From assembly GCA_038256975.1 (NCBI GenBank), contig JBBSJU010000004.1, positions 1-60,171 on the forward strand: 60,171 nt of DNA. Reading direction: 5' to 3'. This document shows positions 1 to 60,171 of the stretch, piece by piece. The stretch comes from Minisyncoccia bacterium (GTDB lineage Bacteria; Patescibacteriota; Minisyncoccia; Phycocordibacterales; UBA5272). How positions within the stretch are numbered: the first letter of the stretch is position 1; every line of letters begins with the position of its first letter. The notes under the pieces were generated by a model. That model did no database searches. It was not told the origin of the DNA and was given only the letters and a program-made list of their open reading frames with translations. Position numbers and translations under genes: made by a program.

Positions 1-560
1 ACATCACCTCATCTTCTGACGGCACAAAGCTCGCTGCAACAGTACAAGGTGGCTTCATATACACATCCACAGACTCAGGTGCAACATGGACAGAACAAAC
101 GTCTGCTGGGTCACCGAATTGGTTTTTAATGACCTCTTCCTCAGATGGCACAAAGTTAGCCGCAGCCCCATCTAGTGGCTTCATCTACACATCCACAGAC
201 TCAGGTGCAACATGGGCAACCAGTACTGCTGCAGGTTCACGTTTTTGGACGGACATCACCTCATCTTCTGACGGCACAAAGCTCGCTGCAATAGATGACA
301 GTGGCTCCGCATACATCTCCACAGACTCAGGTGCAACATGGGCACAGCACACCATTGCTTCAGGGTCACCATATTCATATGGCATCACCTCATCCTCAGA
401 CGGTACAAAACTTGCTGTAACGGTTAACGGTGGCTTCATCTACACATCCACAGACTCAGGTGCAACATGGGTAGAAGAAACTACTGCGGGTTCACGTTTT
501 TGGTATTACATCACCTCATCTTCTGACGGCACAAAGCTCGCTGCATTTGAATCTGGTGGC
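1..560 (+). repeat. Intragenic near-identical tandem DNA repeats (about 127-nt unit, 252-255-nt super-unit)
   Basis: acatcacctcatcttctgacggcacaaagctcgctgca recurs exactly at 1, 253 and 508. ggcttcat(a/c)tacacatccacagactcaggtgcaacatgg occurs at 51, 177 and 432. Confidence 0.85.
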
Positions 561-1007
561 TACATCTACACCGGAACCACCCCAACTCCAACTCCCACTC
601 CCACTCCCACTCCTGTAGTCACAGGTGGTATTGTTCCTCTCTCTTTTCTTGCGTTCCTTAATGTAAACAATGCACCCGCAGTCGCACCAACACCAGTAAC
701 ACCACCTCCCACCTCAAACATCCCACCTCAAACCCAAGTTCAATACATCTTCACTCGTAACCTCATGCTAAACATGCAGCATGGAGACGTCCTTGAGCTC
801 CAGAAGTATCTTAACGCACAAGGTTTTAAGGTGGCAGTAGCTGGTCCTGGTTCACCAGGAAATGAAACAGATCGCTTTGGCAGATTGACCTATAATGCAC
901 TTATTAAATTTCAAGATGCATATGCTGTAGAAATCTTGAAGCCAAGTGGACTCAAAAAGGGAACAGGATATTTTGGTTCTAGTACGAGAGCATTTATTAA
1001 TAAGTAG
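1..1007 (+). CDS. Asp-box (BNR) repeat surface protein with C-terminal peptidoglycan-binding-like domain; 5' end lies outside the window
   Basis: The frame of ORF 129..1007 stays open back to nt 3. Repeated STDSGATW (SxDxGxTW Asp-box) units alternate with ITSSSDGTKLAA. TPTPTPTPTPTP linker. C-terminal LQKYLNAQGF...DRFGRLTYNALIKFQDAY resembles PG_binding_1. Confidence 0.75.
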   Translation, partial: ITSSSDGTKLAATVQGGFIYTSTDSGATWTEQTSAGSPNWFLMTSSSDGTKLAAAPSSGFIYTSTDSGATWATSTAAGSRFWTDITSSSDGTKLAAIDDSGSAYISTDSGATWAQHTIASGSPYSYGITSSSDGTKLAVTVNGGFIYTSTDSGATWVEETTAGSRFWYYITSSSDGTKLAAFESGGYIYTGTTPTPTPTPTPTPVVTGGIVPLSFLAFLNVNNAPAVAPTPVTPPPTSNIPPQTQVQYIFTRNLMLNMQHGDVLELQKYLNAQGFKVAVAGPGSPGNETDRFGRLTYNALIKFQDAYAVEILKPSGLKKGTGYFGSSTRAFINK

Positions 1008-1064
1008 GAAAGGGGGGTAGATTTAAAAAATAATCATTTTCTGATTGTTTGATATAATTACCAG

Positions 1065-1238
1065 ATGAATCGACAGCTTATATTTTTAATTGGAATTGCA
1101 CTTATTGTTCTTCCGTGGCCACAGATAGCGCTTCCATACGTGATCAAGCTTGTTATTTTTGGCATTTTTGGACTTACCTTGATTTTTCAGACTATGAAAC
1201 GGTCCGCCAGAGCTTCTGTTGCCCCTGAAAAGAAGTAA
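1065..1238 (+). CDS. Small hydrophobic membrane protein (57 aa), below the ORF-track length cut-off
   Basis: ATG 1065 to TAA 1236-1238 gives MNRQLIFLIGIALIVLPWPQIALPYVIKLVIFGIFGLTLIFQTMKR... (two hydrophobic helices). TGaTATAAT at 1050-1058 lies 6 nt before the ATG. Confidence 0.45.
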   Translation: MNRQLIFLIGIALIVLPWPQIALPYVIKLVIFGIFGLTLIFQTMKRSARASVAPEKK

Positions 1239-1306
1239 GGCTTAGGTTGACCACGTGCTAGGAAACCCTTTGACTATATTGAAAAATATTGGTATTGTGT
1301 GTCTCT

Positions 1307-1798
1307 ATGAAGAAAAAAGTAACGGAAGACCTTTCTACGAGTGAAATCGACCCACGTGTATACGAGGTGTCGTTTTGGCTCGTGCCCACGATTTCAGAAT
1401 CGGAGCTTCCTGCACACTTTGATCGCCTTAAAAAGGTGGTTTCTGATGCGCAAGGAGAGTTCATTTCTGAAGAGGCGCCTTACATGCGAGAAATGACCTA
1501 TCAAATGGTTCGTGTCATCGACAATGTAAATAAGCGTTTCAATGACGGATATTTTGGCTGGGTTAAGTTTCGAGCACTCCCACAAAATGCAATTGTAGTT
1601 AAAAACACCTTCGAAAAAGATGTAACGCTTATTCGTTCGCTTTTGGTTGAAACTGTAGAAGAAAATACAACATATACAAAACGCCCTGAAAGCAAAATCA
1701 CCCTTTCTGAGGAAGTTATGGAAGATGTTGCGAGTGCTCCTGAAGCGGTAGTTGCTCCCGAGGTGGCAGTGGAAACAGCTCCCACAAAAGAGGAATAA
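1307..1798 (+). CDS. rpsF: 30S ribosomal protein S6 with acidic C-terminal extension
   Basis: Sits in the conserved rpsF-ssb-rpsR order. YEVSFWLVP...FISEEAPYMREMTYQM...GYFGWVKF is S6-like. Start taken at MKKKV (ATG 1307), not the track start 1289. Confidence 0.8.
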   Translation: MKKKVTEDLSTSEIDPRVYEVSFWLVPTISESELPAHFDRLKKVVSDAQGEFISEEAPYMREMTYQMVRVIDNVNKRFNDGYFGWVKFRALPQNAIVVKNTFEKDVTLIRSLLVETVEENTTYTKRPESKITLSEEVMEDVASAPEAVVAPEVAVETAPTKEE

Positions 1799-1816
1799 TA
1801 CGCTACACTGAAATAT

Positions 1817-2263
1817 ATGTATCTCAATAAAGTGTATCTCATTGGTAATCTCACCCGAGATCCAGAACTGAAATCGCTTCCAACAGGAAATAAAGTAACT
1901 TCGTTTAGTATTGCTACGAATCGTGTTTGGAAAGACGCGAATGGTGCGAAGCAAGAATCAGTAGAATTTCACAATGTTGTGGTTTTTGGTCGCCAAGCAG
2001 AAACTTCAGCTCAGTACCTCAAAAAAGGTCAGCAAGTGATGGTAGAAGGAAGAATTCAAACACGAAGCTGGGATGACAAAACAACAAACGAGAAAAAATA
2101 TCGAACGGAAATTGTTGCTGAGAGTGTCCAATTTGGATCAAAGACGGGAGGAAGCTCTTCCGAAACTGGAGAAGTAAAAGGTCAAGCAATGAGTAGTGAT
2201 GGCAAACTCGACACGATAGAGTACGGAGATGAAGATGTAAACATTAATGATATCCCATTTTAA
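1817..2263 (+). CDS. ssb: Single-stranded DNA-binding protein
   Basis: MYLNKVYLIGNLTRDPELK...FHNVVVFGRQAE OB-fold signature, Gly/Ser-rich linker and the canonical acidic C-terminal tip DIPF. Confidence 0.93.
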   Translation: MYLNKVYLIGNLTRDPELKSLPTGNKVTSFSIATNRVWKDANGAKQESVEFHNVVVFGRQAETSAQYLKKGQQVMVEGRIQTRSWDDKTTNEKKYRTEIVAESVQFGSKTGGSSSETGEVKGQAMSSDGKLDTIEYGDEDVNINDIPF

Positions 2264-2267
2264 AAGT

Positions 2268-2471
2268 ATGAAAAAAGCAGATTACTTCAACGCAAACAAC
2301 ATTCAGCATATCGATTACAAAGACGTAGAGATTATTAAAAAGTTTTTGAATCCAAACGCACGTATGCTTTCACGACGGAAGTCAGGACTTACTGCAAAGA
2401 ACCAACGACTTCTCTCCATGGCGGTAAAACGAGCACGATTCATGGGACTTCTCCCGTACGTTGCGCAATAG
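2268..2471 (+). CDS. rpsR: 30S ribosomal protein S18
   Basis: IDYKDVEIIKKFLNPNARMLSRRKSGLTAKNQRLLSMAVKRARFMGLLPY is a typical S18 core. Start taken at MKKADY (ATG 2268). Confidence 0.9.
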   Translation: MKKADYFNANNIQHIDYKDVEIIKKFLNPNARMLSRRKSGLTAKNQRLLSMAVKRARFMGLLPYVAQ

Positions 2472-2569
2472 TTGGACTTCACCGTCCACTCATAAGTAGT
2501 TTTTCTTTACGGAGACCTCTCCCTACCCAAAGAAAAAATCTTATTCGTTTCCATGTGTGAGTGATACTA

Positions 2570-2596
2570 AAAATCCGTCCGCTTGGGCGGATTTTT
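2570..2596 (+). terminator. Rho-independent terminator after rpsR
   Basis: aaatccg(t)cc-gcttg-ggcggattt stem-loop followed by a T run. Confidence 0.7.
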
Positions 2597-2598
2597 GC

Positions 2599-2604
2599 TA
2601 TACT
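2599..2604 (+). promoter_or_regulatory. -10 box (TATACT) 7 nt upstream of ATG 2612; leaderless-type promoter
   Basis: tgcTATACTgtaattaATG, with no Shine-Dalgarno sequence possible in the 7-nt gap. Confidence 0.55.
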
Positions 2605-2611
2605 GTAATTA

Positions 2612-4516
2612 ATGAACCTCGATGAGAAGGTAACATATTTTGCTGAAACTGATTTTCGAAACAAGAAGACGAAGTTTGGCATAAAAAACAAAGATCGAAG
2701 TCGTCACATGTATGTGATTGGTATGACAGGTATGGGAAAATCAACCATGCTTGAAAACCTTGCCATTCAAGATATTCAAAGTGGTGAAGGTGTTGCATTT
2801 ATTGACCCGCACGGTGGAACGGCAGAAAAACTCCTTTCATACATTCCAGAGCATCGAGTACAAGACGTAGTGTATTTTGCGCCATTTGATTCAGACTATC
2901 CGATATCTTTTAATGTACTTGACGACGTTGATCCAAAACGACGACACCTTGTTGTGGGCGGTCTCATGAGTGCTTTCAAAAAGATTTGGGTTGATGCATG
3001 GTCGGCCCGCATGGAATATATTTTGCAAAATATATTGCACGCACTCCTTGAATACCCAGGGGCTACTCTTTTAGGGGTGAATAGGATGTTGTCCGATAAA
3101 GATTTTCGAAAGAAAGTTGTCGACAATGTTACCGATCCTTCGGTGAAGGCTTTTTGGGTTGAAGAATACGCAAAGTATACCGATAAATTTGCCGCTGAAG
3201 CTGCACCGGCCATTCAAAATAAAGTTGGGCAGTTTACCGGGAATCCTTTGATTCGAAATTTAGTAGGGCAACCGAAGTCGTCATTTGATATTCGTGAGCT
3301 TATGGACAACAGAAAGATTTTGATTATGAACCTTTCAAAGGGTCGTATGGGCGAAGACAACTCAAATCTCATTGGCTCAATGCTTATTACCAAAATGTAT
3401 CTTGCAGCTATGAGTCGTGCTGATTCTACTGAAAACGAAATGCGCGAACTGCCGTCATTTAACTTTTATGTAGATGAGTTTCAATCATTTGCGAGTGACT
3501 CTTTCGCAAATATTTTATCCGAAGCTCGAAAGTATAAGCTCAACCTCACGATTGCACACCAGTATGTGGAGCAGATGTCGGATGAAGTGAAGGCTGCAGT
3601 CTTTGGAAATGTGGGCAGTATGGTAGTCTTTCGAGTTGGATCAACTGATGCAGAAATATTTGAAAAAGAATTTGCACCGTATTTTATGTTGGAAGATATT
3701 GTTAGTCTGGGGCAACGACAAATATATTTACGTCTCATGATAGATGGAGTTGGCTCACAGCCATTTTCTGCAACTACTTTACCACCCATTATGCCACCAG
3801 AGGTAGCATACAGGCAGCAAGTTATTGATGCTTCTCGAATGAAATTTGCACGTAAAAAAGATGACGTTGAAAAAGAAATTCGTGATTGGCACGCTCCGGT
3901 TTTGTTTACTCAAGATGATCGTATGCGTGATATCCAAAAAGGTGAACAGGCAAGAATGGCAAAAGGCATTTCACCACGTGGAACCTTTCAATCTCAAGCG
4001 ACGTATTATCCTAAAAGTGAACAAACGGTAACTCAGACAGCGTCTCAAGTGCCCCAACAAGTAAAGAAAAATGAGTTCGCTCATCCAGTGAAAACCCAGT
4101 CGCCAAGTCAGTTTTCAAGACCAATAGCATCTCCTCAAAAACAGACAATACAAAATGTTTCTTCTCCAAACACAAGCTTGCGAGATGCTTTGCAAAAAGA
4201 AATACAGAGTGTGAAAAGTCCTGTTCAAAAGCCTGAGGAGAAAAAAGACAAAGACATTGGGAATCGAGAGGGAAGAGTATCACTGTCTTCTCTGCTTGCT
4301 TCACAGAATCAATCTAAAACTCACGTAGTAGATGCGAAAAATAAAACTGATTTAAAGGAAAGTATCAATCAAATAACTCAGAAAACTACCCCAAGGCAAC
4401 CTTTTGTTGATACGCAGAGCCAGGAAAAGAAACAAGAAACCCAAAAGAGTTTGGATTTACCGGCAAAAAAAAGTGGTGAAATTCCAGCAGATGTGTTGAA
4501 AAAGTTACTTGAGTAG
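2612..4516 (+). CDS. TraD/TrwB/VirD4-like (type IV coupling protein family) P-loop ATPase with low-complexity C-terminal tail
   Basis: Walker A GMTGMGKST. Walker B-like FNFYVDEFQSF. AHQYVEQMSDEVKAAVFGNVGSMVVFRVG core. The last ~200 aa are Q/S/K/T-rich. Confidence 0.7.
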   Translation: MNLDEKVTYFAETDFRNKKTKFGIKNKDRSRHMYVIGMTGMGKSTMLENLAIQDIQSGEGVAFIDPHGGTAEKLLSYIPEHRVQDVVYFAPFDSDYPISFNVLDDVDPKRRHLVVGGLMSAFKKIWVDAWSARMEYILQNILHALLEYPGATLLGVNRMLSDKDFRKKVVDNVTDPSVKAFWVEEYAKYTDKFAAEAAPAIQNKVGQFTGNPLIRNLVGQPKSSFDIRELMDNRKILIMNLSKGRMGEDNSNLIGSMLITKMYLAAMSRADSTENEMRELPSFNFYVDEFQSFASDSFANILSEARKYKLNLTIAHQYVEQMSDEVKAAVFGNVGSMVVFRVGSTDAEIFEKEFAPYFMLEDIVSLGQRQIYLRLMIDGVGSQPFSATTLPPIMPPEVAYRQQVIDASRMKFARKKDDVEKEIRDWHAPVLFTQDDRMRDIQKGEQARMAKGISPRGTFQSQATYYPKSEQTVTQTASQVPQQVKKNEFAHPVKTQSPSQFSRPIASPQKQTIQNVSSPNTSLRDALQKEIQSVKSPVQKPEEKKDKDIGNREGRVSLSSLLASQNQSKTHVVDAKNKTDLKESINQITQKTTPRQPFVDTQSQEKKQETQKSLDLPAKKSGEIPADVLKKLLE

Positions 4517-4543
4517 TTGTTTTCTTGATTATATAATTAACCA

Positions 4544-6058
4544 ATGAATAGGGCCGTTGCTCTTGCGTTTCTTTTATTCATTACAACGTCTTTTGTACGT
4601 GGACAGCTGGTAATTACCGAAGTAATGTATGATCCATCTGGATCTGATACGGGACGAGAATGGGTGGAAGTACAAAATACAAGCGGGGGCACGATTAATT
4701 TTACGACCTGGAAATTTTTTGAAGCAAATGTAAATCATGGTATTGAACAAATAGACGGATATGCCGCGGAATTAACAGCCAATGAATATGGTGTCGTGGT
4801 CTCTGATAAAACCAAGTTTCTCATTGATTTCCCAAGTTTTTCTGGCAAGATTTTCAAATCTTCTTTTTCACTAAGTAATACTGGAGAGGTACTTGCTTTT
4901 AAAAATGACGCTGGTGTTGTGGTGGATGAATATTTGTATGACGTTTCTCTTGGTGGTGCGGGTGACGGGAACAGTCTTCAGAAAAGAACAACTTGGACTG
5001 CAGCACTGCCAACTCCTGGAATCGCAACGGGTGGTTCGGGAGGACAAACCAACGCAACAACTACTCCATCGGGCGGAGAAACTACAGTACAGGGGACTGG
5101 CCCAGCAGGCACAGGTTTTGAAAGTACATATACTGCACCGCGACAACTTTTTGGAAGTATAATTACCCCGCAGATTGCTTTTGTAGGTGCGGATACAGTT
5201 TTACGCGCCCAAGCTTTTGTTTCTGGGGGCAAAAGCGCTCTTAATCCTTTATTTACGTGGAATTTTGGAGACGGCGCCATTGGACATGGATCAGTAGTGA
5301 CACATCAATATAAATATCCAGGAACGTATCATATAGCACTTGAAATCATGGCCTCAGTTGATACGGTGAACGCTTCTGCTTTGGAGCATCTGTCTTTAGT
5401 GGTTCTTACCCCAGACGTCTCTGTATCTACAGGGAGCGATGAGCATGGTGGAACCTACGTGCGCATTGAAAACAAGTCAAAATATCTTCTGGATATTTCA
5501 TCATGGGTTGTCCGAAAAGGAGGTATTGAAGGCGAGCAGTACATTTTCCCGAAGAATACTTTTATTGCGCCTTTTGCAGCACTGCGTATCCCTCAAGAAA
5601 TTACGCAATTTAAAAATGATGGCACTGTAAAACCAATTGTAGTTTTATTTCCCAATAAAGGAGTGGTGGCATACTATGACCCAACAAAGGTAACAACGAG
5701 CCTGGCGATAGCCACTTCTTCACCTCCACCGTTACCACTAAAGACATACATGGTGAACACCGCAGTTTCAAATAAAAAGCTCGCAACTAAGACAAGTGAT
5801 GATCACCCCTCTGTTGCTTCACGCGAAGTAGGAGTAACCTCTTCGTTGATGACCCAGATGGTCTCGAAGGAAGATGTCTCTTCAACATTTGAATCTCCTC
5901 TTATTGCAGCGGCAGAAGCATCCCACGAAGATAGGACTTCTGTGTTATGGTATATTTTACCACTCCTCGTGCTTGTTGGTACGGCAGGAATATTCTTAAG
6001 AACGAAGAAAGAAGATACTGCGGTGGACGAATATACGATTATTGATGACGGAAAATAA
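4544..6058 (+). CDS. Secreted/anchored surface protein with lamin-tail (LTD) and PKD-like domains
   Basis: Signal-like MNRAVALAFLLFITTSFVRG. LTD-like LVITEVMYDPSGSDTGREWVEVQN...LSNTGEVLAFKN. PKD-like FTWNFGDGAIGHGSVVTHQYKYPGTYHIALE. C-terminal TM VLWYILPLLVLVGTAGIFL. TATAAT at 4532-4537 lies 6 nt before the ATG. Confidence 0.7.
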   Translation: MNRAVALAFLLFITTSFVRGQLVITEVMYDPSGSDTGREWVEVQNTSGGTINFTTWKFFEANVNHGIEQIDGYAAELTANEYGVVVSDKTKFLIDFPSFSGKIFKSSFSLSNTGEVLAFKNDAGVVVDEYLYDVSLGGAGDGNSLQKRTTWTAALPTPGIATGGSGGQTNATTTPSGGETTVQGTGPAGTGFESTYTAPRQLFGSIITPQIAFVGADTVLRAQAFVSGGKSALNPLFTWNFGDGAIGHGSVVTHQYKYPGTYHIALEIMASVDTVNASALEHLSLVVLTPDVSVSTGSDEHGGTYVRIENKSKYLLDISSWVVRKGGIEGEQYIFPKNTFIAPFAALRIPQEITQFKNDGTVKPIVVLFPNKGVVAYYDPTKVTTSLAIATSSPPPLPLKTYMVNTAVSNKKLATKTSDDHPSVASREVGVTSSLMTQMVSKEDVSSTFESPLIAAAEASHEDRTSVLWYILPLLVLVGTAGIFLRTKKEDTAVDEYTIIDDGK

Positions 6059-7223
6059 TAAACAACCGAAAAAAATTCTCATTTTCTCAATGAGTTACTA
6101 CCCACGTTTTGTGGGTGGGGCAGAGGTTGCGCTCCGAGAAATCACCGATCGTCTCAATCCCGTAGATTTTGAATTTCATCTCATTACTCTTCGATATGAC
6201 AACCTTCTCCCGAAACAAGAAAAAATAGGAAATATTATTGTGCACAGAATCGGTTTTTCTAAAAAGAGTCCAACCTTTGAAAATTTACGGACGTTGCCGC
6301 TAAGATTGAATAAGGCCCTGTATCAATTCTGGGCACCGTGTGTTGGATTTTGGTTGCATAGAAAATTGAAGTTTGAAAAAGTTTGGTCGATGATGGCCCA
6401 CAGTGCCGGCATACCAGGGAGTATTTTCTCTCGAATTTCTGGGGCGCCACTCTTACTTACTCTTCAAGAGGGCGACCCAACGGAGCATATTGAAAAACAA
6501 ATGAGAATATTTGGACCTCTTTTTTCTGGCGTGTTCAAACAGGCAAAACAAATTCAAACCATCTCTTTATTTCTAAAAGAATGGGCTCTCCATATGAAAG
6601 CCAAAGTTTTTCCTGTGGTTGTGCCAAATGGTGTTGATGCAGGAGAGTTTCTTCCATCAACTCAGAGCGTTAAAAATGAAGAGTTTCGACTTATTACAAC
6701 CTCACGATTGGTGCCAAAAAATGGTGTTGATGTGGTAATTGAGGCAATGGCAAAACTCCCAGAAAGTGTACATTTCGACATTGTTGGTGATGGATTTCAA
6801 AGAGAAGACCTCGAAAGAAAAGTTACTGAACATGGTTTACAAAAAAGAGTAGTCTTTCATGGTCAAAAAGAAAAGAAGGAGGTGATACAACTTCTTCAAT
6901 CCGCACAGGTTTTCATTCGCCCTTCTCGATCAGAAGGTCTAGGGAATTCCTTCTTAGAAGCAATGGCGGTTGGATTACCGGTAATCGGAACACCTGTTGG
7001 CGGAATACCAGATTTTCTTTTTGACCCACGTACGCATGATGATAAAGCAACAGGACTTTTTTGTGAGAACGAAGATCCAGAGAGTATTGTTCGGTGTATA
7101 GAAAGACTTATGTCTGATGAAGTGTTATACAAAAATCTTTGCACCAATGCAAAAATACTTGTAAGAGAAAGATATTCTTGGGATGGGATTGCTCTTAAGA
7201 TGAAAGAATTATTATTTATATGA
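6045..7223 (+). CDS. Glycosyltransferase, GT4-like
   Basis: SRSEGLGNSFLEAMAVGLPVIGTPVGGIPDFL donor-binding region. KILIFSMSYYPRFVGGAEV N-terminus. ATG 6045 overlaps the upstream gene end. Confidence 0.8.
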   Translation: MTENNKQPKKILIFSMSYYPRFVGGAEVALREITDRLNPVDFEFHLITLRYDNLLPKQEKIGNIIVHRIGFSKKSPTFENLRTLPLRLNKALYQFWAPCVGFWLHRKLKFEKVWSMMAHSAGIPGSIFSRISGAPLLLTLQEGDPTEHIEKQMRIFGPLFSGVFKQAKQIQTISLFLKEWALHMKAKVFPVVVPNGVDAGEFLPSTQSVKNEEFRLITTSRLVPKNGVDVVIEAMAKLPESVHFDIVGDGFQREDLERKVTEHGLQKRVVFHGQKEKKEVIQLLQSAQVFIRPSRSEGLGNSFLEAMAVGLPVIGTPVGGIPDFLFDPRTHDDKATGLFCENEDPESIVRCIERLMSDEVLYKNLCTNAKILVRERYSWDGIALKMKELLFI

Positions 7224-8242
7224 AAGTAGGAAACATTCTCCTTGTATCAGCATTTTTTCCACCATCGATAGGTGGACCAGCTACTTTTATTGCAGCAATC
7301 GGAAAAGAGTTTGAAGAGAAAGGGTATGAGGTTGCCTATGCAAACCTTGAACCGTATAAAAAGTTTTCAAGACTCACACAAACGTTTTTGTTTTTACGTG
7401 ATATGTGGGAAAGGATTGGCGATGCTGACAGAGTGTTAATTGCAGATACGTGGAGTGTTCTTATTCCTGCGGTGTGGGTATGTAGATTGCGAAATAAAAA
7501 GTATACAGTCCGGATTGGCGGTGACTATGTGTGGGAGATGTATATTGCGCGAACAAAAGAGCGTCTACAACTTTCTGCATTCTACACTGTCTCGCGGGGG
7601 CTTTCTTACAAGGAAAGATTTTCTTATTTTTTGATTCGTAAGACACTTGCACGTGCCGAGATGGTTATTTTTAATACGAATTGGCAAAGGGAGATTTGGG
7701 AGAAGCCTTATAACTTAGAAAAAACAAAGACAGGTGTGGTGCAGAACTCTCTCGTTACAGGAATTGTTCCGTATGCTTGGAAAAATGGAATGCAAAAAAT
7801 AATGCGTTGTCCGGTGCGTGCATCTGAATTTAAGAATGTGAAAACCCTTAAGAAGGTTTGGGATACATTGTCTCAGGATTATCCCGACGTCACTCTTTCC
7901 TTTGAGTATATTCATCCAGAAAAGAGAGCGGATATTTTGGCACAGACATATGCAGTCATACAACCTTCAGTAAGCGATGTCGCTCCAAATCTTATTTGTG
8001 AGAGTGTGGCGAGCGGATGTCCTTTTATTTGCACCGCAGATACCGGCATCCGTGAACTTTTTCCGAAAGGCCTAGGTTTTTATTTTGAGACCTCAGATGA
8101 AGATTCCATACGCCAAGGACTTCAAATGATGCTAAACGAAAGTTTTCACAATGAGCAGGTGCAAAAATTAGCAGTATGTAAAATATCAAGAACGTATGAA
8201 ATGTTGGCTGAGGAATATCGTCAATTATGGAACAAAATATAA
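7220..8242 (+). CDS. Glycosyltransferase-like protein (divergent GT-B fold)
   Basis: ILLVSAFFPPSIGGPATF N-terminus. ICESVASGCPFICTADTGIRELF resembles a GT-B C-terminal motif. ATGA overlap with the upstream stop. Confidence 0.5.
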   Translation: MKVGNILLVSAFFPPSIGGPATFIAAIGKEFEEKGYEVAYANLEPYKKFSRLTQTFLFLRDMWERIGDADRVLIADTWSVLIPAVWVCRLRNKKYTVRIGGDYVWEMYIARTKERLQLSAFYTVSRGLSYKERFSYFLIRKTLARAEMVIFNTNWQREIWEKPYNLEKTKTGVVQNSLVTGIVPYAWKNGMQKIMRCPVRASEFKNVKTLKKVWDTLSQDYPDVTLSFEYIHPEKRADILAQTYAVIQPSVSDVAPNLICESVASGCPFICTADTGIRELFPKGLGFYFETSDEDSIRQGLQMMLNESFHNEQVQKLAVCKISRTYEMLAEEYRQLWNKI

Positions 8243-9363
8243 AAAACAAAAATATATATCTTGTTATGCTTGGGCAAGACGGAGCACTTCTTAGTGAATC
8301 ATCCGAAGCTATGGAGCGTACCCTCGCGTATGCCGAACATTTTTCAGGTATACATGCGTATGTTTTTGCCAGGAAAATCTCTAGGCGTGAAGGCGCACAA
8401 AAGAATCTTTTCATACGAGGTTTTTCTACACTATCGCAATCAATATCTGGTTTTTTCAGAATTTGGAAAGATGTAAGAGCGTTAAAAAATAAAGGATTTC
8501 AGATTGTCATCACTACACAAGACCCATTTGAAATTGGCTTAGTAGGGCTTATTATTTCTCGTCTTACAAAGACACCACTTCATGTTCAGATCCACACAGA
8601 TATTAGTAGCGTACATATGCAGCGAGAGAGTATGCGAACTCGCGTGCAATATCTTCTCAGTCTTTTTGTTCTGGTGCGGGCAGACAGAATACGGGTTGTG
8701 TCTCAACGACTTGAGCATTTTTGTAAACAAAAATTAGGCATTCCGGAGGAAATAATAGACTTGGTACCTATGTTTTATAAACGTGGAATCAAACAGACTG
8801 CGGTAAGTTTTAATACAAAACCACACACGATTATTTTACCTGCACGGTTTGTGTGGTTTAAAAGAATACCGATTGCTCTTGAGGCATTTTCACTCGCTCT
8901 ACAAAAGAATAAGAATATTCGACTGCACATTATTGGCGCTGGGCCTTTAAAGCATGAAATAGAAAAAACTATTTCCGCGCTAAAGATATCAGAATATGTT
9001 GAGATCATTCCTTGGATGAAGGCAGAAGAATTGTATCAAAATGCTTCGCTCACACTTATTTCTTCTGTATACGAAGGCTGGTGTCGGGTCGCCGTTGAGT
9101 CTGTTGAGGCAAGTGTGCCCGTTGTTATGACAGATGTTGGCTGTGCTCAGGAATTTATTCAAGACGGCAAAGAGGGAATTATTGTGCCAATTGAAGATCC
9201 GAGAACGCTCGGAGATGCTATAGGAAAAATATTTGAAAATGAGGACACGTATATGGCATTTAAAAACGCATGCATCCAAGCAGGCGCGACTATAGATTCA
9301 TTTGATACGTATCAAATGAAGGTTGTTAGATCGTGGGCCGCCCTTATTTCTCAAGTAGAATAA
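8227..9363 (+). CDS. Glycosyltransferase, GT4-like
   Basis: SSVYEGWCRVAVESVEASVPVVMTDVGCAQEFIQDGKEGIIVP. 16-nt overlap with the upstream gene. Confidence 0.75.
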   Translation: MEQNIKNKNIYLVMLGQDGALLSESSEAMERTLAYAEHFSGIHAYVFARKISRREGAQKNLFIRGFSTLSQSISGFFRIWKDVRALKNKGFQIVITTQDPFEIGLVGLIISRLTKTPLHVQIHTDISSVHMQRESMRTRVQYLLSLFVLVRADRIRVVSQRLEHFCKQKLGIPEEIIDLVPMFYKRGIKQTAVSFNTKPHTIILPARFVWFKRIPIALEAFSLALQKNKNIRLHIIGAGPLKHEIEKTISALKISEYVEIIPWMKAEELYQNASLTLISSVYEGWCRVAVESVEASVPVVMTDVGCAQEFIQDGKEGIIVPIEDPRTLGDAIGKIFENEDTYMAFKNACIQAGATIDSFDTYQMKVVRSWAALISQVE

Positions 9364-10045
9364 AGAAATTTTTTCCTGTATTTTTTAGGGTTACTTTTTT
9401 GTGAGGAACTTGCTGCAGGAGTTTCTGAAGGGATCTTTTGGTAAAAGCGTGTACATAGCGTTTATTTTCCTTTCCAAAAAAAGGCAAATACATATCACCG
9501 GCGTCATGTTTTCCAAAGGTGAACAAAGATCGTATATACGAGCTAAAAATTGGTTTCCAGAGATGTGGAAAATAAAATGCATTCCACACAAGAAGCATAA
9601 TTTCCCCGCCAGGTTTTGTGACACGTAAGAGTTCTTGAATCATTTGTATGCGTAGTTTGCGAGAGGGAATGTGATGAAGTACGGCGCTTGAAACGACAAC
9701 ATCAAATGTATTGTTTTCATAGGGTAGCGTACAGACATTGCCGACATCAAACCGTATGTCTAAAAATGTTTCGCGGGCTTTAAGGATAAGGTTTTCGGAG
9801 ATGTCTATTCCGACATAGTTTTCTTTTTTTACTCCATGTCTAAGAAGCGTGGGTACGAGTCGTCCATGCGCACAGCCAGCATCAAGGATTTTGTCAGTTG
9901 TCTGTATATGAGAAAGTATAATTTCAAATTCACTCCAATCTCGTATTCGAGATGCAACAAAGGGCACCGCTACTTTATTGTAGGTACTCCGTATTGAGTC
10001 GATTATATTTTTTGCCTTTTCATCATTCACATACACAGTGTACAA
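9344..10045 (-). CDS. Class I SAM-dependent methyltransferase
   Basis: ILDAGCAHGRLV (motif I), VVVSSAVLHHIP, RVTKPGGEIMLLVW. The start codon is TTG at 10045-10043. Its 3' end overlaps the convergent GT gene by 20 nt. Confidence 0.8.
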   Translation of the reverse strand: MYTVYVNDEKAKNIIDSIRSTYNKVAVPFVASRIRDWSEFEIILSHIQTTDKILDAGCAHGRLVPTLLRHGVKKENYVGIDISENLILKARETFLDIRFDVGNVCTLPYENNTFDVVVSSAVLHHIPSRKLRIQMIQELLRVTKPGGEIMLLVWNAFYFPHLWKPIFSSYIRSLFTFGKHDAGDMYLPFFGKENKRYVHAFTKRSLQKLLQQVPHKKVTLKNTGKNFFILLEK

Positions 10046-10051
10046 GATTAG

Positions 10052-10059
10052 AGTATACT
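10052..10059. promoter_or_regulatory. Palindromic AGTATACT giving a TATACT -10 box on both strands, each 6 nt from a divergent start codon
   Basis: Plus strand: TATACT 10054-10059, 6 nt, ATG 10066. Minus strand: TATACT 10057-10052, 6 nt (ctaatc), TTG 10045. Confidence 0.5.
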
Positions 10060-10065
10060 TACACC

Positions 10066-10866
10066 ATGATAGATGTGTTTAAGAAGGGGGGTATATTTCC
10101 AATGCTTGCGTTTGATCATCGAAGCAGTTTTGTAAAGTTACTTACGGGAAATGACCCTGAACCTACCCTTGAAGAAATAATCCAAGTAAAAAAAGATATT
10201 CTTCAAGCACTGGTGCCGTATATGAGGGGTACACTTATTGATGAGGACTACGGACTGCCTGCGCTCAAGCGTATGCATAGTCTCGTGCCGTATCTTCTTC
10301 CGCTTGAAAAAACAGGATATACCGATAAGGCTGGTGAGAGAATTACAGAAATACTTGCAACTCCAAAACAGCTTATTGAAAAAGGTGCTCAGGGGGCAAA
10401 ATTACTTTTGTATACAAACTACAATGTACCATCGTGGACTGCTCAAATTAAGACCGCAAAAAATCAAGCTTTTCTCTGTAAGGAAGCAGGCGTTCCATTT
10501 TTTCTTGAATTTGTTTTGTATACAGTAGGAGATGTGAAGTCTGGTACAGTATTTGAAACAGTACAGAAAGCAATTGAAGATGGTCTTACGTGTGATGTGT
10601 GGAAAATTCCGTATCCAGGGAATAAAGAAGAGTGTGAAAAAATAACTGCACTTGTTGGAAGTACCCCTTGGATTGTACTCACTGGTGGGACAACCTTTGA
10701 AGAATTCAACACCCAATATCATGTCGCGAAAGATGCAGGTTGCAGTGGTTTTTTGGCGGGTCGTGCACTTTGGCAAGAGGTGGGAGGGTTGTGGCGACAA
10801 GAAAAAGAATACAAGGAATTTCTTAATAACGAGCTTCCAAGAAGGTTCAAAACGCTTCTTTCATAG
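10066..10866 (+). CDS. Class I aldolase, LacD/YihT (tagatose-bisphosphate aldolase)-like
   Basis: MLAFDHRSSF, AKLLLYTN, FFLEFVLY and GFLAGRALWQE resemble the DeoC/LacD family. Start moved to ATG 10066 because the track start 9952 runs through the divergent gene. Confidence 0.5.
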   Translation: MIDVFKKGGIFPMLAFDHRSSFVKLLTGNDPEPTLEEIIQVKKDILQALVPYMRGTLIDEDYGLPALKRMHSLVPYLLPLEKTGYTDKAGERITEILATPKQLIEKGAQGAKLLLYTNYNVPSWTAQIKTAKNQAFLCKEAGVPFFLEFVLYTVGDVKSGTVFETVQKAIEDGLTCDVWKIPYPGNKEECEKITALVGSTPWIVLTGGTTFEEFNTQYHVAKDAGCSGFLAGRALWQEVGGLWRQEKEYKEFLNNELPRRFKTLLS

Positions 10867-10869
10867 ATT

Positions 10870-11355
10870 ATGGCATCACCATTTTACTTAAGAAATCTTA
10901 TAAAAAATAAAAGCGCAGAGCTTGTTGTTTTTGAGATGTTTCGCGAAGGTGGTAGTTATATTGTCGCTCCTTTTGGGCAAGAAATGATTGTTTCGGAACT
11001 TGCCTCAATTGAAAAAGGAGAAACTATAAAACAAGAAGTATCACGACTTCATGAACGCCCTCAGCTTTCAATAATTGATCAGGCACGAAATACGCACTAT
11101 TTGGTGAAAATAAAATATCGCGAAAACCCTACTCCCCAGATGATTCTTTCTATTGCGCAAGAAATTTCAGCTTCGTGGCCTACTGCGTATCTGTGCTTAG
11201 TTACACCGATAGGATTTTTCTTTGAATCGTGTAGAGATATTCTTGAGAAGGAAGGTGATATTTTGTTAATAGATCCAGAGCTTATTTCTTTAGAAATTCA
11301 GGATAAGTATCTCAGGTTGGCAAATGAAACTATCCGTCAGAAAGAAGCGGAGTAA
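10870..11355 (+). CDS. Hypothetical protein (161 aa)
   Basis: Clean ORF packed tightly between neighbours; no motif recognised. Confidence 0.5.
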   Translation: MASPFYLRNLIKNKSAELVVFEMFREGGSYIVAPFGQEMIVSELASIEKGETIKQEVSRLHERPQLSIIDQARNTHYLVKIKYRENPTPQMILSIAQEISASWPTAYLCLVTPIGFFFESCRDILEKEGDILLIDPELISLEIQDKYLRLANETIRQKEAE

Positions 11356-11371
11356 ATGATATAGTAAAGAT

Positions 11372-12673
11372 ATGAAAGCGCTCATCAAAAAGCTTACCCC
11401 AACATTTATTCTGTCTTGGTACCACTTTGCAATGGCATATCTTGGTGCGATACGGTACGGGTTTCCTTCAAGAAAAATGATTATTATTGGGATCACTGGG
11501 ACAAAAGGAAAAACGTCAACAGCATACTTTGTTTGGAATGTTCTAGAGCACACGGGTATAAAAACAGGAATGCTTACTACTGCTGCAATAAAAATAGGAG
11601 ATAAAGACATTGTGAATACAATGCATATGACTATGCCGGGGAGATTTTTTATTCAAAAACATCTTCGCATGATGGCAGATGCCGGATGTGAAGTAGCAAT
11701 TGTTGAAACAACATCGCAGGGAATTGCGCAACATAGGCACAGAGGGATTGCCTACGATATTGCGGTCTTCACCAACCTTTCGCCTGAGCACATAGAATCT
11801 CATGGTTCGTACGAAGCCTATCGTGAAGCAAAAGGGAGGCTTTTTAAAACACTTGTACATGTTCGTCCTAAAAAATGGAGAGACACATCTTTTACCCCTA
11901 CATCTGTGTTGAATTATGACGACAGAGAATACGCTTACTATAGCGCTATTAAAGCGCCTCGCCAGATAAGTTATGGTCTCAGCGAGCACGCAGCTGTTCG
12001 GGCAACACACGTTCTGACCACGCCACACACAGTTTCATTCTCTGTTAATCAGGACAGATTCGACCTCTCACTTCCTGGGACATTTATGATTCCAAATGCG
12101 CTCGTTGCCATTACAATTGCTGACTTACTTGATGTTCCTCGTAAAAAAGTGAGTGAAGGAATCCACTCTCTTTCGTATATTCCTGGACGAATGGAAGAAA
12201 TAAAAACAAATAAAGATTTCAGAGTTTTTATTGATTACGCACACGAGAAGTTGAGTATGCGTTCACTTATTACAAACTTAAAACAAATGGCGCAAGGGAA
12301 TAAGGTTATCGTAGTCTTTGGGTCTGAAGGAGGAGGTCGTGACAAATCAAAAAGAAAAGACATGGCAGAAGTAGTGGCTGAGCTTGCGGACTATGCGGTT
12401 GTTTCGGACACTGATCCATACGATGAAGACCCTGATCTTATTGTTGAAGAAATAGGACAATATCTAGCAGAATCTGGCTGGCGTCGAGACCAACAGTATT
12501 TTTTGATATCAAACAGACGCTCAGGGATCAGAAAAGCACTCTCTCTTGCACAGTCAGGCGATATCGTTGTTTGTACTGCTATGGGCGCTCAAGAAACAAT
12601 GATTCGTGAAAATGGCAAGGCATATCCATGGAGTGAGCGTGAGGTTGTGCGAGAAGAGCTTTTGCGTGTATAG
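11372..12673 (+). CDS. Mur ligase family protein (MurE-like), apparently lacking the usual N-terminal domain
   Basis: IIGITGTKGKTSTAYF P-loop, NLSPEHIESHGS, IDYAHEK, and Mur middle and C-terminal domain pattern. Confidence 0.7.
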   Translation: MKALIKKLTPTFILSWYHFAMAYLGAIRYGFPSRKMIIIGITGTKGKTSTAYFVWNVLEHTGIKTGMLTTAAIKIGDKDIVNTMHMTMPGRFFIQKHLRMMADAGCEVAIVETTSQGIAQHRHRGIAYDIAVFTNLSPEHIESHGSYEAYREAKGRLFKTLVHVRPKKWRDTSFTPTSVLNYDDREYAYYSAIKAPRQISYGLSEHAAVRATHVLTTPHTVSFSVNQDRFDLSLPGTFMIPNALVAITIADLLDVPRKKVSEGIHSLSYIPGRMEEIKTNKDFRVFIDYAHEKLSMRSLITNLKQMAQGNKVIVVFGSEGGGRDKSKRKDMAEVVAELADYAVVSDTDPYDEDPDLIVEEIGQYLAESGWRRDQQYFLISNRRSGIRKALSLAQSGDIVVCTAMGAQETMIRENGKAYPWSEREVVREELLRV

Positions 12674-12682
12674 TCGCTATAT

Positions 12683-14362
12683 ATGTTTGAGGTGGTTCGG
12701 TCGGAAAAAGATGTAGAGAAACTGAAGCGTCACATCATGCGTGACGATGCTCTATATGCTGAGTTTCTCACCATACGAGCCGAGATTGCTCAGTCTGGTT
12801 CGAATATTATTGTGAAGCGGAAATTTGCTCCAGCTGAAGAAGGGGAGAGAAAGATGCCGTCCAATGCCGAGATTTTGTTATGGTACAAAAAGCGAGTGAC
12901 TGAAGGTCTTGAAGAAAAGAGTGAGGTACTCGAACAGGCACTCAAAAAGCTCAAAGTTCGGAGTAATTCTGGGGTTGCTGTTGTCTCATTGCTTACCAAG
13001 CCGTATGCTTGTCCGGGACGGTGTATTTACTGTCCTACGGAGGCAAATATGCCTAAAAGCTATCTCTCAAAAGAGCCTGCCGCTGCGCGTGCACTAGCGA
13101 ATAAATTTGACCCAGATAAGCAAATTACATCTCGGCTCAAGGCGCTCGAAATGAATGGCCATCCGGTTGATAAGGTTGAAATGATTATGATTGGCGGTAC
13201 GTGGAGTTACTATAAACGTGACTATCAGGATTGGTTTACTAAAGAATCTTTTCGCGCTTGCAATAATTTTCATGCTCCACAGGGTGTGGTTTTAAAGGAG
13301 GATGAATTATCGCTTGAGGCGTTACAAAAAATAAATGAGACGGCACCAGTTCGCATCATTGGGCTCTCTATTGAGACCCGTCCAGACTACGTTAATCTTG
13401 AAGAGTTAAATAATCTTCGTCGTCTTGGGGTAACAAAAGTTGAAATTGGTGTGCAGCACCTCGATCAGTATGTTCTTGATTTCAACAGACGCGAAATGAC
13501 GGTTGAGGCGATTGCGGAGTCGGCTGAACTACTACGGAACACCGGACTTAAAATTGTGTATCACATGATGCCGAATCTTCCGAAGAGTAATCCTGAAATG
13601 GATGTTCAAATGTTTAAAGATTTATTTTCAGGTCTTGATCATCACCCTGACATGCTCAAGGTGTATCCGTGTGTCATTTTAAAGAGTACGCTTTTGTATA
13701 AATGGTGGTCACGCAAAGAATTAGAGTATCAACCCTATAACGACGAAGTCCTTACCCAAGTTCTTGCTGACTGTGAACGGGAAGTGCCTGAGTATGTGCG
13801 TATCATTAGAATCATTCGAGATATTCCAGCCACGTATATTGTCGCGAGTAGCAAGAAGTCGAATCTTCGTGAATCAGTTGATGAGTATCAATTACAGCGT
13901 GGAGTTATTCAAAAAGATATTCGTGCACGTGAAATTAGAGACAGGGAAGTATTGCCAGATGATTTTGAACTTACCAATACTTCGTACGAAACAAAAACAG
14001 GGACAGAAATATTTCTTCAATTTCAAAATATACAAGAAAACTCACTTGCTGCTTTCTGCCGTCTCCGTTTACCAAGATGGAATGAAATTAAAGGGTTTGA
14101 GGAGTATGACAATCTAGCTGTATTACCAGGTAAGGCCCTCATTCGGGAGCTTCACACCTATGGGCGTATGGCGAAAATTGGGGCCCAAGGGGAACAGTCG
14201 CAGCACATGGGCTTTGGTCGTAGATTGATAGCTGAGGCAGAAAAAATTGCCCAAGAAAGAGGCTATACAGGAATAGCAATTATTGCGGGGGTAGGAGTGC
14301 GTGAGTACTACAAAAAGTTAGGATATGTATTAGACAGAACATATATGGTTAAGACATTTTAA
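12683..14362 (+). CDS. elp3: Elp3-like radical-SAM/GNAT enzyme (bacterial Elongator protein 3 homologue)
   Basis: CPGRCIYCP (CX4CX2C radical-SAM cluster). IGGTWSYY, VEIGVQHLD. C-terminal GNAT-like HMGFGRRLIAEAEKIAQERGY...AGVGVREYYKKLGY. Confidence 0.8.
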   Translation: MFEVVRSEKDVEKLKRHIMRDDALYAEFLTIRAEIAQSGSNIIVKRKFAPAEEGERKMPSNAEILLWYKKRVTEGLEEKSEVLEQALKKLKVRSNSGVAVVSLLTKPYACPGRCIYCPTEANMPKSYLSKEPAAARALANKFDPDKQITSRLKALEMNGHPVDKVEMIMIGGTWSYYKRDYQDWFTKESFRACNNFHAPQGVVLKEDELSLEALQKINETAPVRIIGLSIETRPDYVNLEELNNLRRLGVTKVEIGVQHLDQYVLDFNRREMTVEAIAESAELLRNTGLKIVYHMMPNLPKSNPEMDVQMFKDLFSGLDHHPDMLKVYPCVILKSTLLYKWWSRKELEYQPYNDEVLTQVLADCEREVPEYVRIIRIIRDIPATYIVASSKKSNLRESVDEYQLQRGVIQKDIRAREIRDREVLPDDFELTNTSYETKTGTEIFLQFQNIQENSLAAFCRLRLPRWNEIKGFEEYDNLAVLPGKALIRELHTYGRMAKIGAQGEQSQHMGFGRRLIAEAEKIAQERGYTGIAIIAGVGVREYYKKLGYVLDRTYMVKTF

Positions 14363-14368
14363 TTGAGT

Positions 14369-15238
14369 ATGAAAATAGGATTTATCGGACAAGGATGGAT
14401 TGGGAAAAACTACGCTGACTCTTTTGAAGAGAGAGGTTACGAAGTTGTGCGCTACGCACTTGAGGAACCCTATGTACACAATGCTCCTCAACTACTTGAA
14501 TGTGAGATTGTATTTGTTGCCGTGCCAACCCCAACAACACCCCAAGGGTTTAGCTATGCTATTGTCGAAGAGAGTCTTGCTCGAGTAGGTGCAGGTGCGA
14601 CCGTCGTTATTAAATCAACTATTCTACCTGGTACCACAGAAGCCCTACACATCAAATATCCACACCTTTTCGTCATGCATAGTCCAGAGTTTTTACGTGA
14701 AGTGCATGCTGCTCACGACGCCCTTCATCCCACACGGAATATTATTGGAATACCAATAAAGGATGATACGTGGTTGAAGAAAGCTGAGGCGGTACTTGCT
14801 GTATTGCCGAGCGCACCGTACAGCAAAATTATGTCTTCTCATGAAGCTGAGCTTGTGAAATACATTGGTAATTGTTTTCTGTACGAAAAAGTCGTTTTCT
14901 TTAATCAAGTGTATGATATGGCGTCTGCGCTGGGTCTTGATTACGAAGTTATTCGGGAGGCTGTTTCGAAAGATGATCGAATTGGCGAGAGTCACACAAA
15001 AGTATTGCATGCAAGTGGACATACGCAAGACATATTTGGCCGTGGAGCAGGTGGGCATTGTTTTGTAAAAGATTTTGAAGCGTTTATACAGTTATATAAA
15101 CAACAATTGCCCAATGACGCACGGGGGATTGAGGTGTTAGAATCATTGCGAAACAAAAATATAGAGTTCCTTGTGAAAAGCAATAAAGATATTGATATAG
15201 TACAACATGTGGTAGGTGACATCTCTCAATTTACTTAA
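14369..15238 (+). CDS. UDP-glucose/GDP-mannose dehydrogenase family protein, short form without the C-terminal UDP-binding domain
   Basis: IGFIGQGWIGKN (NAD fold), VFVAVPTPT, VIKSTILPGTT, SPEFLREVHAAHD, GGHCFVKD. ATG 14369 preferred over the track TTG at 14363. Confidence 0.7.
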   Translation: MKIGFIGQGWIGKNYADSFEERGYEVVRYALEEPYVHNAPQLLECEIVFVAVPTPTTPQGFSYAIVEESLARVGAGATVVIKSTILPGTTEALHIKYPHLFVMHSPEFLREVHAAHDALHPTRNIIGIPIKDDTWLKKAEAVLAVLPSAPYSKIMSSHEAELVKYIGNCFLYEKVVFFNQVYDMASALGLDYEVIREAVSKDDRIGESHTKVLHASGHTQDIFGRGAGGHCFVKDFEAFIQLYKQQLPNDARGIEVLESLRNKNIEFLVKSNKDIDIVQHVVGDISQFT

Positions 15239-15257
15239 TGAACATCCGTAGTTACGT

Positions 15258-16259
15258 ATGATAAAAGATAAAACAATTTTAATTACGGGTGTTGCTGGAT
15301 TTATAGGATTTCATACAGCAAAACATTTTCTAGAAAATGATAAAAATGTTGACATTATCGGTATTGATAATCTGAGTGATTATTATGATACAAAACTTAA
15401 ACATAAACGACTCGAGTTACTTAAACGTTTTAAATCTTTTTCTTTTCATAAAATCGACATAATTAAATATAAAGACATTGCGGCATTAATTGCAAAAAAA
15501 GTTCCAGACATTATTATTCACCTTGCTGCTCAGGCAGGGGTACGTTTTTCGATAGAAAATCCTTGGACGTATGTTGATACAAATATTCGAGGAACACTCA
15601 ATGTTTTTGAGGTTGCTAAAGAATATAAAATTAAACGTGTGTTATATGCATCTTCAAGCTCTGTGTACGGTAAGACAAATAAAAAGAAATTTAAAGAGAC
15701 CGACAGAACAGACACACCACTTTCAGTGTATGCGGCGACAAAGAAAGCCACAGAAATGCTCGCACACTCATATGCAGAACTTTGGGATATGGAAACTGTA
15801 GGACTTCGATTTTTTACTGTGTATGGCCCTTGGGGGCGACCTGATATGGCATATTTTAAATTTACAAAAGCGATTCTTGGTGATGAACAGATTACCCTGT
15901 ACAATAAAGGTGAAATGACGCGTAGTTTCACCTATATTGATGATATTGTGAGCGGAATAGTGAAAGTAGTATATGCAAAAAAGATCCCTCAACAGATCTA
16001 TAATTTCGGCGGAGCAGAATCCATACCACTTAAACACTTCGTGGCTTCTATTGAAAAGGCACTTAATAAAAAAGCTTCTGTGATGTATGGTTCGATGCAG
16101 CCGGGTGATATAAAAGAGACAATCGCAGATTATAGTCGGGCAAAAAAAGATTTCAATTTTTCACCAAAGGTTTCAATAGAAGAGGGGATGAATATATTTG
16201 CAAAATGGTTTGTGGAGAATTACTCGTGGCTGAAAGATCTTAAAAAAGCAAAGCAATAA
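15258..16259 (+). CDS. NAD-dependent sugar-nucleotide epimerase/dehydratase (UDP-glucuronate 4-epimerase-like SDR)
   Basis: ITGVAGFIGFH (GxxGxxG), YASSSSVYG, YAATKKATE (YxxxK). Confidence 0.85.
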   Translation: MIKDKTILITGVAGFIGFHTAKHFLENDKNVDIIGIDNLSDYYDTKLKHKRLELLKRFKSFSFHKIDIIKYKDIAALIAKKVPDIIIHLAAQAGVRFSIENPWTYVDTNIRGTLNVFEVAKEYKIKRVLYASSSSVYGKTNKKKFKETDRTDTPLSVYAATKKATEMLAHSYAELWDMETVGLRFFTVYGPWGRPDMAYFKFTKAILGDEQITLYNKGEMTRSFTYIDDIVSGIVKVVYAKKIPQQIYNFGGAESIPLKHFVASIEKALNKKASVMYGSMQPGDIKETIADYSRAKKDFNFSPKVSIEEGMNIFAKWFVENYSWLKDLKKAKQ

Positions 16260-16269
16260 GTTGCACCAC

Positions 16270-17334
16270 ATGAAACTTCTTATCATTACACAAACGCTCG
16301 ATAGCAGACACTCTGTTTTAGGGTTTTTTGTGCGATGGGTTTTAGAATTTTCGAAGCAGTGTGAGCAAGTGACGGTGTTTTGTTTAGACAAGGGAGAGGA
16401 TGTTTTTCCAGAAAATGTAAGAGTGGTGCATATTCCTCGAACATGGCATGGTTTGAAGGCCTGGCCGTTTATTCTCGCGTACCAAGCGTTTGCGTATAGA
16501 AAAAACTATACCCATGTGTTTGCACACATGAATCCAGAATACATACTTTCTGCGGGAGCTATCTGGCAATTACTCGGCAAAAAGATTTCTCTTTGGTACG
16601 CGCACGGCACAGTAAGTTTGAGACTGAAAATCGTAACGTTGTTGTGTGACACTATTTTTTCTTCTACACCTGAAGGCTTCCGACATCCAACCTCAAAACT
16701 TCGTATTGTAGGGCAGGGAATTGATCTAGGTCTCTATAAAAATATTAATCTTGAAAGAGGTTTGCAAAAACCACTTTCACTTGTGTCAATTGGAAGAATA
16801 TCTGCTTCAAAACGATTAGAACTTTTGCTAGAAACAGTTTTTATTTTAAAATCAGAATATAAAATACATACTACATGCACGATAATTGGAGGCCCTGTGA
16901 CTGATGCGGACACAAAATATTTAGAAACACTACAGGACTATGTCGCTGGGCACCATCTAATAGATAATGTGGTTTGGAGCGGCGCACGTCCCCTCCCTGA
17001 GGCGATTGAAATTCTTAAAGAAAGCGATTTCTTTATTCATTTTGGAAATACGGGGAGTTTAGACAAAGCTGTCTTAGATGCTATGGCATGTGGCGTGATT
17101 TCTTTAAGTACGAATGATGCTGTAAAAAAGGTTTTACAAGACATTAATCAAGACCTACTAACAATAAGTGTACCGCACGACGCTGCAGTAAAAGTCAGTT
17201 ATCTGGTAAGTCAAACACAGAAAGACATAGCTACGTTAAGAACAAAGATGGTTGAGTATATCCAAGCCAAATTCTCCCTGCAGGCTTTCACTGGGCGTAT
17301 CCTAGAAGTATTAGGTGGCAAGAATATATTATAA
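16270..17334 (+). CDS. Glycosyltransferase-like protein (GT-B)
   Basis: MKLLIITQTLD..., FIHFGNTGSLDKAVLDAMACGVISLSTND. ATG 16270 preferred over the track TTG at 16261. Confidence 0.55.
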   Translation: MKLLIITQTLDSRHSVLGFFVRWVLEFSKQCEQVTVFCLDKGEDVFPENVRVVHIPRTWHGLKAWPFILAYQAFAYRKNYTHVFAHMNPEYILSAGAIWQLLGKKISLWYAHGTVSLRLKIVTLLCDTIFSSTPEGFRHPTSKLRIVGQGIDLGLYKNINLERGLQKPLSLVSIGRISASKRLELLLETVFILKSEYKIHTTCTIIGGPVTDADTKYLETLQDYVAGHHLIDNVVWSGARPLPEAIEILKESDFFIHFGNTGSLDKAVLDAMACGVISLSTNDAVKKVLQDINQDLLTISVPHDAAVKVSYLVSQTQKDIATLRTKMVEYIQAKFSLQAFTGRILEVLGGKNIL

Positions 17335-17347
17335 TGGTCAACATAGT

Positions 17348-18019
17348 ATGGTTTTACATTCAGACTACATAGGTATAGCAAAAAATAAAGAATTGATTGA
17401 GGAAATAGTTACCCAAGTTCTTAAGAATGGTTTTTATGAAATACCTCACTTTCTTAATGGAGAACTGTTCGAGAGGCTACAATCCATTGCCATGCATTCT
17501 ACGCAAACAATCGCTAACAAAAAGAATGAGGAATTAAAAGACACCGACGGGTATCAGGTGGTACTTTCAGAGGATATTTTTAGTCTTTGTGACGCTATCC
17601 ATAAGAAAAGATGTGAGATGGCGAACCAGGAGTATGTTCCTTTGAGTAGGGAAAAGCAGACTATAGGTTTTCCGTACAAGGATGCACGAAATTTTAAAAA
17701 GACAGAAGAAACTGAGTATCATTATGATGGAGCGTATGTGAATCTTCTCATCCCAATTCTTTTACCACTCGGAGACGCAACAAAAGGCAATCTTATTCTT
17801 TTCCCAAATCTGAGAAAGAAGTTTTCAATAAAAATTTTTACGAGTATTTTTTCAGAAATATTGAGATGGTCGGGTATGGCTCGAAGACTTTTCGGTTTTA
17901 CAGAAGTGCAATATACTCCAGGAAATCTCTATATCTTTTTTGGCGATCTCTCTCTGCACGGCGTCCAGCCCATCACCGTAGGGGAACGGCTTGTACTTAC
18001 GATCAATAGTCATTGGTAG
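17348..18019 (+). CDS. Hypothetical protein, possible Fe(II)/2-oxoglutarate dioxygenase fold
   Basis: YHYDGAY (HxD) plus a distal LSLHGVQP (His) suggest a 2-His-1-carboxylate triad. TATAAT at 17330-17335. ATG 17348 preferred over GTG 17315. Confidence 0.35.
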   Translation: MVLHSDYIGIAKNKELIEEIVTQVLKNGFYEIPHFLNGELFERLQSIAMHSTQTIANKKNEELKDTDGYQVVLSEDIFSLCDAIHKKRCEMANQEYVPLSREKQTIGFPYKDARNFKKTEETEYHYDGAYVNLLIPILLPLGDATKGNLILFPNLRKKFSIKIFTSIFSEILRWSGMARRLFGFTEVQYTPGNLYIFFGDLSLHGVQPITVGERLVLTINSHW

Positions 18020-18084
18020 TTTCATTTTTCGTCTTATAGACTAAGAAGACGTATAATGAGCTTGTTTCCAATAAGAAGCACCGC

Positions 18085-18714
18085 ATGGTTTACAAAGACA
18101 AAAAACACCTCATAAAAGCCTTAATACAAAAAGAGGACACGGTTCTAGATGTTGGCTTTTGGGGACAAGGTGTTCTCTATGACTCTCAAGATTGGCCGCA
18201 CCGTTTATTAAAAGAAGCTGGATCCCAGGTTTATGGCGTAGATCTCATGTACGATGAAACGAAGGTTTTTCCCGCGGATCACTATCAAAAAACAAGCGCC
18301 GAAAATGCCCATTTCCCGATTCAATTTACAAAGATCTTTGCAGGTGATGTCATTGAACATTTATCAAATCCAGGCCAGTTTCTTGATGCTTGTTATCGAT
18401 TACTGGGCGACACCGGTAGTCTGATTATCACAACACCAAATACCTTTAATTTGTTTAACATCGCCGAAAAGATAACCAAGAGAGAGCCAACGGTTAATAG
18501 TGACCATACGTTCTATTTTAATAGCAAGACCCTAGCTTGTTTGCTTAGAAAGAATAATTTTGAAGTAGTTTCTGTTGACTATCTATATACTTTAGACACC
18601 GATTTTAAACCAAGTTGGAAAAAACGCTTTTTAGATATTCTCTATTTTCTGGTATCTTTTATTACAGATAAGTTTACGGAAACCCTTGTTATAGTGGCAA
18701 GAAAAAAAATATGA
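18085..18714 (+). CDS. Class I SAM-dependent methyltransferase
   Basis: VLDVGFWGQG, FAGDVIEHL, GSLIITTPN. Confidence 0.65.
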   Translation: MVYKDKKHLIKALIQKEDTVLDVGFWGQGVLYDSQDWPHRLLKEAGSQVYGVDLMYDETKVFPADHYQKTSAENAHFPIQFTKIFAGDVIEHLSNPGQFLDACYRLLGDTGSLIITTPNTFNLFNIAEKITKREPTVNSDHTFYFNSKTLACLLRKNNFEVVSVDYLYTLDTDFKPSWKKRFLDILYFLVSFITDKFTETLVIVARKKI

Positions 18715-19313
18715 TATATCTCAAATTATTAAAATCTGTCCTACAAAAGAAAAGTCACGTATTCGAGGTTTTTTTAAAAGGTAAAAAGGTAATTGAATTT
18801 GGTTGTGGAGAAGGGGAGATGCTGGCTTTGGGCAATGAAAATGTCATAGGCATAGAAATAAACCAAACAGCTCTTGGGAGGTTAAGGGAAAAAGGTCTCA
18901 ATGTTATCGAAGCCTCTATTGAGTCTATCCCGATGGAGAGTGGTTCTTTTGATGTAGTTCTTTGCAACAATATTATTGAGCATCTGACGGTGGATCAAGC
19001 GTATAACATGTTACAAGAAGCACAACGACTACTTCGTCCGGAAGGGGAGATAATCATCATTACCCCTACTCCAAAAACAGTATGGAATACATTTGGACAT
19101 GTAAAACCGTACACCATTGCATCAATAATGAAGTTGTTTAGAAAAAATTCTCGAGAATCTTTTGAAGCCTTGTCCCCAATGGAAAAAACTTTTTCTTTAT
19201 ATTACGGCCCCTGGACACACAATAAAATCACTTTTCTTTTTTCGACTATATTTGCGAATATATTCAAAGGATTTGCTGGCAGTTATCTTTTGGTGCTAAA
19301 GAAATATGAGTAA
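18711..19313 (+). CDS. Class I SAM-dependent methyltransferase
   Basis: VIEFGCGEGEML, VVLCNNIIEHL, LLRPEGEIIIITP. 4-nt overlap with the upstream gene. Confidence 0.75.
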   Translation: MIYLKLLKSVLQKKSHVFEVFLKGKKVIEFGCGEGEMLALGNENVIGIEINQTALGRLREKGLNVIEASIESIPMESGSFDVVLCNNIIEHLTVDQAYNMLQEAQRLLRPEGEIIIITPTPKTVWNTFGHVKPYTIASIMKLFRKNSRESFEALSPMEKTFSLYYGPWTHNKITFLFSTIFANIFKGFAGSYLLVLKKYE

Positions 19314-20460
19314 GGGTCTGAAAATTGTAGTCGTCTCGTTTGATTGGAGAAATTTGTTTGAAACAAATCTGGGCGAGGTTTTTGAAAAGTTAGAGCGAGA
19401 TGGTTTTATCTCTGAGCATAATAAAATCTTTTCCATAAATTGGTCGACAAGATCCTACCACAAAAAAATTAACGATAATTTAGAAACTGTTCACTTAAAT
19501 GCTCGAGTAGGTAGATTACGCTTTTGGTATGACTTTGTAAATATTTTTGCAGTACCGTTTATATTAATGAAGCATGGGTTCATTCCCGATGTTGTAGTGG
19601 CACGCGACTTTCAGTCTGTTCTATCGGGGCTAGTTGCCAAATTACTTTGGAGGAGTAAGATTGCGGTAATTTTAACCAATATTCCGACACAGGTAATACG
19701 AAACCGTCCTTTCTGGCAGATTTTATTTCTATACCAAGCCACCAGTCAATTTTTTTCAAAATATTTTGTCGATTATGCAGTTGCTATTAGTAATACAACC
19801 AAAGACTATTTAAAAAAGCTGAAGATTCCGGATCAAAAAATAAGAATATTTGTACCGAATGTTATTGCAAGGGATAAAAAGTTTATAGAAGTATCCCAAG
19901 CAGGGCTTGTACGTGCGCAATACGACATTCCAAGAGATAAAAAGATTATATTATCGGTTGGTAGACTTGAGTCAGAAAAAAATTTTAGAGGACTTATTCA
20001 CATATTTCATAGTTTAAAAGATGAGAACCTCATTTTAATTATTGTGGGCGAAGGGAGACTCCGTCAAGAACTTGAAAAGCAGGTATATGATCTCAACCTT
20101 GCCGGGCGTGTTATCTTTGCAGGTTTTGTAGAAAGAAAGGATATATGGAACTTTTATCGTGATGCAGATGTTTTTATGCTCCTTTCACAGTCTGAAGGTC
20201 TTGGGCTGGTTTTTTGGGAGGCTATGTATATGAGGGTACCAGTTATAGGTCCTGCTATTGAGGGTATTGCCGAAACTATCGGTGAAGACGGCCTGCGAGG
20301 ATTTTTTTGGAATGATGGCGCAGACAGTGGCCTTTTAAAGGCTAAGATTTCCACTTGTTATCAAAAAACAGGTGCAATTGAAGAAATGCTCAATCGTGCA
20401 GAAAGGTATGTGCATGAGAAAACTTCAGCTCAAAGTTCAATTGATCAATTACTAAGATAA
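19306..20460 (+). CDS. Glycosyltransferase, GT4-like
   Basis: LSQSEGLGLVFWEAMYMRVPVIGPAIEGIAETIGEDG. Confidence 0.8.
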   Translation: MSKGLKIVVVSFDWRNLFETNLGEVFEKLERDGFISEHNKIFSINWSTRSYHKKINDNLETVHLNARVGRLRFWYDFVNIFAVPFILMKHGFIPDVVVARDFQSVLSGLVAKLLWRSKIAVILTNIPTQVIRNRPFWQILFLYQATSQFFSKYFVDYAVAISNTTKDYLKKLKIPDQKIRIFVPNVIARDKKFIEVSQAGLVRAQYDIPRDKKIILSVGRLESEKNFRGLIHIFHSLKDENLILIIVGEGRLRQELEKQVYDLNLAGRVIFAGFVERKDIWNFYRDADVFMLLSQSEGLGLVFWEAMYMRVPVIGPAIEGIAETIGEDGLRGFFWNDGADSGLLKAKISTCYQKTGAIEEMLNRAERYVHEKTSAQSSIDQLLR

Positions 20461-20515
20461 CTGTTTCAAAACTCAGGAAGATGGTACTATGCCATAAATT
20501 CTTAAAAATCTCTGT

Positions 20516-21577
20516 ATGATAAAAGTCCTCTATTTATTCAATAGAACAAAGAGTGAAAGTGTAAAAAATGTGGAGCACGGAGTTGAGTCAGACAATCATT
20601 TTTCGGGTATGTTTCGCCTGAATAACTTTGGAGTTAGTGCTGAACACATGGAACTTGAGCAGTCGTTTTTTGCACCACTCGCTCCTTTTTTACGGAAACA
20701 TCTTCTCAATATTCACTTCGCACATATACCGCTTTTCTTCAGGATATTCAAATACGATATTGTGTTTACCTCTACAGCATTTGGTACCTTGCTTCTGAAA
20801 ACACTTCTTTTTCTTAAGAAGCCAAAGTGGGTAATGTTCGACTTTAATATTGAAGGCATGATTGGAGACAGAAAAAAACTTCGTCAGCGATTGTTTTATC
20901 GAATGGTTTCTAAGTGTGATGGTATCGTTACTCTCTCGTACTCAGCCGCAGAAACAATGCAGAGAATGTTTCCTTTGAAAGCAAAAAATATAAAGTTTAT
21001 TCCCCTTGGAACAGATCTTTCTTTTTTTAAACCACTCACAGATCCAGAAGAAGATTTTATTTTCTCTCCTGGCCGGGATCCTGGACGTGACCATAAAACC
21101 ATTTTAAAGGCAGTTACAGATTTACCTACCACTGTCAAAGTAACAGCGAAAACAGAACACCTCAAAAAAGCTGGCGCATTGCCTACAAATGTTCAGCAGT
21201 GTGATTTTTCTCATGTTGAATTATGTAATCAATATGCTCGTGCAAAAATTATAATCATCCCTCTTGATATAAGCGACACAAGCAACGACGCAATGGGTTG
21301 CTCGACTCTTGTTGAAGCAATGGCAATGGGGAAGGCTATTATTGCGACAAACACACCAACAATGCGCTCGTATATTACTAGCGGAGTAAATGGTATTCTG
21401 GTACCACCACACGATCCAGAAGCATTAAAAAAGGCTATAGAAATAGTGTTATCTGATGAGGAGAAAAGAAAAAGCCTTGGTCTTGCGGCCCGTGCTTTCG
21501 TGGAAGAACATTGTGGTGCTGATGATTTTGCTCGAAAACTGAGTTCCTTTTTCACTGCCGTTTCCAATACACAATGA
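20516..21577 (+). CDS. Glycosyltransferase (GT-B, GT4-like)
   Basis: GCSTLVEAMAMGKAIIATNTPTMRSYITSGVNGILVPPHDPEAL. Confidence 0.7.
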   Translation: MIKVLYLFNRTKSESVKNVEHGVESDNHFSGMFRLNNFGVSAEHMELEQSFFAPLAPFLRKHLLNIHFAHIPLFFRIFKYDIVFTSTAFGTLLLKTLLFLKKPKWVMFDFNIEGMIGDRKKLRQRLFYRMVSKCDGIVTLSYSAAETMQRMFPLKAKNIKFIPLGTDLSFFKPLTDPEEDFIFSPGRDPGRDHKTILKAVTDLPTTVKVTAKTEHLKKAGALPTNVQQCDFSHVELCNQYARAKIIIIPLDISDTSNDAMGCSTLVEAMAMGKAIIATNTPTMRSYITSGVNGILVPPHDPEALKKAIEIVLSDEEKRKSLGLAARAFVEEHCGADDFARKLSSFFTAVSNTQ

Positions 21578-22494
21578 AAACTAAGATACAAGAAATTTCA
21601 AAATATATTTTAGCAAAAATCTTTAAATTGAGATCGTCTCTTTTACATGGTCGTATGAAAACTATTCGTGTGGGAAACTTTGATCTTATTGCAAATCAAG
21701 GTCATGCGCTTTCTATATATTTACGTAATCGGCCAGCATACGCTTCAAATCTTCCGCGGCTTGCGTTGATGGTAAACAAAAAATATCCAAACTTCACGTT
21801 TGTTGATATTGGTGCAAATATTGGAGATACAGCCGCTTTTATCCGCTCGAAGCTTAATTGTCCAATTGTTTGTATAGAGGGCGAAGGTTTTTATTTTAAG
21901 ATTTTATTAAAAAATATTACTCAATTTAAAGACGCGTATGCTATACAGTCATTTTTGGGAGAATCCGAAGAAGATATCTTAGTCGAAAAACAAACAGGGG
22001 AAGGAAGTCTCTCTCTAAAACAAAACGGTTTAGATAATTCTGCTCCGAAACTCCATATCGACACTCTCGACAGTATTTCTCGCCGATATCAAGAACTCTT
22101 TTCAGGAGTTAAGTTTATAAAGATAGATACCGATGGGTATGATCTTAAGATTTTACGTGGAGGATTGGCATGTATAAAAAGTGTTCTACCTGTTGTTTTT
22201 TTTGAATACGATAGGTTTTTCTTAACCCGTCTTTCTGATGACGGCTTGGGAATCTTTCAGACTTGTGCAGATCAGGGATATGAAGACGTACTTTTTTTTG
22301 ACAATATTGGTAGATTTATTCTGGCCTTGAAAATACATGATCGTCAGGCAATTGAGCAATTATATGCCTATACGTATAGGAAGGAGGGAGCATTTCCTTT
22401 TTACGACGTCTGTGTTTTCCACCGAAACGATAGAGATATTGCAGAAGTGTTTATACAAGAAGAAACAAAAAGAAATTATGAGAATACTCTATGA
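21574..22494 (+). CDS. FkbM-family methyltransferase
   Basis: FVDIGANIGDTAAF and IKIDTDGYDLKIL are FkbM-type signatures. ATGA overlap with the upstream stop. Confidence 0.75.
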   Translation: MKTKIQEISKYILAKIFKLRSSLLHGRMKTIRVGNFDLIANQGHALSIYLRNRPAYASNLPRLALMVNKKYPNFTFVDIGANIGDTAAFIRSKLNCPIVCIEGEGFYFKILLKNITQFKDAYAIQSFLGESEEDILVEKQTGEGSLSLKQNGLDNSAPKLHIDTLDSISRRYQELFSGVKFIKIDTDGYDLKILRGGLACIKSVLPVVFFEYDRFFLTRLSDDGLGIFQTCADQGYEDVLFFDNIGRFILALKIHDRQAIEQLYAYTYRKEGAFPFYDVCVFHRNDRDIAEVFIQEETKRNYENTL

Positions 22495-23623
22495 CCATCA
22501 GGCACTTGGTATGCAGAGACGGGGAGGGGTTTCTCGATATGTAATTGAACTTGTGCGAAACATGGCTTCCGAAACTGGAGCAAAAGTAAAACTGGCACTT
22601 CTGAGGTCAAACAATGAATATGTACTTAAAAATAAATCTTCAAACACACTGAAATCAACCTCAGTTTTTGGAAAAAGAAGTCAGCTCAAGGAATTTCTCC
22701 GTGGGAATATATATCTCATGAAAGCACATATATTTTTCAAGGACTATATGAATAAGATATATTCCATTTTCTATCTTCGTACGGCAGATTTTGATATTTT
22801 CCATCCAACCTATTACGACCCGTATTTTTTGCCTCATATAGGGAAAAAGCCCTTTGTGATTACTATCCACGATATGATTCACGAGATTTTTCCAGAGTAT
22901 TTTTCAAAAAAGGACACTACTTCGACACGAAAACACTTACTCGCTCACCAGGCTAAAGGAATTATTGCGATTTCCCAGAATACTAAAGATGATGTCGTGC
23001 GGTTGTTAGGGGTACATCCAGATAAAATAACAGTAGTCCATCATGCGAACTTTCTTGTTCCAAAAGAAGAAGAACCGCTCTCTGTCCCAGCAAGGTATAT
23101 TTTATATGTCGGCGGTAGAGGAAGGTATAAAAATTTTTCTTTCTTTGTAGAGAGTATTGCGCATATCTTACGTGAGGAAAAAGATATCCACGTTCTTTGT
23201 ATTGGTGGCGGTGAATTTGCAGCTCAGGAGGTAGATCTTTTCAATGCTTTGTCTATTAGAGAAAAGATATTGCACACAGGTGCGAATGATAAGCAGTTAG
23301 CGTATGCATATCGCCATGCAGAATGTTTTGTACTGAGTTCTCTGTATGAAGGTTTCGGCATTCCTATTTTAGAAGCATTTGCTTTTGGGTGTCCTGTGCT
23401 CCTTAGTAATGCCAGCTGCTTTCCTGAAATTGCTGCTGATGCAGGGTGTTATTTTGATCCAAAAGATAAAGACTCTATTTTTGCTGCAACACAAACAATT
23501 TTGAATGACCCTTCTCTGAGAAAAGACTTAATACAAAAAGGGTATAAAAGACTTGAAAATTTTTCTTCAGCCAAAATGATTCAAGAAACGTATGCGGTGT
23601 ATAAAAAGTGCTTAGCAAACTAA
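22478..23623 (+). CDS. Glycosyltransferase, GT4-like
   Basis: MRILYDHQAL...GGVSRY N-terminus. SSLYEGFGIPILEAFAFGCPVLLSNASCFPEIAADAG. Start moved from 22337 to ATG 22478. Confidence 0.8.
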   Translation: MRILYDHQALGMQRRGGVSRYVIELVRNMASETGAKVKLALLRSNNEYVLKNKSSNTLKSTSVFGKRSQLKEFLRGNIYLMKAHIFFKDYMNKIYSIFYLRTADFDIFHPTYYDPYFLPHIGKKPFVITIHDMIHEIFPEYFSKKDTTSTRKHLLAHQAKGIIAISQNTKDDVVRLLGVHPDKITVVHHANFLVPKEEEPLSVPARYILYVGGRGRYKNFSFFVESIAHILREEKDIHVLCIGGGEFAAQEVDLFNALSIREKILHTGANDKQLAYAYRHAECFVLSSLYEGFGIPILEAFAFGCPVLLSNASCFPEIAADAGCYFDPKDKDSIFAATQTILNDPSLRKDLIQKGYKRLENFSSAKMIQETYAVYKKCLAN

Positions 23624-23628
23624 GTGCT

Positions 23629-24882
23629 CTACATTTTTGCAAACAAATATCGAGTGACGAAAGTGTTGAGCACATTTGTTATTAGAAGTGCTCCAATTGC
23701 TCCAGCTATCCCAAATGATGGAACTAAAAGCAGGAGACAGATAATTCGGATTATAAGAAGTGATAGAGTGCTTGTATAAAGAGTCTTCTCGCTTGCATGT
23801 GCGGTCATCGCCGTGCGCATAAATTCTTGGGGGAACAATAAGAGACTAAGTGCATATATTTGAGAATAAATAACTGCATCAAGATACTCTGGAAAAAGAA
23901 TTTTATATACAAATGGTGCCGCTATACAGTAGGCGGCAACAACCAAAGCAAGCGGTATCCAAAGTCGAGCTAGTTTTTCCGGAAGGGTTCCTTGGATGAG
24001 TTCCTTGGAAGTGCTTGAGAATTTTGGAAAAGAAAGTATATTAATAGACCTTAATAGAGATGCTAACTGTGATATTGGTGATAGAGCAAAAGCATAGATT
24101 GCAAGTTGTAAAGGGCCAAGGTAGTGAAAGATAAGTACTTTATCAATTTGAGACGCTCCGGCACTAAGAAGGTTCATAATACTTAAATGTTTTGCATACG
24201 TGATGGTCTCGGGGTGCACAACTCCTTTTTCTGTATCGGGGTACCTCTTTATCGTCAGTATAAAGAATAGTAAAGCAGCTAGTGTGTATGAGATAAAGAA
24301 AACAAAAACAAGAATTACGGGATTTGTAGTAAAAAAGAGGGAAATAAAAATGCTTATTGCGGGGATAAGATTATAAAAGATGTCGTATATGGATTTGCGC
24401 CTGAAGTCTCTTTTCCCATTAAGGAATGATAAATATAAGCCTCCGGCTTGAGAGATGGGAGAGAAAACAGCAATAATAAGGAGAGCGGTTGCGAGGACCG
24501 TATTTTCGTTGAGTAGGTAATATAAACTACCAAGCCCTGCAAAAAAGGTGATCCATAAACTCCAACGAAGTTGAACCCAGAATATTGTAAGAAGGCTTTC
24601 GTGAGAATCGCGAGATACGGCACGCGTGAGAGCTGTGCTAAGACCAGTAAGGGTAATCGCACCAAATACGCTTCCGAGGGAGAGTATGTACTTATAGGTT
24701 CCAAAGGAGTCTTTTGGAAGCATGTTCGCGTATGCGATGGTGAGCATAAAGGCAAAGAAAGAAATAGATACTTGTCCTAGGGTGAGCCAGAATCCGTTTT
24801 TAGCCAAATAGATCATGTCAGTTTTAAAATACCGTTGGCCTACATGGAGAATATTGCGTATTATTTGCTTGGCTCTTTTCAC
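23629..24882 (-). CDS. Polysaccharide/oligosaccharide flippase (Wzx-like, MOP superfamily)
   Basis: 417 aa and almost entirely hydrophobic with about 12 TM segments. Lies inside the glycan locus. GTG start at 24882. Confidence 0.7.
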   Translation of the reverse strand: MKRAKQIIRNILHVGQRYFKTDMIYLAKNGFWLTLGQVSISFFAFMLTIAYANMLPKDSFGTYKYILSLGSVFGAITLTGLSTALTRAVSRDSHESLLTIFWVQLRWSLWITFFAGLGSLYYLLNENTVLATALLIIAVFSPISQAGGLYLSFLNGKRDFRRKSIYDIFYNLIPAISIFISLFFTTNPVILVFVFFISYTLAALLFFILTIKRYPDTEKGVVHPETITYAKHLSIMNLLSAGASQIDKVLIFHYLGPLQLAIYAFALSPISQLASLLRSINILSFPKFSSTSKELIQGTLPEKLARLWIPLALVVAAYCIAAPFVYKILFPEYLDAVIYSQIYALSLLLFPQEFMRTAMTAHASEKTLYTSTLSLLIIRIICLLLLVPSFGIAGAIGALLITNVLNTFVTRYLFAKM

Positions 24883-24895
24883 AGATGGATTTTTC

Positions 24896-24940
24896 CTATA
24901 ATAGCATTTTATTTACTCGAGAAATAAAATGCTATTATAG
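24896..24940. promoter_or_regulatory. 45-nt perfect hairpin/palindrome in a divergent promoter region
   Basis: ctataatagcattttattt-actcgag-aaataaaatgctattatag has 19-nt perfect arms and carries a TATTAT/TATAAT-like box on each strand. Lies between the flippase gene (-) and the O-antigen-ligase-like gene (+). Confidence 0.5.
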
Positions 24941-24959
24941 AAGCACTTGATTTAACGAT

Positions 24960-27149
24960 ATGAATATATTTAATACCCTATGTATCGGGATGCTTACCCT
25001 TGCTCTTTTTGCACCAACGATAATTTCTGAATCCCTCCTTTTTCCCTTTATCACCGGTAAAAACTTTTGGTTTCGTGGCGTTGTTCTTGCTGGGGCAATT
25101 ATTTTTGCGTATATCGTATACAAAAAACGCCAGTTAATTAAGATTGCAACTCCGGTCCACCTTGCATTCGGCCTTTTTGTAGGAGTTCTCCTTCTTGCGG
25201 ATATTTTTGGGGTAAGTCCAATGCGTAGTTTGTTCAGCGGTTTCGAGCGTATGGAAGGCTGGTTTACGCACGCTCTACTTTTGCTTTTATTCCTACTTCT
25301 GACTCAGGTTGTGCGCACATTGGATGTATGGCGAAATATATTTAAAGTATCTCTTATCGCAAACGTGTATGTGCTCACTTTTGCCTTTTCTCAATATTTC
25401 GGCACACTCAGTATTTTCCAACATTCAGATCGCATCGACGCGACTCTTGGTAATGCAACGTACTTAGCTGGTTATGCAATGATGTATGCCTTTATCGTCG
25501 CGTGGCTTGCGTATACAACAAAAAATATTTCAGCTCGGTACCTCTACGGCATCATCGGAGTACTTAATATTTTTATTTCTTTTGTAACACTTACTCGTGG
25601 AGCTGCGCTTGGAATTACAGCAGGCGTGCTGCTTTCACTTGCTCTCATTGCAATTTTTGAAAAACGCTACACATTCATGCGTTATGTTGGGGGAGTGGCA
25701 TTTGCGCTCGTACTTGTGAGTAGCATCCTTTTATTTTCAAACAGAGATTCAGGGGTAGTACAAAATTCACCAGTTTTAAATCGAATCGCAAGCATTTCTA
25801 CTGGCTCACACACCGCAACGTCGCGTCTTCTCATTTGGGACATGAGTTTCCAAGGCTTCAAAGAGCGACCTTTACTTGGTTGGGGACAGGACAACTTCCT
25901 GTATGTTTTCTCAAGTCACTTCGATCCACGCATGGCAGCCTATGAGCCATGGTACGATCGCTCGCACAATGTATTTTTCGACTGGATGGTGGCTGGTGGT
26001 ACGCTCGGACTTCTCGCGTATCTTGCATTATTTGCTACCCCGATATATATCATGTGGTTTGCACGCTCTTTGCGACAAAACTTTTCGATTATAGAAAAAT
26101 CTCTGTGGACAGGACTTTTGGGAGCATATTTCGTATTTAATCTCTTTGTGTTCGACAACATCGCAAGTTATATCCTGTTTGTCTTTATCCTCGCCTACAT
26201 TACATGGAAAGCGTATGCTTCAGAAAAGGAAACAATCGTATCGCTTTCAAAACAGCAATCAATTGCAATTGCCGCACTTCTTTCTGTTATCGGAGTTTTA
26301 GGAATGTATTCTTTGGTGTATAAGCCCATAATTACAGGCTCTGCTCTTATCCAGGGTATGCAGTATACAGAAGTTATTATTACTGCATCAGGCGATGCTC
26401 AGGCACAAGCGTGGACACGAGAAAATATTGGCACCGCATACACCAGAGAAGAGTTAAGTGTAGTTGCCCGGGAAAAGTTCAAACGAGCAACAGCCCATCC
26501 TCTTGGTCGTACCGAAGCTCGCGAGCAACTCGGACAAAGACTCGTTTCAATTGTACGAAGTGAGGCCATTTCTAATGAAGAAAAAAATGAGTGGGTAAAT
26601 CTCACACTGACACAACTTGAAGACGAAATAAAACGTGATCCAAAAAATCCACGCACGCTTCAGATTACAGGACTCCTTTTACTTCAGTTTGGAAAAACGC
26701 AAGAAGCGATAGAGTTATTAAATAAAACTCAGGAACTTTCTCCAAACAAACAACTCGTTATGTTCGACAGGGCACTTGCATATCAAGTTGCTGGTGACTA
26801 TGAAAAAGCAGTCGATATCACTAAGCAAGCATACGATCTCAACCCTGCGTTTCTTACTGCTAGAGCAAAATATATCCTTGCTCTTTACCGAGCAAGAGGG
26901 GATGCTGAGGCAACTGTTTTGGAGCCACAATTCCTTCAAGATGCGCTTGCTCAGAATTATGACTTCGTTGTGAGTAAGGCATATGAATCTCAGGTACAGA
27001 TAGCGAGGATAGAATATCGAGCCAAGGAAGCGGTAGAGGCATACCAAAAAGGCGACATGGCAACCTATCTAAAATACTACGCTGAAATTAAAGCTTTAAA
27101 CCCAGATTCAGCTCTGAGGCTTACTGAGTTGGTTAAAACACTGAAGTAG
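24960..27149 (+). CDS. O-antigen ligase/polymerase (Wzy_C)-domain membrane protein with C-terminal TPR repeats
   Basis: Multi-TM N-terminal two-thirds with VTLTRGAALGITAG and GWGQDNF. C-terminal region has TPR-like ALAYQVAGDYEKAVDITKQAYDLNPAF. Confidence 0.75.
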   Translation: MNIFNTLCIGMLTLALFAPTIISESLLFPFITGKNFWFRGVVLAGAIIFAYIVYKKRQLIKIATPVHLAFGLFVGVLLLADIFGVSPMRSLFSGFERMEGWFTHALLLLLFLLLTQVVRTLDVWRNIFKVSLIANVYVLTFAFSQYFGTLSIFQHSDRIDATLGNATYLAGYAMMYAFIVAWLAYTTKNISARYLYGIIGVLNIFISFVTLTRGAALGITAGVLLSLALIAIFEKRYTFMRYVGGVAFALVLVSSILLFSNRDSGVVQNSPVLNRIASISTGSHTATSRLLIWDMSFQGFKERPLLGWGQDNFLYVFSSHFDPRMAAYEPWYDRSHNVFFDWMVAGGTLGLLAYLALFATPIYIMWFARSLRQNFSIIEKSLWTGLLGAYFVFNLFVFDNIASYILFVFILAYITWKAYASEKETIVSLSKQQSIAIAALLSVIGVLGMYSLVYKPIITGSALIQGMQYTEVIITASGDAQAQAWTRENIGTAYTREELSVVAREKFKRATAHPLGRTEAREQLGQRLVSIVRSEAISNEEKNEWVNLTLTQLEDEIKRDPKNPRTLQITGLLLLQFGKTQEAIELLNKTQELSPNKQLVMFDRALAYQVAGDYEKAVDITKQAYDLNPAFLTARAKYILALYRARGDAEATVLEPQFLQDALAQNYDFVVSKAYESQVQIARIEYRAKEAVEAYQKGDMATYLKYYAEIKALNPDSALRLTELVKTLK

Positions 27150-27192
27150 AAGTCTGATTGAAAATATGGCGATTTCGCGGTAGTATAAGGTC

Positions 27193-27269
27193 CATTGCCA
27201 GATCGCCTGCCTGCCATGTCTGCGCACGCAGGGCAGGCAGGTCTTATGGTAGTTACATTTGCCAGATCG
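27193..27269 (+). repeat. 13/14-nt direct repeat (CATTGCCAGATCG / CATTTGCCAGATCG) bracketing a GC-rich hairpin; the second copy is the 5' end of tRNA-Gln
   Basis: Copy 1 at 27193-27205 and copy 2 at 27256-27269. Between them CCTGCCTGCC (27206-27215) pairs perfectly with GGCAGGCAGG (27232-27241). Confidence 0.6.
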
Positions 27270-27330
27270 TCTAATGGTAGGACGCATCCCTCTGAAGGAT
27301 GTTATCTTGGTTCGAGTCCAAGCCTGGCAG
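27260..27330 (+). tRNA. tRNA-Gln (anticodon CTG), no encoded CCA
   Basis: Manual cloverleaf. Acceptor TGCCAGA/CCTGGCA (U1:A72, discriminator G73). D arm GTCT-AATGGTA-GGAC. Anticodon arm CATCC-CTCTGAA-GGATG. Variable TTAT. T arm CTTGG-TTCGAGT-CCAAG. Confidence 0.9.
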
Positions 27331-27447
27331 CCGAATTTTAGTTTTTTGTAAGCGAAGCGTTCCATACCAAAAAAGCTGAAATTCGCGTCGCGGATGTCCC
27401 CTAGGGACACAAGACGTGAGTTTGGGTATTATTAGTTGTGATTAAGC

Positions 27448-27471
27448 TTGAGATAGGTTCGGAGTCCGAAG
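27448..27471 (+). repeat. 24-nt element TTGAGATAGGTTCGGAGTCCGAAG (copy 1) containing the 13-nt palindrome TTCGGAnTCCGAA
   Basis: Matches 33263-33286 at 23 of 24 positions. Ends 27 nt before ATG 27499. Confidence 0.8.
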
Positions 27472-27498
27472 AGTATCCAAAAGTTGTATAATCTTGAT

Positions 27499-28335
27499 AT
27501 GAAATCAAAAGTACTGCAAATGCTCGTTCCTGAAGGAAATCCAAACGGAATGAAAATACTTGAATTGGCCGGATGGTCTGGTAAATGTTTTGTAGCACCC
27601 CGTCAGAGTCTAAAAGAGTTAAAAGATCGATCGGAAACCAATCAACCCGGACTTTATCTCCTCTTTGGGATTGATGAGGCGTCTTCGGACGAGCTTGTGT
27701 ATATTGGTGAATCAGAAAATTTCTACAACCGAATTGCTAACCATGATTCAAACAAGGATTTTTGGAATGTTGCAGTTGTGTTTACAGGTGGTTTAAATAG
27801 AGCATTTGTTAAATATTTAGAATATAGAGCGACTACACTGGCACATGAAGCAGGCCGAATGATTGTGCAAAACAAAGTTCAGCCTCAAGAAAACACTTTA
27901 TCTGAATTCGAGAAGGTCACTGTTGAGCAATACTTTGAGAACCTTCAATTTATTTTAGTTGCCATTGGATATGAGGTATTTGATAAGGTAGCTGAGTCAC
28001 TTTCAGATTTAAAACTTTACTATCTTAAAGCCGAAGGATCAGACGCACGAGCACAACTACTTGCAGATGGGAGCTTGAATGTATTAAAAGGTTCTCTCGC
28101 AAGAATCAGAGAAACTGAAGCATTTTGGGGATGGTCACAAGCTGCACGAAAACGATTTCTAGAGGACGGAACGTTTGTTGAAAATGGAGATGGTGTGTCT
28201 TACGTTTATACAAAAGATACGCTTTTTAAAAGCCCTTCCGCTGCCGCGGCAACAACTACGGGAAGACCTATCAACGGATGGACTGCGTGGAAAGATGAGG
28301 TTGGAAACACCCTTGATGAAAATCTGAGAAAATAA
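27499..28335 (+). CDS. GIY-YIG nuclease-domain protein with DUF4357-like C-terminal domain
   Basis: GLYLLFG...LVYIGESENFYNRIANH (GIY-YIG). C-terminal LFKSPSAAAATTTGRPINGWTAWKD is DUF4357-like. TATAAT at 27487-27492 lies 6 nt before the ATG. Confidence 0.7.
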   Translation: MKSKVLQMLVPEGNPNGMKILELAGWSGKCFVAPRQSLKELKDRSETNQPGLYLLFGIDEASSDELVYIGESENFYNRIANHDSNKDFWNVAVVFTGGLNRAFVKYLEYRATTLAHEAGRMIVQNKVQPQENTLSEFEKVTVEQYFENLQFILVAIGYEVFDKVAESLSDLKLYYLKAEGSDARAQLLADGSLNVLKGSLARIRETEAFWGWSQAARKRFLEDGTFVENGDGVSYVYTKDTLFKSPSAAAATTTGRPINGWTAWKDEVGNTLDENLRK

Positions 28336-28337
28336 TC

Positions 28338-28853
28338 ATGGACTCTTTATTTTTTATACCAATACTTAGTGCTGTCCTCATTGTTTGTATTTTTTATATT
28401 CACAGACTTTTACAATTACTTAAAGATAAAAATACCAACGCCTATCTTCCGTATGTGAAGAAAGAATATTTAATGACGAATGCAGAAAGAAACTTTTTCA
28501 AAGTGTTACAAGAAGCAGCAGGGGGTAAGTATTATATAGTTCCACAGGTGCCACTTAAAAACATTGTTCAGGTAAATAAATACGAAAAACTTCAATGGAA
28601 GTATCAAAACCAAATAGATCGAAAGTGTGTTGACTTCGTACTTTTCGATAGAGAATACTTTACGCCTCAGATTGCTATTGAGCTTGATGACATTTCCCAT
28701 GAACTACCTCTAAGAGAAGATAGAGATCGTTTTGTTGATGCGATTATGCAAAAAGTCGGATTACGGATTATGCATATTAAGACTGCGCACACCTATGATT
28801 TGACGGAAGACTTTGCTAAAATTGACTCAGATCATAAAGTTGGTAAAGTGTAG
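28338..28853 (+). CDS. Membrane-anchored DUF2726 (PD-(D/E)xK-like nuclease fold) protein
   Basis: N-terminal TM FFIPILSAVLIVCIFYI. NAERNFFKVLQEA...YIVPQVPL...CVDFVLFD...IAIELDDISHE matches the DUF2726 pattern. Starts 2 nt after the upstream stop. Confidence 0.65.
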   Translation: MDSLFFIPILSAVLIVCIFYIHRLLQLLKDKNTNAYLPYVKKEYLMTNAERNFFKVLQEAAGGKYYIVPQVPLKNIVQVNKYEKLQWKYQNQIDRKCVDFVLFDREYFTPQIAIELDDISHELPLREDRDRFVDAIMQKVGLRIMHIKTAHTYDLTEDFAKIDSDHKVGKV

Positions 28854-28922
28854 GTTAGTATTTCAAAACTTTAAGAACTGGGCTTAAAGGTCATTAATCT
28901 AACCCAAACAAAAAGATGTTTT

Positions 28923-29708
28923 ATGGCTTATACAGGAACTCTACAAAAATTGGCTCAAAATCTTCAAACTACTTACGAGAATACTATTTTTTCTCAATCT
29001 GGAGATATAGGCGATACTCGTGAGAAAGAAGTTATCAAATACTTGAAAAAGGTAATGGCCCACAAATACGGATTTCAATCAGGAGAAATCTTTGACGAAA
29101 GTGACGCAAACTCAGGTCAAGTAGATGTGATTATATATGATAGTCTTTTCTCAACTATTTTTACAGATGGAAGCGAAAAGATATTCGCCCCCGTTGAGTC
29201 TACATACGGCGTTGTCTCAGTAAAGTCTAAAATGGGAATTAAGGAACTCAAGCATGCAATTGAGGGTATTAAAAAATTTAATGAGTTAAAAAGACCGATA
29301 ATAAAAGAAAACACCCTACAAGTTACACCTGATTTTGGAATAACTTTAGGTAATGGGCTTTCTATAACAGGGTCATCAGTACAAAGAAATGTAAATTGTA
29401 TTTTCGCTTTTGAAACTAGTGTTGCGGTTGAAACTCTTATTCAAGAAGTAAAAAACAGTGGTTGTGTAGATCTTTTGGTTGTTCCAGGGAAGCTCTGTAT
29501 TATGGGTAGGAATAGAAAAGAATTTGCATTAAAAGATTTTGGTGGGAAAACTCTGGAATTTGTTGGGATCCGTAATGAAAATTCTGTGGGTCTTTTCATA
29601 CTATTCTTACAAATTTATTTATCACGAAATGTTCTAGTTGCTAGAGATGTAAAAAGTTTAGCTTTAAATTTAATTCATGGAAGTGAAGTTGAATATCTCA
29701 GGAATTAG
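28923..29708 (+). CDS. PD-(D/E)xK-like (DUF6602-like) protein, possible nuclease effector
   Basis: REKEVIKYLKKVM...SGQVDVIIYD...YGVVSVKSK follows the restriction-endonuclease-fold layout, but the catalytic acid before the Lys is not obvious. Confidence 0.45.
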   Translation: MAYTGTLQKLAQNLQTTYENTIFSQSGDIGDTREKEVIKYLKKVMAHKYGFQSGEIFDESDANSGQVDVIIYDSLFSTIFTDGSEKIFAPVESTYGVVSVKSKMGIKELKHAIEGIKKFNELKRPIIKENTLQVTPDFGITLGNGLSITGSSVQRNVNCIFAFETSVAVETLIQEVKNSGCVDLLVVPGKLCIMGRNRKEFALKDFGGKTLEFVGIRNENSVGLFILFLQIYLSRNVLVARDVKSLALNLIHGSEVEYLRN

Positions 29709-29757
29709 AATAAAGATGTTAATATAAAGACAATGATTAGAGATAACTCTTTTTTAA

Positions 29758-30729
29758 ATGAATAGCAAGAACTATTTCGATTACATAGAAGAGAAACTAA
29801 ACGTACTCGCAACCAGGGTCAAATCCAGAGGTAAATTAAACATACTGGATGTACACTTACATTCAGAAAACTTTTATAGAGATTTTTTTAATAAACTCTA
29901 TAAATGGAAACTTGAAAACTTGAATAACAAACAGCAAAATATTGAGTCAATCGATTTGGTTAGTAATTTAGATAAAATCATTATTCAGGTATCTGCAACA
30001 TCTACCAAGCAAAAAATAGAGTCTGCCTTGAGTAAAGAAATAATTAAAAGTTATTCAGGGTATAGATTTAAGTTTATTTCTATAACAGAAGACGCAATTA
30101 AATTAAAGAAATTGACTTATACGAATCCTGCCGGGATAAGTTTTCTTCCGAAGGAAGATATTTATGACGTAGGCTCAATTTTGAGATATACAAATAGCTT
30201 AAACATCAATGATAAAAAAGAAATATATGAATTTTGCAAAAAAGAATTTGCTCCAGATATAGACACCCTTGCATTGGATTCAAACTTATCAAAGATAGTG
30301 AATATTTTATCAAAGGAAAATCTTGATCAAGAATATCGAGATATTCGTCTAGAACCTTTTCAAATTGAAAGGAAAATATTATATAATAATCTAAATGGTA
30401 GTGGGGAAATAATAAAAAAATATAGTATTCACTATAATCAGCTCGAGAAGATATATAATGAATTTGATTTATCTGGTGTGAATAAAAGTAATTCCGTTTT
30501 CACAACTATTTGGATGGAGTATAAGAAAAATATAGATATCAAGAAGGATGATGAGTTATTCTATTTGATAATAAACAATATTAAAGAAATAATTTTGAAA
30601 AGTAACAATTTTGAAAAGATTCCGAGCGATGAACTAGATTTATGTATATTAATCATTGTTGTGGATGCTTTTATCCGGTGTAAAATCTTCAAAAACCCTA
30701 AAGAATACAAATATGTTACTACCGGATAA
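29758..30729 (+). CDS. SMEK-like N-terminal domain protein, presumptive third component of an ABC-3C module
   Basis: HLHSENFYRDFFNKLYKWKLENLNNKQQNIESIDLVS..KIIIQVSATSTKQKIESAL matches my recollection of the SMEK domain pattern. The C-terminal ~220 aa are unassigned. Confidence 0.55.
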   Translation: MNSKNYFDYIEEKLNVLATRVKSRGKLNILDVHLHSENFYRDFFNKLYKWKLENLNNKQQNIESIDLVSNLDKIIIQVSATSTKQKIESALSKEIIKSYSGYRFKFISITEDAIKLKKLTYTNPAGISFLPKEDIYDVGSILRYTNSLNINDKKEIYEFCKKEFAPDIDTLALDSNLSKIVNILSKENLDQEYRDIRLEPFQIERKILYNNLNGSGEIIKKYSIHYNQLEKIYNEFDLSGVNKSNSVFTTIWMEYKKNIDIKKDDELFYLIINNIKEIILKSNNFEKIPSDELDLCILIIVVDAFIRCKIFKNPKEYKYVTTG

Positions 30730-30940
30730 CATCCATCCAGAAAATTCGATATACTACAATGGAGCTTTTGTATTACAGGAGTTACAAAAACAGACTAACC
30801 AAAATTTAATCGATTTATATCAAAATGTAAAACAAAAACAAAAAATGAGTTTTCCAGTTTTTGTTTTATGCTTAGATTGGCTGTTCTTATTGAGTGTTGC
30901 TGAACTAAAAGAAGATGGCAACGTAAAGTTATGTTCTTAA
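30713..30940 (+). CDS. ABC-3C middle component-like small protein (75 aa)
   Basis: MLLPDNIHPENSIYYNGAFVLQELQ...FPVFVLCLDWLFLLSVAEL. ATG 30713 overlaps the upstream gene by 17 nt, and the stop overlaps the ATPase start by 10 nt. Confidence 0.55.
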   Translation: MLLPDNIHPENSIYYNGAFVLQELQKQTNQNLIDLYQNVKQKQKMSFPVFVLCLDWLFLLSVAELKEDGNVKLCS

Positions 30941-32652
30941 AATTATTAAAAATATCATCGGGAGATAACGTAATTCGTCAGATTTCTTTTAAAAAGGGAA
31001 TTAACTTGATTGTTGACGAAACTCCAGAAACTAACAGTGAGACGACCGGAAATAATGTAGGGAAAACAACAGTTTTAAAATTAATAGATTTTTGTCTGGG
31101 GGCTGATCCGAAAGTGGTATATACCGACCCTGAGTCAAAAAGAGATGTGTATGAATTAATTAAAACCTTTTTGCTAAAAAGGGAAATATTGATTACCTTG
31201 GTTTTGAAAAGAAATTTAGAGGAGGAAGATTCTTCAGAGATTTTGATAGAAAGAAATTTTCTCTCACGTAAAAAAAGAATTCAAAGGATTAACGGTGAGA
31301 ACCTAACCGATGAAGAATTTGAACTAAAACTTTTGCAACTAATTATTCCTGAACAGGGAGCTGAAAAACCAACATTCAGACAAATTATATCTCATAACAT
31401 AAGATATAGAGATGAAAATGTAAATAACACTATAAATACATTAAATAAATATACAAGTGACGCGGAGTACGAGGCATTGTATCTGTTTTTATTCGGATGC
31501 GAATTTACTCAAGGAAACTCGAAACAGGATATTTTAGAGAAGATTAATCAGGAGCAAAACTATAAAAATAGGGTGGAAAAAAATCAGACAAGGACGGCTT
31601 ATGAGGCTGCGCTTGCTCTTATTCATTCTGAAATAACTGATTTAAAAAAAAGGAAAAAAAATCTTAATTTAAATGAAAACTTTGAAGCTGATTTAGATAA
31701 ACTCAATAGTATAAAGTATGAAATTAATAAGACAAGCTCAGAAATAAGCAAAATTTCAATCAAGAAGAGCTTAATCATTGAAGCTGAGCAAGAATTAAGT
31801 GCAAGGAAATCAGATATTGATCTTCAGCAATTGAGGCTAATCTATCAACAGGCAACAAGTCAAATTGTTAATGTGCAAAAAACTTTTGATGATTTGGTTG
31901 ATTATCACAATAGAATGATTATTGAAAAAGTTCAATTTATCAAAAAAGATTTACCGGAATTAGAAAAAGAGATAAAAAACAAGGAGTCTTATTTGAAAGT
32001 TCAATTGAATGAAGAAAAAGACATAACTCTTAAAATTTCTAAAAGCGATTCCTTTGAGGAACTTGAGGAATTGATTGTAAAGTTAAATGAAAGTTTTAGA
32101 AAAAAAGGAGAATATGAAGGTGTTATCAAGGGGTTGTTAGAGGTTGAGGAAAATATTGCAGAATATGGTAAACAAATTAAAGAGATTGAAAATCAGTTAT
32201 TCTCAACTGATTTTGAAAAAACAGTAAAAAAACAACTTAACAAATTTAATATACATTTTGCTCTTATCTCGAACCAGTTGTATGGAGAGAAATACGTCGT
32301 TAAGCACGACATAGTCTTCAATAGGAATAACCAGCGGATATATAAATTCAGTTCTTTTAATGCAAATCTAAGTTCAGGTAAGAAACAGGGAGAAATATCA
32401 TGTTTTGATATTGCTTATACAATGTTTGCAGATGAAGAAAAGATTTCATGCTTACATTTTTTACTGAATGATAAAAAAGAGTTAATGCATGATAATCAAT
32501 TGGTAAAGATTGCTGAATTTGTAAATAAAAATAATATTCAATTTGTTGCATCAATACTAAAAGATAAACTTCCTGAAGAATTAAATAAACAAGAATACTT
32601 TGCGGTTAAACTTTCCCAAACGGATAAGCTATTTAGAATAGAGAATCAGTAA
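30931..32652 (+). CDS. Coiled-coil ABC/SMC-like ATPase (DUF2326 / ABC-3C ATPase type)
   Basis: Walker A GNNVGKT (31048-31068). ~200-aa E/K/L-rich coiled-coil insert. C-terminal LSSGKKQ (signature-like) and CLHFLLND (Walker B-like). Confidence 0.7.
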   Translation: MFLKLLKISSGDNVIRQISFKKGINLIVDETPETNSETTGNNVGKTTVLKLIDFCLGADPKVVYTDPESKRDVYELIKTFLLKREILITLVLKRNLEEEDSSEILIERNFLSRKKRIQRINGENLTDEEFELKLLQLIIPEQGAEKPTFRQIISHNIRYRDENVNNTINTLNKYTSDAEYEALYLFLFGCEFTQGNSKQDILEKINQEQNYKNRVEKNQTRTAYEAALALIHSEITDLKKRKKNLNLNENFEADLDKLNSIKYEINKTSSEISKISIKKSLIIEAEQELSARKSDIDLQQLRLIYQQATSQIVNVQKTFDDLVDYHNRMIIEKVQFIKKDLPELEKEIKNKESYLKVQLNEEKDITLKISKSDSFEELEELIVKLNESFRKKGEYEGVIKGLLEVEENIAEYGKQIKEIENQLFSTDFEKTVKKQLNKFNIHFALISNQLYGEKYVVKHDIVFNRNNQRIYKFSSFNANLSSGKKQGEISCFDIAYTMFADEEKISCLHFLLNDKKELMHDNQLVKIAEFVNKNNIQFVASILKDKLPEELNKQEYFAVKLSQTDKLFRIENQ

Positions 32653-32684
32653 TTTTTAACTGAGCTCATGGTTTCTGTCTGCAT

Positions 32685-32705
32685 AGTTCCAACGTCGTCC
32701 CATGC
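32685..32705 (+). repeat. 21-nt post-stop junction motif, copy a
   Basis: AGTTCCAACGTCGTCCCATGC, starting 32 nt after the ATPase stop. Consensus AGTTYCRAYNTCGTCCCAGAC. Confidence 0.7.
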
Positions 32706-32790
32706 TCTCAGCACTTGATTTTCACATCATTTATCAAAGTAAAACTTATACCTGTCAGGTAATCTCGAATTTCTGTATAATTATCCTAAT

Positions 32791-33219
32791 ATGTTGCCAG
32801 ACGAAAACTCAAAAAAATTTGTTGCGGTATTAAACAAGAAAGTCGAAACCGGAAAGTTAATGAACGCTCTGGGTCACATGAGTGCAGGACTTTCGGGTGG
32901 CTTCGGAAAGGGAGAAGAAATGAATTTTTTGGAATATCTTGATAAAGATGGAGGGATTCATCCAAAGATATCTCATTTTCCTTTTATAATATTAAAAGCA
33001 GAAAATTCCAATCAGATCAGAAAAATTAGAAATGAGGCTATGCAGAGAAATATACTATTCACTGATTTTACAAGCACGATGACTGTCGGGACCTCCGCAG
33101 ATCAATTAGAGAGAACAAAGAGTACGCTTGAAGCTGAATTGGAATATTGGGGGATATGCATGTTTGGAAATGCAGCAGAGCTTAAGGAATTTACAGGAAA
33201 GTTATCACTGTTCAATTAA
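32791..33219 (+). CDS. DUF2000-like protein (PTH2-like fold family)
   Basis: KFVAVLNKKVETGKLMNALGHMSAGL...PFIILKA pattern at ~140 aa. TATAAT at 32776-32781. Confidence 0.5.
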   Translation: MLPDENSKKFVAVLNKKVETGKLMNALGHMSAGLSGGFGKGEEMNFLEYLDKDGGIHPKISHFPFIILKAENSNQIRKIRNEAMQRNILFTDFTSTMTVGTSADQLERTKSTLEAELEYWGICMFGNAAELKEFTGKLSLFN

Positions 33220-33230
33220 TATAATAGTTT

Positions 33231-33251
33231 GGTTCGAATAACGTCCCAGAC
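33231..33251 (+). repeat. 21-nt post-stop junction motif, copy b
   Basis: GGTTCGAATAACGTCCCAGAC, starting 11 nt after the DUF2000 stop. Confidence 0.7.
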
Positions 33252-33262
33252 GGCCAGCCAGT

Positions 33263-33286
33263 TTGAGATAGGTTCGGATTCCGAAG
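33263..33286 (+). repeat. 24-nt element TTGAGATAGGTTCGGATTCCGAAG (copy 2)
   Basis: Matches 27448-27471 at 23 of 24 positions. Ends 19 nt before ATG 33306. Its half-site GATTCCGAAG recurs at 35322-35331. Confidence 0.8.
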
Positions 33287-33305
33287 TGTAATATAATTCA
33301 TAAAC

Positions 33306-35339
33306 ATGGATCCGCTAGATTTGGAAAGGAAAGATTTTGGAAAAGAATTTGAAGAAGAAGTTAAGTTTTTTCTTGAGGAAAAACTCAGATTTTCTGATGT
33401 GAGAGGAGGTCAAGATTTTCACATTGCTCCTCCAGGACAAAAAAATCAAATAGATGCTTGTGGTCGTTACAACGATATTCTTTTTGTGTTTGAGTGTAAA
33501 GCTTCAGGAAGAAGAACTAAGAAAAATTTACGTCAAGATATTTTAGCAACAAAAGAAAGGGCAAGAATGGTACTACGATCATATAAATACATCCCCGAAT
33601 ATGCTAATTGTAATTATGTAAAATTTGTTTTTATAACTAAAAAAATTGAAATACCTGATACTGAAAAAGATTTACTTAATAAGGATACTGAGCCACATTT
33701 TTGGTATGCAGATGAAAATATGTTGGAGTATTATAGTGATCTTCATGAAAAGGTTGGAGAGTATGCAACGTATAATTTTTTAGCAGATTTTGGAATTAGA
33801 CCTTCAGAAGATGAGGTGCTCAAGGTGGCTGCGGTTAAAACTAAAATTGGTAACTATGATACATATAGTTTTTATGCTCCACCTAAGCAATTATTAAAAT
33901 TTTCTTATGTTGCAAGACGCAGATCTTTAAACGAGAATTTTTATCAAAGGATGTTAGATAAAAATAGAATAAAAAACATTCAAAATTTTATAGACGCAGG
34001 TGGAATATTCCCGACAAATGTCATAATTTCTTTAAAACATGGAGACAAGGAATTTGTAAAGAATCATGATCTGACTGGTTCTGAGGTTGGTGTACTAACT
34101 ATTAAAAATAGTTACAGTGCTTGTTGGATCATTGATGGTCAACATAGACTATACTCCCATGCTAAATCAAAATCAGAAAATCTTATTCCTTGTATTGCTT
34201 TTGACAATATTGGTATTGAGGATGAAAGACGTTTTTTCCTTGAAATAAACAGGGAGCAGAAACCAATTCAACCAGATTTAATTTGGGACCTTGAGGGATT
34301 ATCAAGTCCTGATTCATTTAAGGGAATCATTTCAAATGTTGTTCGAACTCTTAATAATCGAGAACCTTTTCTCGATAAAGTTTATATTCCAGTAAAAGGA
34401 TCACGCACAAACAAACTTGTTAATATGGCAGCTTTCTGTAACGGTATTGTTAATTCACAAATCACTAAACAAAACCCTCCTAGTGTTATAGGAATGCAAA
34501 ACCCCTTATTTACAGAGGTCACAAGAACAATAACTAACCGAACAGCTTCTTCTTTAGAGAGATTTTTCCTTAGTTTGAAAGAGGTTTTAAATGAGGATCA
34601 AATAGATTTTGTGTTTGGGAATGCTGGTATCCCTATAATGTTGTATATTTTTGAGCCAATTTTGGCTCATATTGGTCGAATACCTGCTTTTGGTGATTTA
34701 AGCCCGTATACAAAATTAATAGGAGAATTTTTTAACCAAAATTACTCCACATATGATGATCTTCGAAAACTAAGATCAGAAACTAATAGTGAAGGTGCTC
34801 GTAAGTCAATTGCTAGACAAATAGGCTTGTATATTCGCAAGGGAGTAAGAGATCGTCTGTTTTGGCCAAAAATGGAACAAGATGAATTTGTGTCAGAAAT
34901 TATTTCGATGGAAAGAGGTATCGCCTCCGTTATTGCTGAAAAGTTAAGCGAAGTTACAGTTGGTTGGGAAAAACAAAGAGTACCACAACCAATATATGCT
35001 GTAGCAAAGAAAAGGATGGACCAAGACGGGACTGTCTTCCATGAAAACTTTTCTCTTGGAGACGAAATACAGATTATTACAAGGGATGACAACTGGAAAG
35101 AAGTTTTTCAAGATTTTTTTATAACAAAGACAGGATTTAAGGATCAAAGCGAATTAAAGTTAGCATTCAGATATTTAGCTGACGTTCGTAATCCTACTTC
35201 ACACGGTAAATCAGTTATTACAGATAAAGATGTTTTAGTACAAGCTGAAATTTATCTAGAAAAATTTAGAAAAATGATACCTATTATAGATGATATTGAC
35301 CAAGAAGTAGGTCTAAATAATGATTCCGAAGAGCATTAA
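33306..35339 (+). CDS. Three-domain fusion: PD-(D/E)xK REase-like N-domain, DGQHR (DndB-like ParB/Srx fold) domain, and C-terminal HEPN (Swt1-like)
   Basis: IDACG...LFVFECKAS (D50, E63, K65; 33453-33500). WIIDGQHRLYSH with DGQHR encoded at 34134-34148. DVRNPTSHG, with the Rx4H HEPN motif at 35187-35204. Confidence 0.75.
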   Translation: MDPLDLERKDFGKEFEEEVKFFLEEKLRFSDVRGGQDFHIAPPGQKNQIDACGRYNDILFVFECKASGRRTKKNLRQDILATKERARMVLRSYKYIPEYANCNYVKFVFITKKIEIPDTEKDLLNKDTEPHFWYADENMLEYYSDLHEKVGEYATYNFLADFGIRPSEDEVLKVAAVKTKIGNYDTYSFYAPPKQLLKFSYVARRRSLNENFYQRMLDKNRIKNIQNFIDAGGIFPTNVIISLKHGDKEFVKNHDLTGSEVGVLTIKNSYSACWIIDGQHRLYSHAKSKSENLIPCIAFDNIGIEDERRFFLEINREQKPIQPDLIWDLEGLSSPDSFKGIISNVVRTLNNREPFLDKVYIPVKGSRTNKLVNMAAFCNGIVNSQITKQNPPSVIGMQNPLFTEVTRTITNRTASSLERFFLSLKEVLNEDQIDFVFGNAGIPIMLYIFEPILAHIGRIPAFGDLSPYTKLIGEFFNQNYSTYDDLRKLRSETNSEGARKSIARQIGLYIRKGVRDRLFWPKMEQDEFVSEIISMERGIASVIAEKLSEVTVGWEKQRVPQPIYAVAKKRMDQDGTVFHENFSLGDEIQIITRDDNWKEVFQDFFITKTGFKDQSELKLAFRYLADVRNPTSHGKSVITDKDVLVQAEIYLEKFRKMIPIIDDIDQEVGLNNDSEEH

Positions 35340-35467
35340 AATGCAGAATAAAAAGAACCAGAAAATCCTTGTGGGGTAAGGTATGGAAATGTCCGAATCC
35401 GATGAGGTCAGCAATTTGAGATTCGTACTAGACCAGGGCATGGCGCGAGCTGGTATACTGATCGTAT

Positions 35468-36097
35468 ATGATTAAGGCCCTTGTATTTGATATTGGTGGA
35501 GTTTTGTTCTTGCCACTAAATAATCAGAGAGAAAAATCGCTCCTAGATTCATTCGGTGAGACAATGTTTCTGTTGGATAGTTATATGGAGACAAACCTTG
35601 AAATTAAGGAGTTACTTCGCGAGGTTTATAAGCAGTCGGCACAAGGAATTATTACAAAACAAGAAACTTTACAGAAGATGTCAAATATTCTTGGCATTGG
35701 AGAAGGGGAAGTAGAGAGTATATTTCGGAAGATCTATTCTGAAAAAACAGTAGAAAATATTGAATTGTACGAAAAAATAATTCTCCTGAAAATGAAAAAT
35801 TACAAGATAGGTATTCTTTCCACGCAGTTTCATTTATCTAAAGATGTTCTGGTGCCAAAGAAATATTACGACAACTTTGATGCTTTAGGAATTTCTTGCG
35901 ACGATAAACTTAAAAAGCCAGACGAAAAAGCCTTTACAACCCTGCTTCAAAGTTTGAATGTTTTGACAGAAGACGTATTGTTTGTTGATGATCAGCAGAA
36001 AAACATAGATGCGGCTACCAGTCTTGGAATGCAAGCCGTCCTATTTAAAAATAATAAACAGCTATTTCAGACACTAGAAGAATTAGGGGTCAAATAA
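35468..36097 (+). CDS. HAD-superfamily hydrolase
   Basis: LVFDIGGVLF (motif I-like), GILSTQ, KKPDEKAF, VLFVDDQQKNIDAATSLGMQAV. TGgTATACT at 35451-35459 lies 8 nt before the ATG. Confidence 0.75.
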   Translation: MIKALVFDIGGVLFLPLNNQREKSLLDSFGETMFLLDSYMETNLEIKELLREVYKQSAQGIITKQETLQKMSNILGIGEGEVESIFRKIYSEKTVENIELYEKIILLKMKNYKIGILSTQFHLSKDVLVPKKYYDNFDALGISCDDKLKKPDEKAFTTLLQSLNVLTEDVLFVDDQQKNIDAATSLGMQAVLFKNNKQLFQTLEELGVK

Positions 36098-36117
36098 GTT
36101 CCAACTTCGCTCCAAAC
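36097..36117 (+). repeat. 21-nt post-stop junction motif, copy c
   Basis: AGTTCCAACTTCGCTCCAAAC; its first base is the last base of the HAD stop codon. Confidence 0.7.
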
Positions 36118-36167
36118 AACTAGCACGGTGACTAAATAAAACTTAGTTTTTCTTGTATTATGTCTAC

Positions 36168-36737
36168 ATGAATGAGCCAGCAGACCTAGTTTACATTGAT
36201 GACTATGATTTATTAGGTAGTAATTTTTATTGGCATAAGTATGAAGCTAAAGGATTAACGAAAGAAGATATACTCTCTGTTGGATTAACGAGCGATCGGG
36301 TACAAATACATAAAGATATCTTACAACCGCTACTTACAGTGAATGCTGAGTTTCAAAGGAAAGGATACCGGTTATACATTAAAGAGGGATATCGTTCGAA
36401 AGCTCTTTACGAAATGATTTACAAACGGCGTGTTACAAAGTTTGGTAAGGAAGAAACCGATCGTCTTTTAAATATGGAAGGGATGCCTCACGCGGAAGGA
36501 AAATCAGTGGATGTGGCCTTATGGAGTCTACGAGAGAATAAGGAAATTTATCTGCGCCAAGGAGAAGACGGGGTAGATGCGCTTTTTGTTGATTTCTATA
36601 AAGGAAAAGAGGATGAGCAAAGCAAAAGATATCAAGAGCTACAAGAATGGATTATTAATATAATGCAAGAACAAGGATTTCGACTGGGTACTAAACGGGA
36701 ATACTTTCATTTCGATTATAAGCCGAATGAGGTTTGA
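36168..36737 (+). CDS. Peptidase M15 family, VanX-like D-Ala-D-Ala dipeptidase (paralogue 1)
   Basis: YIKEGYRSK, MPHAEGKSVDV (H and D zinc ligands) and EYFHFDY (distal His). TATTAT at 36156-36161 lies 6 nt before ATG 36168. Confidence 0.7.
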   Translation: MNEPADLVYIDDYDLLGSNFYWHKYEAKGLTKEDILSVGLTSDRVQIHKDILQPLLTVNAEFQRKGYRLYIKEGYRSKALYEMIYKRRVTKFGKEETDRLLNMEGMPHAEGKSVDVALWSLRENKEIYLRQGEDGVDALFVDFYKGKEDEQSKRYQELQEWIINIMQEQGFRLGTKREYFHFDYKPNEV

Positions 36738-36749
36738 TATACTTTGAGT

Positions 36750-37736
36750 ATGAAAATTTCTGTGGAAAAACTTAAAGTGAAAGTGCTGGAGACTTTTACT
36801 AAAAGCGGATTTACTAATACAGACGCTGAAAACGTTTGGAATTATTTACTTTGGGCTGAAATGTCGGGAATAAAAACACAAGGCATTATAAAAATGATAG
36901 GAACGGAGCCTCTACAAAATATTAAACCAAAAAGTGAAGTCAGAATTGAGAGAGATAAAAAACTTTCACAACTGATTGATGGTGGGGCAAACCCAGCGCC
37001 AATTGTAAGTCAGCAGGCAAGTGATGTTGCAATACGAAAAGCAAAAGAACATGGATTCGGCATTGTTGGAGTTCGTAATACTTTTTCAAGTAATGGAGCG
37101 CAAGCGTACTATGCTGAAAAAATTGCAAAAGAAAATTTAATAGGCATTGTTTGTAGTAGATCACCAGCTTCTACTACTGGTTTTGATAGTATTGATCCTT
37201 TATTTGGTACGAACCCAATAGCTTTTGGATTTCCAACTGATAACGAGCCTTTTGTGTTTGATATGGCTACTTCGGCAATGACTTTCTACGGGCTAGTATT
37301 AGCGAAATCTCAAGGGGTAAAAATACCAAAAAACATGGCAATTGATAAAGATGGGGTATTAACTACTGATCCAGATGCAGCCATGGATGGGGCATTATTG
37401 CCTTTTGATAGAGGATATAAAGGCGCAGGTCTTGGAATGGTTGTTGAGATGCTTGCTGGTCCCTTAGTTAATTCCGCATGGGTTGACAATAAGACCTTTA
37501 AGGAAGAATGGGGGTCACTCTTTATAGCCATCGATCCAGATTTATTAATTGATACAAGTCTTTTTAAGAAAAATGCTTCTGATTTAATATCGAAAGTTAA
37601 GCAGTCTAGAAAGAGACCTGGAGTAGAGGAAATACGCTTACCAGGAGAGATGGCCCTTGAGAGACGAATTGAAGTAAAATCTTCTGGTCTCATTGATGTT
37701 GAAGAGTCAGTTTTGAGAGAGCTAGGGTATCTTTAA
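36750..37736 (+). CDS. Ldh_2 family (malate/L-lactate/sulfolactate-type) 2-hydroxyacid dehydrogenase
   Basis: HGFGIVGVRNTFSSNGAQAYYAE...GTNPIAFGFP...PFDRGYKGAGLGMVVEMLAG. Starts 12 nt after the M15 stop. Confidence 0.75.
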   Translation: MKISVEKLKVKVLETFTKSGFTNTDAENVWNYLLWAEMSGIKTQGIIKMIGTEPLQNIKPKSEVRIERDKKLSQLIDGGANPAPIVSQQASDVAIRKAKEHGFGIVGVRNTFSSNGAQAYYAEKIAKENLIGIVCSRSPASTTGFDSIDPLFGTNPIAFGFPTDNEPFVFDMATSAMTFYGLVLAKSQGVKIPKNMAIDKDGVLTTDPDAAMDGALLPFDRGYKGAGLGMVVEMLAGPLVNSAWVDNKTFKEEWGSLFIAIDPDLLIDTSLFKKNASDLISKVKQSRKRPGVEEIRLPGEMALERRIEVKSSGLIDVEESVLRELGYL

Positions 37737-37759
37737 AATTTTGAAATACCAGAGAGAGA

Positions 37760-37780
37760 AGTTTCAACATCGTGCCAAAC
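37760..37780 (+). repeat. 21-nt post-stop junction motif, copy d
   Basis: AGTTTCAACATCGTGCCAAAC, starting 23 nt after the Ldh_2 stop. Confidence 0.7.
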
Positions 37781-37858
37781 CATCAACCAACTCGTGCTAG
37801 GTTATCGCGGTCGAGACGCGTCGCTTAGCAAAGTTATAGAAAGCGATATAATATAAAA

Positions 37859-38584
37859 ATGCAACGAGATAAAAAATTCTTTTACGAACAATATGAGCAG
37901 CTAAATTGGAAGAATCAAGAAGAAACAAAAATTAATTCTCAAGTAAATGATTATATTAGTGATGAGGTAATCATGAGACATGAAAATGAAAGTATATCTC
38001 TTTTTGATATTGGTTTTGGAGTAGGATTCTTTATAACAAATTTATCAGAGAAGCTCAAAACTAAATACAAATATATTTGTATAGAAGGATGTGAGCCAGC
38101 TAAAGTAAGTTACGAACATTTCAGTAAAAAAGATATATCCGGTGTAGAGTTAAAAATCTCCAATCAGTCTTTTCTAGATATTTCCAGTGATAAGACTTTT
38201 GATTTTATAACTGCGATTTATGTCTTCCCACATTTCACTTTTGATGATTTGGAATCTGTTATAAAAAAGATTAATTCGATGTTAAATATTAGAGGAAAGT
38301 TCATCATGGTAATCACAAGTGAAAAATCATATAAAGAAGGTTTAGTAAAAGGTAAAGATTTATTTAATCTTGTGGAAGATAACAAAGTTATTTACCAAGG
38401 AAAAGAGTATCAAGAATATCTACACAAATCTCTTATTCCTGGAATAGGAGATGTTTATGATTTCAATAGAGATGAGGCACTCTACTTGGAAATGTTTAAA
38501 AATAATGGCTTTTCTGTAAATGGGCAAAAGGAACTTAATGATGGGTATTTTTTGAATAAGATTCTGGTGTTTGAGAAGAAATAA
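37859..38584 (+). CDS. Class I SAM-dependent methyltransferase
   Basis: LFDIGFGVGFF (motif I), FDFITAIYVFPHF, LNIRGKFIMVI. TATAAT at 37847-37852 lies 6 nt before the ATG. Confidence 0.7.
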   Translation: MQRDKKFFYEQYEQLNWKNQEETKINSQVNDYISDEVIMRHENESISLFDIGFGVGFFITNLSEKLKTKYKYICIEGCEPAKVSYEHFSKKDISGVELKISNQSFLDISSDKTFDFITAIYVFPHFTFDDLESVIKKINSMLNIRGKFIMVITSEKSYKEGLVKGKDLFNLVEDNKVIYQGKEYQEYLHKSLIPGIGDVYDFNRDEALYLEMFKNNGFSVNGQKELNDGYFLNKILVFEKK

Positions 38585-38585
38585 A

Positions 38586-38606
38586 AGTTTCAACCTCGTC
38601 CCAGAC
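38586..38606 (+). repeat. 21-nt post-stop junction motif, copy e (equals the consensus)
   Basis: AGTTTCAACCTCGTCCCAGAC, starting 1 nt after the methyltransferase stop. Confidence 0.75.
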
Positions 38607-38616
38607 GTGTGGTAAG

Positions 38617-38625
38617 TGCTATAAT
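38617..38625 (+). promoter_or_regulatory. Extended -10 promoter TGcTATAAT, 7 nt before ATG 38633
   Basis: gTGcTATAATcatctttATG. Confidence 0.6.
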
Positions 38626-38632
38626 CATCTTT

Positions 38633-38944
38633 ATGAATGAACTCATACACTACATCGGAGAAAAGTGGCTCTGCACTCCCGCTCGCTATCCAGAAATGGA
38701 AGGCATGAACGAAGATGAAAAATTTCGTTTCGTACTACGACATTCAGCTCTACACTTTGCTAAAACAGCTGGAAAGATAGCCAGTGTAAGTGAAGATGTG
38801 GATCATGGAGACCAGATCAATATTGAAGATTTAAAAACTAACACAGCCAAGTCTCTTATTAACACCCTGTATCTTGCTGGCCAATTGAAGATGACTGAAG
38901 AAGAACTCGCAAAGCTTGTTAAGCAGATTGTTGATTCACATTAA
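38633..38944 (+). CDS. Hypothetical all-alpha protein (103 aa), possibly MazG-like
   Basis: ATG 38633 preferred over the track GTG at 38609. FVLRHSALHFAKTAGKIASVSEDVDHG is only weakly MazG-like. Confidence 0.4.
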   Translation: MNELIHYIGEKWLCTPARYPEMEGMNEDEKFRFVLRHSALHFAKTAGKIASVSEDVDHGDQINIEDLKTNTAKSLINTLYLAGQLKMTEEELAKLVKQIVDSH

Positions 38945-38947
38945 GAA

Positions 38948-38968
38948 TATTTCGATTTCGTCCCAGAA
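38948..38968 (+). repeat. 21-nt post-stop junction motif, copy f
   Basis: TATTTCGATTTCGTCCCAGAA, starting 3 nt after the stop at 38942-38944. Confidence 0.7.
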
Positions 38969-39026
38969 CACTTCCATATGCCCTATATGATTCTAAAAAT
39001 AGAGAACTTTGCTAACATAAATTCAT

Positions 39027-39446
39027 ATGGCAGAACTTAAAACAAAAGTAACAACGGCAAGCGTAACAGATTTTATCGGAGAGATTAGTGGCACAGAAAA
39101 ACGCAGAGATAGTTTAACGCTACTTAAGATATTCAAAAGTGTAACTGGAGAAAAACCAAAGATGTGGGGATCGTCAATTATAGGGTTTGGGAAATATCAT
39201 TACTCATCGGAACGCAGCGCACAAAAGGGAGACTGGCCACTAACAGGATTTTCTCCCCGTAAGCAAAATCTTACTCTGTACATCATGCCTGGGTTTAAAA
39301 ACTATGGAACCTTATTGAAAGACCTTGGAAAACACAAAACAAGTGTTGGTTGTTTGTATGTAAAAAGATTATCAGACGTCAATGAAAAAGTACTCATTAA
39401 ACTTATTGAGAAATCTTTTGTCGATACGAAGAAAAAATACAGTTAA
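39027..39446 (+). CDS. DUF1801 (YdhG-like) protein
   Basis: VTDFIGEI...RRDSLTLLKIFKSVTGEKPKMWGSSIIGFGKYHYSSERSAQKGDWPLTGFSPRKQNLTLYI. Confidence 0.7.
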   Translation: MAELKTKVTTASVTDFIGEISGTEKRRDSLTLLKIFKSVTGEKPKMWGSSIIGFGKYHYSSERSAQKGDWPLTGFSPRKQNLTLYIMPGFKNYGTLLKDLGKHKTSVGCLYVKRLSDVNEKVLIKLIEKSFVDTKKKYS

Positions 39447-39552
39447 AAAAGAAAGAAGCGAAACTAACTCTGGTCGGGTACTGATTATTTTCGGGCACGA
39501 GGGTAATACGAAAGTTCAAACTTCATGACTTTTGGGAACTAGTTCACATACC

Positions 39553-39607
39553 TTTTTACAAAATGAAAACACGCCTACGAAAAGCATGTTTTCAGTAAGC
39601 GTGTGTA
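39553..39607 (-). repeat. 55-nt exact repeat (copy 1), likely the intrinsic terminator/3' UTR of the minus-strand small membrane-protein gene
   Basis: tttttacaaaatgaaaacacgcctacgaaaagcatgttttcagtaagcgtgtgta is identical to 40675-40729. On the minus strand ACACGC...GCGTGT is followed by TTTTCATTTTGTAAAAA. Confidence 0.75.
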
Positions 39608-39612
39608 TTAGT

Positions 39613-39840
39613 TCAGTAGCGGAGTACGGTCGGGACGTTGTTCTGTCGCTGAGTGCGGAGCTTCTTGATGTAGGCACAGAACTCGCACCCAAGCGCAACG
39701 TAGCCGGCGATGGTGGCGGAGATGATCATTCCACGAGCGATGTCCTTTTCGCCTTGGATGGCGAAGTAAAGGCCAATCGCAAATGTGACCACGAAAATGA
39801 CGAAACAAGCGACCGTGCTTCTGTCAAAGCCGTTATTCAT
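39613..39840 (-). CDS. Small two-TM membrane protein with basic C-terminal tail (paralogue 1)
   Basis: MNNGFDRSTVACFVIFVVTFAIGLYFAI..GMIISATIAGYVALGCEFCAYIKKLRTQRQ. SD AAGGAG lies 8 nt before the ATG. GC-richer than flanks. Confidence 0.65.
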   Translation of the reverse strand: MNNGFDRSTVACFVIFVVTFAIGLYFAIQGEKDIARGMIISATIAGYVALGCEFCAYIKKLRTQRQNNVPTVLRY

Positions 39841-39920
39841 GACGAACTCTCCTTTGGTTTAGAATGAACTAGTTAGTCGACCACTAGTCGACGCACAGCC
39901 CTTCAGTGACTGTTACCAAC

Positions 39921-39948
39921 AGTATAGCATATTATAGTATATTGTCAA
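39921..39948 (-). promoter_or_regulatory. Sigma-70-type promoter for the minus-strand small membrane-protein gene
   Basis: Minus strand reads TTGACA (39948-39943), 16 nt, TGcTATACT (-10 at 39926-21). Confidence 0.55.
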
Positions 39949-39976
39949 TATCGATATCTAGCTGATTTTTTAAAAT

Positions 39977-39997
39977 AGTTTCGACCTCGTTCCAGAT
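39977..39997 (+). repeat. 21-nt junction motif, copy g
   Basis: AGTTTCGACCTCGTTCCAGAT, 64 nt upstream of ATG 40062. Confidence 0.7.
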
Positions 39998-40061
39998 TTG
40001 TAGCTATTAACGGCTAGTCTAGTGGTCAGATAAAATTCATTTTTTCTTGTATCATGTCTAT

Positions 40062-40640
40062 ATGAATGAGCCAACAGATCTAGTTTATATCGATGACTAT
40101 AATTTATTAGGTAGTAATTTTTATTGGCATAAATATGAAACTCACGGACTCACGAAAGAAGATATTTTAGGTGCTGGTTTGGTAGACGATAGAGTTCAGG
40201 TGAGCAAACAGATTATTGAGCCTCTTATTGCGGCAGACAATGAATTACAGAAAAAAGGATGGCGGCTTTATATTAAAGAAGGGTATCGTTCAAAAGATCT
40301 TTACAAGGTAGTCTATGAGAAAAGAATTGCTAAATATGGAAAAGAAGTCACAGATACTATATTAAACATAGATACGATGCCACATTCTGAAGGTTTGTCT
40401 GTCGATATTTCAATTTGGGACACTAAGACAGATAAAGAGATATATATGCGTAAAGGGAGTGATGGTGTGCCAGCTTTCTTTACCCATTTCTATCGTGATA
40501 AAAGTGATGAGGAATCAAAAAGTTATCAAGAACTTCAAGATTATATAGCCAAATTAATGATGAAATATGGTTTCCGTTTTGCGTCGAAAAAGGAATACTT
40601 TCATTTTGATTATCGCCCTAGCTTACCTCCCAATTATTAG
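40062..40640 (+). CDS. Peptidase M15 family, VanX-like D-Ala-D-Ala dipeptidase (paralogue 2)
   Basis: About 60% aa identity by eye to 36168..36737. YIKEGYRSK, MPHSEGLSVDI, EYFHFDY. The promoter and first ~100 nt are nearly identical to paralogue 1. Confidence 0.7.
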   Translation: MNEPTDLVYIDDYNLLGSNFYWHKYETHGLTKEDILGAGLVDDRVQVSKQIIEPLIAADNELQKKGWRLYIKEGYRSKDLYKVVYEKRIAKYGKEVTDTILNIDTMPHSEGLSVDISIWDTKTDKEIYMRKGSDGVPAFFTHFYRDKSDEESKSYQELQDYIAKLMMKYGFRFASKKEYFHFDYRPSLPPNY

Positions 40641-40674
40641 AAGCTCTGATCTTCCCTTTGATCCGCAACTCGCG

Positions 40675-40729
40675 TTTTTACAAAATGAAAACACGCCTAC
40701 GAAAAGCATGTTTTCAGTAAGCGTGTGTA
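40675..40729 (-). repeat. 55-nt exact repeat (copy 2), terminator/3' UTR of the second small membrane-protein gene
   Basis: Identical to 39553-39607. Confidence 0.75.
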
Positions 40730-40736
40730 GATGTGT

Positions 40737-40961
40737 TCAACGGAGAACAATCCACCTGTTCCGTCGCCGAATGCGTAGTCGTCTGAGGTAGGCCCTCACT
40801 TCGCACCAGATCCCGATGAAGCCGATAACCGCGGCAGCACCAATTGCTTTTCGGGCAATCTCGCCTTCACCTCCGATGGCGAACAGAATCCCGGCTACGA
40901 GCATGATTACGGAGATAATAAAAGAAATCAACGCACCTCTGGTATATCCGGTACCGGTCAT
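40737..40961 (-). CDS. Small two-TM membrane protein with Arg-rich C-terminal tail (paralogue 2)
   Basis: MTGTGYTRGALISFIISVIMLVAGILFAI..AIGAAAVIGFIGIWCEVRAYLRRLRIRRRNR. SD GAGGGG lies 6 nt before the ATG. Confidence 0.65.
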   Translation of the reverse strand: MTGTGYTRGALISFIISVIMLVAGILFAIGGEGEIARKAIGAAAVIGFIGIWCEVRAYLRRLRIRRRNRWIVLR

Positions 40962-41211
40962 GGTAGACCCCTCTATGCTTTATTGTGTGAGAAAAACTCT
41001 CCTAAAATAGCCCAGGAGTGAACTTTTTCTAAAGACCAGAATCAATTAATTCGTACCATGGATTATAAATGATGTCTATTCTAGTTTGAGCGGTCGTTTG
41101 TGGTGGTAAATAAGAATAAGTACATAGTGGCTTGGCCTAACAAGTATCCGCGAGGTAAGTAACTCGTAAATTTCTACTATAATTGCAATATATTGTGTAT
41201 GATTTATCACA

Positions 41212-41967
41212 ATGGCTGAAGAAAATAATTACGATCAGTTTGCTGCTGTTCGCCAAGAAGAATTGCGTAACGGGACCAAATTTTCTCATACGTATGTAGA
41301 GAAACCGATGATGGCAAACCTTTTACCAAACCTTAGTCACAAAAAAGTATTAATGCTTGGTTGTGGAACAGGAGAAGAAAGTGTACTACTTAAAAAACAC
41401 GAGGCAAAAGAATTGGTAGGAATGGATCAGTCCCCGGAGTCTATTCGTCTGGCAAATGAAACTTATCCGGAACATACATTTGTTCTTGGAGATATGCATG
41501 TATTAAATTTTCCAGATAACAGTTTTGATTTTGTGTATAGTAGCCTAGCTATTCACTACTCAGAACAGCCACAGAAAGTATATCAAGAGGTCTATAGAAT
41601 TCTAAAATCAGGAGGGCAGTTTCTTTTTTCGGTTGGGCATCCAGTACGATGGGCATCCGAGCAACAAGAAATTGGCGGCGCTACCTCAAGGATTATTGGA
41701 TTCTCAGAAAATAAAAAGAACCCAAGGCTATATGGAGGTTACCTAACCTTCAAGAAATACAATCATCATTTTCTGGGAGATGAGACATTGAGCTTTTGGG
41801 TTGCTCCACCAAGCCTACACTTTAAGCTTTTAAAAGAAGCTGGGTTTGCTATTAATGACTTCGTTGAGTCACGTGTCATTGATGCGTGTGAGAGGGTGGA
41901 TGATTATTACTATAAAAGATATTCTGAGTTTCCTCAGTTTGTAGCCTTTTTAGTTACTAAGAATTAG
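41212..41967 (+). CDS. Class I SAM-dependent methyltransferase
   Basis: VLMLGCGTGEESVLL (motif I), FDFVYSSLAIHY, LKSGGQFLFSV. Confidence 0.8.
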   Translation: MAEENNYDQFAAVRQEELRNGTKFSHTYVEKPMMANLLPNLSHKKVLMLGCGTGEESVLLKKHEAKELVGMDQSPESIRLANETYPEHTFVLGDMHVLNFPDNSFDFVYSSLAIHYSEQPQKVYQEVYRILKSGGQFLFSVGHPVRWASEQQEIGGATSRIIGFSENKKNPRLYGGYLTFKKYNHHFLGDETLSFWVAPPSLHFKLLKEAGFAINDFVESRVIDACERVDDYYYKRYSEFPQFVAFLVTKN

Positions 41968-42075
41968 AAAAGTTCTAGTTCCATCCAGATCTGCAACTCG
42001 AAAAGTTAAACTTGAAAAACGTTTATTCTGCGTGGAGCAGAAAGAATAAAATTATTCTTATTTAGAAATTCCTCC

Positions 42076-42104
42076 TTGACTCTTTTTGGTATTTACCTTA
42101 TCTT
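42076..42104 (+). promoter_or_regulatory. Sigma-70-type promoter TTGACT-17 nt-TATCTT
   Basis: TTGACT at 42076-42081 and TATCTT at 42099-42104. The track's TTG start at 42076 is the -35 box. Confidence 0.55.
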
Positions 42105-42138
42105 GCTAACAGCACAACTGACCCAAAGGAGGCAAACT

Positions 42139-42501
42139 GTGCCAATGATTGAGTTTCGCTACGACCCACAAAAACTGGATGAGGGAAAAGCGCGATTTAT
42201 TGCTTCCTGTCTCGAAAGAGAATTGCGCGAGGCTATCAGGAAGATACGTCCAAACCTTTCTCGTCAATACGGCGTAACTACGGAAGGTGATCCTTTCCGC
42301 ATCGCGTTTAATCAACCTGAGTTGAGGATACTCATCTTTTACCATGAAGAATGGAAATTTACGGCACGTGAACTGGAACGTCTTCTAAAAAAGATGAAAG
42401 CCAGCGTTGGATCACTCCTCAAATTCTCCAAGGTCGAAGGCGTGTTGGTCAAGATACGCTTTTATGCTCGTGTTGGACACGCGAGTACCTCTATTCCGTA
42501 A
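42139..42501 (+). CDS. Hypothetical protein (120 aa), SD-led and GC-richer
   Basis: GGAGG at 42128-42132 lies 6 nt before GTG 42139 (ATG 42145 is the alternative). No family recognised. Confidence 0.5.
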   Translation: MPMIEFRYDPQKLDEGKARFIASCLERELREAIRKIRPNLSRQYGVTTEGDPFRIAFNQPELRILIFYHEEWKFTARELERLLKKMKASVGSLLKFSKVEGVLVKIRFYARVGHASTSIP

Positions 42502-42523
42502 TGAGTCAAGAATGACCGAAATC

Positions 42524-42560
42524 CACCTCCTAGCTTCAGCGAAGAGGTGGTTGTTATTTA
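42524..42560 (+). terminator. Rho-independent terminator
   Basis: CCACCTC (42524-42530) pairs with GAGGTGG (42545-42551), followed by ttgttattt. Confidence 0.6.
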
Positions 42561-42578
42561 ATGTTTTGCCTAGACCTG

Positions 42579-42607
42579 TTGACATACTTAGCAGGCCGTG
42601 CTATTAT
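42579..42607 (+). promoter_or_regulatory. Near-consensus sigma-70 promoter TTGACA-17 nt-TGcTATTAT
   Basis: TTGACA at 42579-42584, a 17-nt spacer, and TATTAT at 42602-42607 preceded by TGc. Confidence 0.65.
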
Positions 42608-42667
42608 TAACCGAGGTCAGGATCCAGATCCTGAATGTTCAGCACAAACCAAAATTCGGAGGTCATC

Positions 42668-42811
42668 ATGACGGCATGGCAGACTCTCGGTCAATACGAG
42701 TATGAATACGATGAACGTGGACAGTACACCGGCTGGTACCGATACATCGGAGGCAGGCTCGCGAATGGCCATTGGCCCCAGTGGAACAACAAAACTGGTG
42801 CCGCGCGGTGA
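42668..42811 (+). CDS. Unlisted small ORF (47 aa), W/Y/G-rich
   Basis: GGAGG lies 5 nt before ATG 42668. Product is MTAWQTLGQYEYEYDERGQYTGWYRYIGGRLANGHWPQWNNKTGAAR with TGA at 42809-42811. Sits downstream of the 42579 promoter. Confidence 0.45.
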   Translation: MTAWQTLGQYEYEYDERGQYTGWYRYIGGRLANGHWPQWNNKTGAAR

Positions 42812-42945
42812 AATATTCGCAACAAATCCAACACCCCATCTAGTAGCAAAGGCGAACGGTGGGGTTTCGACTTAATCTAATAACCTCGTTCTAGATATCT
42901 AGCTGGTATACTTAATATATTAGAATACGTAATTAAATAATCACT

Positions 42946-43311
42946 ATGGCTAAATATGTAGATGGATTTGTGCTCACAATTAAAAAAACTAAGCGTGCTG
43001 CGTATAAGAAGATGGCACAAGAAGGAAAGTCCGCGTGGATGAAGTTTGGCGCACTTTCGTATATGGAGTGTCGTGCTGATGATGTAACACCAGCTCATGT
43101 TGCTTTTACGTTTCCAAAGATGGCAAAAGCAAAAGAAGATGAAGAAGTGTGGTTCTCATTTATTGCTTTTAGTTCAAAGAAACATCGTAACGAAGTGAAT
43201 AAGAAAGTAATGGAATTCTTCGACAAGAAATATGCAGGCAAAAACCAGGATATGCCATTTGATATGAAGCGTTTCGCGTATGGGGGATTTACTGTTGAAG
43301 TAGAAGGGTAG
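42946..43311 (+). CDS. DUF1428-family protein
   Basis: MAKYVDGFVLTIKKTKRAAYKKMAQEGKSAWMKFGALSYMECRADDV...FAYGGF. Confidence 0.7.
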   Translation: MAKYVDGFVLTIKKTKRAAYKKMAQEGKSAWMKFGALSYMECRADDVTPAHVAFTFPKMAKAKEDEEVWFSFIAFSSKKHRNEVNKKVMEFFDKKYAGKNQDMPFDMKRFAYGGFTVEVEG

Positions 43312-43376
43312 AAAAACTCATTGCCTAAACCCATTTAGCGATATAATAAAAGTATTAACAATTGATTAATTTATAT

Positions 43377-43760
43377 ATGGATATCACTACATTTCTTGCC
43401 CAAATATGGGGACCAATATTAGTTGCGATTGCGTTCGGTTTTTTCTTCAGTACAAAGTATTACATCAGAATCTATCGTGATCTCGAAAAGGAATCGTTTG
43501 CCGTGCTCTTCTTTGGTATGGCCGCTATGGCAGGTGGTATAGCACACATTCTTGCGCACAACACTTGGGAAAATCTATCAGAGATTATCATAACCCTTCT
43601 CGGATGGGGTGTGCTCATCAAGGGTATTATTTGCGTCGCGTTTCCTAAGCTTGCAGATCGTGGAGGTGATTGGGCATTGGATGCGAAGGTAGTTCCAGCA
43701 GCAGGAATCGTTGCTCTGGTCCTTGGCGCATATCTCTCATGGGTGGGATACTTCCTATAA
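43377..43760 (+). CDS. Integral membrane protein (4 TM)
   Basis: Hydrophobic throughout. ATG 43377 preferred over the track TTG at 43362. Confidence 0.55.
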   Translation: MDITTFLAQIWGPILVAIAFGFFFSTKYYIRIYRDLEKESFAVLFFGMAAMAGGIAHILAHNTWENLSEIIITLLGWGVLIKGIICVAFPKLADRGGDWALDAKVVPAAGIVALVLGAYLSWVGYFL

Positions 43761-43764
43761 TGCA

Positions 43765-44073
43765 ATGTTAAAAAAATACTTAGACTATCTACGAAATAAC
43801 CCGGAAGGATACTGGTTCAAACGAAAGATTTGGGGTTGGGGTTGGGTGCCAGCTACTTGGCAAGGATGGCTGACTACGTTGCTTTATGTGGCACTTATTT
43901 TATTTCTTGTTCTTAACCGAGAAGAAGCAATCCCAGGAAACCCTGATTCAGGAAGTAATTTTCTAGTATTAGGATTACCGAGCATCCTCCTCACCATCCT
44001 TTTCATTTTTATCGTGTACAAGAAAGGAGAGAAACCGAAGTGGCAGTGGGGGATGCCAGACAAGAAAGATTAG
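43765..44073 (+). CDS. Small membrane protein
   Basis: MLKKYLDYLRNNPEGYWFKRKIWGWGWVPATWQGWLTTLLYVALILFLVL. ATG 43765 lies 4 nt after the upstream stop. Confidence 0.55.
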   Translation: MLKKYLDYLRNNPEGYWFKRKIWGWGWVPATWQGWLTTLLYVALILFLVLNREEAIPGNPDSGSNFLVLGLPSILLTILFIFIVYKKGEKPKWQWGMPDKKD

Positions 44074-44346
44074 AGAATTCTTCCGAGGCTTGAGTCGGAT
44101 AGGAAACATATATTTAAAGAGACAGTGTTTCTTGGTGGTTTTTCTTTTCTTATATAAAAAATAAAGGCGACACCTGTGGTGCCGCCAATTTCGTTTCCTG
44201 AAAAACCATCATCCGAAGATTGCTCGTGCGGTATTTTTGGTGACCATTCCCCGAAATGCAAAGATCGGGATGTCTGTCGGTGGTACGCCGACAGAATAGG
44301 TCATGAAGCGGATATTGGAATTACCAAGTGAAAGATCGGAAGGTTT

Positions 44347-45042
44347 TTACCGATGAATCAGGTCAGCCAGCTCGCGGACTTTTTCAGCGATAAAATATTC
44401 ATTGTCGTCGAGTTCAGGTCCCCTTGCACAAATACTCGATGCTACAAGAAATATGTCTGCGAACTTGAGGAGTTGCAAAACATTCGCTGCACTTACACCA
44501 CTTGCCACAGCAAGCGGGATTTTGCCGTCAAGGTTTTCCTTGATGTCGTACAGCTTCAGAACATCGGGCGGGGATCCAGTGCTGTCTCCACTTGTTGTTG
44601 CAACGTTGACACACCTGACCGCTTTTGCGCACGCTTCTGAGAGTGCCGCGCCGGAGAGCTGAGAGTCGATGTATTTGAATGCAACACCTCCAAAAACTTG
44701 TATTGTCCGAGGGAGGCTGATTCTGTGGTTTGGCATACCGTCAATCCATAAGGCATTGAGGTTAGTGCATCGCCGAGCAATGGTGGAAAGTTCCGTCCAG
44801 AGCTTCTCAGACGAAATGTCAAGAAAGTTAAGACCAATCCAAGCCTCTGGAAGTCGCTCTCGTACATGTTCGAAGATATAGCTAAGTTTACTGAAACGCA
44901 TGTTGTGACCGATGAGGAAGACCCCATCGGCGCCATTTGTCATAGCGATACGGACGTTGTCAATGGCGTGACCAATACCTTGGTTATTTGGATCCACACA
45001 GTGGATCACGGGATAGAACTTCTTAGACGAAAGAGCACTCAT
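44347..45042 (-). CDS. TIM-barrel phosphate-binding-type protein (BtpA/SgcQ-like?), SD-led
   Basis: FYPVIHCVD...GADGVFLIGH...IPLAVASGVSAANV. AGGAGG lies 6 nt before the ATG. Family assignment is tentative. Confidence 0.4.
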   Translation of the reverse strand: MSALSSKKFYPVIHCVDPNNQGIGHAIDNVRIAMTNGADGVFLIGHNMRFSKLSYIFEHVRERLPEAWIGLNFLDISSEKLWTELSTIARRCTNLNALWIDGMPNHRISLPRTIQVFGGVAFKYIDSQLSGAALSEACAKAVRCVNVATTSGDSTGSPPDVLKLYDIKENLDGKIPLAVASGVSAANVLQLLKFADIFLVASSICARGPELDDNEYFIAEKVRELADLIHR

Positions 45043-45141
45043 TGTTATCCTCCTGGGCAGAATTACCCTGCACGCATACTATCTTCGGGCTGGGCAGAAG
45101 TCAATTCTAATATAATAAAAAATGCTAATATCATTTTAAGT

Positions 45142-45552
45142 ATGGCAGACGACTTTTCAAAATTTTTAATAAAGGACTATACATACTGGGCGGTGTATAT
45201 TCACGAAAACCAAAGTTATCTTGGGCGTTGTGTGGTTTGGTGTAAAAGAGAAGACGCTCTTGATTTGACCGAGGCGACCCCTGAGGAACAAAGCGAATTA
45301 TTTGTAGTGTTAAATGATCTCAGAAAAGCTTTGGCAAAGACTTTTAAACCTGACTGGTTCAACTATGCTTTTTTGGGAAATGAGACTCAGTATCTTCACT
45401 GCCATTTCATTCCTCGGTATGCTGCACCTCAAGAGTTCATGGGAGTAACTTTTAAGGATGAGCTTTGGGGACATAACTACAAGACCGACAAAGGATTCAA
45501 AATCTCTCCCGAAGTTCTCGCTGCTATTCAGGAGAAAATAAAGGAAGCATAA
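45142..45552 (+). CDS. HIT-like superfamily protein with degenerate histidine triad
   Basis: YWAVYIHENQSYLGRCVVW...YLHCHFIPRY. Start at MADDF (ATG 45142); the longer track ORF from 44866 is antisense to the neighbouring gene. Confidence 0.6.
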   Translation: MADDFSKFLIKDYTYWAVYIHENQSYLGRCVVWCKREDALDLTEATPEEQSELFVVLNDLRKALAKTFKPDWFNYAFLGNETQYLHCHFIPRYAAPQEFMGVTFKDELWGHNYKTDKGFKISPEVLAAIQEKIKEA

Positions 45553-45582
45553 AGGCAAACAGTTTTTTGGAAGTTTTCAGGT

Positions 45583-45753
45583 AAATGAAAATGCCCCTCT
45601 TCCTCGACTCCTACATAAGGAAAGAAGAATGGGGCACATTGTGTAGTCGTTAGCCAAACAGGGTGACCAGCTCCTGCTCGCGGTACTGAGTTGCTTGCGT
45701 TTGTAATCAGTCATCCTCCACCTTTCATGACGCAAAGCATTTCTGCCGGGAGT
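45583..45753 (-). ncRNA. Candidate ~170-nt small RNA (or tiny-peptide transcript) bounded by its own promoter and terminator
   Basis: Minus-strand TTGACA (45788-45783), 17 nt, TAATGT (45765-45760). Hairpin 45592-45636 (6+5 bp) followed on the minus strand by TTTTCATTT. GC-rich relative to flanks. Confidence 0.3.
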
Positions 45754-45943
45754 AGACACACATTACATCTTCAACTTGTTTTTGTCAATAAGAGAGATTC
45801 TGACCCGATCTCTTTTTTCTGGAACCAGAATTGCTCGAGAGTTAATGTCTTTGTATAGAAAGGTAATAAAAAAAAGAGATTAATAGAGACGTAAAGGATT
45901 CTTTACACTAATCCATGGGCACTATATAATCGCAGCATTCACT

Positions 45944-46156
45944 ATGAGAGAACGTATAAAAAATAAAGTGAGTGAATATCGAATTCAGCGGGGCATAACC
46001 CAAGAAGAACTTGCAGCTGAGGTGAATGTAAGTCGACAGACGATTAGTGCACTTGAGAAAGGGAATTACACCCCATCTATTTTATTGGCGCTTAATATAG
46101 CAAACTTCTTTAAGTTGCCTGTTGAGCGAATATTTACTATTACTTATGAAAAATAA
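45944..46156 (+). CDS. XRE-family helix-turn-helix transcriptional regulator (70 aa)
   Basis: RIQRGITQEELAAEVNVSRQTISALEKGNYTPSILLALNIANFF. Confidence 0.85.
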   Translation: MRERIKNKVSEYRIQRGITQEELAAEVNVSRQTISALEKGNYTPSILLALNIANFFKLPVERIFTITYEK

Positions 46157-46508
46157 TGTATACGAATTCATCGTTACGGTAGCTTTGATTACGATTGCAA
46201 TCTTATTACTCAACCCTTTCCATTTTTGGATGCCTGATATGATAGTAATATGTATGCTCGCAGTTGCGTTGGCTCTCTTCGGGCTATTTGCAAGCTTTGT
46301 TCTTCGAGAAAAGTCGGTGGACGAAAGAGAGGACCAGCATAAGTCTTTGGCAGGCAGGAATGCTTTTCTTGCCGGTTCCGGAATTCTTATGCTCGGAATC
46401 GTTGTGCAGGGATATACACACACTGTAGATCCATGGCTTGTTCTTACCCTTATCGGCATGGTGATTGTCAAAATAATGACACGTCATTGGAGCGACAAGT
46501 ATCTGTAG
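46146..46508 (+). CDS. Membrane protein co-transcribed with the XRE regulator
   Basis: Four hydrophobic segments. ATG 46146 overlaps the XRE stop. Confidence 0.55.
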   Translation: MKNNVYEFIVTVALITIAILLLNPFHFWMPDMIVICMLAVALALFGLFASFVLREKSVDEREDQHKSLAGRNAFLAGSGILMLGIVVQGYTHTVDPWLVLTLIGMVIVKIMTRHWSDKYL

Positions 46509-46533
46509 TAACTTCGGTGATGAGCTACGCGCT

Positions 46534-46575
46534 AAAACAAATGTAAAGCTTGCTTTACATTTGTTTTTCTTTTAT
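46534..46575 (+). terminator. Rho-independent terminator
   Basis: aaaacaaatgtaaag-cttg-ctttacatttgtttt perfect stem followed by a T run. Confidence 0.8.
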
Positions 46576-46598
46576 CTATACTACTAGATATACAAATT

Positions 46599-47117
46599 AT
46601 GAATAAAAATATAGGAAGTATTATTGGAGTTATCGCATTTGTGGTGATTATCGGAGGGGTGTATGTATCGATGAATAGTAAAGATGATGTAATGGTAGTA
46701 AAGGATAGTATGGATCAAAAAATTATCGATGACAAAATGGTTGATGAAAAAACCATGATGGATAAGAACGAGACAGGAATGATGGAAAAAGATGAACCTA
46801 TGATGAAGGTGGGATCATATGAGGCATATAGCGCCGACAAGTTGTCTCGCGCAGAAACTGGTGACGTCGTTCTCTTTTTTCATGCTTCGTGGTGTCCGTC
46901 ATGTCGTGGACTTAACGCGAGTATTGAAAGTAACCTCGGAACCATTCCCGCAGGTGTTGTTATTTTAAAGACTGACTATGATACAGAGACTGAGTTAAAG
47001 AAAAAATATGGAGTAACGTACCAGCATACACTGGTGCAGGTTGATAAAGATGGAAATATGATTAAGAAATGGAGTGGTAGCCCAAGTCTTGATAAGCTTG
47101 TAGCGCAGATTCAATGA
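46599..47117 (+). CDS. Membrane-anchored thioredoxin-like protein
   Basis: N-terminal TM IGSIIGVIAFVVIIGGVYV. VVLFFHASWCPSCRGL (WCxxC). Confidence 0.8.
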   Translation: MNKNIGSIIGVIAFVVIIGGVYVSMNSKDDVMVVKDSMDQKIIDDKMVDEKTMMDKNETGMMEKDEPMMKVGSYEAYSADKLSRAETGDVVLFFHASWCPSCRGLNASIESNLGTIPAGVVILKTDYDTETELKKKYGVTYQHTLVQVDKDGNMIKKWSGSPSLDKLVAQIQ

Positions 47118-48919
47118 TATTTTTTTTCCTTATAGCAATTTTGGCAGGAATATTTACGGTTGTAGCACCGTGTATATTGCCCCTGCTTCCGATTGTTATT
47201 GGGGCTTCTGAGACAGGTGAAAAGAGGGTATCAAAACGAGCAATTACTGTTATTGGATCACTTTCAGTATCAGTGGTTCTCTTCACACTTCTTCTAAAAG
47301 CTACGACATTGTTCATAGCTATTCCCCAGATATTTTGGAGTAGTTTTTCAGGAGTGATCATTATCTTGGTTGGAATAGCAATTACATTTCCTTTACTTTG
47401 GACAAAGATTCCGTTTGTTCAGAAGCTTAGTATATTGAGTAATAAAGCCGTTGGAACTGGGTACCAAAAGAAAAGTTACAAAGGAGACATGCTTATGGGA
47501 CTTGCGCTCGGACCTGTATTTACCACGTGCTCTCCGACATATTTATTCATCATTGCCACAACATTACCTGCTAGTTTCTTTATCGGACTAGTCTATCTTC
47601 TTGGGTTTACATTTGGCCTGGCTCTAGCGTTGCTTCTTGTTGCATATTTTGGACAAAGAATTGTTAATAAGGTAAGCGAGCATATGCAAGCAACAGGGAA
47701 AATAAAACAAGCATTTGGGGTTCTAATCATTTTTGTGGGTATTTTGATTCTCACTGGTTATGACAAAAAGATAGAGACTGCCATCCTTGATTCAGGGTAT
47801 GGAGCAACCATTCAACTCGAAGATGCGTTGATAGAAAAGTTTGCTCCAAAAGATATGAAAAAAGAAGATTCCGTAGAAAAAAATTCTATGAATGCTAAAG
47901 ACTATGAAACAATCACTCTAGCGGGTGGTTGTTTTTGGTGTACAGAGGCATATTTTCAGGAACATTCTGGAGTAATAGATGCGGTTTCTGGCTATGCGGG
48001 CGGAAGCGAACAAAATGCTTCATATCTTAAGGTCTCAAAAGGAATTACGGCACATCGCGAGGCGGTACAAGTAACATATAATCCTGAGGCCATCTCTACC
48101 GAAGAGATACTAGATATCTATTGGTCGCATATAGATCCAACCAACATAGAAGGGCAATTTGCTGATAAAGGATTCCAGTACACTACAGCTATTTTTTATC
48201 ACAATGATTCGCAAAAAGAAGCCGTGCTTGATTCTAAAAAACGTTTGGAGCAGAGCGGACTTTTTAGCAAACCAATAGCAACCGAAATATTGCCATTCTC
48301 AAATTTCTTTAAGGCTGAAGAGTATCATCAGGATTACTATAAAAAAGCCGCAGATCATTATGAGCGATATAAAAAAGGATCAGGACGAGCTGGCTTTGTT
48401 GAAGAGACATGGGCAAAAGATGCGGCTATAAAATTTCTGGAGACCGAACAAACAACTTCGGATATTAAAATTAAAAAGGACTATGATTATTCTGATGAAG
48501 AAATAGCGGAGATGTTAAAGAATTTAGATCCCCTCGCGTATCACGTGGTAGCTGAAAATGGTACCGAATCGCCCTTCAATAATAAATACTGGAATAATAA
48601 AGCGGAAGGAATTTATGTGGATGTCGTGACCAAGAAGCCTCTTTTTTCAAGTACGCACAAGTATGACTCAGGCACTGGCTGGCCAAGTTTTTGGAGGACC
48701 ATCGACGATGACTCGGTGACACTTCATAAGGATAATTCATTATCTACTTCTCGCATCGAAGTACGAAGTGATGCCGGACATGTCGGACATGTGTTCAACG
48801 ATGGTCCGGTCGAAGAAGGTGGTCGACGATTCTGTACTAACTCAGCGTCGCTTCTGTTTGTGCCAAAAGAGGAGATGAAAAGCCAGGGGTATGAAAAATA
48901 TCTGTACTTGTTTAATTAA
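47114..48919 (+). CDS. CcdA/DsbD-like membrane domain fused to MsrA and MsrB methionine sulfoxide reductases
   Basis: CILPLLP in the multi-TM N-domain. GGCFWCTEAYF (MsrA). GTGWPSFW and RFCTNSASL (MsrB). ATGA overlap with the Trx-like gene. Confidence 0.85.
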   Translation: MIFFFLIAILAGIFTVVAPCILPLLPIVIGASETGEKRVSKRAITVIGSLSVSVVLFTLLLKATTLFIAIPQIFWSSFSGVIIILVGIAITFPLLWTKIPFVQKLSILSNKAVGTGYQKKSYKGDMLMGLALGPVFTTCSPTYLFIIATTLPASFFIGLVYLLGFTFGLALALLLVAYFGQRIVNKVSEHMQATGKIKQAFGVLIIFVGILILTGYDKKIETAILDSGYGATIQLEDALIEKFAPKDMKKEDSVEKNSMNAKDYETITLAGGCFWCTEAYFQEHSGVIDAVSGYAGGSEQNASYLKVSKGITAHREAVQVTYNPEAISTEEILDIYWSHIDPTNIEGQFADKGFQYTTAIFYHNDSQKEAVLDSKKRLEQSGLFSKPIATEILPFSNFFKAEEYHQDYYKKAADHYERYKKGSGRAGFVEETWAKDAAIKFLETEQTTSDIKIKKDYDYSDEEIAEMLKNLDPLAYHVVAENGTESPFNNKYWNNKAEGIYVDVVTKKPLFSSTHKYDSGTGWPSFWRTIDDDSVTLHKDNSLSTSRIEVRSDAGHVGHVFNDGPVEEGGRRFCTNSASLLFVPKEEMKSQGYEKYLYLFN

Positions 48920-48933
48920 AATCTGTACCAGAT

Positions 48934-49305
48934 CTATTCCTTTCGTAAAATCTTCTCCATTGACCTTCCTTTCGCTAACTCATCGATTAATTTATCGAGG
49001 TAGCGAATTTCACGCATAAGTGGCTCTTTGATGTCTTCTAATCGAACACCGCAAATTACACCCTTTATTAAAGCGCGTGAAGAATTTATTTGGGGAGCCT
49101 CAGCAAAGAAAGTTTCAAAATCTGTTTGCTTTTTCAGTTGTGCTTCTAATTGTTTCTGACTGTATCCTGTGAGCCAACGAATGATTTCGTCAACTTCATT
49201 TTTAGCGCGTCCTTTCTTCTGTGCTTTGGAGATATAAAGGGGGTAGACGCTTGCGAAGCTCATTGTGTAGATTCGATGTTTTTTTGAGGCATCTTGCTGT
49301 TTCAT
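48934..49305 (-). CDS. DUF2200-family protein
   Basis: [34 protein letters not shown]. Start at MKQQD (ATG 49305); the longer track ORF would overlap the next gene. Confidence 0.6.
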
Positions 49306-49379
49306 GATTTTCTTTATTTTAACACCAAAATGAAAGGACGCCTCCACAGGGGAAGCGTCTTGAATTTTGTAGCAGAGAG

Positions 49380-49868
49380 TCATCTTGGCTCTACTACCAC
49401 TTGTATTTTGTTGGTGATCTTTAGCATTGCTTGCAGTGGTTTTTTGAAAACTCGTCCGTACGCGCGACGGCGTCCGGCCACAAGCACGCAACCATCCGAT
49501 GCCGCTGCGCCGAAGTGAATCTGAATATACTTGCGCGGCATATCACCTTGACCAAAAAGTATTCTTGTCTCTGGGTCGTCGAAGAATTCCACTCGGAATC
49601 CAACTGGACCATCTTCGCGAACAATTCCAGTGTAAGGGGTATCTGCAGATGGGGGACATTCCCCCTTTTCTCCATACAAACTTGCGAGTTCACCACCAAA
49701 CGTTGGAAAAGACGAGTTACGTGTTACTGCGAACTCAAATTTTTCTGTGCCAAGACAAACAATGGCAAAATAAGTAGGGACGTATGTACGCCTACCTTTT
49801 CTGCCAGCGAATTCATACAACAGACCCTTTCTACCTGTCGGTTTACCAGTAATCGTTATCTGAATCAC
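49380..49868 (-). CDS. DUF5675-like protein (YkuD/L,D-transpeptidase-like catalytic motif?)
   Basis: [19 protein letters not shown] resembles the H..(S/T).GC motif. GTG start preceded by AAAGGGG. GC-richer than flanks. Confidence 0.4.
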
Positions 49869-50013
49869 GGAACACCCCTTTGTCTCTGTTAAGGAACTGG
49901 CGACATTCTACAGGATTCCGAATAATTTTCAATTTTGAGTAGGCGGGGTGGATTTTCAGCTTTAACTAAAAAGAAGTCATGGTACTATTACATATATAAC
50001 TCCATAAATAATT

Positions 50014-50463
50014 ATGACCACTATACTTTTACTTTCTCTTTTAGGATCCGTGATTGCTGCAGTTGTTGGGACTATCTGGTATTCAAACGCAACTCCGATG
50101 GGAAAGATTCACATGCGATATCTTGGCTTTGATACATTATCAGCAGACGAACAAAAGGAAAAGATTGAAGAAGCGAAGCCAAAGATGCTCAAGATATATG
50201 GGGCACAAATGGCACTCTCATTTCTAACAGCATTCGCAGTGGTGTTTATAACAACTATGAGCATGCAAAACGGCTTGTCTTTTTGGATGGCTCTCGGATT
50301 CGTAATGCTAAATTGGCTGTGTTTTGTAGTGCCAACAATTGGCTCAGGAATACTTTGGGGTACTTGTGATCCAAAGATCGCGTGGCAGAAATTCTTTTCA
50401 GATATACTTTCAAATTTAGTGACAATACTGCTGATTGCGTTCGTAGCGAGTTTCTTTGTGTAG
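50014..50463 (+). CDS. DUF1761-like membrane protein
   Basis: LLSLLGSVIAAVVGTIWYSNATPMGKIHMRYLGF, 4 TM. Confidence 0.55.
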   Translation: MTTILLLSLLGSVIAAVVGTIWYSNATPMGKIHMRYLGFDTLSADEQKEKIEEAKPKMLKIYGAQMALSFLTAFAVVFITTMSMQNGLSFWMALGFVMLNWLCFVVPTIGSGILWGTCDPKIAWQKFFSDILSNLVTILLIAFVASFFV

Positions 50464-50580
50464 GTTTTGAAATGTAGTTACATCGTCGATTATAGGCGGC
50501 GAACTCGACAGAATCATATAACTGTGGTACGAATTAATTCTGCTCTTTAACAAGTTTCTCTACTAAGCGACGGAGGTGGT

Positions 50581-50943
50581 ATGAATTGTGTCGAGGTTCG
50601 GAAAAAACTAGGGCTATCTCAGTCCGAGATAGCGTTTCTCTTGTGGTGTTCAGTGGACGCCGTCCAAAATTGGGAACAAGGCAGGCATCGGCCTGACAGC
50701 TCCTCAATTAAAACTCTTTACAAAATGCTTGAAGACGGTAGTCAACAAGCCATTGTGAGTATCCTCTCCCCATCTTGTTCAAAGTGGTATGAACACATCA
50801 AGGATGCCAGAATGTGTGTAAAGATGGTCAACAAACTCATCACGAACCGCCTTCTTCGCGCAGCGTTGCAAGGGGAAGTTCTTACCCATAATCCCAGCTT
50901 GCTGAAGCCTAAGGAGTTGGTAAAAAGGGTCGCACTTGCGTAA
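50581..50943 (+). CDS. HTH (XRE-like) DNA-binding protein
   Basis: VRKKLGLSQSEIAFLLWCSVDAVQNWEQGRHRP. GGAGG lies 4 nt before the ATG. Confidence 0.6.
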   Translation: MNCVEVRKKLGLSQSEIAFLLWCSVDAVQNWEQGRHRPDSSSIKTLYKMLEDGSQQAIVSILSPSCSKWYEHIKDARMCVKMVNKLITNRLLRAALQGEVLTHNPSLLKPKELVKRVALA

Positions 50944-50997
50944 GTAGCAACAAAAGGCTTTCGCGCCTTTCGCGAAAAATGATACGGGAGTAGTTCG

Positions 50998-51495
50998 ATG
51001 AATCTTCAAATCGCTGTACTTATCGTTGTTTTCCTGGCCTGTGTTGCTTTGTTTATTCTGGCGCATTCTCCCCAGGTCACGCGGGCCGTACCAGGGGCGT
51101 TGTCAGCGCAGCCGGTGTTACCGATGTCACCAACTCCAATGAGTGTGACCTTTGGTTGGGACGAGACGATTCCAACCCCATGGGTTTTCTGGGAAACGGA
51201 ATCAGGTTACGAAAATGCAAAGCTGTGCAGGTCATTCGTGGGAATAAACGTGCGGTTTGACACATCAACTCGCTATCTGGACAAATTTGGTTGCTCCATG
51301 ATTGCACGCTGCCAAGGTGGCGGTGCGAGCAGTGATCAAGATGTGACCTTGGACTTCCAACCCATGACAATTCGTGTATTTCTTGGTGCCTATGGGAGAA
51401 TCATCAATAAAAAAGACAAGCGTGTCTACGGATGCAAACGATTGACACTGTTGGCAGATGGAAGAATGTACGCCTCTGGCCCAAAGTACAAGTGA
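50998..51495 (+). CDS. Hypothetical membrane-anchored/secreted protein
   Basis: N-terminal TM IAVLIVVFLACVALFILA. GGGAG lies 7 nt before the ATG. GC-rich. Confidence 0.5.
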   Translation: MNLQIAVLIVVFLACVALFILAHSPQVTRAVPGALSAQPVLPMSPTPMSVTFGWDETIPTPWVFWETESGYENAKLCRSFVGINVRFDTSTRYLDKFGCSMIARCQGGGASSDQDVTLDFQPMTIRVFLGAYGRIINKKDKRVYGCKRLTLLADGRMYASGPKYK

Positions 51496-51540
51496 TTCCA
51501 CAATGATGTGGAGGAAGGAACTAAGAGTTTCTCCTCCACC

Positions 51541-51572
51541 AAACCCCCTCTTGATGAGTGGGGTTTTTGTTT
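51541..51572 (+). terminator. Rho-independent terminator
   Basis: aaacccc-ctcttgatgagt-ggggttt followed by ttgttt. Preceded by a second hairpin, gtggagga...tcctccac (51508-51539). Confidence 0.7.
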
Positions 51573-51646
51573 GGAATAACAAGTAGTTGATACATGGGCA
51601 CGAAGACGGCATCATGGTTATTAAAAATGTTAGAATAAAAGAGTAA

Positions 51647-52198
51647 ATGAAAGAAACTCTTCTTTGGAAGTATAAAAATACAGCATTCCTTGTGCTGAGT
51701 TTGATTGTTTTATTTTTGTTGGCAGATACTGCAGTTACACATTCACTTATCAGACAAATTAGCAGCTTTGGTTATTTCGGCGCTTTTATTACAGGAATAC
51801 TTTTTGTATCAACGTTTACCGTTGTCCCAGCATCAGTTGTTTTGTTTCATCTTGCTCAAGAATTCAATCCACTCTTGGTTGCGCTGTGTGCCGGAGTAGG
51901 AGGAGTTATTGGAGACCTTTTAATTTTTCGTTTTTTAAAAGATGAGGTTTTTGAGGAAGTGCGCCCACTCATTTCTCGATTTGGCGGCTCACATATTGCT
52001 GCTCTTTTCCGTACACCATACTTTGCGTGGATTGTGCCTGTTATTGGGGCAATTATTATTGCATCACCATTCCCCGATGAGGTTGGTATAGGAATGATGG
52101 GGCTTTCGAAGATAAAGTGGTGGCAGTTTGCGATTCTCGTCTTTGTCTTGAATACTACGGGTATATTTCTTATTGTTACTCTTGCTGCGACTGTTTAA
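51647..52198 (+). CDS. Integral membrane protein (DedA/VTT-like?)
   Basis: Five or six hydrophobic segments. GVGGVIGDLLIFRFLKD. Confidence 0.45.
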   Translation: MKETLLWKYKNTAFLVLSLIVLFLLADTAVTHSLIRQISSFGYFGAFITGILFVSTFTVVPASVVLFHLAQEFNPLLVALCAGVGGVIGDLLIFRFLKDEVFEEVRPLISRFGGSHIAALFRTPYFAWIVPVIGAIIIASPFPDEVGIGMMGLSKIKWWQFAILVFVLNTTGIFLIVTLAATV

Positions 52199-52277
52199 GA
52201 AAAAGTTTGTGAGGTAATTGAGAAAGTAATGTACTATAAAATAATGTAATAGAAGGTGTGGAGCATTGATATAATTT

Positions 52278-54881
52278 ATGAACCCAAATATACAAGATAA
52301 AAACTTTTGGCACCTATCATTTGAAGAAGTTGCAGATTTGTTCGAGACGGATATAGAAAAAGGGTTATCCATACAGGAATCAAATAGCCGTCTTGTAGCC
52401 TTTGGTAAAAATACAATTAGTACGGCAAAAAAGACAGTGGGATTAAAAATAGCACTTAATCAGTTAAAGAGCCCGCTGATACTCGTGCTCATCTTTGCAG
52501 GAATTATCACACTAGCCATTTCACATTATCAGGACGCAGTCTTTATTTTTGTAGCCGTTATTGTAAACTCTGTCCTTGGTTTTTATCAGGAGAATAAAGC
52601 GGAACGTGCGCTTTCAGAATTGAAGACATACCTCAAACAACGAGCACGAGTTATTCGAGATGGACAGGAACGAGAGATTGACGCAGAAGAACTGGTACCT
52701 GGTGACATTATCCGATTGGCACAAGGTGATCGGGTATCAGCTGATGCTCGAGTGGTGTTCGTTAATGATTTTCAAGTTGACGAAGCAGTGCTCACAGGTG
52801 AGTCTTTACCAGTCTCAAAATCTACAAATCGGTTGCCGGAATCAGTAGGGCTCTCAGATCAGAGTTCTATGCTCTTTGCGGGTACGTTGGTGACTCAAGG
52901 AGTATGTACTGCTATAGTTTGTCGCACCGATTCAAGTACTGAGCTCGGTAAGATTGCTTCGCTCATTGCCACTTCAGAAAGTGAGAAAACACCACTTCAA
53001 AAAGCAATCATTAATTTTAGTATCTATTCGAGTGTTGCGCTCACTGTTTTGACGCTTGTTATATTCGGTATCGGTATACTTGCTGGCTACTCGGTACTCG
53101 ACATGTTTCTCACTTCTGTTGCTATTGCTGTGTCTGCTATTCCAGAGGGCTTACCAATATCGATGACGGTCATTCTTGCGGTTGGTGTAGAACGGATGGC
53201 AAAACGAAAGGGTGTTGTGCGAAAACTTGTTGCTGCCGAGGCTTTGGGCAGTACCACAGTTATTCTCACTGACAAAACAGGAACTTTAACGATGGCAAAA
53301 ATGGTGCTGTCGAAAATTATTCCTTTTGAGATGGATGAACAGAGCTTAATTAATCGAGCCTTGACGAATGCCAACGTGCTTATTGAAAATCCACATGAGA
53401 CGCCTGACTTGTGGCGTATGAATGGAAGAATCATGGAAACGGCCCTTGTTCGGTCAGCAGCCATGCGAGGAATGGATTTTGCTGAGATTATGGCAAAAGA
53501 AAGAGTGCTTCAGAGTATGCCATTTAATGCAGTGCAGAAATTCTCAGCCTCACTCATTCAAGAGTCAGGTAAACATCTTGTTGTATTTTTCGGCGCACCT
53601 GATATTTTACTTAATCATTCGTCATTGAATGCAAAAGAAAAAAAGGCATTAGCGGAACAAATTGACTTGCTTGCGTTTTCTGGAGAGCGAGTTCTTGGGA
53701 TTGCAACAAAAGAGATCATTCAGACTGAAAACTTTTCTCTTGCAAAAGACACATCCCTTTCGGGGCTGTCGTTTAATGGCTTTATTACGTTCCATGACCC
53801 TATTCGTCCAAGTATTAAACATGCCATCGGGCGTGTGCAGGACGCGGGCGTTAAAACAGTTATTCTGACAGGTGACCATCGCGGAACAGCTGTGGCTGTG
53901 GCCAAGGAGATAGGTATGAAGATAGATGAGTGGTCGGTTCTTGATGCTTCTGAATTAGTGGAGCTTTCAGAAGAAGAGCTACGAGCCCGCTTGCCGCATC
54001 TTACTGTTATTTCTCGTGTCACGCCGTTTGATAAACTTCGCATTGCAAGACTCTATCAAGAGATGGGAGAAGTGGTTGCAATGACTGGCGATGGGGTCAA
54101 TGATGCGCCTAGTATTAAACAAGCCGATGTCGGTATTGCCATGGGCTCTGGTACGGAAGTCGCACAAAGCGTTGCTGATCTCGTGCTTCTTGATGATAAT
54201 TTTGAGACTATAGTTGCTGCCATTGAAGAAGGTCGTCAGATTCTCGGTAATATTCGCAAAGTGCTCGTCTACCTTCTTTCTAATGTAACAGACGGTTTAA
54301 TTCTTATAGGAGGGGCACTTTTAACTGGATTGCCTTTACCGCTTAATCCGCTCCAGATTCTCTGGGTTAACTTTTTTACCGACAGTTTTCCTGCGGTCTC
54401 GTATGCATTCGAAAAAGATCCCGATGGCCTCACACATAAACCTCTGAAGAGAGGGAAGATAAAGCTTTTTGATCCTGTAATGAAATTTTTGATTCTTGCG
54501 ATTGGACTTTCCACGAGTATCTTACTCTTCGTGATTTATTACGTTCTGATACGACTTGGATATGACGAAACGATTGTTCGAACATTTATCTTCGGAGCTT
54601 TCGGAACGTATACCTTACTTGTTGCTTTGTCTGTACGAAGCTTAGATAAGAGTATTTTTTCGTATCCGCTATTTTCAAACAAATATCTTAATGGAGGTAT
54701 TATTATCGGGCTTGTTCTTATGGCGGCGGCAATTTATTATCCAGGACTGCAAACAGTTTTTGACACAGTTGCTTTACCATTCAATTGGGTAATTGGTGTT
54801 CTGTTAATTGGCCTATTTAATATCATTCTGATTGAAGTTGCAAAATGGTTCTTTAGGAGTAGACAGACTCGCAGGGCGTAA
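52278..54881 (+). CDS. P-type cation-transporting ATPase (type II, Ca2+/Mg2+-like)
   Basis: LTGESLPVSK, ILTDKTGTLT, MTGDGVNDAPSIKQADVGIAMG. Confidence 0.9.
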   Translation: MNPNIQDKNFWHLSFEEVADLFETDIEKGLSIQESNSRLVAFGKNTISTAKKTVGLKIALNQLKSPLILVLIFAGIITLAISHYQDAVFIFVAVIVNSVLGFYQENKAERALSELKTYLKQRARVIRDGQEREIDAEELVPGDIIRLAQGDRVSADARVVFVNDFQVDEAVLTGESLPVSKSTNRLPESVGLSDQSSMLFAGTLVTQGVCTAIVCRTDSSTELGKIASLIATSESEKTPLQKAIINFSIYSSVALTVLTLVIFGIGILAGYSVLDMFLTSVAIAVSAIPEGLPISMTVILAVGVERMAKRKGVVRKLVAAEALGSTTVILTDKTGTLTMAKMVLSKIIPFEMDEQSLINRALTNANVLIENPHETPDLWRMNGRIMETALVRSAAMRGMDFAEIMAKERVLQSMPFNAVQKFSASLIQESGKHLVVFFGAPDILLNHSSLNAKEKKALAEQIDLLAFSGERVLGIATKEIIQTENFSLAKDTSLSGLSFNGFITFHDPIRPSIKHAIGRVQDAGVKTVILTGDHRGTAVAVAKEIGMKIDEWSVLDASELVELSEEELRARLPHLTVISRVTPFDKLRIARLYQEMGEVVAMTGDGVNDAPSIKQADVGIAMGSGTEVAQSVADLVLLDDNFETIVAAIEEGRQILGNIRKVLVYLLSNVTDGLILIGGALLTGLPLPLNPLQILWVNFFTDSFPAVSYAFEKDPDGLTHKPLKRGKIKLFDPVMKFLILAIGLSTSILLFVIYYVLIRLGYDETIVRTFIFGAFGTYTLLVALSVRSLDKSIFSYPLFSNKYLNGGIIIGLVLMAAAIYYPGLQTVFDTVALPFNWVIGVLLIGLFNIILIEVAKWFFRSRQTRRA

Positions 54882-54917
54882 CCTTTCAGAAGGAGCACCT
54901 TTAATTATAAGAGGAGG

Positions 54918-55703
54918 CTAATTTTTCCTATGGACAATCTTGTTCCGGTAGATAATAGAGACTAGTGCAAAACTCAGGACAAGCAGGAGAAACCACGAAC
55001 CAATTTTATTAAATGAAACAAGTTGCCAGTATAATTGTTGGTTTGGATAGCGCCAAATGTTGGTTAAGGTACCAATATTTTCAGCTATCCACACAAATAT
55101 CGTGGTTAAAAATGCAGTCACTAAAAATGGAATTTGATAGCGTTTGTCGTGTACTTGAAAATACACTTTGGTTCTGTAAAAGATAATGAGTATGTATGCA
55201 AATAAGATATAGCGAAGATCGTAAAAAAAGTGATGCGTGAAAAAATTGATATAAATGATGGGCGCAAGTATCCAGAGATGGAAATAGGCAGGGAAGTCTT
55301 CATACGACAGCTTGAGGAAAATGAAAGCACGTGAAATGTAACTTCCAACTGCTGAATAAAGAAAACCTGTAAACAGCGGCACTGTAGCAAGTATGAAGAT
55401 TGAATTTCCGATACCGGGATACGCCCATGAGCCGATGGCGGGGTGTGTTTTGAATAACTCCATACCAGTTGCCAGTATATGAAAAAGAATGATAACAAAA
55501 AATTCTTTCAGGCGCTCGAGTCGGAATAACAGCATACATATCTGGAAACTAACTGCAGCAAGGAAAATAAAGTCGTAACGACTTATGAGTGGGATAGTAA
55601 CTATTTCAGTGAGGAGAAATATAGAGAGTAAGAACCCTCCAAAATAACTTGCCTGTAGATTGGCAACGAAGAAATACCAAAGCTTTGTGGCGAAAGTTCG
55701 CAT
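54918..55703 (-). CDS. DUF817-like integral membrane protein
   Basis: 261 aa with about 8 TM. The pattern resembles DUF817 from memory. Confidence 0.5.
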   Translation of the reverse strand: MRTFATKLWYFFVANLQASYFGGFLLSIFLLTEIVTIPLISRYDFIFLAAVSFQICMLLFRLERLKEFFVIILFHILATGMELFKTHPAIGSWAYPGIGNSIFILATVPLFTGFLYSAVGSYISRAFIFLKLSYEDFPAYFHLWILAPIIYINFFTHHFFYDLRYILFAYILIIFYRTKVYFQVHDKRYQIPFLVTAFLTTIFVWIAENIGTLTNIWRYPNQQLYWQLVSFNKIGSWFLLLVLSFALVSIIYRNKIVHRKN

Positions 55704-55784
55704 ATCTGTCTATTATGAATCAAGTATACATAATCTGCTAAGACATTGATTTAGGATTAAAAATTGATGGGATATACTATATAC

Positions 55785-56690
55785 ATGCAAAAAATAGTTC
55801 CACATTTGTGGTTTGATAAAGAGGCCAAGGAGGCTGCAAATTTTTACACCTCTGTTTTCCCAAATTCAAAAGTAACACATATCAGTGTCATTAAAGACAC
55901 TCCCTCAGGTGACTGCGATATTGTATCGTTTGATGTCATGGGAACTTCATTTCAAGCAATAAGTGCGGGGCCATATTTTAAGCTCAACCCCTCAATATCA
56001 TTCATGGTTAACTTTGATCCATCACAAAATGCTGATGCTCAAAAACTAATTGATGAAGTGTGGGACAAGCTTTCTCTTGGTGGAAAAATTTTAATGCCTC
56101 TCGACAAATATCCCTTCAGCGAGCGATATGGTTGGATACAGGATAAGTACGGACTCTCATGGCAGTTGATATTTACGAATCCTGAGGGAAAAGAGCGTCC
56201 ACTTATTGTTCCTTCCATGATGTTTGTTGGGGAGGTTTGCGGAAAAGCGCAAGAGGCATCTGATTTTTATCTGTCTGTGTTTAAAGATGCAGAGCGTGGA
56301 GCAATTGCTCGTTATCCAGCAGGAATGGAACCAGATAAAGAAGGAACGGTGATGTTTACTGACTTTAAACTCGAAGGACAGTGGTTTGCGGCAATGGATA
56401 GTGCACGGACACATGATTTTTCATTTAGTGAGGCTATTTCTTTTATTGTTAACTGTGACACCCAAGAAGAAATTGACTATTACTGGGACAAGCTTTCTTT
56501 TGTGCCTGAGTCGGAGCAGTGTGGATGGCTTAAGGACAGATATGGAGTGTCTTGGCAGATCACACCAACTATAATGAACGAAATGATGGAAAGCGGAGAT
56601 CAAGAAAAAATTGAGAAAGTAACCCAAGCTTTTCTTCAGATGAAAAAGTTTGATATTGCAAAATTAAAAGAAGCTTACGAGGGTAAGTAA
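55785..56690 (+). CDS. Two-domain VOC/glyoxalase-fold protein (PhnB-like; 3-demethylubiquinone-9 3-methyltransferase-domain family)
   Basis: IVPHLWFDKEAKEAANFYTSVFPNSKV, and the second half has the same fold pattern. TATACT at 55773-55778 lies 6 nt before ATG 55785. Confidence 0.7.
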   Translation: MQKIVPHLWFDKEAKEAANFYTSVFPNSKVTHISVIKDTPSGDCDIVSFDVMGTSFQAISAGPYFKLNPSISFMVNFDPSQNADAQKLIDEVWDKLSLGGKILMPLDKYPFSERYGWIQDKYGLSWQLIFTNPEGKERPLIVPSMMFVGEVCGKAQEASDFYLSVFKDAERGAIARYPAGMEPDKEGTVMFTDFKLEGQWFAAMDSARTHDFSFSEAISFIVNCDTQEEIDYYWDKLSFVPESEQCGWLKDRYGVSWQITPTIMNEMMESGDQEKIEKVTQAFLQMKKFDIAKLKEAYEGK

Positions 56691-56720
56691 ACCCATTAAT
56701 CACGCAACAGTAAGCTTTCT

Positions 56721-56729
56721 TGCTATAAT
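56721..56729 (+). promoter_or_regulatory. Extended -10 promoter TGcTATAAT, 6 nt before ATG 56736
   Basis: tTGcTATAATatttgtATG. Confidence 0.6.
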
Positions 56730-56735
56730 ATTTGT

Positions 56736-57095
56736 ATGGAAACGTGCGTATTTTGTAAAATAATCAACAAAGAACTTCCTGCGACTATCGTCTTTGAGAA
56801 TGATGAATTTCTCGCTTTTCCACCGATTGACCAGATTTCAAAAGGTCACACACTTCTCATTCCAAAAAAACACCAAGAAAATATATTTGATCTGGATGCG
56901 GATTCTTTTAGTAGACTCGCTGTACTGGCGCAAAAACTTTCTAAAGAATTAAAAGCTACTCATGGTGCAGATGGCGTGAATTTACTTAATGCAAGCGGAA
57001 AGGAGGCGCAACAATCAGTTTTCCATTTCCATCTTCATATTGTTCCTCGATATGCAGATGATGGATTAGACCTGTGGTTTAGAAATAAATTATAG
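56736..57095 (+). CDS. HIT-family (histidine triad) nucleotide hydrolase
   Basis: CVFCKII...KGHTLLIPKKH...VFHFHLHIVPRY (HxHxHxx). Confidence 0.9.
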   Translation: METCVFCKIINKELPATIVFENDEFLAFPPIDQISKGHTLLIPKKHQENIFDLDADSFSRLAVLAQKLSKELKATHGADGVNLLNASGKEAQQSVFHFHLHIVPRYADDGLDLWFRNKL

Positions 57096-57121
57096 ATTTT
57101 TAAGAGTGCTATAGTATCTAT

Positions 57122-58054
57122 ATGAACTTAAGAAAATTTTTTATAGGGAGGGCAGTAGGATTTAGTATCTTACTTGTGTTGGTGGCTATTGTTGCTGGAT
57201 TTTATGCGTTAAACAATTATATCTACGAAGAAAAGCAGGCCTATGCGGCAAGAGATTATAAAGACGCCGAATATACTATTGGAGGAACTCGAGTAAGGCT
57301 TTCTGATGGTGTTGCTGAAATGGAAACAGCCCCAGGCTCAGCGTCTAAAATCACTACTCGGTATTTTGGCAATGAGGTTAGATCGGATCTTGATAGTGAT
57401 GGACATGAAGATGTTGCCTTCTTGCTCACTCAGGAAACAGGGGGAAGTGGAATTTTCTATTACGTGGTAGCAGCACTTAATACTGAAAGAGGGTACATGG
57501 GGTCGGAAGCTTTGTTATTAGGAGATCGCATTGCTCCGCAGACAACAGAGAGGGGAAAAGGAAAAATTATAATTGTTAACTATGCCGACCGTGCACCAGG
57601 AGAGTCATTCTCAGTAAAGCCTTCAGTTGGTAAAAGTATCTGGCTCCTTCTTGATTCTCAGGCGATGCAGTTTGGTGAAGTGGTGCAGAATTTTGAAGGC
57701 GAAGCGGATCCTTCTAAGATGTCACTTGGCATGAAAACATGGGTTTGGGAGTCTGCACTCTATAATGATGGTCGCGAGGTACGTCCAACAAAAGAGAGGG
57801 CGTTCACACTAACATTTGGCACTAACCGAAAGTTTTCTGCTACAACAGACTGTAATAGTGTGGGAGGAATCTATATTGCCAATGCGAGCACCCTTTCTTT
57901 TTCAGAAATGTATATGACCGAGATGTACTGCACAGATTCTCAAGAAAGAGATTTTGCATTACTGCTCCAGAACACACAAGGATACCACTTCACTTCTCGG
58001 GGGGAATTGATACTTGATTTAAAGTTTGATAGCGGTTCGGCAGTGTTTAGATAA
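57122..58054 (+). CDS. Membrane-anchored protein with C-terminal META (HslJ-like) domain
   Basis: N-terminal TM. WVWESALYNDG...LTFGTNRKFSATTDCNSVGGIYIANASTLSFSEMYMTEMYC. TGcTATAGT at 57107-57115 lies 6 nt before the ATG. Confidence 0.65.
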   Translation: MNLRKFFIGRAVGFSILLVLVAIVAGFYALNNYIYEEKQAYAARDYKDAEYTIGGTRVRLSDGVAEMETAPGSASKITTRYFGNEVRSDLDSDGHEDVAFLLTQETGGSGIFYYVVAALNTERGYMGSEALLLGDRIAPQTTERGKGKIIIVNYADRAPGESFSVKPSVGKSIWLLLDSQAMQFGEVVQNFEGEADPSKMSLGMKTWVWESALYNDGREVRPTKERAFTLTFGTNRKFSATTDCNSVGGIYIANASTLSFSEMYMTEMYCTDSQERDFALLLQNTQGYHFTSRGELILDLKFDSGSAVFR

Positions 58055-58103
58055 AAAAGTGGGCCAGTGTTCTTGCGAACCTGGCCCTATCATGAGAGGT
58101 ATA

Positions 58104-58544
58104 TCATTTTTTCGACAACTGGGTCACGATCTCCCCCCAGTTTTCTACTTGGGTAACCTTTTTCAGTAGTCCTCCATACTGTTGGATTTCGCTTCGACGT
58201 GGTCGAAACAATAGACGGGTGGTTACTGGGTCGGGAAGTTGCCCGAGACTCAAGAGGCTTCCATCTATGTACGTTGTTAATTGACAGTTCGTGCAAATTT
58301 GTTTTCTCCCTTCTTCATCCCTGCAAAAGTAGAGAGGGTCTTTGAGTACCGTTCTGACCTGCTGCATGAGGTGGACCCCTTCATTTGCTTGGACACAGCA
58401 GACGAGAGATATTGTGTGACCTTGTCCCTTGAGTCGTCGTATTGCCTCAAGAGCATTGGGGAACAATACAGGCCTCCCGTCGCTAGAGAGCAGTGTACCC
58501 ATCACATCGAGGATAACCTCGATGTCAATTCCTATATTACTCAT
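58104..58544 (-). CDS. Hypothetical protein, weak HAD-like features, GC-richer and SD-led
   Basis: ILDVMGTLL (degenerate DxDxT). TGGAG lies 9 nt before the ATG. Confidence 0.35.
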   Translation of the reverse strand: MSNIGIDIEVILDVMGTLLSSDGRPVLFPNALEAIRRLKGQGHTISLVCCVQANEGVHLMQQVRTVLKDPLYFCRDEEGRKQICTNCQLTTYIDGSLLSLGQLPDPVTTRLLFRPRRSEIQQYGGLLKKVTQVENWGEIVTQLSKK

Positions 58545-58783
58545 CGTATTTAACTCCAGTAGTGTACATCAGGTCACTGTAACCTGATTAATCCAACAAT
58601 GTCACAGAAGTTTTTTTGAGTCAAATATGCACTAAACACTCCAACTGTAGTGCAAATTAGTTATTCGTGAAGCGGAATGTTTTGTGACTTTGAAAGAGTG
58701 GACTATAGACGTTTTAATAAAAATATGTTATAAACACAACACGTTTGGCCAATGTGGCCTTTCGAACTAGTCTGGAGAAGACC

Positions 58784-59617
58784 ATGTACAGGATTGTGCT
58801 CTTTGTTTTTTTGATTATCTTTACCATGACGGACGCCTCGGCGGCGGTCACTATCCGCATTCAACCATCCCCGGCACCCAACGCATTTGGGTCACCCAGC
58901 TGGATGCCTTATTTGAATGCGGCGCAAGCGTCGCTTCAAGGTAACCTGGGGAGCACAGGAAATCCTGCCGTAGACCCGGCAGCGTACCATGTCCTTGAGG
59001 AGGGGTTTTATACTCCTCAAGATGTCATGGTTACCTCGGGAATTTCATGGCGCGGGGTTGCCAACCCCGGTGTACCATTTGATGGAGAACATGGCAATCG
59101 CTTACACTTCGGTGTCGCGATTGAGGGCGACGGTGTGGAATGCTTCACTTTGAGAGACGTGACATTTGTTTTCACGTCTTCGGATGGGGCATTGAACTTT
59201 GTCAGTTCTCTTGCTGGGACGACTCTTGATGGAACCAACCGTGTCGGACTCGATTATGGTTCGGACAACCTTCCTGGAGGTGGCGATGACATCGTCTTGA
59301 ATGCGGGGCAGAACGATACAACATGCATGGATGCGTTGTATTACCGGGGTCCGGGCAATGCCTATTGGCCCGACGGTGCTGCTCGGTTTACTGGTGTTGG
59401 AATTCCGTCGTCGCCATTTACGAACGAGCAATCGTTCTTTCGTTTTGTTTCAACAGCGAAAGGAATTCCAACTCTTCAGGAGCAGATCAATGAGACGATT
59501 GCCTATATTTACGAACAGAATGTGAGTATCACGGTCCAGTACGTTGTCGGACAAAATCCGCCAGTGTCTATGACCCTCGTTCTCCGCCCACTGTTTTCGA
59601 ATGGATTCGAAGACTGA
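58784..59617 (+). CDS. Secreted hypothetical protein (GC-rich)
   Basis: Signal peptide MYRIVLFVFLIIFTMTDASAAV. GGAG lies 6 nt before ATG 58784 (track start TTG 58745 rejected). Confidence 0.55.
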   Translation: MYRIVLFVFLIIFTMTDASAAVTIRIQPSPAPNAFGSPSWMPYLNAAQASLQGNLGSTGNPAVDPAAYHVLEEGFYTPQDVMVTSGISWRGVANPGVPFDGEHGNRLHFGVAIEGDGVECFTLRDVTFVFTSSDGALNFVSSLAGTTLDGTNRVGLDYGSDNLPGGGDDIVLNAGQNDTTCMDALYYRGPGNAYWPDGAARFTGVGIPSSPFTNEQSFFRFVSTAKGIPTLQEQINETIAYIYEQNVSITVQYVVGQNPPVSMTLVLRPLFSNGFED

Positions 59618-59641
59618 GTCCATTCTGGTTATTTTCCCTCA

Positions 59642-59676
59642 AATGGGCTGCTTCGGCAGCCCATTCTTTTTATTTT
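59642..59676 (+). terminator. Rho-independent terminator with UUCG tetraloop
   Basis: aatgggctgc-ttcg-gcagcccatt followed by ctttttatttt. Confidence 0.85.
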
Positions 59677-59754
59677 AGAAATTTCCAAAATTGTTTAATA
59701 AAGAAATGTGAACTTTCAACTCTTAAAAACCTTTTGTACGTTATACTATAAAGC

Positions 59755-60171
59755 ATGAAGGGGTCTCTCATTATCGCTTTTTGTTTCGTATTCATCTGGT
59801 ACGGTTTTTTTCGTCAATATAATACAGAGAGTAAAAGCGCTGTGGTAAGTAGTGTTGTTTTTATTTGTGATGATGGTAAGGCTGCCAGCGTTTCTTTTCA
59901 CAGTAAAAAGTCATTGCTGTATGTTGCAAGTGATGGGGCATCTTTTCCTGAGGGAGTAGCAGACATTGCCTTAAGTGATGGCAGGTCTATGTCGCTTGCC
60001 CAGTCTCGCTCTGTAGATGGCGTTCAGTATGAAAGTATAGATGCGGCTTTTGCTTTTTGGACGAATGGAAACAAGGCACAGATTGTAGAGAATAAAAAAG
60101 ACGTTATTCATTGTATCCGTCTTGCGGATCAACCTAAAGGAACAAATCTTTCCCAAGTCTATGTAGATGGC
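59755..60171 (+). CDS. MliC-like (membrane-bound lysozyme inhibitor type) lipoprotein/anchored protein; 3' end lies outside the window
   Basis: Not in the ORF track because it has no stop inside the window. Open for 139 codons from ATG 59755: MKGSLIIAFCFVFIWYGFF..VVFICDDGKAASVSF..SRSVDGVQYES..FAFWTNGNKAQIV. TATACT at 59742-59747 lies 7 nt before the ATG. Confidence 0.5.
   Translation, partial: MKGSLIIAFCFVFIWYGFFRQYNTESKSAVVSSVVFICDDGKAASVSFHSKKSLLYVASDGASFPEGVADIALSDGRSMSLAQSRSVDGVQYESIDAAFAFWTNGNKAQIVENKKDVIHCIRLADQPKGTNLSQVYVDG

Follow-up and report, generated by a model that had tools for sequence, protein, structure and literature searches.

A probable short Lamassu (ABC-3C) operon with a SMEK-type effector in a Minisyncoccia contig

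[quoted passage not shown] The members characterized both experimentally and structurally are Vibrio cholerae DdmABC (Lamassu Vc-Cap4), which has the sister Pfam families CTD7 and MC3 in its DdmA and DdmB, and Salmonella enterica LmuACB (PDB 9NY5, 9NYG, 9NXX, 9HQU and 9HQX). Lamassu defense depends on the Walker A motif, the effector and lmuC, the published stoichiometry is A1B2C1 with tetramerization of LmuA, and LmuB is described as a descendant of SbcC/Rad50. A 2025 PNAS survey (PMC12663957) already counts SMEK among the effector types of short Lamassu; our literature search found no experimental work on any SMEK-type Lamassu.

Comparing these systems with a 60,171-nt stretch of a Minisyncoccia bacterium contig (JBBSJU010000004.1; the window), we consider it very probable that positions 29758-32652 hold a complete short Lamassu of the SMEK-effector subtype, acting against phages and plasmids. 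Its predicted products are a LmuA with a SMEK nuclease-like domain and CTD10, a 75-aa LmuC of the MC6 family and a 573-aa Rad50/SbcC-like LmuB of the DUF2326/YydD family. The ABC-3C identity proposed earlier holds, backed by profile matches (SMEK_N and CTD10, MC6, DUF2326) and by synteny, with PF21941, NF033859, PF20293 and PF10088, together with PF20247 in the adjacent upstream gene, all above their curated cut-offs. The three genes occur together in identical order in 80/80 other genome loci of bacteria and archaea, at 48-58% identity for LmuA, 50-80% for LmuC and 55-72% for LmuB, and the top metagenomic matches reach 64% for LmuA and 77% for LmuB. All four open reading frames lie on the + strand where they had been placed (28923-29708, 29758-30729, 30713-30940 and 30931-32652), and the claimed overlaps of 17 nt between the SMEK and MC6 genes (ATGTTACTACCGGATAA) and of 10 nt between the MC6 and ATPase genes (ATGTTCTTAA) are present. 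In related genomes the first overlap measures 14 nt at 64 loci and 17 nt at another 13, and of 78 loci scorable for the second, 77 have 10 nt; these start/stop overlaps are conserved and not accidental. The trio on the Clostridium botulinum plasmid pCLJ shares the same families (SMEK_N+CTD10, MC6, DUF2326), the A-C-B order and both overlap lengths, with a LmuB 61% identical to that of the window, and is labeled by RefSeq [quoted passage not shown]. No structural difference separates the window trio from the SMEK subtype of short Lamassu, and it is a divergent orthologue in a genomic context of its own, beside a tRNA-Gln gene in a probable Patescibacteria-type genome. With the Vibrio and Salmonella systems it shares the three-gene A-C-B operon, a small LmuC, a LmuA that joins an N-terminal nuclease-type effector to a helical ABC-3C C-terminal domain, and a short Rad50-like LmuB.

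The lmuA-type gene (29758..30729, + strand) encodes 323 aa; its homologues, which number more than 2000 at about 322 aa, carry both of its domains alike. The N-terminal SMEK_N domain (residues 9-144, 29782..30189; PF21941 9.9e-38, NF033859 8.8e-32) is predicted to adopt an Mrr-like PD-(D/E)xK-type fold, with the alpha/beta core H3-24, H36-48, E67-69, E74-79, H84-91 and E103-108 in an AlphaFold2 (AF2) model; the models used here are of moderate confidence (pLDDT 73-77, pTM ~0.5). It matches Aga_REase of PADLOC (3.9e-21), and a SMEK profile built from 30 homologues matches PDB 26bh ("the Mrr domain from Kordia jejudonensis Mrr-APAZ pAgo") at E 1.3e-17. By sequence comparison, the domain is thus homologous to a solved Mrr-like nuclease domain, and its candidate active-site residues are conserved: E37, D66, Q77, S79, T81 and K86 are the invariant polar residues of the family, and the Kordia domain shows the same E...D...Q-x-[S/T]-x-T...K pattern. 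SMEK is predicted to be a nuclease-type effector of the Mrr kind, in place of the Cap4 of the Vibrio and Salmonella systems, and SMEK-APAZ with a short pAgo has been reported to be a nuclease; the SMEK motif, however, reads Q-x-S in place of (D/E)-x-K, so that its nuclease chemistry is putative. In both Kordia and the window, a separate sensor platform governs the effector module, but this platform is APAZ with a short pAgo and nucleic-acid guides in the former and CTD10 with LmuC/LmuB in the latter; the part of the window that was annotated (24.9-44 kb) showed neither an Argonaute nor an APAZ gene.

The C-terminal part of the effector, described earlier as matching nothing and as the likely effector or sensor, matches CTD10 (PF20275, E 3.8e-25) over residues 175-312 (30280..30693), and the roles appear to be the inverse of those proposed, with the nuclease-type effector at the N-terminal SMEK end and CTD10 predicted to be an adaptor to LmuB/LmuC and an oligomerization domain. 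The AF2 model places six helices within residues 170-307, and short LmuA C-terminal domains are published as bundles of five or six helices; the solved systems use CTD7 or CTD12, as opposed to CTD10. With Foldseek, the effector model is matched best by Bacillus subtilis YydB from the integrative model of YydD-YydB (9a6c_B, prob 0.99, E 0.45), which is the nearest structural match for the C-terminal part of the effector; the alignment spans only 153 columns, and YydB is 481 residues long. The YydB effector is presumably of the metallophosphoesterase type, not SMEK.

The lmuC-type gene (30713..30940, + strand) encodes 75 aa when read from its ATG, the mechanical open reading frame beginning at a TTG at 30656, and MC6 covers residues 3-74 (PF20293 6.5e-29). 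It sits between the effector and ATPase genes in all 80 loci, and RefSeq names its pCLJ orthologue "ABC-three component system middle component 6". The middle components of the solved systems are of the larger MC3 family, with at least 149 residues (a K149 mutant of the Vibrio LmuC has been reported), so that DNA contacts and stoichiometry could differ here.

The lmuB-type gene (30931..32652, + strand) encodes a 573-aa ABC ATPase of the DUF2326/YydD family and of the short class (PF10088 9.6e-21), whose homologues carry the JGI label "YydD (DUF2326 family)". The SMC/Rad50-like nature ascribed to it is supported by fold: the top Foldseek match of its AF2 model is B. subtilis YydD (of YydB/YydC/YydD; 9a6c_A, 3.2e-16), its nearest structural match, followed by Salmonella LmuB (9hqx_B and 9hqu, 5.8e-9 to 1.1e-7, with 9hqx_B at 5.8e-9; E ~1e-8 for the LmuB fold match), LmuAB-DNA 9ux7_A, and then Smc and Rad50 heads. 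The YydB and YydD alignments carry only ~15% sequence identity. In PADLOC, the protein matches PDC-M68B (1.8e-31) and LmuB (4.8e-9); none of the solved LmuBs was matched by sequence, and the ATPase-LmuB link rests on a 34-bit PADLOC match together with the fold. The coiled-coil arm (about residues 195-451, 31513..32283) had been noticed before and is somewhat longer than the ~200 aa given, at ~255 aa in the AF2 model (H195-218, H221-243, H251-290, H296-311, H319-370, H375-423 and H426-451). The ATPase has no CxxC zinc hook, and CxxC is absent from all 32 ATPase homologues; in this absence and in the length of LmuB (~570-580 aa) the window resembles pCLJ and the short SMEK Lamassu, and the Vibrio and Salmonella proteins lack a zinc hook as well.

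All three motifs named earlier were located. Walker A is GNNVGKT (residues 40-46, 31048..31068, with K45), in which N41, V43, G44, K45 and T46, along with T47, are invariant even in DUF2326 proteins 22-33% identical. The signature-like motif is LSSGKKQ (residues 480-486, 32368..32388), with S482, G483, K485 and Q486 invariant in 32 close homologues and G483 also in the divergent set. CLHFLLND (507-514) opens the Walker B region CLHFLLNDKKE (507-517, 32449..32481), which reads F-[LVI]-[LIV]-[NH]-D-[KV]-x-E in the divergent DUF2326 alignment, D514 and E517 being invariant. Judging by this alignment and by D521, which lies at the D-loop position (+7), D514 would be the Walker B aspartate, followed by K515 rather than Glu and by the invariant E517 at +3; the residue after this aspartate is published as Q/S/T/E in short Lamassu. 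The modeled ATPase thus has a Rad50/LmuB-like fold, and the residues of Walker A, the signature and Walker B are all intact.

If the operon works like the solved Vibrio and Salmonella systems, a single LmuA would be kept inactive in the uninfected cell, its C-terminal domain sequestered by the LmuB dimer and LmuC. DNA ends or replication-associated DNA structures that phages or plasmids produce would be bound by LmuB and LmuC, and LmuA would be released upon ATP binding or hydrolysis. CTD10 may then mediate oligomerization of the freed LmuA, so that SMEK domains assemble into an active nuclease whose indiscriminate DNA degradation would abort the infection. With their translational coupling, the overlaps are in keeping with joint production of the three subunits. 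An unlikely alternative is a Lamassu-like complex that departs from the Cap4 paradigm, either because SMEK, with its Q-x-S, is a DNA-binding or sensing module or an enzyme other than a DNase, or because the 75-aa LmuC and the D-K-x-E Walker B bring another trigger or mode of activation, such as targeted cleavage on the complex instead of release and oligomerization. The non-canonical SMEK motif, a LmuC roughly half as large as that of Vibrio, the deviation of Walker B from the published consensus and the lack of experimental work on this subtype in our literature search speak for it, and SMEK-APAZ with a short pAgo is described as performing guided target cleavage, not collateral cleavage. However, E37, D66, Q77, S79 and K86 are shared with the Kordia domain, which its depositors named an Mrr nuclease domain, the window CTD is a six-helix bundle like other short LmuA CTDs, and conservation of interfaces and DNA binding has been reported for the Cap4 and lipase systems, two short Lamassu that are distant from each other.

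The gene upstream of the trio (28923-29708, + strand, 261 aa) belongs to DUF6602 (PF20247 1.4e-20) and appears nuclease-like, with PADLOC matches to PD_DExK (7e-27) and to a NucC-type effector (6e-20). It shares strand and low-GC block with the trio, from which 49 nt separate it, and the earlier note suggested that it might be a fourth component. As an extra effector working with the ABC-3C trio it is hardly credible, and synteny largely refutes this candidate: tblastn found no DUF6602 homologue within +-8 kb of the trio in any of 80 loci, the 74 ORFs immediately upstream of trios are heterogeneous in size and strand without DUF6602 as a recurrent family, and it is missing from pCLJ and from beside both closest trios of Patescibacteria type. 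Conversely, none of four DUF6602 orthologues (59-67% identical) has a Lamassu gene nearby, one lying inside a type I R-M operon and another two having serine recombinases and methyltransferases as neighbors, and "Damona", a single-gene DUF6602 system, is reported to defend alone. These comparisons indicate an independent, stand-alone nuclease-type neighbor, separate from the trio.

Positions 28923-32652 form the lowest-GC 3.7-kb stretch of the window (29.8%; the trio alone has 28.9% and the entire window 39.4%), with 11 of 62 60-nt lines at <=22% GC. The AT-richness seen by eye is thus real, but the flanks are at 40-42% GC and not at ~45%. The operon, for which promoter and terminator signals did not exceed chance, adjoins tRNA-Gln inside a low-GC block of defense-type genes (HMM matches to PDC-S14, DUF6602 and DGQHR), a setting that fits horizontal acquisition. 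This apparently acquired block beside a tRNA gene, the carriage of related trios by plasmids, where they lie beside TnpB elements, and the SbcC/Rad50 ancestry of LmuB would also suit SbcCD-like DNA repair or a stabilization/addiction module of an integrated element. Such a housekeeping or mobile-element role is highly improbable: the operon has no Mre11/SbcD-type phosphoesterase partner, the trio is distributed patchily and moves between phyla and domains, among variable neighbors that are often R-M, HTH or integrase genes, and all characterized members of the family are defense systems.

A defense module of this size had been expected to be unusual in a CPR-like genome. However, among homologues of named source, the nearest ATPase matches are from Minisyncoccales and Doudnabacteria, and homologues of the SMEK protein are present in a Pacebacteria MAG and a Patescibacteria-group MAG. 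With close homologues by sequence in these metagenome-assembled genomes, the trio does not appear unusual for a Patescibacteria host. It is best regarded as an ordinary addition to a known family, within a SMEK subtype whose function is so far a predicted one.

The three overlapping genes at 29758-30729, 30713-30940 and 30931-32652 form a divergent, newly found member of a catalogued Lamassu subtype, that with the SMEK effector. Together with a further gene upstream (28923-29708), they make up four same-strand open reading frames at exactly the coordinates claimed in an earlier note made from the sequence alone, and every HMM family named there for checking was matched (SMEK, the ABC-3C middle component and C-terminal domain, DUF2326 and DUF6602). 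HMM families, operon and fold show that the note had recognized the ABC-3C system correctly. Its description of an unexplored class does not hold, since ABC-3C is the same as type II Lamassu and DdmABC, for which phenotypes and a mechanism have been published; the Pfam families of DdmA and DdmB, CTD7 and MC3, are sisters of those found here.

The first gene encodes a 323-aa protein with the two parts that define LmuA, an effector domain and an ABC-3C C-terminal domain. SMEK_N covers residues 9-144 (PF21941, 9.9e-38; NCBIfam NF033859, 8.8e-32) and ABC-3C C-terminal domain 10 (CTD10) covers residues 175-312 (PF20275, 3.8e-25). CTD10 is a known adaptor domain, so that the earlier reading of the C-terminal part as unrecognized, and as the effector or sensor, had effector and adaptor inverted. 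More than 2000 homologues of about 322 aa in the database have both domains alike. In the AlphaFold2 model of the effector (pLDDT 77), the N-terminal domain is alpha/beta and the C-terminal part is a bundle of six helices, which lie between residues 170 and 307. In a whole-chain Foldseek search with this two-domain model, the sole informative match was YydB, the partner of YydD; LmuA 9nxx_B came at rank 33 with an E value of 7.4, and the Kordia structure 26bh was absent among the matches. By sequence, a profile of 30 SMEK-CTD10 proteins matches that same PDB entry, 26bh, the Mrr domain of the Kordia jejudonensis Mrr-APAZ pAgo (1.3e-17), and the SMEK domain also matches the PADLOC model Aga_REase (3.9e-21). 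The effector N-terminus thus matches both the family models and a solved member of the SMEK/Mrr-like family. Residues E37, D66, Q77, S79, T81 and K86 are invariant in the 30 homologues and align in the Kordia domain, where S79 is a Thr. The resulting motif, D...Q-x-S...K, differs from the canonical D...(D/E)-x-K, and these residues are candidates for the catalytic site on sequence grounds. Nuclease activity has been reported for SMEK-APAZ, according to papers that cite that work; a literature search on "Mrr-APAZ" returned nothing.

The 75-aa product of the second gene (30713-30940, + strand) is ABC-3C middle component 6 (MC6; PF20293, 6.5e-29), corresponding to LmuC. The third gene (30931-32652, + strand) encodes a 573-aa DUF2326 protein (PF10088, 9.6e-21) with more than 5800 homologues in the database. 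Its length, close to the roughly 600 aa of the short class, its N-terminal Walker A, its coiled coil and its C-terminal signature and Walker B motifs are those of LmuB. The motifs lie where they had been placed from the sequence: Walker A GNNVGKT at residues 40-46 (31048-31068), LSSGKKQ at 480-486 and CLHFLLND at 507-514. In the AlphaFold2 model (pLDDT 73), an N-terminal beta-sheet part and a C-terminal part form a split head, and a helical arm of about 255 residues lies between the two parts (helices 195-451). The top PDB matches of this model in Foldseek are Bacillus subtilis YydD (9a6c_A, 3.2e-16), Salmonella LmuB (9hqx_B, 5.8e-9) and 9hqu, with the LmuAB-DNA complex 9ux7_A and then Smc, Rad50, JetC and SbcC further down, which supports the earlier view of an SMC/Rad50-like ATPase. 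Sequence searches of the PDB with the single protein, a 32-sequence profile or the C-terminal head alone gave no meaningful match. In the PADLOC check suggested in the earlier note, run with the 2023 library, the ATPase is the one member of the trio with Lamassu-related matches, to PDC-M68B (1.8e-31) and, weakly, to LmuB (4.8e-9). That LmuB model and the fold matches are the only ties of the ATPase to LmuB.

In alignment with DUF2326 proteins that are only 22-33% identical, the invariant positions of the ATPase are xNxVGKTT, R150-Q151, G483, D514 and E517, with R150-Q151 probably forming the Q-loop. Walker A, the S-x-G signature and the Asp of Walker B all come out as invariant, and no CxxC motif of a zinc hook is found in the ATPase family. 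The Walker B region, within residues 507-517 (32449-32481), reads F-L-L-N-D514-K515-K-E517, in a register taken from sequence alignment only. Across divergent DUF2326 proteins, it has the form hhh[N/H]-D-[K/V]-x-E, with Lys or Val after the Asp and an invariant Glu at +3. The published short-LmuB consensus, which is descriptive and not defining, is hhhhD[Q/S/T/E] (PMC12663957). Since the residue that follows the Asp in DUF2326 is none of these four, this branch lies slightly off the consensus, and a Walker B without an adjacent Glu may make ATP hydrolysis slow or altered.

To place the trio among its relatives, one genome per species was scanned, which gave 287 loci, and the best 80 were kept. 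All 80 carry SMEK-CTD10, MC6 and DUF2326 ATPase genes in the same order, with the MC6 gene always between those for effector and ATPase, as expected of LmuC. The 17-nt and 10-nt overlaps noted earlier within the trio are real and are kept across related genomes. Among the best 80 of the 287 loci, the effector and middle genes overlap by 14 nt in 64 and by 17 nt in 13, and the middle and ATPase genes overlap by 10 nt in 77 of the 78 scorable. These 80 loci span Bacteroidota, Pseudomonadota, Bacillota, Patescibacteria, Methanosarcinales, Altarchaeum and others. The open reading frames directly upstream vary in size, strand and family, including HTH proteins, restriction-modification (R-M) enzymes, integrases and housekeeping genes. 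Constant order and overlaps with variable flanking genes are the pattern of a conserved operon moving as a unit.

A defense module of this kind had been thought unusual in a CPR-like genome. The closest ATPase matches that carry a source name are from Patescibacteria metagenome-assembled genomes (MAGs), namely, Minisyncoccales (71%) and Doudnabacteria (70%), and a homologue of the SMEK protein is found in a Pacebacteria MAG (59%). Thus, the system is not exceptional for the group. The same trio is also found on the 270-kb plasmid pCLJ of Clostridium botulinum Ba4 str. 657 (L083, a fetched comparison locus, 83081-86008), where the ATPase is 61% identical and the overlaps, 17 nt and 10 nt, are identical to those described here. 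RefSeq annotates the pCLJ genes as "ABC-three component system protein," "ABC-three component system middle component 6" and "DUF2326 domain-containing protein," and TnpB/IS200-IS605 elements flank them. Divergent MC6 and DUF2326 pairs occur on a Collinsella plasmid (L085, 2336-4725) and on C. botulinum pRSJ19_2 (L086, 2058-4659); where a full effector-CTD protein would precede them, they have "hypothetical" proteins that are short (150 aa and 220 aa). PMC12663957 mentions a short-Lamassu clade that has no effector, to which these two loci may belong.

The gene at 28923-29708 (+ strand), which ends 49 nt before the trio, had been proposed as a fourth component. It encodes a 261-aa DUF6602 protein of PD-DExK, NucC-N-terminal-like type (PF20247, 1.4e-20), for which PADLOC matched CRISPR-associated PD-DExK and NucC-type effectors; its C-terminal half (about residues 125-261) has no family match. 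None of the best 80 of the 287 trio loci has a homologue of this protein within ±8 kb, DUF6602 does not recur among the open reading frames directly upstream of the trio, and it is absent beside the trio in two of the closest ATPase relatives, one of them a Doudnabacteria MAG, and in pCLJ. Conversely, all four DUF6602 orthologues examined (59-67% identical) lack any Lamassu gene nearby. One is flanked by the hsdS and hsdR genes of a type I R-M system (L090), those in two other fetched loci (L088 and L091) adjoin serine recombinases and methyltransferases, and another adjoins DUF4145. A single-gene DUF6602 system, "Damona," has been reported to defend alone. On synteny, orthologue contexts and the Damona precedent, the fourth-component idea is rejected, and the DUF6602 gene is an independent neighbor of the Lamassu trio. 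It has the features of a stand-alone DUF6602 gene, with the domain, a size of about 260 aa (38 homologues of 213-271 aa) and solo occurrence in defense or mobile contexts. The likeness to Damona is one of family and context, and a defense role is putative.

The trio lies within a small low-GC block, among defense-type genes that occupy 27484-35339 in the order PDC-S14, DUF2726, DUF6602, Lamassu trio, DUF2000 and NERD-DGQHR, with metabolic genes following. The four-gene stretch is, as had been judged by eye, AT rich (29.8% GC versus 39.4% for the window) and is the most AT-rich 3.7-kb stretch in the 60 kb; for the flanks, put earlier at about 45%, we measured about 40 to 42%. A tRNA-Gln(CTG) gene (27260-27332, + strand) separates the low-GC block (27.4-39 kb) from a polysaccharide biosynthesis locus upstream, with GT4 glycosyltransferases, a flippase and a Wzy-type protein with TPR repeats. 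A low-GC block beside a tRNA gene is the classic position of an acquired island. Nowhere else in the window is the 3' end of tRNA-Gln repeated, no att repeat was found, and no integrase is present among the open reading frames inspected at 24.9-44 kb, so the block does not qualify as an integrated element whose ends are defined. At 27.3-35.6 kb, promoter and terminator signals are as frequent as by chance.

A 31-nt direct repeat, AGCTTGAGATAGGTTCGGAGTCCGAAGAGTA, occurs on the + strand at 27445-27475 and 33260-33290, with copies that are 90% identical; by chance, none would be expected. The palindrome TTCGGAnTCCGAA lies within the repeat, whose copies end 8-15 nt before the starts of the PDC-S14 and NERD-DGQHR genes and bracket the block 27476-33259. 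All 91 fetched loci lack this repeat, and the stability of its hairpin is not significant. As to its role, it could serve both genes as a common operator or promoter element, or it could mark the boundary of a cassette. The first gene after it (27484-28335, + strand) encodes a GIY-YIG and DUF4357 protein, PADLOC candidate system PDC-S14 (2.2e-80), and may in fact begin at the ATG at 27499. It is followed after three nucleotides by the gene of a DUF2726 protein (28338-28853, + strand), which weakly resembles DUF559 and REase_MTES_1575 and is predicted to have a hydrophobic segment at its N-terminus. A DUF2000 protein of 142 aa (32791-33219, + strand; 8.7e-35), from a family with no known defense role, is encoded in the gap that separates the Lamassu operon from the DGQHR gene. 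The 677-aa NERD-DGQHR protein (33306-35339, + strand) has a weak N-terminal match to NERD and a DGQHR domain that is DndB/DpdB-like (TIGR03187, 1.9e-34), at scores far below the DndB and DpdB equivalog cutoffs. The annotated part of the window shows neither dnd nor dpd partner genes, and the DGQHR protein is solitary in a defense context. Further downstream, two paralogous VanY-like genes of the D-Ala-D-Ala carboxypeptidase family (36153-36737 and 40047-40640, both + strand) lie about 3.9 kb apart and share DNA that is 73% identical across 296 nt. Downstream of the region between them is a direct repeat of 55 nt whose copies match perfectly (39553-39607 and 40675-40729), and paralogues and repeat together suggest local duplication.

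Published Lamassu systems act against phages and plasmids via abortive infection and require the LmuB Walker A, the effector and lmuC. In the Vibrio and Salmonella systems, an LmuA1B2C1 complex binds dsDNA ends and associates with phage replication origins, and freed LmuA tetramerizes via its C-terminal domain to form an active nuclease site. SMEK is an effector found only in short Lamassu, in which LmuB has about 600 aa and 0-2 zinc hooks and the LmuA C-terminal domains are bundles of 5-6 helices (PMC12663957). The window locus fits all of these short-Lamassu features in its SMEK effector, LmuB size and hooks, and C-terminal bundle. Our literature search found no experiment on a SMEK-type Lamassu. 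What we observe in the window is that the proteins belong to these families, that the operon is conserved, that the ATPase has a Rad50/LmuB-like fold with its nucleotide-binding residues intact, and that the candidate residues for catalysis are conserved. By analogy with the solved systems, LmuB2-LmuC would hold one LmuA sequestered through CTD10, and the complex would, in a step coupled to ATP, recognize an invader by its DNA ends or by structures associated with its replication. LmuA, once released, would oligomerize through CTD10 and activate the SMEK nuclease, which would cause indiscriminate DNA damage and abortive infection.

The SMEK/CTD10-MC6-DUF2326 branch could differ from the Cap4 paradigm set by those systems, given its odd Mrr-like site (Q-x-S with a downstream Lys), its 75-aa LmuC and its Walker B without an adjacent catalytic Glu. 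For example, ATP hydrolysis might be slow or nil, with binding as the switch instead; LmuC might be too small for DNA contact; or the action of the SMEK domain might be targeted, taking place on the complex, rather than collateral. We consider it improbable that the branch senses or fires in such a departing way, and the Cap4-like scheme is our preferred reading.

The trio matters mainly as annotation, as a recognizable and probably functional Lamassu in an apparent Patescibacteria-type genome. ABC-3C and Lamassu are one family under two names, and a label from comparative genomics alone can wrongly suggest an unexplored locus. Because only the ATPase was matched by the 2023 PADLOC library, older versions of defense finders may miss the SMEK subtype. 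This subtype is common, with thousands of metagenomic homologues, and the compact 2.9-kb operon is a reasonable candidate for characterizing the branch.

What the first reader, a model, noticed from the sequence alone, without database searches (positions are those of the whole stretch)
32685..43340. Recurring 21-nt motif just after stop codons delimits an array of single-gene cassettes (attC-like role, no integrase seen)
Seven ungapped copies align with consensus AGTTYCRAYNTCGTCCCAGAC. They lie at 32685 (AGTTCCAACGTCGTCCCATGC), 33231 (GGTTCGAATAACGTCCCAGAC), 36097 (AGTTCCAACTTCGCTCCAAAC), 37760 (AGTTTCAACATCGTGCCAAAC), 38586 (AGTTTCAACCTCGTCCCAGAC), 38948 (TATTTCGATTTCGTCCCAGAA) and 39977 (AGTTTCGACCTCGTTCCAGAT). 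Positions 3-4 (TT), 8 (A), 12-13 (CG) and 16-18 (CCA) are invariant. Six of the seven start 0-32 nt after a plus-strand stop codon, while their distance to the next start codon varies from 46 to 105 nt. The motif is therefore tied to the 3' end of the upstream gene, not to the downstream promoter. Degenerate or interrupted copies follow other stops. One is at 41971-42000 (AGTTCTAGTTCCATCCAGATC) and a related one at 40641-40674. A copy at 42863-42899 is split by a 13-nt insert (GGTTTCGAC|ttaatctaataac|CTCGTTCTAGAT). A weak one lies at 43312-43340. Still weaker look-alikes follow stops at 2470, 18018, 20463 and 28857. The motif has no hairpin, so it is not an intrinsic terminator. The units it separates are functionally unrelated: HAD, M15+Ldh_2, methyltransferases, DUF1801, DUF1428 and others. 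This looks like a cassette array built by a common recombination or processing mechanism. The motif ends in CCAGA(C/T), like the CCAGATCG at the 5' end of tRNA-Gln and the duplicated copy upstream of it (27193-27205).
Basis: seen in the sequence. Interest (0 to 1): 0.7.

Follow-up and report, generated by a model that had tools for sequence, protein, structure and literature searches.

The report
Recombinase-site repeats separating stacked gene cassettes
The short repeat that follows gene after gene here is the attachment-site footprint of a large serine recombinase that stacks small gene cassettes behind a tRNA-Gln gene in many ultra-small (CPR/Patescibacteria) bacteria. This integron-like gene-capture array does not appear in the literature I could search.

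Summary
The seven copies are real: chance expects 0.01, all are on the + strand, and all are intergenic. An eighth, interrupted copy at 42863 is also real. The other weak look-alikes are at chance level.

The motif is not private to this genome. Scans of public genomes and metagenomes gave 175 Patescibacteria loci with 380 copies. The consensus is A.AAA RGTTCCAACATCGTCCCAGAC nGCCAGCAA. Ninety-six loci hold two or more copies, and none mixes strands. Spacing is about 520-560 nt, roughly one small, functionally unrelated gene per interval.

Arrays start one cassette length downstream of a tRNA-Gln gene, or of an orphan 23-nt tRNA-Gln 3' end. All 43 tRNA-Gln genes found lie upstream on the same strand.

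Elements encoding a large serine recombinase (LSR) sit at the array head, abutting the tRNA, with the motif at their far end. At tRNA-Lys and tRNA-Trp the motif's tail switches to that tRNA's acceptor strand. The motif is therefore an LSR att site: a pseudo-T-arm plus a tRNA 3' end.

The window's own array has no recombinase gene nearby, and its copies have drifted from the consensus.

The parts
27260..27332 (+). tRNA-Gln (CTG), the anchor of the array. Its last 23 nt (27309-27331, GGTTCGAGTCCAAGCCTGGCAGC) are the attB-like 'T-site'.
   Evidence: ARAGORN and Rfam. T-site regex hit. In 43/43 other loci tRNA-Gln lies upstream of the array on the same strand.
27333..32684 (+). Low-GC (28-36%) island between the tRNA and the first motif. 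It holds GIY-YIG/DUF4357, DUF2726, DUF6602, SMEK/CTD10 and DUF2326-AAA genes (defence-type cargo) and no recombinase.
   Evidence: Pfam, composition. This is the same position that LSR-Rep elements occupy in L246, L258 and L260.
27448..27471 (+). Second motif M2 (TTGAGATAGGTTCGGAGTCCGAAG), downstream of the tRNA.
   Evidence: It also occurs directly after the motif copy at 33231, after a motif in L096, and after a truncated tRNA-Gln in L234.
32685..32714 (+). Motif copy 1 (AGTTCCAACGTCGTCCCATGC + tctcagcac), 32 nt after the stop of the DUF2326 gene.
   Evidence: 19.8 bits.
32706..33230 (+). Cassette: DUF2000 gene (32791-33219) with its own TATAAT promoter close to the ATG.
33231..33286 (+). 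Motif copy 2 (GGTTCGAATAACGTCCCAGAC + ggccagccag). This is the most tRNA-like variant, with a canonical T-loop, and M2 follows it directly.
   Evidence: The same variant is in L069.
33287..36096 (+). Unit with a DndB/NERD-like gene (33306-35339) and a HAD hydrolase (35468-36097). No detectable motif lies between them.
   Evidence: Pfam. At 35413 only a chance-level look-alike is present.
36097..36126 (+). Motif copy 3. Its first base is the last base of the HAD stop codon.
36127..37759 (+). Unit with an M15/VanY peptidase (36153-36737) and an Ldh_2 dehydrogenase (36744-37736).
   Evidence: Pfam. Ldh_2 homologues (76-77% aa identity) sit in unrelated contexts without motifs in other genomes.
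37760..37789 (+). Motif copy 4.
37790..38585 (+). Cassette: methyltransferase (37859-38584).
   Evidence: Pfam.
38586..38615 (+). Motif copy 5.
38616..38947 (+). Cassette: gene for a protein of about 102 aa of unknown family (ATG 38635 to 38944), with motifs on both sides.
38948..38977 (+). Motif copy 6, the weakest (6.6 bits).
38978..39976 (.). Unit with DUF1801 (39027-39446, +) and a 75-aa membrane-type ORF on the minus strand (39613-39840).
39977..40006 (+). Motif copy 7, followed by a paralogue of the M15 cassette (73% identity to 36115-36410).
40007..42862 (.). Decayed part of the array: M15 paralogue (40047-40640), 74-aa minus-strand ORF (40737-40961), methyltransferase (41212-41967), a 141-aa ORF and a small ORF. 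No motif here is above chance except the marginal 41971.
42863..42899 (+). Motif copy 8, interrupted by a 13-nt insert (GGTTTCGAC|ttaatctaataac|CTCGTTCTAGAT). The DUF1428 gene (42946-43311) follows.
   Evidence: (family D5).
46599..48919 (+). Conserved backbone downstream of the variable region: thioredoxin and a DsbD-MsrA-MsrB fusion.
   Evidence: Pfam. The same genes flank arrays in L015, L056 and L096.

Best explanation
The motif (M) is an attachment site of a family of large serine recombinases (LSRs) that is widespread in Patescibacteria.

Anatomy of M:
- The 21-nt core RGTTCCAACATCGTCCCAGAC is the element-borne arm. It is a pseudo-T-arm, 5 nt longer than the real one.
- The tail nGCCAGCAA copies the acceptor 3' strand of the target tRNA.
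- The chromosomal partner (the T-site) is the last 23 nt of tRNA-Gln, GGTTCGAnnCCnnGTCTSCCAGC.

How the array forms:
- Recombination between a circular element carrying M and the T-site inserts the element right after the tRNA.
- This regenerates a T-site at the head and leaves M at the distal end of the insert.
- Repeated insertion at the head pushes older inserts outward. The result is T-site - [promoter-gene-M] - [promoter-gene-M] ... - backbone, with all M co-oriented with the tRNA.

Shown versus inferred:
- Shown: the architecture, the tRNA anchoring, the LSR adjacency, and the switch of the tail with the tRNA.
- Inferred: that the LSR acts in trans on LSR-less single-gene cassettes; that the crossover lies in the shared CCAGC region; and that T-site x M recombination can excise cassettes again.

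In this window the array (eight copies, 32685-42899) lies 5.3 kb downstream of tRNA-Gln, and no recombinase domain was found in the ORFs scanned. Its copies have drifted from the consensus, so it looks like an old, probably inactive array.
For: 1. Reality and spread.
- 7 copies against 0.01 expected.
- More than 119 genome loci and 120 metagenome loci hold the motif; the CPR-type ones are intergenic.
- In total: 175 CPR-type loci, 380 copies, 96 multi-copy loci, 0 with mixed strand, spacing median 523-560 nt.

2. Cassette behaviour.
- Cassette ORFs have a median of 150 aa and diverse families: NUDIX, HAD, SDR, glyoxalase, cupin, GNAT and others.
- The same cassette sits between two M in a Wolfebacteria and a Paceibacterota genome, with unrelated flanks.
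- In two pairs at 91-93% identity, homology starts at or after M while the upstream DNA is unrelated.
- M orientation is kept where genes are reversed (L085 Na_Ca_ex, L100, L013, L029).

3. tRNA anchoring.
- 46 of 64 tRNAs in all fetched loci are tRNA-Gln; 43/43 unique ones are upstream of the array on the same strand.
- Orphan 23-nt tRNA-Gln 3' ends occur on the M strand at array heads, for example fused to the alaS stop codon.
- The distance from T-site to first M has a median of 525 nt, one cassette period.
- T-site and M share the 3' end CCAGCAA. tRNA-Gln 3' ends resemble M more than other tRNAs do (16.7 against 11.5, p = 2e-6).
- L144 shows a clear example: tRNA-Gln, T-fragment, gene, M, gene, M, gene, M.

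4. Enzyme.
- L246 has a 486-aa LSR (PDB YokA/TP901-1 hits; Pfam Resolvase + Recombinase + Zn_ribbon) 27 nt from the tRNA-Gln/T-site, then a Rep gene, then the array.
- I fetched seven homologues without reference to M. In all five where the sequence allows a check, a tRNA or T-site abuts the LSR's 3' end: Gln in L258, L260 and L263; Lys in L262; Trp in L256. L259 has an orphan T-site, and the L261 contig ends at the LSR.
- M copies lie on the far side, on the tRNA strand: 8, 13, 8 (plus one weak opposite-strand hit), 5, 1 and 1 copies against 0.14-0.39 expected.
- In L263 the whole element is tRNA-Gln, LSR, M.

5. Hybrid-site test.
- At tRNA-Lys the core GTTCCAACATCGTCCCAT is followed by AGGGCGGACCA, the tRNA-Lys acceptor 3' strand.
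- At tRNA-Trp the core TTTCGAATCTCGTCCCAC is followed by AGGGCCCGCC, against TAGGCCCGCA in the tRNA.

6. Half-site geometry.
- From GGTTC to AGC, M is 28 nt and the T-site is 23 nt.
- This 5-nt difference matches what I recall of serine integrases: attP half-sites place the zinc-ribbon-domain motif about 5 bp further out than attB half-sites (Rutherford et al. 2013, from memory, not checked here).

7. Array-specific signatures.
- At the variable positions of M, copies differ by 2.4 positions within arrays and 4.2 between arrays (p = 2e-29).
- This fits tails being handed on from the resident site.
Against: - No LSR or any recombinase domain was found in the window ORFs scanned. None was enriched within about 3.5 kb of about 100 arrays. 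Action in trans is therefore required and untested.
- Canonical serine integrases recombine only attP with attB, and need a directionality factor to reverse. How LSR-less single-gene circles arise is unexplained. Whether the regenerated head site is a competent attB is also unexplained.
- 64 of 112 arrays with a visible head had no T-site by my regex.
- In tRNA-Gln loci the tail is the generic GCCAGCAA rather than the local tRNA's own acceptor strand. Agreement within a locus is only slightly better than between loci (7.5 against 7.0 of 13).
- One shared cassette (L007/L096) abuts its neighbour without any M.
- M has no obvious dyad symmetry.
- The LSR sample is small (8 contexts).
Confidence: 0.62

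Rival explanations
1. Inert scars. Each M is only the attR scar of a complete LSR element that integrated at the tRNA and later lost its recombinase and replication genes by deletion, leaving cargo genes. Nothing mobilises the single-gene units.
For: M is demonstrably the distal junction of complete LSR elements. The window's copies are eroded, at 6.6-24.7 bits against 35-47 bits elsewhere. Motif-less fusions of cassettes occur.
Against: Hundreds of intervals are uniformly compact: about 520 nt holding a promoter, one ORF, and a stop codon abutting M. No LSR or Rep remnants lie between M copies. Repeated clean deletion to exactly one gene is implausible. The same cassette bounded by M occurs in different classes. 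M cores are conserved far better than neutral scars would be.
Confidence: 0.2
2. Portable homology. M is a conserved 30-35 nt patch that lets RecA swap or insert cassettes by homologous recombination after natural transformation, with no dedicated recombinase.
For: Cassettes are flanked by near-identical direct repeats. M variants are homogenised within arrays. From my own knowledge, Patescibacteria are naturally competent.
Against: Thirty-five nt is at the lower limit for RecA. Homology use gives no reason for the core to be conserved across classes, for the strict tRNA-Gln anchoring, for LSR genes at array heads, or for the tail switching with the tRNA species.
Confidence: 0.07
3. Expression signal. 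M is a transcription or RNA signal: a factor-dependent terminator, an insulator, a regulator binding site, or a processing site at the 3' end of mRNAs.
For: M starts 0-32 nt after stop codons and lies upstream of the next promoter. It often sits next to hairpin terminators in other genomes.
Against: M is confined to one 10-kb stretch of this 60-kb window and absent from about 50 other gene ends. Its orientation follows the array, not the gene, where genes are reversed. Its distance to the downstream -10 box or start codon is variable. It has no structure and no Rfam match. Its tail copies the tRNA acceptor strand.
Confidence: 0.05
4. True integron. M is an unusual attC recombined by an IntI-type tyrosine integrase encoded elsewhere.
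For: The array architecture and cassette content resemble sedentary chromosomal integrons, including array-specific repeat signatures.
Against: There is no inverted-repeat (R''/L''-L'/R') organisation and no reverse-complement partner. Sequence, not structure, is conserved. Cassettes carry promoters. No Phage_integrase family was enriched near arrays. A serine recombinase is the linked enzyme.
Confidence: 0.03

Closest known systems
Staphylococcal/enterococcal cassette chromosomes (SCC, SCCmec composite islands; Ccr large serine recombinases integrating at the 3' end of rlmH)
   Same: A large serine recombinase inserts elements at the 3' end of one conserved gene. Elements pile up in tandem, separated by short direct repeats of the integration site. 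Many units lack their own recombinase and are thought to be moved in trans. (Own knowledge; SCC at rlmH is also stated in the abstract of bioRxiv 10.64898/2026.03.31.715619, and an enterococcal analogue is PMC6222049.)
   Different: Here the target is a tRNA-Gln 3' end, not rlmH. The units are about 0.5 kb single genes with their own promoter, not 20-60 kb islands. There can be 8-13 units per array. The repeat is a 28-35 nt conserved site shared across classes of a phylum. The recombinase is usually not in the array.
Integrons (IntI tyrosine integrase, attI, attC-bounded gene cassettes; CALINs)
   Same: Head-to-tail arrays of small, functionally unrelated single-gene cassettes. The recombination site lies at the 3' end of each cassette, often overlapping the stop codon. 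Insertion is at a fixed head site, and all sites are co-oriented. Repeat signatures are array-specific, as in sedentary chromosomal integrons. Many arrays have no integrase nearby, like CALINs.
   Different: The site is conserved in sequence, with no hairpin. The head site is a tRNA 3' end. Cassettes have their own extended -10 promoters and leaderless starts. The linked enzyme is a serine recombinase, not a tyrosine recombinase.
tRNA-targeting integrative elements and prophages (serine integrases such as TP901-1/SPbeta-type, and the more usual tyrosine integrases), with tandem accretion at a tRNA
   Same: Integration is at the 3' end of a tRNA gene. The recombinase gene abuts the tRNA. A copy of the tRNA's 3' end is displaced to the distal junction. 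Serial insertions give co-oriented partial tRNA repeats.
   Different: The distal repeat is not a plain copy of the tRNA end. It is a conserved pseudo-T-arm plus the acceptor strand. The repeat recurs after every single gene, and most units carry no mobility gene.

Membership tests
Integron / attC | An IntI-type tyrosine integrase gene with attI and promoter Pc next to the array | tested here: not met
   No Phage_integrase or other recombinase Pfam hit in the window ORFs scanned (about 110 aa or more). Not among the families seen in 300 flanking proteins of about 100 arrays, but only the 25 commonest families are listed.
Integron / attC | The attC site is an imperfect inverted repeat (R''-L''...L'-R', 57-141 nt) that folds as single-stranded DNA; structure, not sequence, is conserved | tested here: not met
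   No reverse-complement partner. Pairing probability over M is 0.46-0.64, like the flanks, in 150 copies. The sequence is nearly invariant over 21 nt.
Integron / attC | Co-oriented array of small, mostly single-gene cassettes, each ending in the site | tested here: met
   96 multi-copy loci, 0 mixed strand, spacing about 520-560 nt, stop codon a median 9 nt from M.
Large serine recombinase att site | A Resolvase + Recombinase + zinc-ribbon protein is encoded at one end of the integrated element, next to one junction | tested here: met
   L246, L258, L259, L260, L262, L263 and L256. Not met for the window itself, where no LSR was found.
Large serine recombinase att site | The junctions are hybrids: one arm comes from the element (P), the other from the target (B') | tested here: met
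   The same core is followed by the tRNA-Gln, tRNA-Lys or tRNA-Trp acceptor 3' strand, according to the tRNA at the other end of the element.
Large serine recombinase att site | The attP half-site is about 5 bp longer than the attB half-site (own knowledge of serine-integrase structures) | tested here: met
   From GGTTC to AGC is 28 nt in M and 23 nt in the T-site. This is one comparison only; the real crossover position is unknown.
Large serine recombinase att site | The enzyme catalyses attP x attB recombination at a central dinucleotide | not testable with these tools
   Needs an in vitro or in vivo recombination assay.
SCC-type cassette chromosome | Ccr-family LSR and integration at the 3' end of rlmH (orfX) | tested here: not met
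   The target is a tRNA 3' end. The relation of the CPR LSR to Ccr was not examined beyond shared Pfam domains.
tRNA-island direct repeat | The repeat is an exact copy of the local tRNA's 3' end | tested here: not met
   M aligns only weakly to tRNA-Gln (scores 10-24 against shuffle mean 12). The tail is generic GCCAGCAA. Plain 23-nt copies do exist, but only at array heads.
CRISPR array | Repeats of 21-48 nt separated by 25-70 nt spacers | tested here: not met
   Spacing is 173-4440 nt and contains genes.
Intrinsic terminator / REP-type palindrome | A GC-rich hairpin (plus a U-run) | tested here: not met
DNA uptake sequence | Hundreds of copies spread genome-wide on both strands | tested here: not met
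   Eight copies in 10 kb and none in the other 50 kb. One strand per array.
Known RNA family | A match to an Rfam covariance model | tested here: not met
   No hit on M at E up to 5 in the window, or up to 1 in 8 array loci.

The most novel reading that the evidence does not exclude
Patescibacteria possess a phylum-wide, integron-like gene-capture platform run by a large serine recombinase. The 3' end of tRNA-Gln acts as a self-regenerating head site. Recombinase-less single-gene cassettes, each carrying its own promoter and a 28-35 nt pseudo-tRNA att site, are inserted head-first, excised, and exchanged between classes. This would give these reduced genomes a dedicated accessory-gene shuttle.
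Probability: 0.4. Interest if true: 0.88.

Novelty: new variant of a known kind. Interest (0 to 1): 0.8.

Why it matters
CPR/Patescibacteria have tiny genomes, and it is poorly understood how they acquire and turn over accessory genes.

A conserved, sequence-defined att site would be a second, mechanistically independent solution to the problem integrons solve. It marks single-gene cassettes stacked behind tRNA-Gln, and a large serine recombinase is the linked enzyme.

It would give:
- a simple sequence tag (RGTTCCAACATCGTCCCAGAC) for finding the mobile gene pool of this phylum in metagenomes;
- a direct test bed for cassette exchange between CPR classes;
- a new family of serine integrases with defined, short att sites. 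These could be useful for genetics in organisms that are hard to manipulate, and for genome engineering.

For this window it explains the low-GC variable region between tRNA-Gln and the Trx-MsrAB backbone.

Tried and rejected
- **Promoter element.** The distance from M to the -10 box varies from 13 to about 90 nt. The promoters are extended -10 (TGnTAnAAT) types close to leaderless ATGs and need no -35 box.
- **ECF or sigma-54 promoter on either strand.** The spacing does not fit, judged by reading the sequence.
- **Small ORF.** The variable position is a first codon position.
- **Xer/dif-like site.** There are no inverted arms. GC skew rises across the whole window, so the window is not at the terminus.
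- **Phage origin.** The 9 IMG/VR hits and 42 of the public loci are one alphaproteobacterial phage-type gene that contains the 21-mer inside coding sequence. I removed them.
- **Recombinase next to arrays.** Pfam on 117 cassette proteins and 300 flank proteins showed only housekeeping neighbours: DnaX, RuvB, HI0933-like, ABC-F, MsrAB, AlaS.
- **Ldh_2 as a travelling cassette.** Its close homologues are in other contexts without M.
- **Exact look-up of a window protein.** Nothing was on record.
- **Direct derivation of M from the local tRNA.** The similarity is only weak.
- **Reverse transcriptase next to M in L234.** It is a single case, and no group II intron RNA was found.
- **Literature.** No paper held the motif sequence, or described CPR cassette arrays or CPR serine-recombinase arrays.
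- **Resemblance to the E. coli Ter core.** The reverse complement of M (ATGTTGGAACT) resembles ATGTTGTAACT. I recalled this from memory and did not pursue it.

Full report
**1. Observation**

The consensus with up to 3 mismatches finds exactly these seven, all on the + strand, against 0.01 expected. A PWM scan of both strands gives 22-33 bits for them and nothing above 12 bits elsewhere in the 60 kb. Six copies start 0-32 nt after a + strand stop codon.

The interrupted copy at 42863 is real. Copy 41971 is marginal. Copies 40641, 43312 and the four 'weak look-alikes' are at chance level.

The window contains one tRNA, tRNA-Gln(CTG) at 27260-27332. A low-GC region follows it. That region carries defence-type genes, then HAD, M15 (two copies), Ldh_2, methyltransferase, DUF1801 and DUF1428 genes. 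None of the window ORFs I scanned (those of about 110 aa or more) has a recombinase or transposase domain.

**2. The motif is a phylum-wide element**

I scanned one genome per species with AGTTYCRAYNTCGTYCCAGAY. The non-CPR hits lie inside coding sequence.

The real consensus is longer: A.AAA RGTTCCAACATCGTCCCAGAC nGCCAGCAA. A metagenome scan gave 120 more loci. Forty-two public loci are one unrelated phage-type gene, and I removed them.

Altogether there are 175 CPR-type loci, 380 copies, and 96 loci with two or more copies. None has copies on both strands. Spacing has a median of 523-560 nt.

Intervals hold mostly one ORF (median 150 aa) of unrelated families: NUDIX, HAD, SDR, M14, glyoxalase, cupin, GNAT and others. 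The upstream stop codon is a median 9 nt from the profile start. The downstream start is more variable. In 70% of co-oriented ORFs the downstream start is preceded by a TAnnnT box 4-12 nt upstream, which indicates leaderless transcripts.

Some cassette genes are reversed while the motif keeps its orientation: L085 (Na_Ca_ex), L100, L013 and L029. This argues against an RNA-level or promoter role.

The motif strand is the G-rich strand in 72 of 90 loci. There is no Rfam match and no structural signal.

**3. Cassette behaviour**

The same cupin-type cassette lies between two motifs in a Wolfebacteria and a Paceibacterota genome, and the DNA outside the motifs is unrelated.

Two pairs of related contigs (91% and 93% identity) share the DNA downstream of a motif but have unrelated DNA upstream. 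In both, identity is lowest in the motif's variable tail and jumps to 95-98% about 40-50 nt after the motif start.

Within arrays the variable positions are homogenised: 2.4 differences within arrays against 4.2 between (p = 2e-29). Exceptions exist. In L096 three cassettes abut without a detectable motif.

**4. Anchoring at tRNA-Gln**

Arrays sit in syntenic hotspots. The most frequent is dnaX - tRNA-Gln - array - HI0933-like/ABC-F/Trx-MsrAB. Another lies after alaS.

Of 64 tRNAs in all fetched loci, 46 are tRNA-Gln. All 43 unique ones lie upstream of the array on the motif strand.

Where no tRNA is present, an orphan 23-nt tRNA-Gln 3' end is often found on the same strand. This T-site reads GGTTCGAnnCCnnGTCTSCCAGC. 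In L029, L092 and L215 it is fused to the alaS stop codon.

Of 112 arrays with a visible head, 42 have a T-site within 2 kb: 26 as full tRNAs and 16 as orphans. The distance to the first motif has a median of 525 nt, one cassette period.

T-site and motif share the end CCAGCAA. tRNA-Gln 3' ends resemble the motif more than other tRNAs do (p = 2e-6). L144 shows the complete layout in 1.9 kb.

In the window, a second motif (M2) follows both the tRNA region (27448) and motif copy 2 (33263). In L234 it follows a truncated tRNA-Gln.

**5. The enzyme**

In L246 a 486-aa protein lies 27 nt from the tRNA-Gln/T-site, between the tRNA and a six-copy array. It matches solved large serine recombinases (YokA, TP901-1) and has Resolvase, Recombinase and Zn-ribbon domains. 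An HUH Rep gene accompanies it. The family has more than 2,600 members in the protein collection, and the few source-named hits are Parcubacteria/Paceibacterota.

I fetched seven homologues (47-69% identity) without reference to the motif. Every case that can be read has a tRNA or T-site abutting the recombinase's 3' end on the opposite strand:
- tRNA-Gln in L258, L260 and L263;
- tRNA-Lys in L262;
- tRNA-Trp in L256;
- an orphan T-site in L259.

Motif copies lie on the far side of the element, on the tRNA strand. L258 has 8 and L259 has 13. L260 has 8, plus one 3-mismatch hit on the opposite strand that I take for chance. L261 has 5, L262 has 1 exact copy, and L263 has 1. Chance expects 0.14-0.39. 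L263 is a minimal element: tRNA-Gln, recombinase, motif.

**6. Hybrid-site test**

If the motif is the distal junction of such an element, its tail should copy the target tRNA. It does.
- At tRNA-Lys the core GTTCCAACATCGTCCCAT is followed by AGGGCGGACCA. The tRNA ends ...TAGAGGGCGGACA.
- At tRNA-Trp the core TTTCGAATCTCGTCCCAC is followed by AGGGCCCGCC. The tRNA ends ...TAGTAGGCCCGCA.
- At tRNA-Gln the tail is GCCAGCAA.

The core is therefore an element-borne arm shared by the recombinase family, and the tail is the tRNA acceptor strand.

From GGTTC to AGC the motif is 5 nt longer than the T-site, 28 nt against 23. This fits what I recall of serine integrase attP and attB half-sites. I have not checked that here.

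**7. Model and its limits**

Recombination between a motif-bearing circle and the T-site would insert the circle after the tRNA. It would regenerate a T-site at the head and leave the motif at the insert's far end. Repetition gives the observed arrays.

Shown: the architecture, the anchoring, the recombinase linkage, and the hybrid nature of the site.

Inferred: trans action on recombinase-less cassettes, the crossover position, and reversibility.

Against the model:
- Most arrays, and this window, have no recombinase nearby.
- More than half of visible array heads had no recognisable T-site.
- Canonical serine integrases do not recombine like sites.

The main rival is that the motifs are inert scars of decayed elements. 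The uniform single-gene packing and the conservation of the core make that less likely.

**8. The window**

Its eight copies score 6.6-24.7 bits, against 35-47 bits in active-looking arrays. The first copy lies 5.3 kb from the tRNA, behind a defence island. Motifs fade out towards the Trx-MsrAB backbone, as they do in its nearest relative L056. I read it as an old, eroding array.

**9. Known systems and novelty**

The closest analogues are SCC-type cassette chromosomes, integrons, and tRNA-targeted integrative elements. SCC elements use a serine recombinase, form tandem units with direct repeats at one conserved gene, and include recombinase-less units. Integrons share the architecture and cassette content.

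Defining features of integrons (IntI, folded attC) were tested and not met. Features of serine-recombinase att sites were met wherever they could be tested.

No paper in the searchable library holds the motif, or describes such arrays in CPR.

I rate it a new variant of a known kind, with high interest.

Noticed in passing
window 27448-27471 and 33263-33286; L096 773; L234 8379 (-); L112 5894: A second conserved motif, TTGAGATAGGTTCGGAnTCCGAAG, contains a TTCGGAnTCCGAA palindrome. It follows either the tRNA-Gln region or a motif copy, just upstream of the next promoter. Its function is unknown; it may be part of the right arm of the att site, or a terminator/operator.
   Followed up: partly
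window 27193-27205: A short duplicate of the tRNA-Gln 5' end (TTGCCAGATCGCC) lies about 65 nt upstream of the tRNA, inside a GC-rich palindromic stretch (ctgcctgccatgtctgcgcacgcagggcaggcagg).
   Followed up: no
window 39553-39607 and 40675-40729: An exact 55-nt direct repeat (TTTTTACAAAATGAAAACACGCC...GCGTGTGTA) lies at the 3' ends of two paralogous minus-strand ORFs of about 75 aa (39613-39840, 40737-40961), each next to an M15 peptidase paralogue. It looks like a duplicated small-membrane-protein module with its terminator.
   Followed up: no
window 32760-32790, 33285-33305, 36140-36170, 37840-37858, 38618-38634 and many loci: Cassette genes have a TATAAT or TGnTAnAAT box only 5-10 nt upstream of the ATG, with no Shine-Dalgarno sequence. 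This indicates leaderless mRNAs from extended -10 promoters. 62 of 89 co-oriented cassette ORFs in other genomes show the same.
   Followed up: partly
L022, L062, L076, L120-L128 and about 30 metagenome loci: An alphaproteobacterial phage-type gene contains an exact AGTTCCAACGTCGTCCCAGAC inside its coding sequence (...ccatcgaa|motif|aggtg...). It is unrelated to the CPR element and contaminates any scan with the bare 21-mer.
   Followed up: partly
L234 8779-10068 (+), 270 nt from the motif at 8477-8506 (-): A 429-aa reverse transcriptase (best PDB matches: group II intron-like 4 and retron RTs) sits next to a motif that is followed by a truncated tRNA-Gln(CTG). No group II intron RNA was detected.
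   Followed up: partly
L246 8-120 and L144 (reverse strand) 1910-1795: A tRNA-Gln with an unusual T-arm (CTAGGATCGTACCCTAG) is followed after 16 nt by a second, canonical 23-nt tRNA-Gln 3' end. This suggests the functional 3' end was replaced by element DNA and the original displaced.
   Followed up: partly
L069 3712-3783 (-): A 72-nt match to bacterial 23S rRNA positions 2135-2206 (45 bits, E = 2e-10) lies just upstream of the first motif of a seven-copy array. It could be an L1-binding mimic or an rRNA fragment.
   Followed up: no
window 1817-4516: An SSB gene is followed by a 634-aa protein with weak TrwB/TraG-type coupling-protein and HerA-like ATPase matches. This hints at DNA-transfer machinery near a large glycosyltransferase cluster.
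   Followed up: no
L256 4744-7423; L261 6129-7549; window 27484-35339: The cargo next to the tRNA head is often defence-type: SRA-HNH and Mrr nucleases in L256, SMODS/SLATT in L261, and GIY-YIG, DUF2726, SMEK/ABC-3C, DUF2326 and DndB/NERD in the window. The tRNA-Gln head may therefore double as a defence island.
   Followed up: no
motif reverse complement: GATGTTGGAACTTTT resembles the E. coli Ter core (ATGTTGTAACTAA) at 10 of 11 positions. I recalled this from memory. It is probably coincidence.
   Followed up: no

Follow-up and report, generated by a model that had tools for sequence, protein, structure and literature searches.

A three-domain DGQHR protein in a one-gene cassette most likely acts against foreign DNA in a Minisyncoccia bacterium

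One gene in a 60,171-nucleotide stretch of DNA from a Minisyncoccia bacterium (GCA_038256975.1 JBBSJU010000004.1:1-60171; hereafter, the window) encodes a protein whose most likely role is defence of the cell against foreign DNA. On balance, we consider it probable that this protein is a self-contained nuclease directed against foreign DNA, that it belongs to a conserved and horizontally mobile family, and that it is gated by an NTP and equipped with an RNase as second effector. The predicted order of its domains is a PD-(D/E)xK DNase, a nucleotide-binding DGQHR domain of the ParB/Srx type, a helical linker and an RNase of the HEPN type (Table 1).

A single 677-aa open reading frame with three motifs had been predicted from the DNA, and its existence was confirmed, at a level far beyond chance. 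By codon arithmetic, D50 is encoded at 33453-33455, K65 at 33498-33500, the DGQHR pentapeptide (residues 277-281) at 34134-34148 and the segment R628 to H633 at 35187-35204, exactly as predicted. Two minus-strand ORFs of 116 and 67 aa are found within the gene and were taken as incidental. Full-length homologues span 92-100% of the protein. Residue conservation was scored in 97 aligned full-length relatives, and a separate set was made of 82 species-level loci drawn from archaea and bacteria. The order REase, DGQHR and HEPN is real and conserved: nearly all of the 82 loci show the three-domain layout together with E16/D50/E63/C64, the QR pair, DGQHR, FxxxN and R628/H633. Pfam scans covered 31 relatives and a hand-picked set of 10, with some proteins common to both sets. 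The AF2 model of the whole chain has a mean pLDDT of 88.8; the packing of the domains is uncertain because the pTM of the model is 0.58.

Table 1. Features of the three-domain gene and its surroundings, with positions counted from the first nucleotide of the window.
Feature	Position	Strand	Basis or remark
Three-domain protein ORF	33306..35339	+	Complete, 677 aa, ATG start, stop codon counted in
PD-(D/E)xK (NERD/Mrr/Hjc-like) nuclease domain	33327..33800	+	About residues 8-165; motif, topology, weak profile and fold matches
DGQHR (ParB/Srx-type) domain	33813..34538	+	About residues 170-411; TIGR03187, Pfam DndB, motifs
All-helical linker	34539..34865	+	About residues 412-520; AF2 helices 406-514, high pLDDT
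Probable HEPN (Swt1-like) domain	34866..35285	+	About residues 521-660; E536, R628-N-P-T-S-H633
Mobile single-gene segment	33243..35417	+	blastn; only part of the window common to contig L001
Candidate degenerate tRNA-Gln 3'-half copy (T-arm and acceptor strand)	33229..33260	+	Local alignments to the tRNA-Gln genes of the window and L001
31-nt element with palindrome TTCGGA-N-TCCGAA	33260..33290	+	Sequence match; second copy at 27445-27475
TATAAT, -10-like hexamer	33292..33297	+	8 nt before ATG, no Shine-Dalgarno sequence
Conserved 3' untranslated tail	35340..35417	+	Conserved in L001 and L089

Assignment of the N-terminal domain to the PD-(D/E)xK type is well supported by its motif, its predicted topology and weak matches to profiles and folds. 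The candidate catalytic residues are E16, D50, E63 and K65, so that the full E-D-E-K set is present, and C64 is conserved besides. In the AF2 model, E16 lies on helix 11-26, while D50 and E63-C-K65 are found at strands 51-55 and 58-72; the succession of elements (H11-26, E30-33, E51-55, E58-72, H76-95, E104-115) is alpha-beta-beta-beta-alpha-beta, with pLDDT >90. Pfam NERD scores 18.4 on the window protein, below the cut-off of 22.1, a value that one relative (P0112) equals exactly, and weak Pfam matches among the 31 relatives point to NERD (9), Hjc (4), Mrr_cat (3) and Card1_endonuc (1). The best whole-chain Foldseek matches in the PDB have the REase fold (1y88, Cdn1, McrC, MspJI and Hjc; E 0.12-1), and the first four have probabilities of 0.94-1.0 but E-values of 0.12-0.3. 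A PD-(D/E)xK domain with a (D/E/Q)xK signature is also found in NERD-domain defence nucleases such as HEC-02B, which has been linked to phage defence and assayed for it (bioRxiv 10.1101/2024.01.29.577857). HEC-02B, however, uses a separate ABC ATPase, whereas the nuclease described here is fused to a ParB-type domain and remains under the NERD threshold.

Not all the putative catalytic residues are equally conserved. E16, D50 and C64 are kept in 91, 93 and 94 of the 97 relatives, respectively. Position 63 is E in 75/97 and Q in 17/97, and position 65 is K in 48/97 and T in 33/97. Since roughly half of the relatives have another residue in place of K65, DNA cleavage by this domain may not be universal in the family; the frequencies of K65 and of the E63Q change also suggest that in part of the family the domain may be a binding module.

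The central domain is certainly a DGQHR domain. NCBIfam TIGR03187 matches residues 176-411 with 119.7 bits against a required 58.85 (E 1.9e-34), and this bears out the part of the original prediction that concerned a literal DGQHR signature. The triplet YQR (213-215), the pentapeptide DGQHR and FxxxN (F311, N315) are kept without exception in the 97 relatives and the 82 loci; a QR pair, a nearly invariant DGQHR pentapeptide and FxxxN are the published motif definitions (PMC4619093). The Pfam family DndB (PF14072) is matched as well (36.9 against 29.1), with only model positions 3-156 of 338 aligned. In whole-chain Foldseek searches, ParB-like PadC (6ryk) appears with a probability of 0.96-0.99, but with an E-value of 0.35 and a TMq of 0.13. 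By analogy with data on DndB-like proteins, GmrSD and BrxU, we infer that the domain binds or hydrolyses NTPs; a DndB-like protein has been found to bind both ATP and GTP (bioRxiv 10.1101/2025.10.10.680097). The linker that follows (residues 412-520) gave no significant family match in Pfam and no significant match in a PDB sequence search.

The C-terminal domain is a probable HEPN domain and is the weakest assigned of the three. An Rx4-6H motif with a polar residue after R is present as R628-N-P-T-S-H633. R628 is found in 94/97 relatives, H633 in 96/97 and N629 in 65/97 (with D in 10), and E536, kept in 96/97, lies in the first long helix, although the usual Ex3[KR] pattern is missing. According to the AF2 model, R628 is the last residue of helix 614-628, H633 belongs to the connector and residues 641-657 form the final helix; this is the placement that PMC3710099 describes for Rx4-6H, whose R and H are catalytic in HEPN RNases (PMC3710099). 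Hence, the motif and the placement of the predicted Swt1-like Rx4H RNase are as expected, but profile and fold searches stay below significance. The window protein has no Pfam HEPN match, and the scores of its relatives, all C-terminal, are sub-threshold: HEPN_RiboL-PSP 27.5 against 28.4 (P0048), HEPN_Swt1 14.6-20.1 against 27.5 and Abi_2 18.0 against 25.6. A model of the domain alone (pLDDT 87.5) ranks HEPN proteins first in Foldseek, without significance (E 0.55-6, TM 0.26-0.36); the matches are AF_0298 (2hsb), the HEPN toxin of the MntA pair (6m6w, 6m6u, 5yep), Csm6' (8pe3) and 4nqf. A search of a viral structure library with this domain found nothing, and a profile search of a large protein database with the domain alone recovered three fragments of the same family and no other architectures. 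PDB sequence searches with full-length and C-terminal profiles gave chance matches to NDUFA5 and ribosomal protein S17 (E ~0.1).

A tentative mechanism can be drawn from this layout. The DGQHR domain would contact DNA and, as a switch dependent on NTP, sense a non-self feature in it, most likely how the DNA is modified. Once switched on, the DGQHR domain would join two protomers, and the N-terminal nuclease would then cut DNA. The two HEPN domains would build a composite RNase site that may serve as a second effector, of the abortive-infection kind. In about one quarter of the relatives, a neighbouring DNA methyltransferase would provide self-protection; the window copy and its close relatives would work without a partner, as a 2.2-kb one-gene cassette with a putative -10 element of its own.

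The boundaries of this cassette were found by blastn. Contig L001 is 94.2% identical to the window over 2176 nt, with unrelated flanks, and locus L089 matches 33246-35413 at 80%, with a similar boundary. As nothing but the 2.2-kb segment with the gene recurs in another contig, the gene can be viewed as a self-contained unit, and most likely this one-gene unit moves between genomes. The cassette consists of the gene flanked by ~60 nt on its upstream side and 78 nt on its downstream side, and lies next to tRNA-Gln both in the window and in L001. In L001, the 94% HSP begins inside the tRNA-Gln gene itself (9882-9953); in the window, a candidate remnant of a tRNA-Gln 3' half adjoins the cassette directly upstream. 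The 31-nt palindromic element occurs in L001 as well, where it immediately follows tRNA-Gln, and its second copy in the window lies upstream of the PDC-S14 gene (two matches, against 0 expected from shuffles). On either side of the cassette lies one copy of a direct repeat (33231-33269 and 35391-35422); it is only marginal, with 12/300 shuffles scoring as high, and we do not take it for an att site. The 3' tail shows no terminator-like site, and its fold is no better than those of shuffles (z = -0.99).

A leaderless promoter had also been proposed. In the window, TATAAT is found without a Shine-Dalgarno sequence, and the hexamer recurs at a distance of 6-8 nt from the ATG in the close homologue loci L001, L089 and L090, but a two-hexamer sigma-70 scan called no promoter at this site. 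A promoter belonging to the gene is thus plausible, judging from the hexamer.

The surroundings of the gene are those of a defence tract, with 28-37% GC, located after tRNA-Gln. Upstream of the gene are PDC-S14, DUF2726, a DUF6602/NucC-like gene, a three-gene ABC-3C system and DUF2000. Membership in such an island is circumstantial support for a defence function. Genes for a Mur ligase, a glycosyltransferase and a VanY-type protein are also found in the window and point to a bacterium. Around close homologues, we detected Type II restriction-modification genes, toxin-antitoxin pairs, integrases and transposases, and one homologue is inserted into a restriction-modification unit, where it separates the methylase from the NmeDI-like nuclease.

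The recurrent partners of the family are DNA methyltransferases. In 22 of the 82 loci, a methyltransferase of the D12, MT-A70, N6_N4 or C5 family is encoded within ~125 nt on the same strand, a pairing that follows restriction-modification logic. Examples in cultured strains are Bosea sp. BH3 (L038) and Paenibacillus peoriae KCTC 3763 (L051), both with a D12 enzyme, and Caulobacter sp. SLTY. A smaller subset of relatives is linked to a radical-SAM-like protein and a GHKL ATPase. The close relatives of the window protein are solitary, like the window copy, which lacks the adjacent methyltransferase expected for the restriction subunit of a two-gene module. One explanation, which we regard as rather unlikely, is that the protein is nonetheless an ordinary restriction subunit that cuts unmethylated DNA and has its cognate methyltransferase elsewhere in the genome. 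Besides the direct pairings with four enzyme families, DNA methyltransferases found 0.3-6 kb from several of the closer homologues speak for this possibility. In L002 and L004, however, the nearby C5 methylases are separated from the gene by an unrelated ORF, probably their own nuclease. In the 60-kb window, no ORF of at least 150 aa carries [DNS]PP[YFW], a motif screen outside which C5 enzymes fall, and no neighbour of the gene matches a DNA methyltransferase family. Furthermore, the 2.2-kb unit has moved without a methylase, and such a transfer would be lethal in a naive genome if protection depended on methylation.

For the solitary form, we favour a Type IV-like attack on DNA that bears foreign modifications or other foreign features over reliance on an unlinked methyltransferase. 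A fact that counts against this mode is that the methyltransferase-linked relatives argue for the opposite, that methylation protects. Hints of modified-DNA reading are found in relatives: N-terminal extensions match HARE-HTH (37.6 against 25.9) and, below the cut-off, EVE (20.3 against 23), and a DpnI gene lies immediately downstream of one relative.

The uneven conservation described above admits another explanation: the protein might be mainly an RNase toxin for abortive infection, with HEPN as the sole effector, to be released by the REase-like and DGQHR domains in the role of DNA-binding sensors. HEPN effectors gated by sensors are common (PMC3710099), and R628/H633 and the DGQHR motifs are far better conserved than E63 and K65 of the REase domain. 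We consider this improbable. The residues E16, D50 and C64 are retained in most relatives, the window protein keeps the complete E-D-E-K set, pairing with methyltransferases suits an enzyme that cuts DNA and not an RNase, and the HEPN domain is itself the least secure of the three assignments.

The behaviour of the cassette might also suggest a selfish gene, whose nuclease helps its own cassette to spread or to be retained at sites linked to tRNA-Gln instead of protecting the host. Its conserved ends in unrelated contexts, the adjoining tRNA-Gln in two genomes, the candidate tRNA remnant at the left edge and the copy inside a restriction-modification unit are in line with such a view. Yet the cassette carries no recombinase, the flanking direct repeat is marginal and the architecture fits defence effectors, so we deem selfishness very improbable as the explanation, even if both roles are compatible.

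The phosphorothioate frame of the original prediction proved wrong, and the view that the protein is a stray DndB/DpdB-type regulator accessory to a phosphorothioate or 7-deazaguanine modification pathway is largely refuted and hardly credible: the Pfam DndB score above cut-off, partial matches to DpdB and DGQHR_dnd_1 and the label 'DndB' that a few sources give to homologues are outweighed by failure of the equivalogs (DndB, TIGR03233, 17.5 bits against 328; DpdB, NF041060, 54.5 against 300, over residues 172-329 only; DGQHR_dnd_1, 52.1 against 450), by an alignment that extends over no more than half of the DndB model, the first, by the absence of dnd, ssp and dpd genes from the contexts examined and by the fusion to two nuclease-type domains. 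Neither dndACDE, ssp or dpd genes nor a TGT-like or DUF328 neighbour occur in the window. Such dnd, ssp or dpd genes were likewise absent beside nine homologues that were looked up and from the 25 commonest families in the 150 nearest neighbours of 42 loci, a survey that may miss rare single cases. The predicted absence of dndACDE and ssp partners is thereby borne out, and homologues are not confined to dnd/ssp operons. What stands of the proposed stand-alone sensor-effector is a self-contained protein with a conserved layout and without dnd partners.

DndB and DpdB share with the window protein the DGQHR domain family. DndB binds ATP, as a DndB-like protein does, and, according to Makarova et al. 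(PMC3632139), has an HEPN domain after its ParB-like domain. Unlike them, the window protein fails both equivalogs, lacks dnd/dpd neighbours, carries a REase domain at its N-terminus and contains ~110 aa of additional helical sequence; furthermore, DndB has been described as a transcriptional regulator, not as an effector.

A parallel is offered by GmrSD, BrxU, SspE, HEC-05 and HEC-06, single polypeptides in which a nuclease is fused to an NTPase domain of the ParB/Srx fold. In this domain, the pentapeptide DGQ(Q/H)R is found together with a QR pair and FxxxN (PMC4619093). The genes of these enzymes often stand alone in defence islands or are nested within other systems. Defence by GmrSD-like enzymes depends on the DGQQR motif, and BrxU must dimerise to function (bioRxiv 10.1101/2024.01.29.577857). 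The window protein may work in a similar way, although it is not a member of the group. All five are Type IV restriction enzymes of the DUF262-DUF1524 kind, whereas the window protein has DGQHR (TIGR03187) instead of DUF262/DGQQR; its nuclease is N-terminal and of the PD-(D/E)xK type, while theirs is a C-terminal HNH (DUF1524); and its family has an extra C-terminal HEPN-type domain and is often paired with methyltransferases. GmrSD_N gave weak matches in 2/31 relatives, and no match to HNH or DUF1524 was obtained.

The architecture was not entirely without precedent, as its parts had been catalogued. Fusions of COG1479/DGQHR to PD-(D/E)xK and to HEPN were noted by sequence analysis (Makarova et al. 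2013, PMC3632139), and a fusion of ParB to a Swt1-like HEPN, Saro_3948, was listed by Anantharaman et al. 2013 (PMC3710099). These reports are computational and present pairwise fusions in tables; descriptions of the three-domain arrangement, the methyltransferase pairing or the behaviour as a cassette were not found in the searchable literature. Hence, ParB+HEPN and ParB+REase fusions were catalogued in 2013 and the three-domain protein is otherwise uncharacterised; as far as the searchable literature shows, the original prediction was right that the whole had not been described as a characterised system, and no experimental work on the DGQHR, HEPN and nuclease architecture was found there. 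Plasmid pNL1 of Novosphingobium aromaticivorans encodes a 769-aa DGQHR protein whose alignment covers 94% of the window protein at 23% identity (E 1e-30) and which matches DndB and HEPN_Swt1; its neighbours, a radical-SAM-like protein and a GHKL ATPase, are absent from the window.

The family is of moderate size and comprises 287, 896 and 1631 representatives at 50% identity with E-value limits of 1e-30, 1e-10 and 1e-3, respectively. Members are found in archaea, in bacteria of candidate phyla (Parcubacteria, Microgenomates, Saccharibacteria), in cultured Alphaproteobacteria and in Paenibacillus. A phage origin was considered and rejected, as phage genome records give only partial matches to the DGQHR domain. 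PADLOC-DB v2 holds no model for the window protein beyond a partial DpdB match, and defence annotation of this kind therefore misses the family.

An attractive speculation, which we put forward as a possibility only, is that these proteins form a distinct class of one-protein immune enzymes. In such a class, a ParB-type NTP switch would read DNA modification, the DNase would act as first-line restriction and the HEPN RNase as a suicidal back-up. The same chassis would be joined to at least four kinds of methyltransferase and to a radical-SAM/GHKL-ATPase module, and its solitary form would be a promoter-bearing 2.2-kb cassette distributed across bacteria and archaea. Fusions of ParB/Srx NTPases to nucleases (GmrSD, BrxU, SspE) are an established class whose mechanism is unsettled. 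If the proposal is true, it adds to these defence enzymes a different nuclease and, on the same chain, a second effector directed against RNA, and it opens the question of how one NTP switch coordinates restriction and abortive infection.

The DGQHR protein is encoded by one unbroken ORF in the window (33306-35339, plus strand; 677 aa). Motifs assigned to it in the original prediction lie exactly where they had been placed: D50 and E63-C-K65 at 33453-33500, DGQHR at 34134-34148, and R628 to H633 at 35187-35204. The three domains then proposed stand at different strengths. By profile score, the central DGQHR domain is certain, as NCBIfam TIGR03187 gave 119.7 bits (cut-off 58.85; E 1.9e-34; residues 176-411).

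The N-terminal REase domain is well supported by its motif, its predicted topology and weak matches. An AlphaFold2 model of the whole chain, made from 97 sequences (mean pLDDT 88.8, pTM 0.58), orders residues 11-115 as helix, three strands, helix and strand, and places E16 on the first helix, D50 where strand 2 begins, and E63 and K65 on strand 3; the predicted layout is that of a PD-(D/E)xK domain. The best whole-chain Foldseek matches were REase-fold proteins (AF1548, Cdn1, McrC, MspJI and Hjc), with the ParB-like protein PadC also near the top; probabilities were high but E values were 0.12-1. In Pfam, NERD stayed below threshold on the window protein (18.4 vs 22.1), and N-terminal matches in 31 relatives were all weak (NERD in 9, Hjc in 4, Mrr_cat in 3, Card1_endonuc in 1).

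The C-terminal HEPN domain is probable, on the basis of motif, position and sub-threshold matches. The Pfam scan of the window protein returned no HEPN match. In the 31 relatives, C-terminal matches were to HEPN_Swt1 (5), HEPN_RiboL-PSP (2), Abi_2 (2) and HEPN_MAE_28990 (1); HEPN-type matches fell in the last 100-130 residues wherever their position was inspected, and all were under the gathering score, the nearest at 27.5 vs 28.4. A separate model of residues 512-677 (pLDDT 87.5) is all-helical: R628 ends the penultimate long helix, and H633 lies in the connector to the last one. The Rx4-6H motif of HEPN domains occupies such a helix end and connector, with a polar residue after the arginine and a conserved acidic residue upstream (PMC3710099); N629 and E536 are their counterparts here. 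Foldseek with this model placed HEPN proteins first (AF_0298, the MntA-pair HEPN toxin, Csm6' and 4nqf), at E 0.55-6 and TM of about 0.3.

A search of 5.8 billion proteins detected 263 relatives at E <=0.001; among the 120 matches listed, most were 650-710 aa long, with query coverage of 92-100%. When 1.84 billion 50%-identity representatives were searched exhaustively, 1631, 896 and 287 relatives emerged at E 1e-3, 1e-10 and 1e-30, and at least 395 places encode a relative in the GTDB collection (one genome per species). Carriers are found among archaea (Micrarchaeota, Thermoplasmata, Methanomassiliicoccales, Brockarchaeota), in Dehalococcoidia, Parcubacteria, Microgenomates, Saccharibacteria and Acidobacteriota, and in the cultured genera Bosea, Caulobacter, Mesorhizobium and Paenibacillus.

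Every one of 97 aligned full-length relatives retains YQR213-215, DGQHR277-281, F311 and N315, which make up the QR pair, pentapeptide and FxxxN motif by which ParB/Srx domains of the DGQHR/GmrS type are defined (PMC4619093). E16, D50 and C64 are retained in 91-94 of these sequences, and E536, R628 and H633 in 94-96. As the pattern is repeated across 82 species-level loci, longer forms of ~760 aa included, the three-domain protein is an old, conserved design rather than a local fusion. At position 64 (33495-33497), in the middle of the E-x-K nuclease motif, 94/97 relatives have a cysteine, a higher conservation than that of either E63 or K65; C273 and C378 are nearly invariant in A2, the family alignment. 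A possible role for the conserved cysteines is metal or redox sensing. One subclade carries N-terminal extensions, either HARE-HTH (above threshold) or EVE-like (below threshold). EVE domains are linked to binding of modified DNA. The same link has been made for HARE-HTH (PMC10853773).

The three-domain protein does not feature in subsequent surveys of Dnd, BREX and ParB-fold proteins, and our literature search found no experimental work on this architecture. To that extent the arrangement is as unfamiliar as originally thought, but pairwise fusions were already catalogued in 2013: comparative genomics listed COG1479/DGQHR fusions to PD-(D/E)xK and to HEPN, and a 'DndB ... fused to a HEPN domain' (PMC3632139), and a ParB fusion to a Swt1-like HEPN has Saro_3948 as exemplar (PMC3710099).

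The gene lies in a tract of low GC content (28-37% from tRNA-Gln(CTG) to ~39 kb, against 39-47% in most other 1-kb bins of the window). Gene order in the tract is PDC-S14 (GIY-YIG + DUF4357), DUF2726, a DUF6602/NucC-like nuclease, a complete ABC-three-component system (SMEK_N+CTD10, MC6, DUF2326 ABC ATPase), DUF2000, the DGQHR gene, and HAD and VanY-type genes. The segment 27484-33219, PDC-S14 through DUF2000, is a row of separate defence candidates. PDC-S14 itself, a candidate defence protein (PADLOC E 2e-80), probably starts at the ATG at 27499, 6 nt past a TATAAT, and the 94-aa MC6 ORF overlaps its neighbours on both sides. No dnd, ssp, dpd or DNA-methyltransferase gene was detected among the tract neighbours of the DGQHR gene, in agreement with the claim that dnd/ssp partners are missing. 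A perfect 55-nt direct repeat (39553-39607 and 40675-40729) lies beside two paralogous small membrane-protein ORFs, and two VanY-type paralogues are 73% identical over 296 nt (36115-36410 vs 40009-40304); these features point to a probable local duplication of a small gene block.

Coordinates of window features, and loci (L numbers) in which relatives of the DGQHR gene have a recurrent partner
Feature	Position or loci	Remark
tRNA-Gln(CTG)	27260-27332	
Second copy of 31-nt element	27445-27475	just upstream of PDC-S14 gene
Degenerate tRNA-Gln 3'-half	33229-33260	left edge of window cassette
31-nt element with palindrome TTCGGA-N-TCCGAA	33260-33290	just upstream of DGQHR gene
VanY-type peptidase paralogues	36153-36737 and 40047-40640	
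Paralogous small membrane-protein ORFs	39613-39840 and 40737-40961	minus strand
D12 pairs	L031, L038, L041, L046, L047, L051, L059, L061, L062, L067, L068, L070, L078, L079, L081	15 loci
MT-A70 pairs	L043, L054, L076	
N6_N4 pairs	L010, L026	
D12-like pair	L048	
C5 pair	L008	
Radical-SAM/GHKL loci	L082 (N. aromaticivorans pNL1, 10110-16199), L035, L040, L045, L049, L050, L064, L065, L066	

The closest homologue, in contig L001, has 97% protein identity. The DNA common to L001 and the window spans 2176 nt (33243-35417) at 94.2% nucleotide identity; at the DNA level the remainder of the 22 kb of L001 that was compared is unrelated, save for a pair of short, weak matches elsewhere. The third copy, in L089 (80%), is bounded almost identically, at 33246-35413. 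Judged from these alignments, the DGQHR gene is a mobile one-gene unit. In L001 the common segment starts within the 3' end of tRNA-Gln(TTG), 9882-9953; as the window cassette also has a tRNA-Gln 3'-half at its edge, with an intact tRNA-Gln(CTG) 5.9 kb upstream of this degenerate copy, the arrangement suggests an integration hot spot linked to tRNA-Gln and occupied in two or more steps. Among the genes of the window defence island there is no integrase. The two copies of the 31-nt element form a direct repeat (28/31 identical; 2 matches vs 0 expected) and bracket a 5.8-kb block of other defence genes. The element is also present in L001 (9957-9987), directly after tRNA-Gln, and could be an operator or promoter element common to both genes, or an att-like junction. 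The proposal that the gene has its own leaderless promoter was borne out in part: in the window, L001, L089 and L090 (another relative's contig), the ATG is preceded at 6-8 nt by a TATAAT and there is no Shine-Dalgarno sequence, which fits a leaderless or near-leaderless transcript, but a two-hexamer scan called no canonical promoter at the gene.

Relatives occur in varied settings, and are not confined to dnd/ssp operons. Homologues of 57-65% identity adjoin a BsaWI-type R-M system with a rolling-circle Rep gene, an integrase, or transposases, and a more distant one (31%) lies directly upstream of a DpnI gene. In L085 (6918-11141), a 58%-identical homologue is inserted, in opposite orientation, into a Type II R-M unit, with the fragmented N6_N4 methylase on one side and the NmeDI-like nuclease and HTH controller on the other, all flanked by toxin-antitoxin pairs; this copy is an 'embedded' defence gene. 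When ORFs were called in the 82 loci and all neighbours clustered, no neighbour was conserved family-wide, and two partners recurred. DNA methyltransferases are the commonest families among the 150 nearest neighbours, and dnd genes are not among the commonest families listed:

(i). In 15 loci a D12-class N6-adenine DNA methyltransferase (Pfam E 4e-49) is encoded on the same strand, no more than 40 nt away, and MT-A70, N6_N4 and C5 enzymes occupy its position in others. By a crude ORF caller and motif screen, with Pfam confirmation on representatives, a DNA methyltransferase is found within ~125 nt on the same strand in 22/82 loci; L019 is a further putative case. Recruitment of methyltransferases from four families, each independently, is the hallmark of a restriction component, and these tight two-gene pairs look like an undescribed type of restriction-modification module. 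Paired relatives exist in the cultured strains Bosea sp. BH3, Paenibacillus peoriae KCTC 3763 and Caulobacter sp. SLTY.

(ii). A radical-SAM-like protein (~540 aa) plus a GHKL (HATPase_c_3) ATPase (~515 aa) is the partner in nine loci, a subset that may represent an uncharacterised DNA-modification or defence module. The pNL1 locus also encodes a second, short DGQHR protein, a second GHKL ATPase and a PIN-like protein.

We lean towards the view that the DGQHR protein is a self-contained, restriction-like nuclease. Its DGQHR domain might act as an NTP-driven switch, engaging DNA, recognising a non-self feature and bringing about dimerisation, by analogy with GmrSD-like proteins, whose defence depends on DGQQR, with BrxU, which depends on dimerisation (bioRxiv 10.1101/2024.01.29.577857), and with the binding of ATP/GTP by a DndB-like protein (bioRxiv 10.1101/2025.10.10.680097). 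The REase domain would then cut DNA, and paired HEPN domains could cut RNA as a back-up effector (cf. PMC3710099). On this inferred mechanism its closest functional counterparts are GmrSD, BrxU and SspE, but as it lacks DUF262/DGQQR and an HNH domain it falls outside their group.

Among rival readings, an orphan R-M nuclease whose methylase is unlinked seems unlikely; methylases do accompany relatives elsewhere, but the [DNS]PP[YFW] motif occurs in no ORF >=150 aa across the 60-kb window. Somewhat more doubtful is a pure HEPN abortive-infection toxin. In favour of the toxin, the HEPN residues are better retained than the REase ones at position 63, which is E in 75 and Q in 17 of the 97 aligned relatives, and at position 65, which varies widely (K in 48 only, T in 33). 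A selfish cassette nuclease, which would also travel as a one-gene unit, is highly improbable. A DndB-type regulator is essentially excluded: Pfam DndB passed its cut-off (36.9 vs 29.1) but aligned over the first half of the model only, PADLOC-DB gave a partial DpdB match and nothing else, and equivalog scores far under their cut-offs (17.5 vs 328 for DndB, 54.5 vs 300 for DpdB) indicate that the protein is neither.

If the protein is a self-contained nuclease, methyltransferase-paired relatives would presumably have self DNA protected by methylation. As a nuclease held off by methylation would have little chance of surviving transfer unaccompanied by its methylase, the favoured trigger in the window's solitary, cassette-borne clade would be Type IV-like or otherwise self-sparing.
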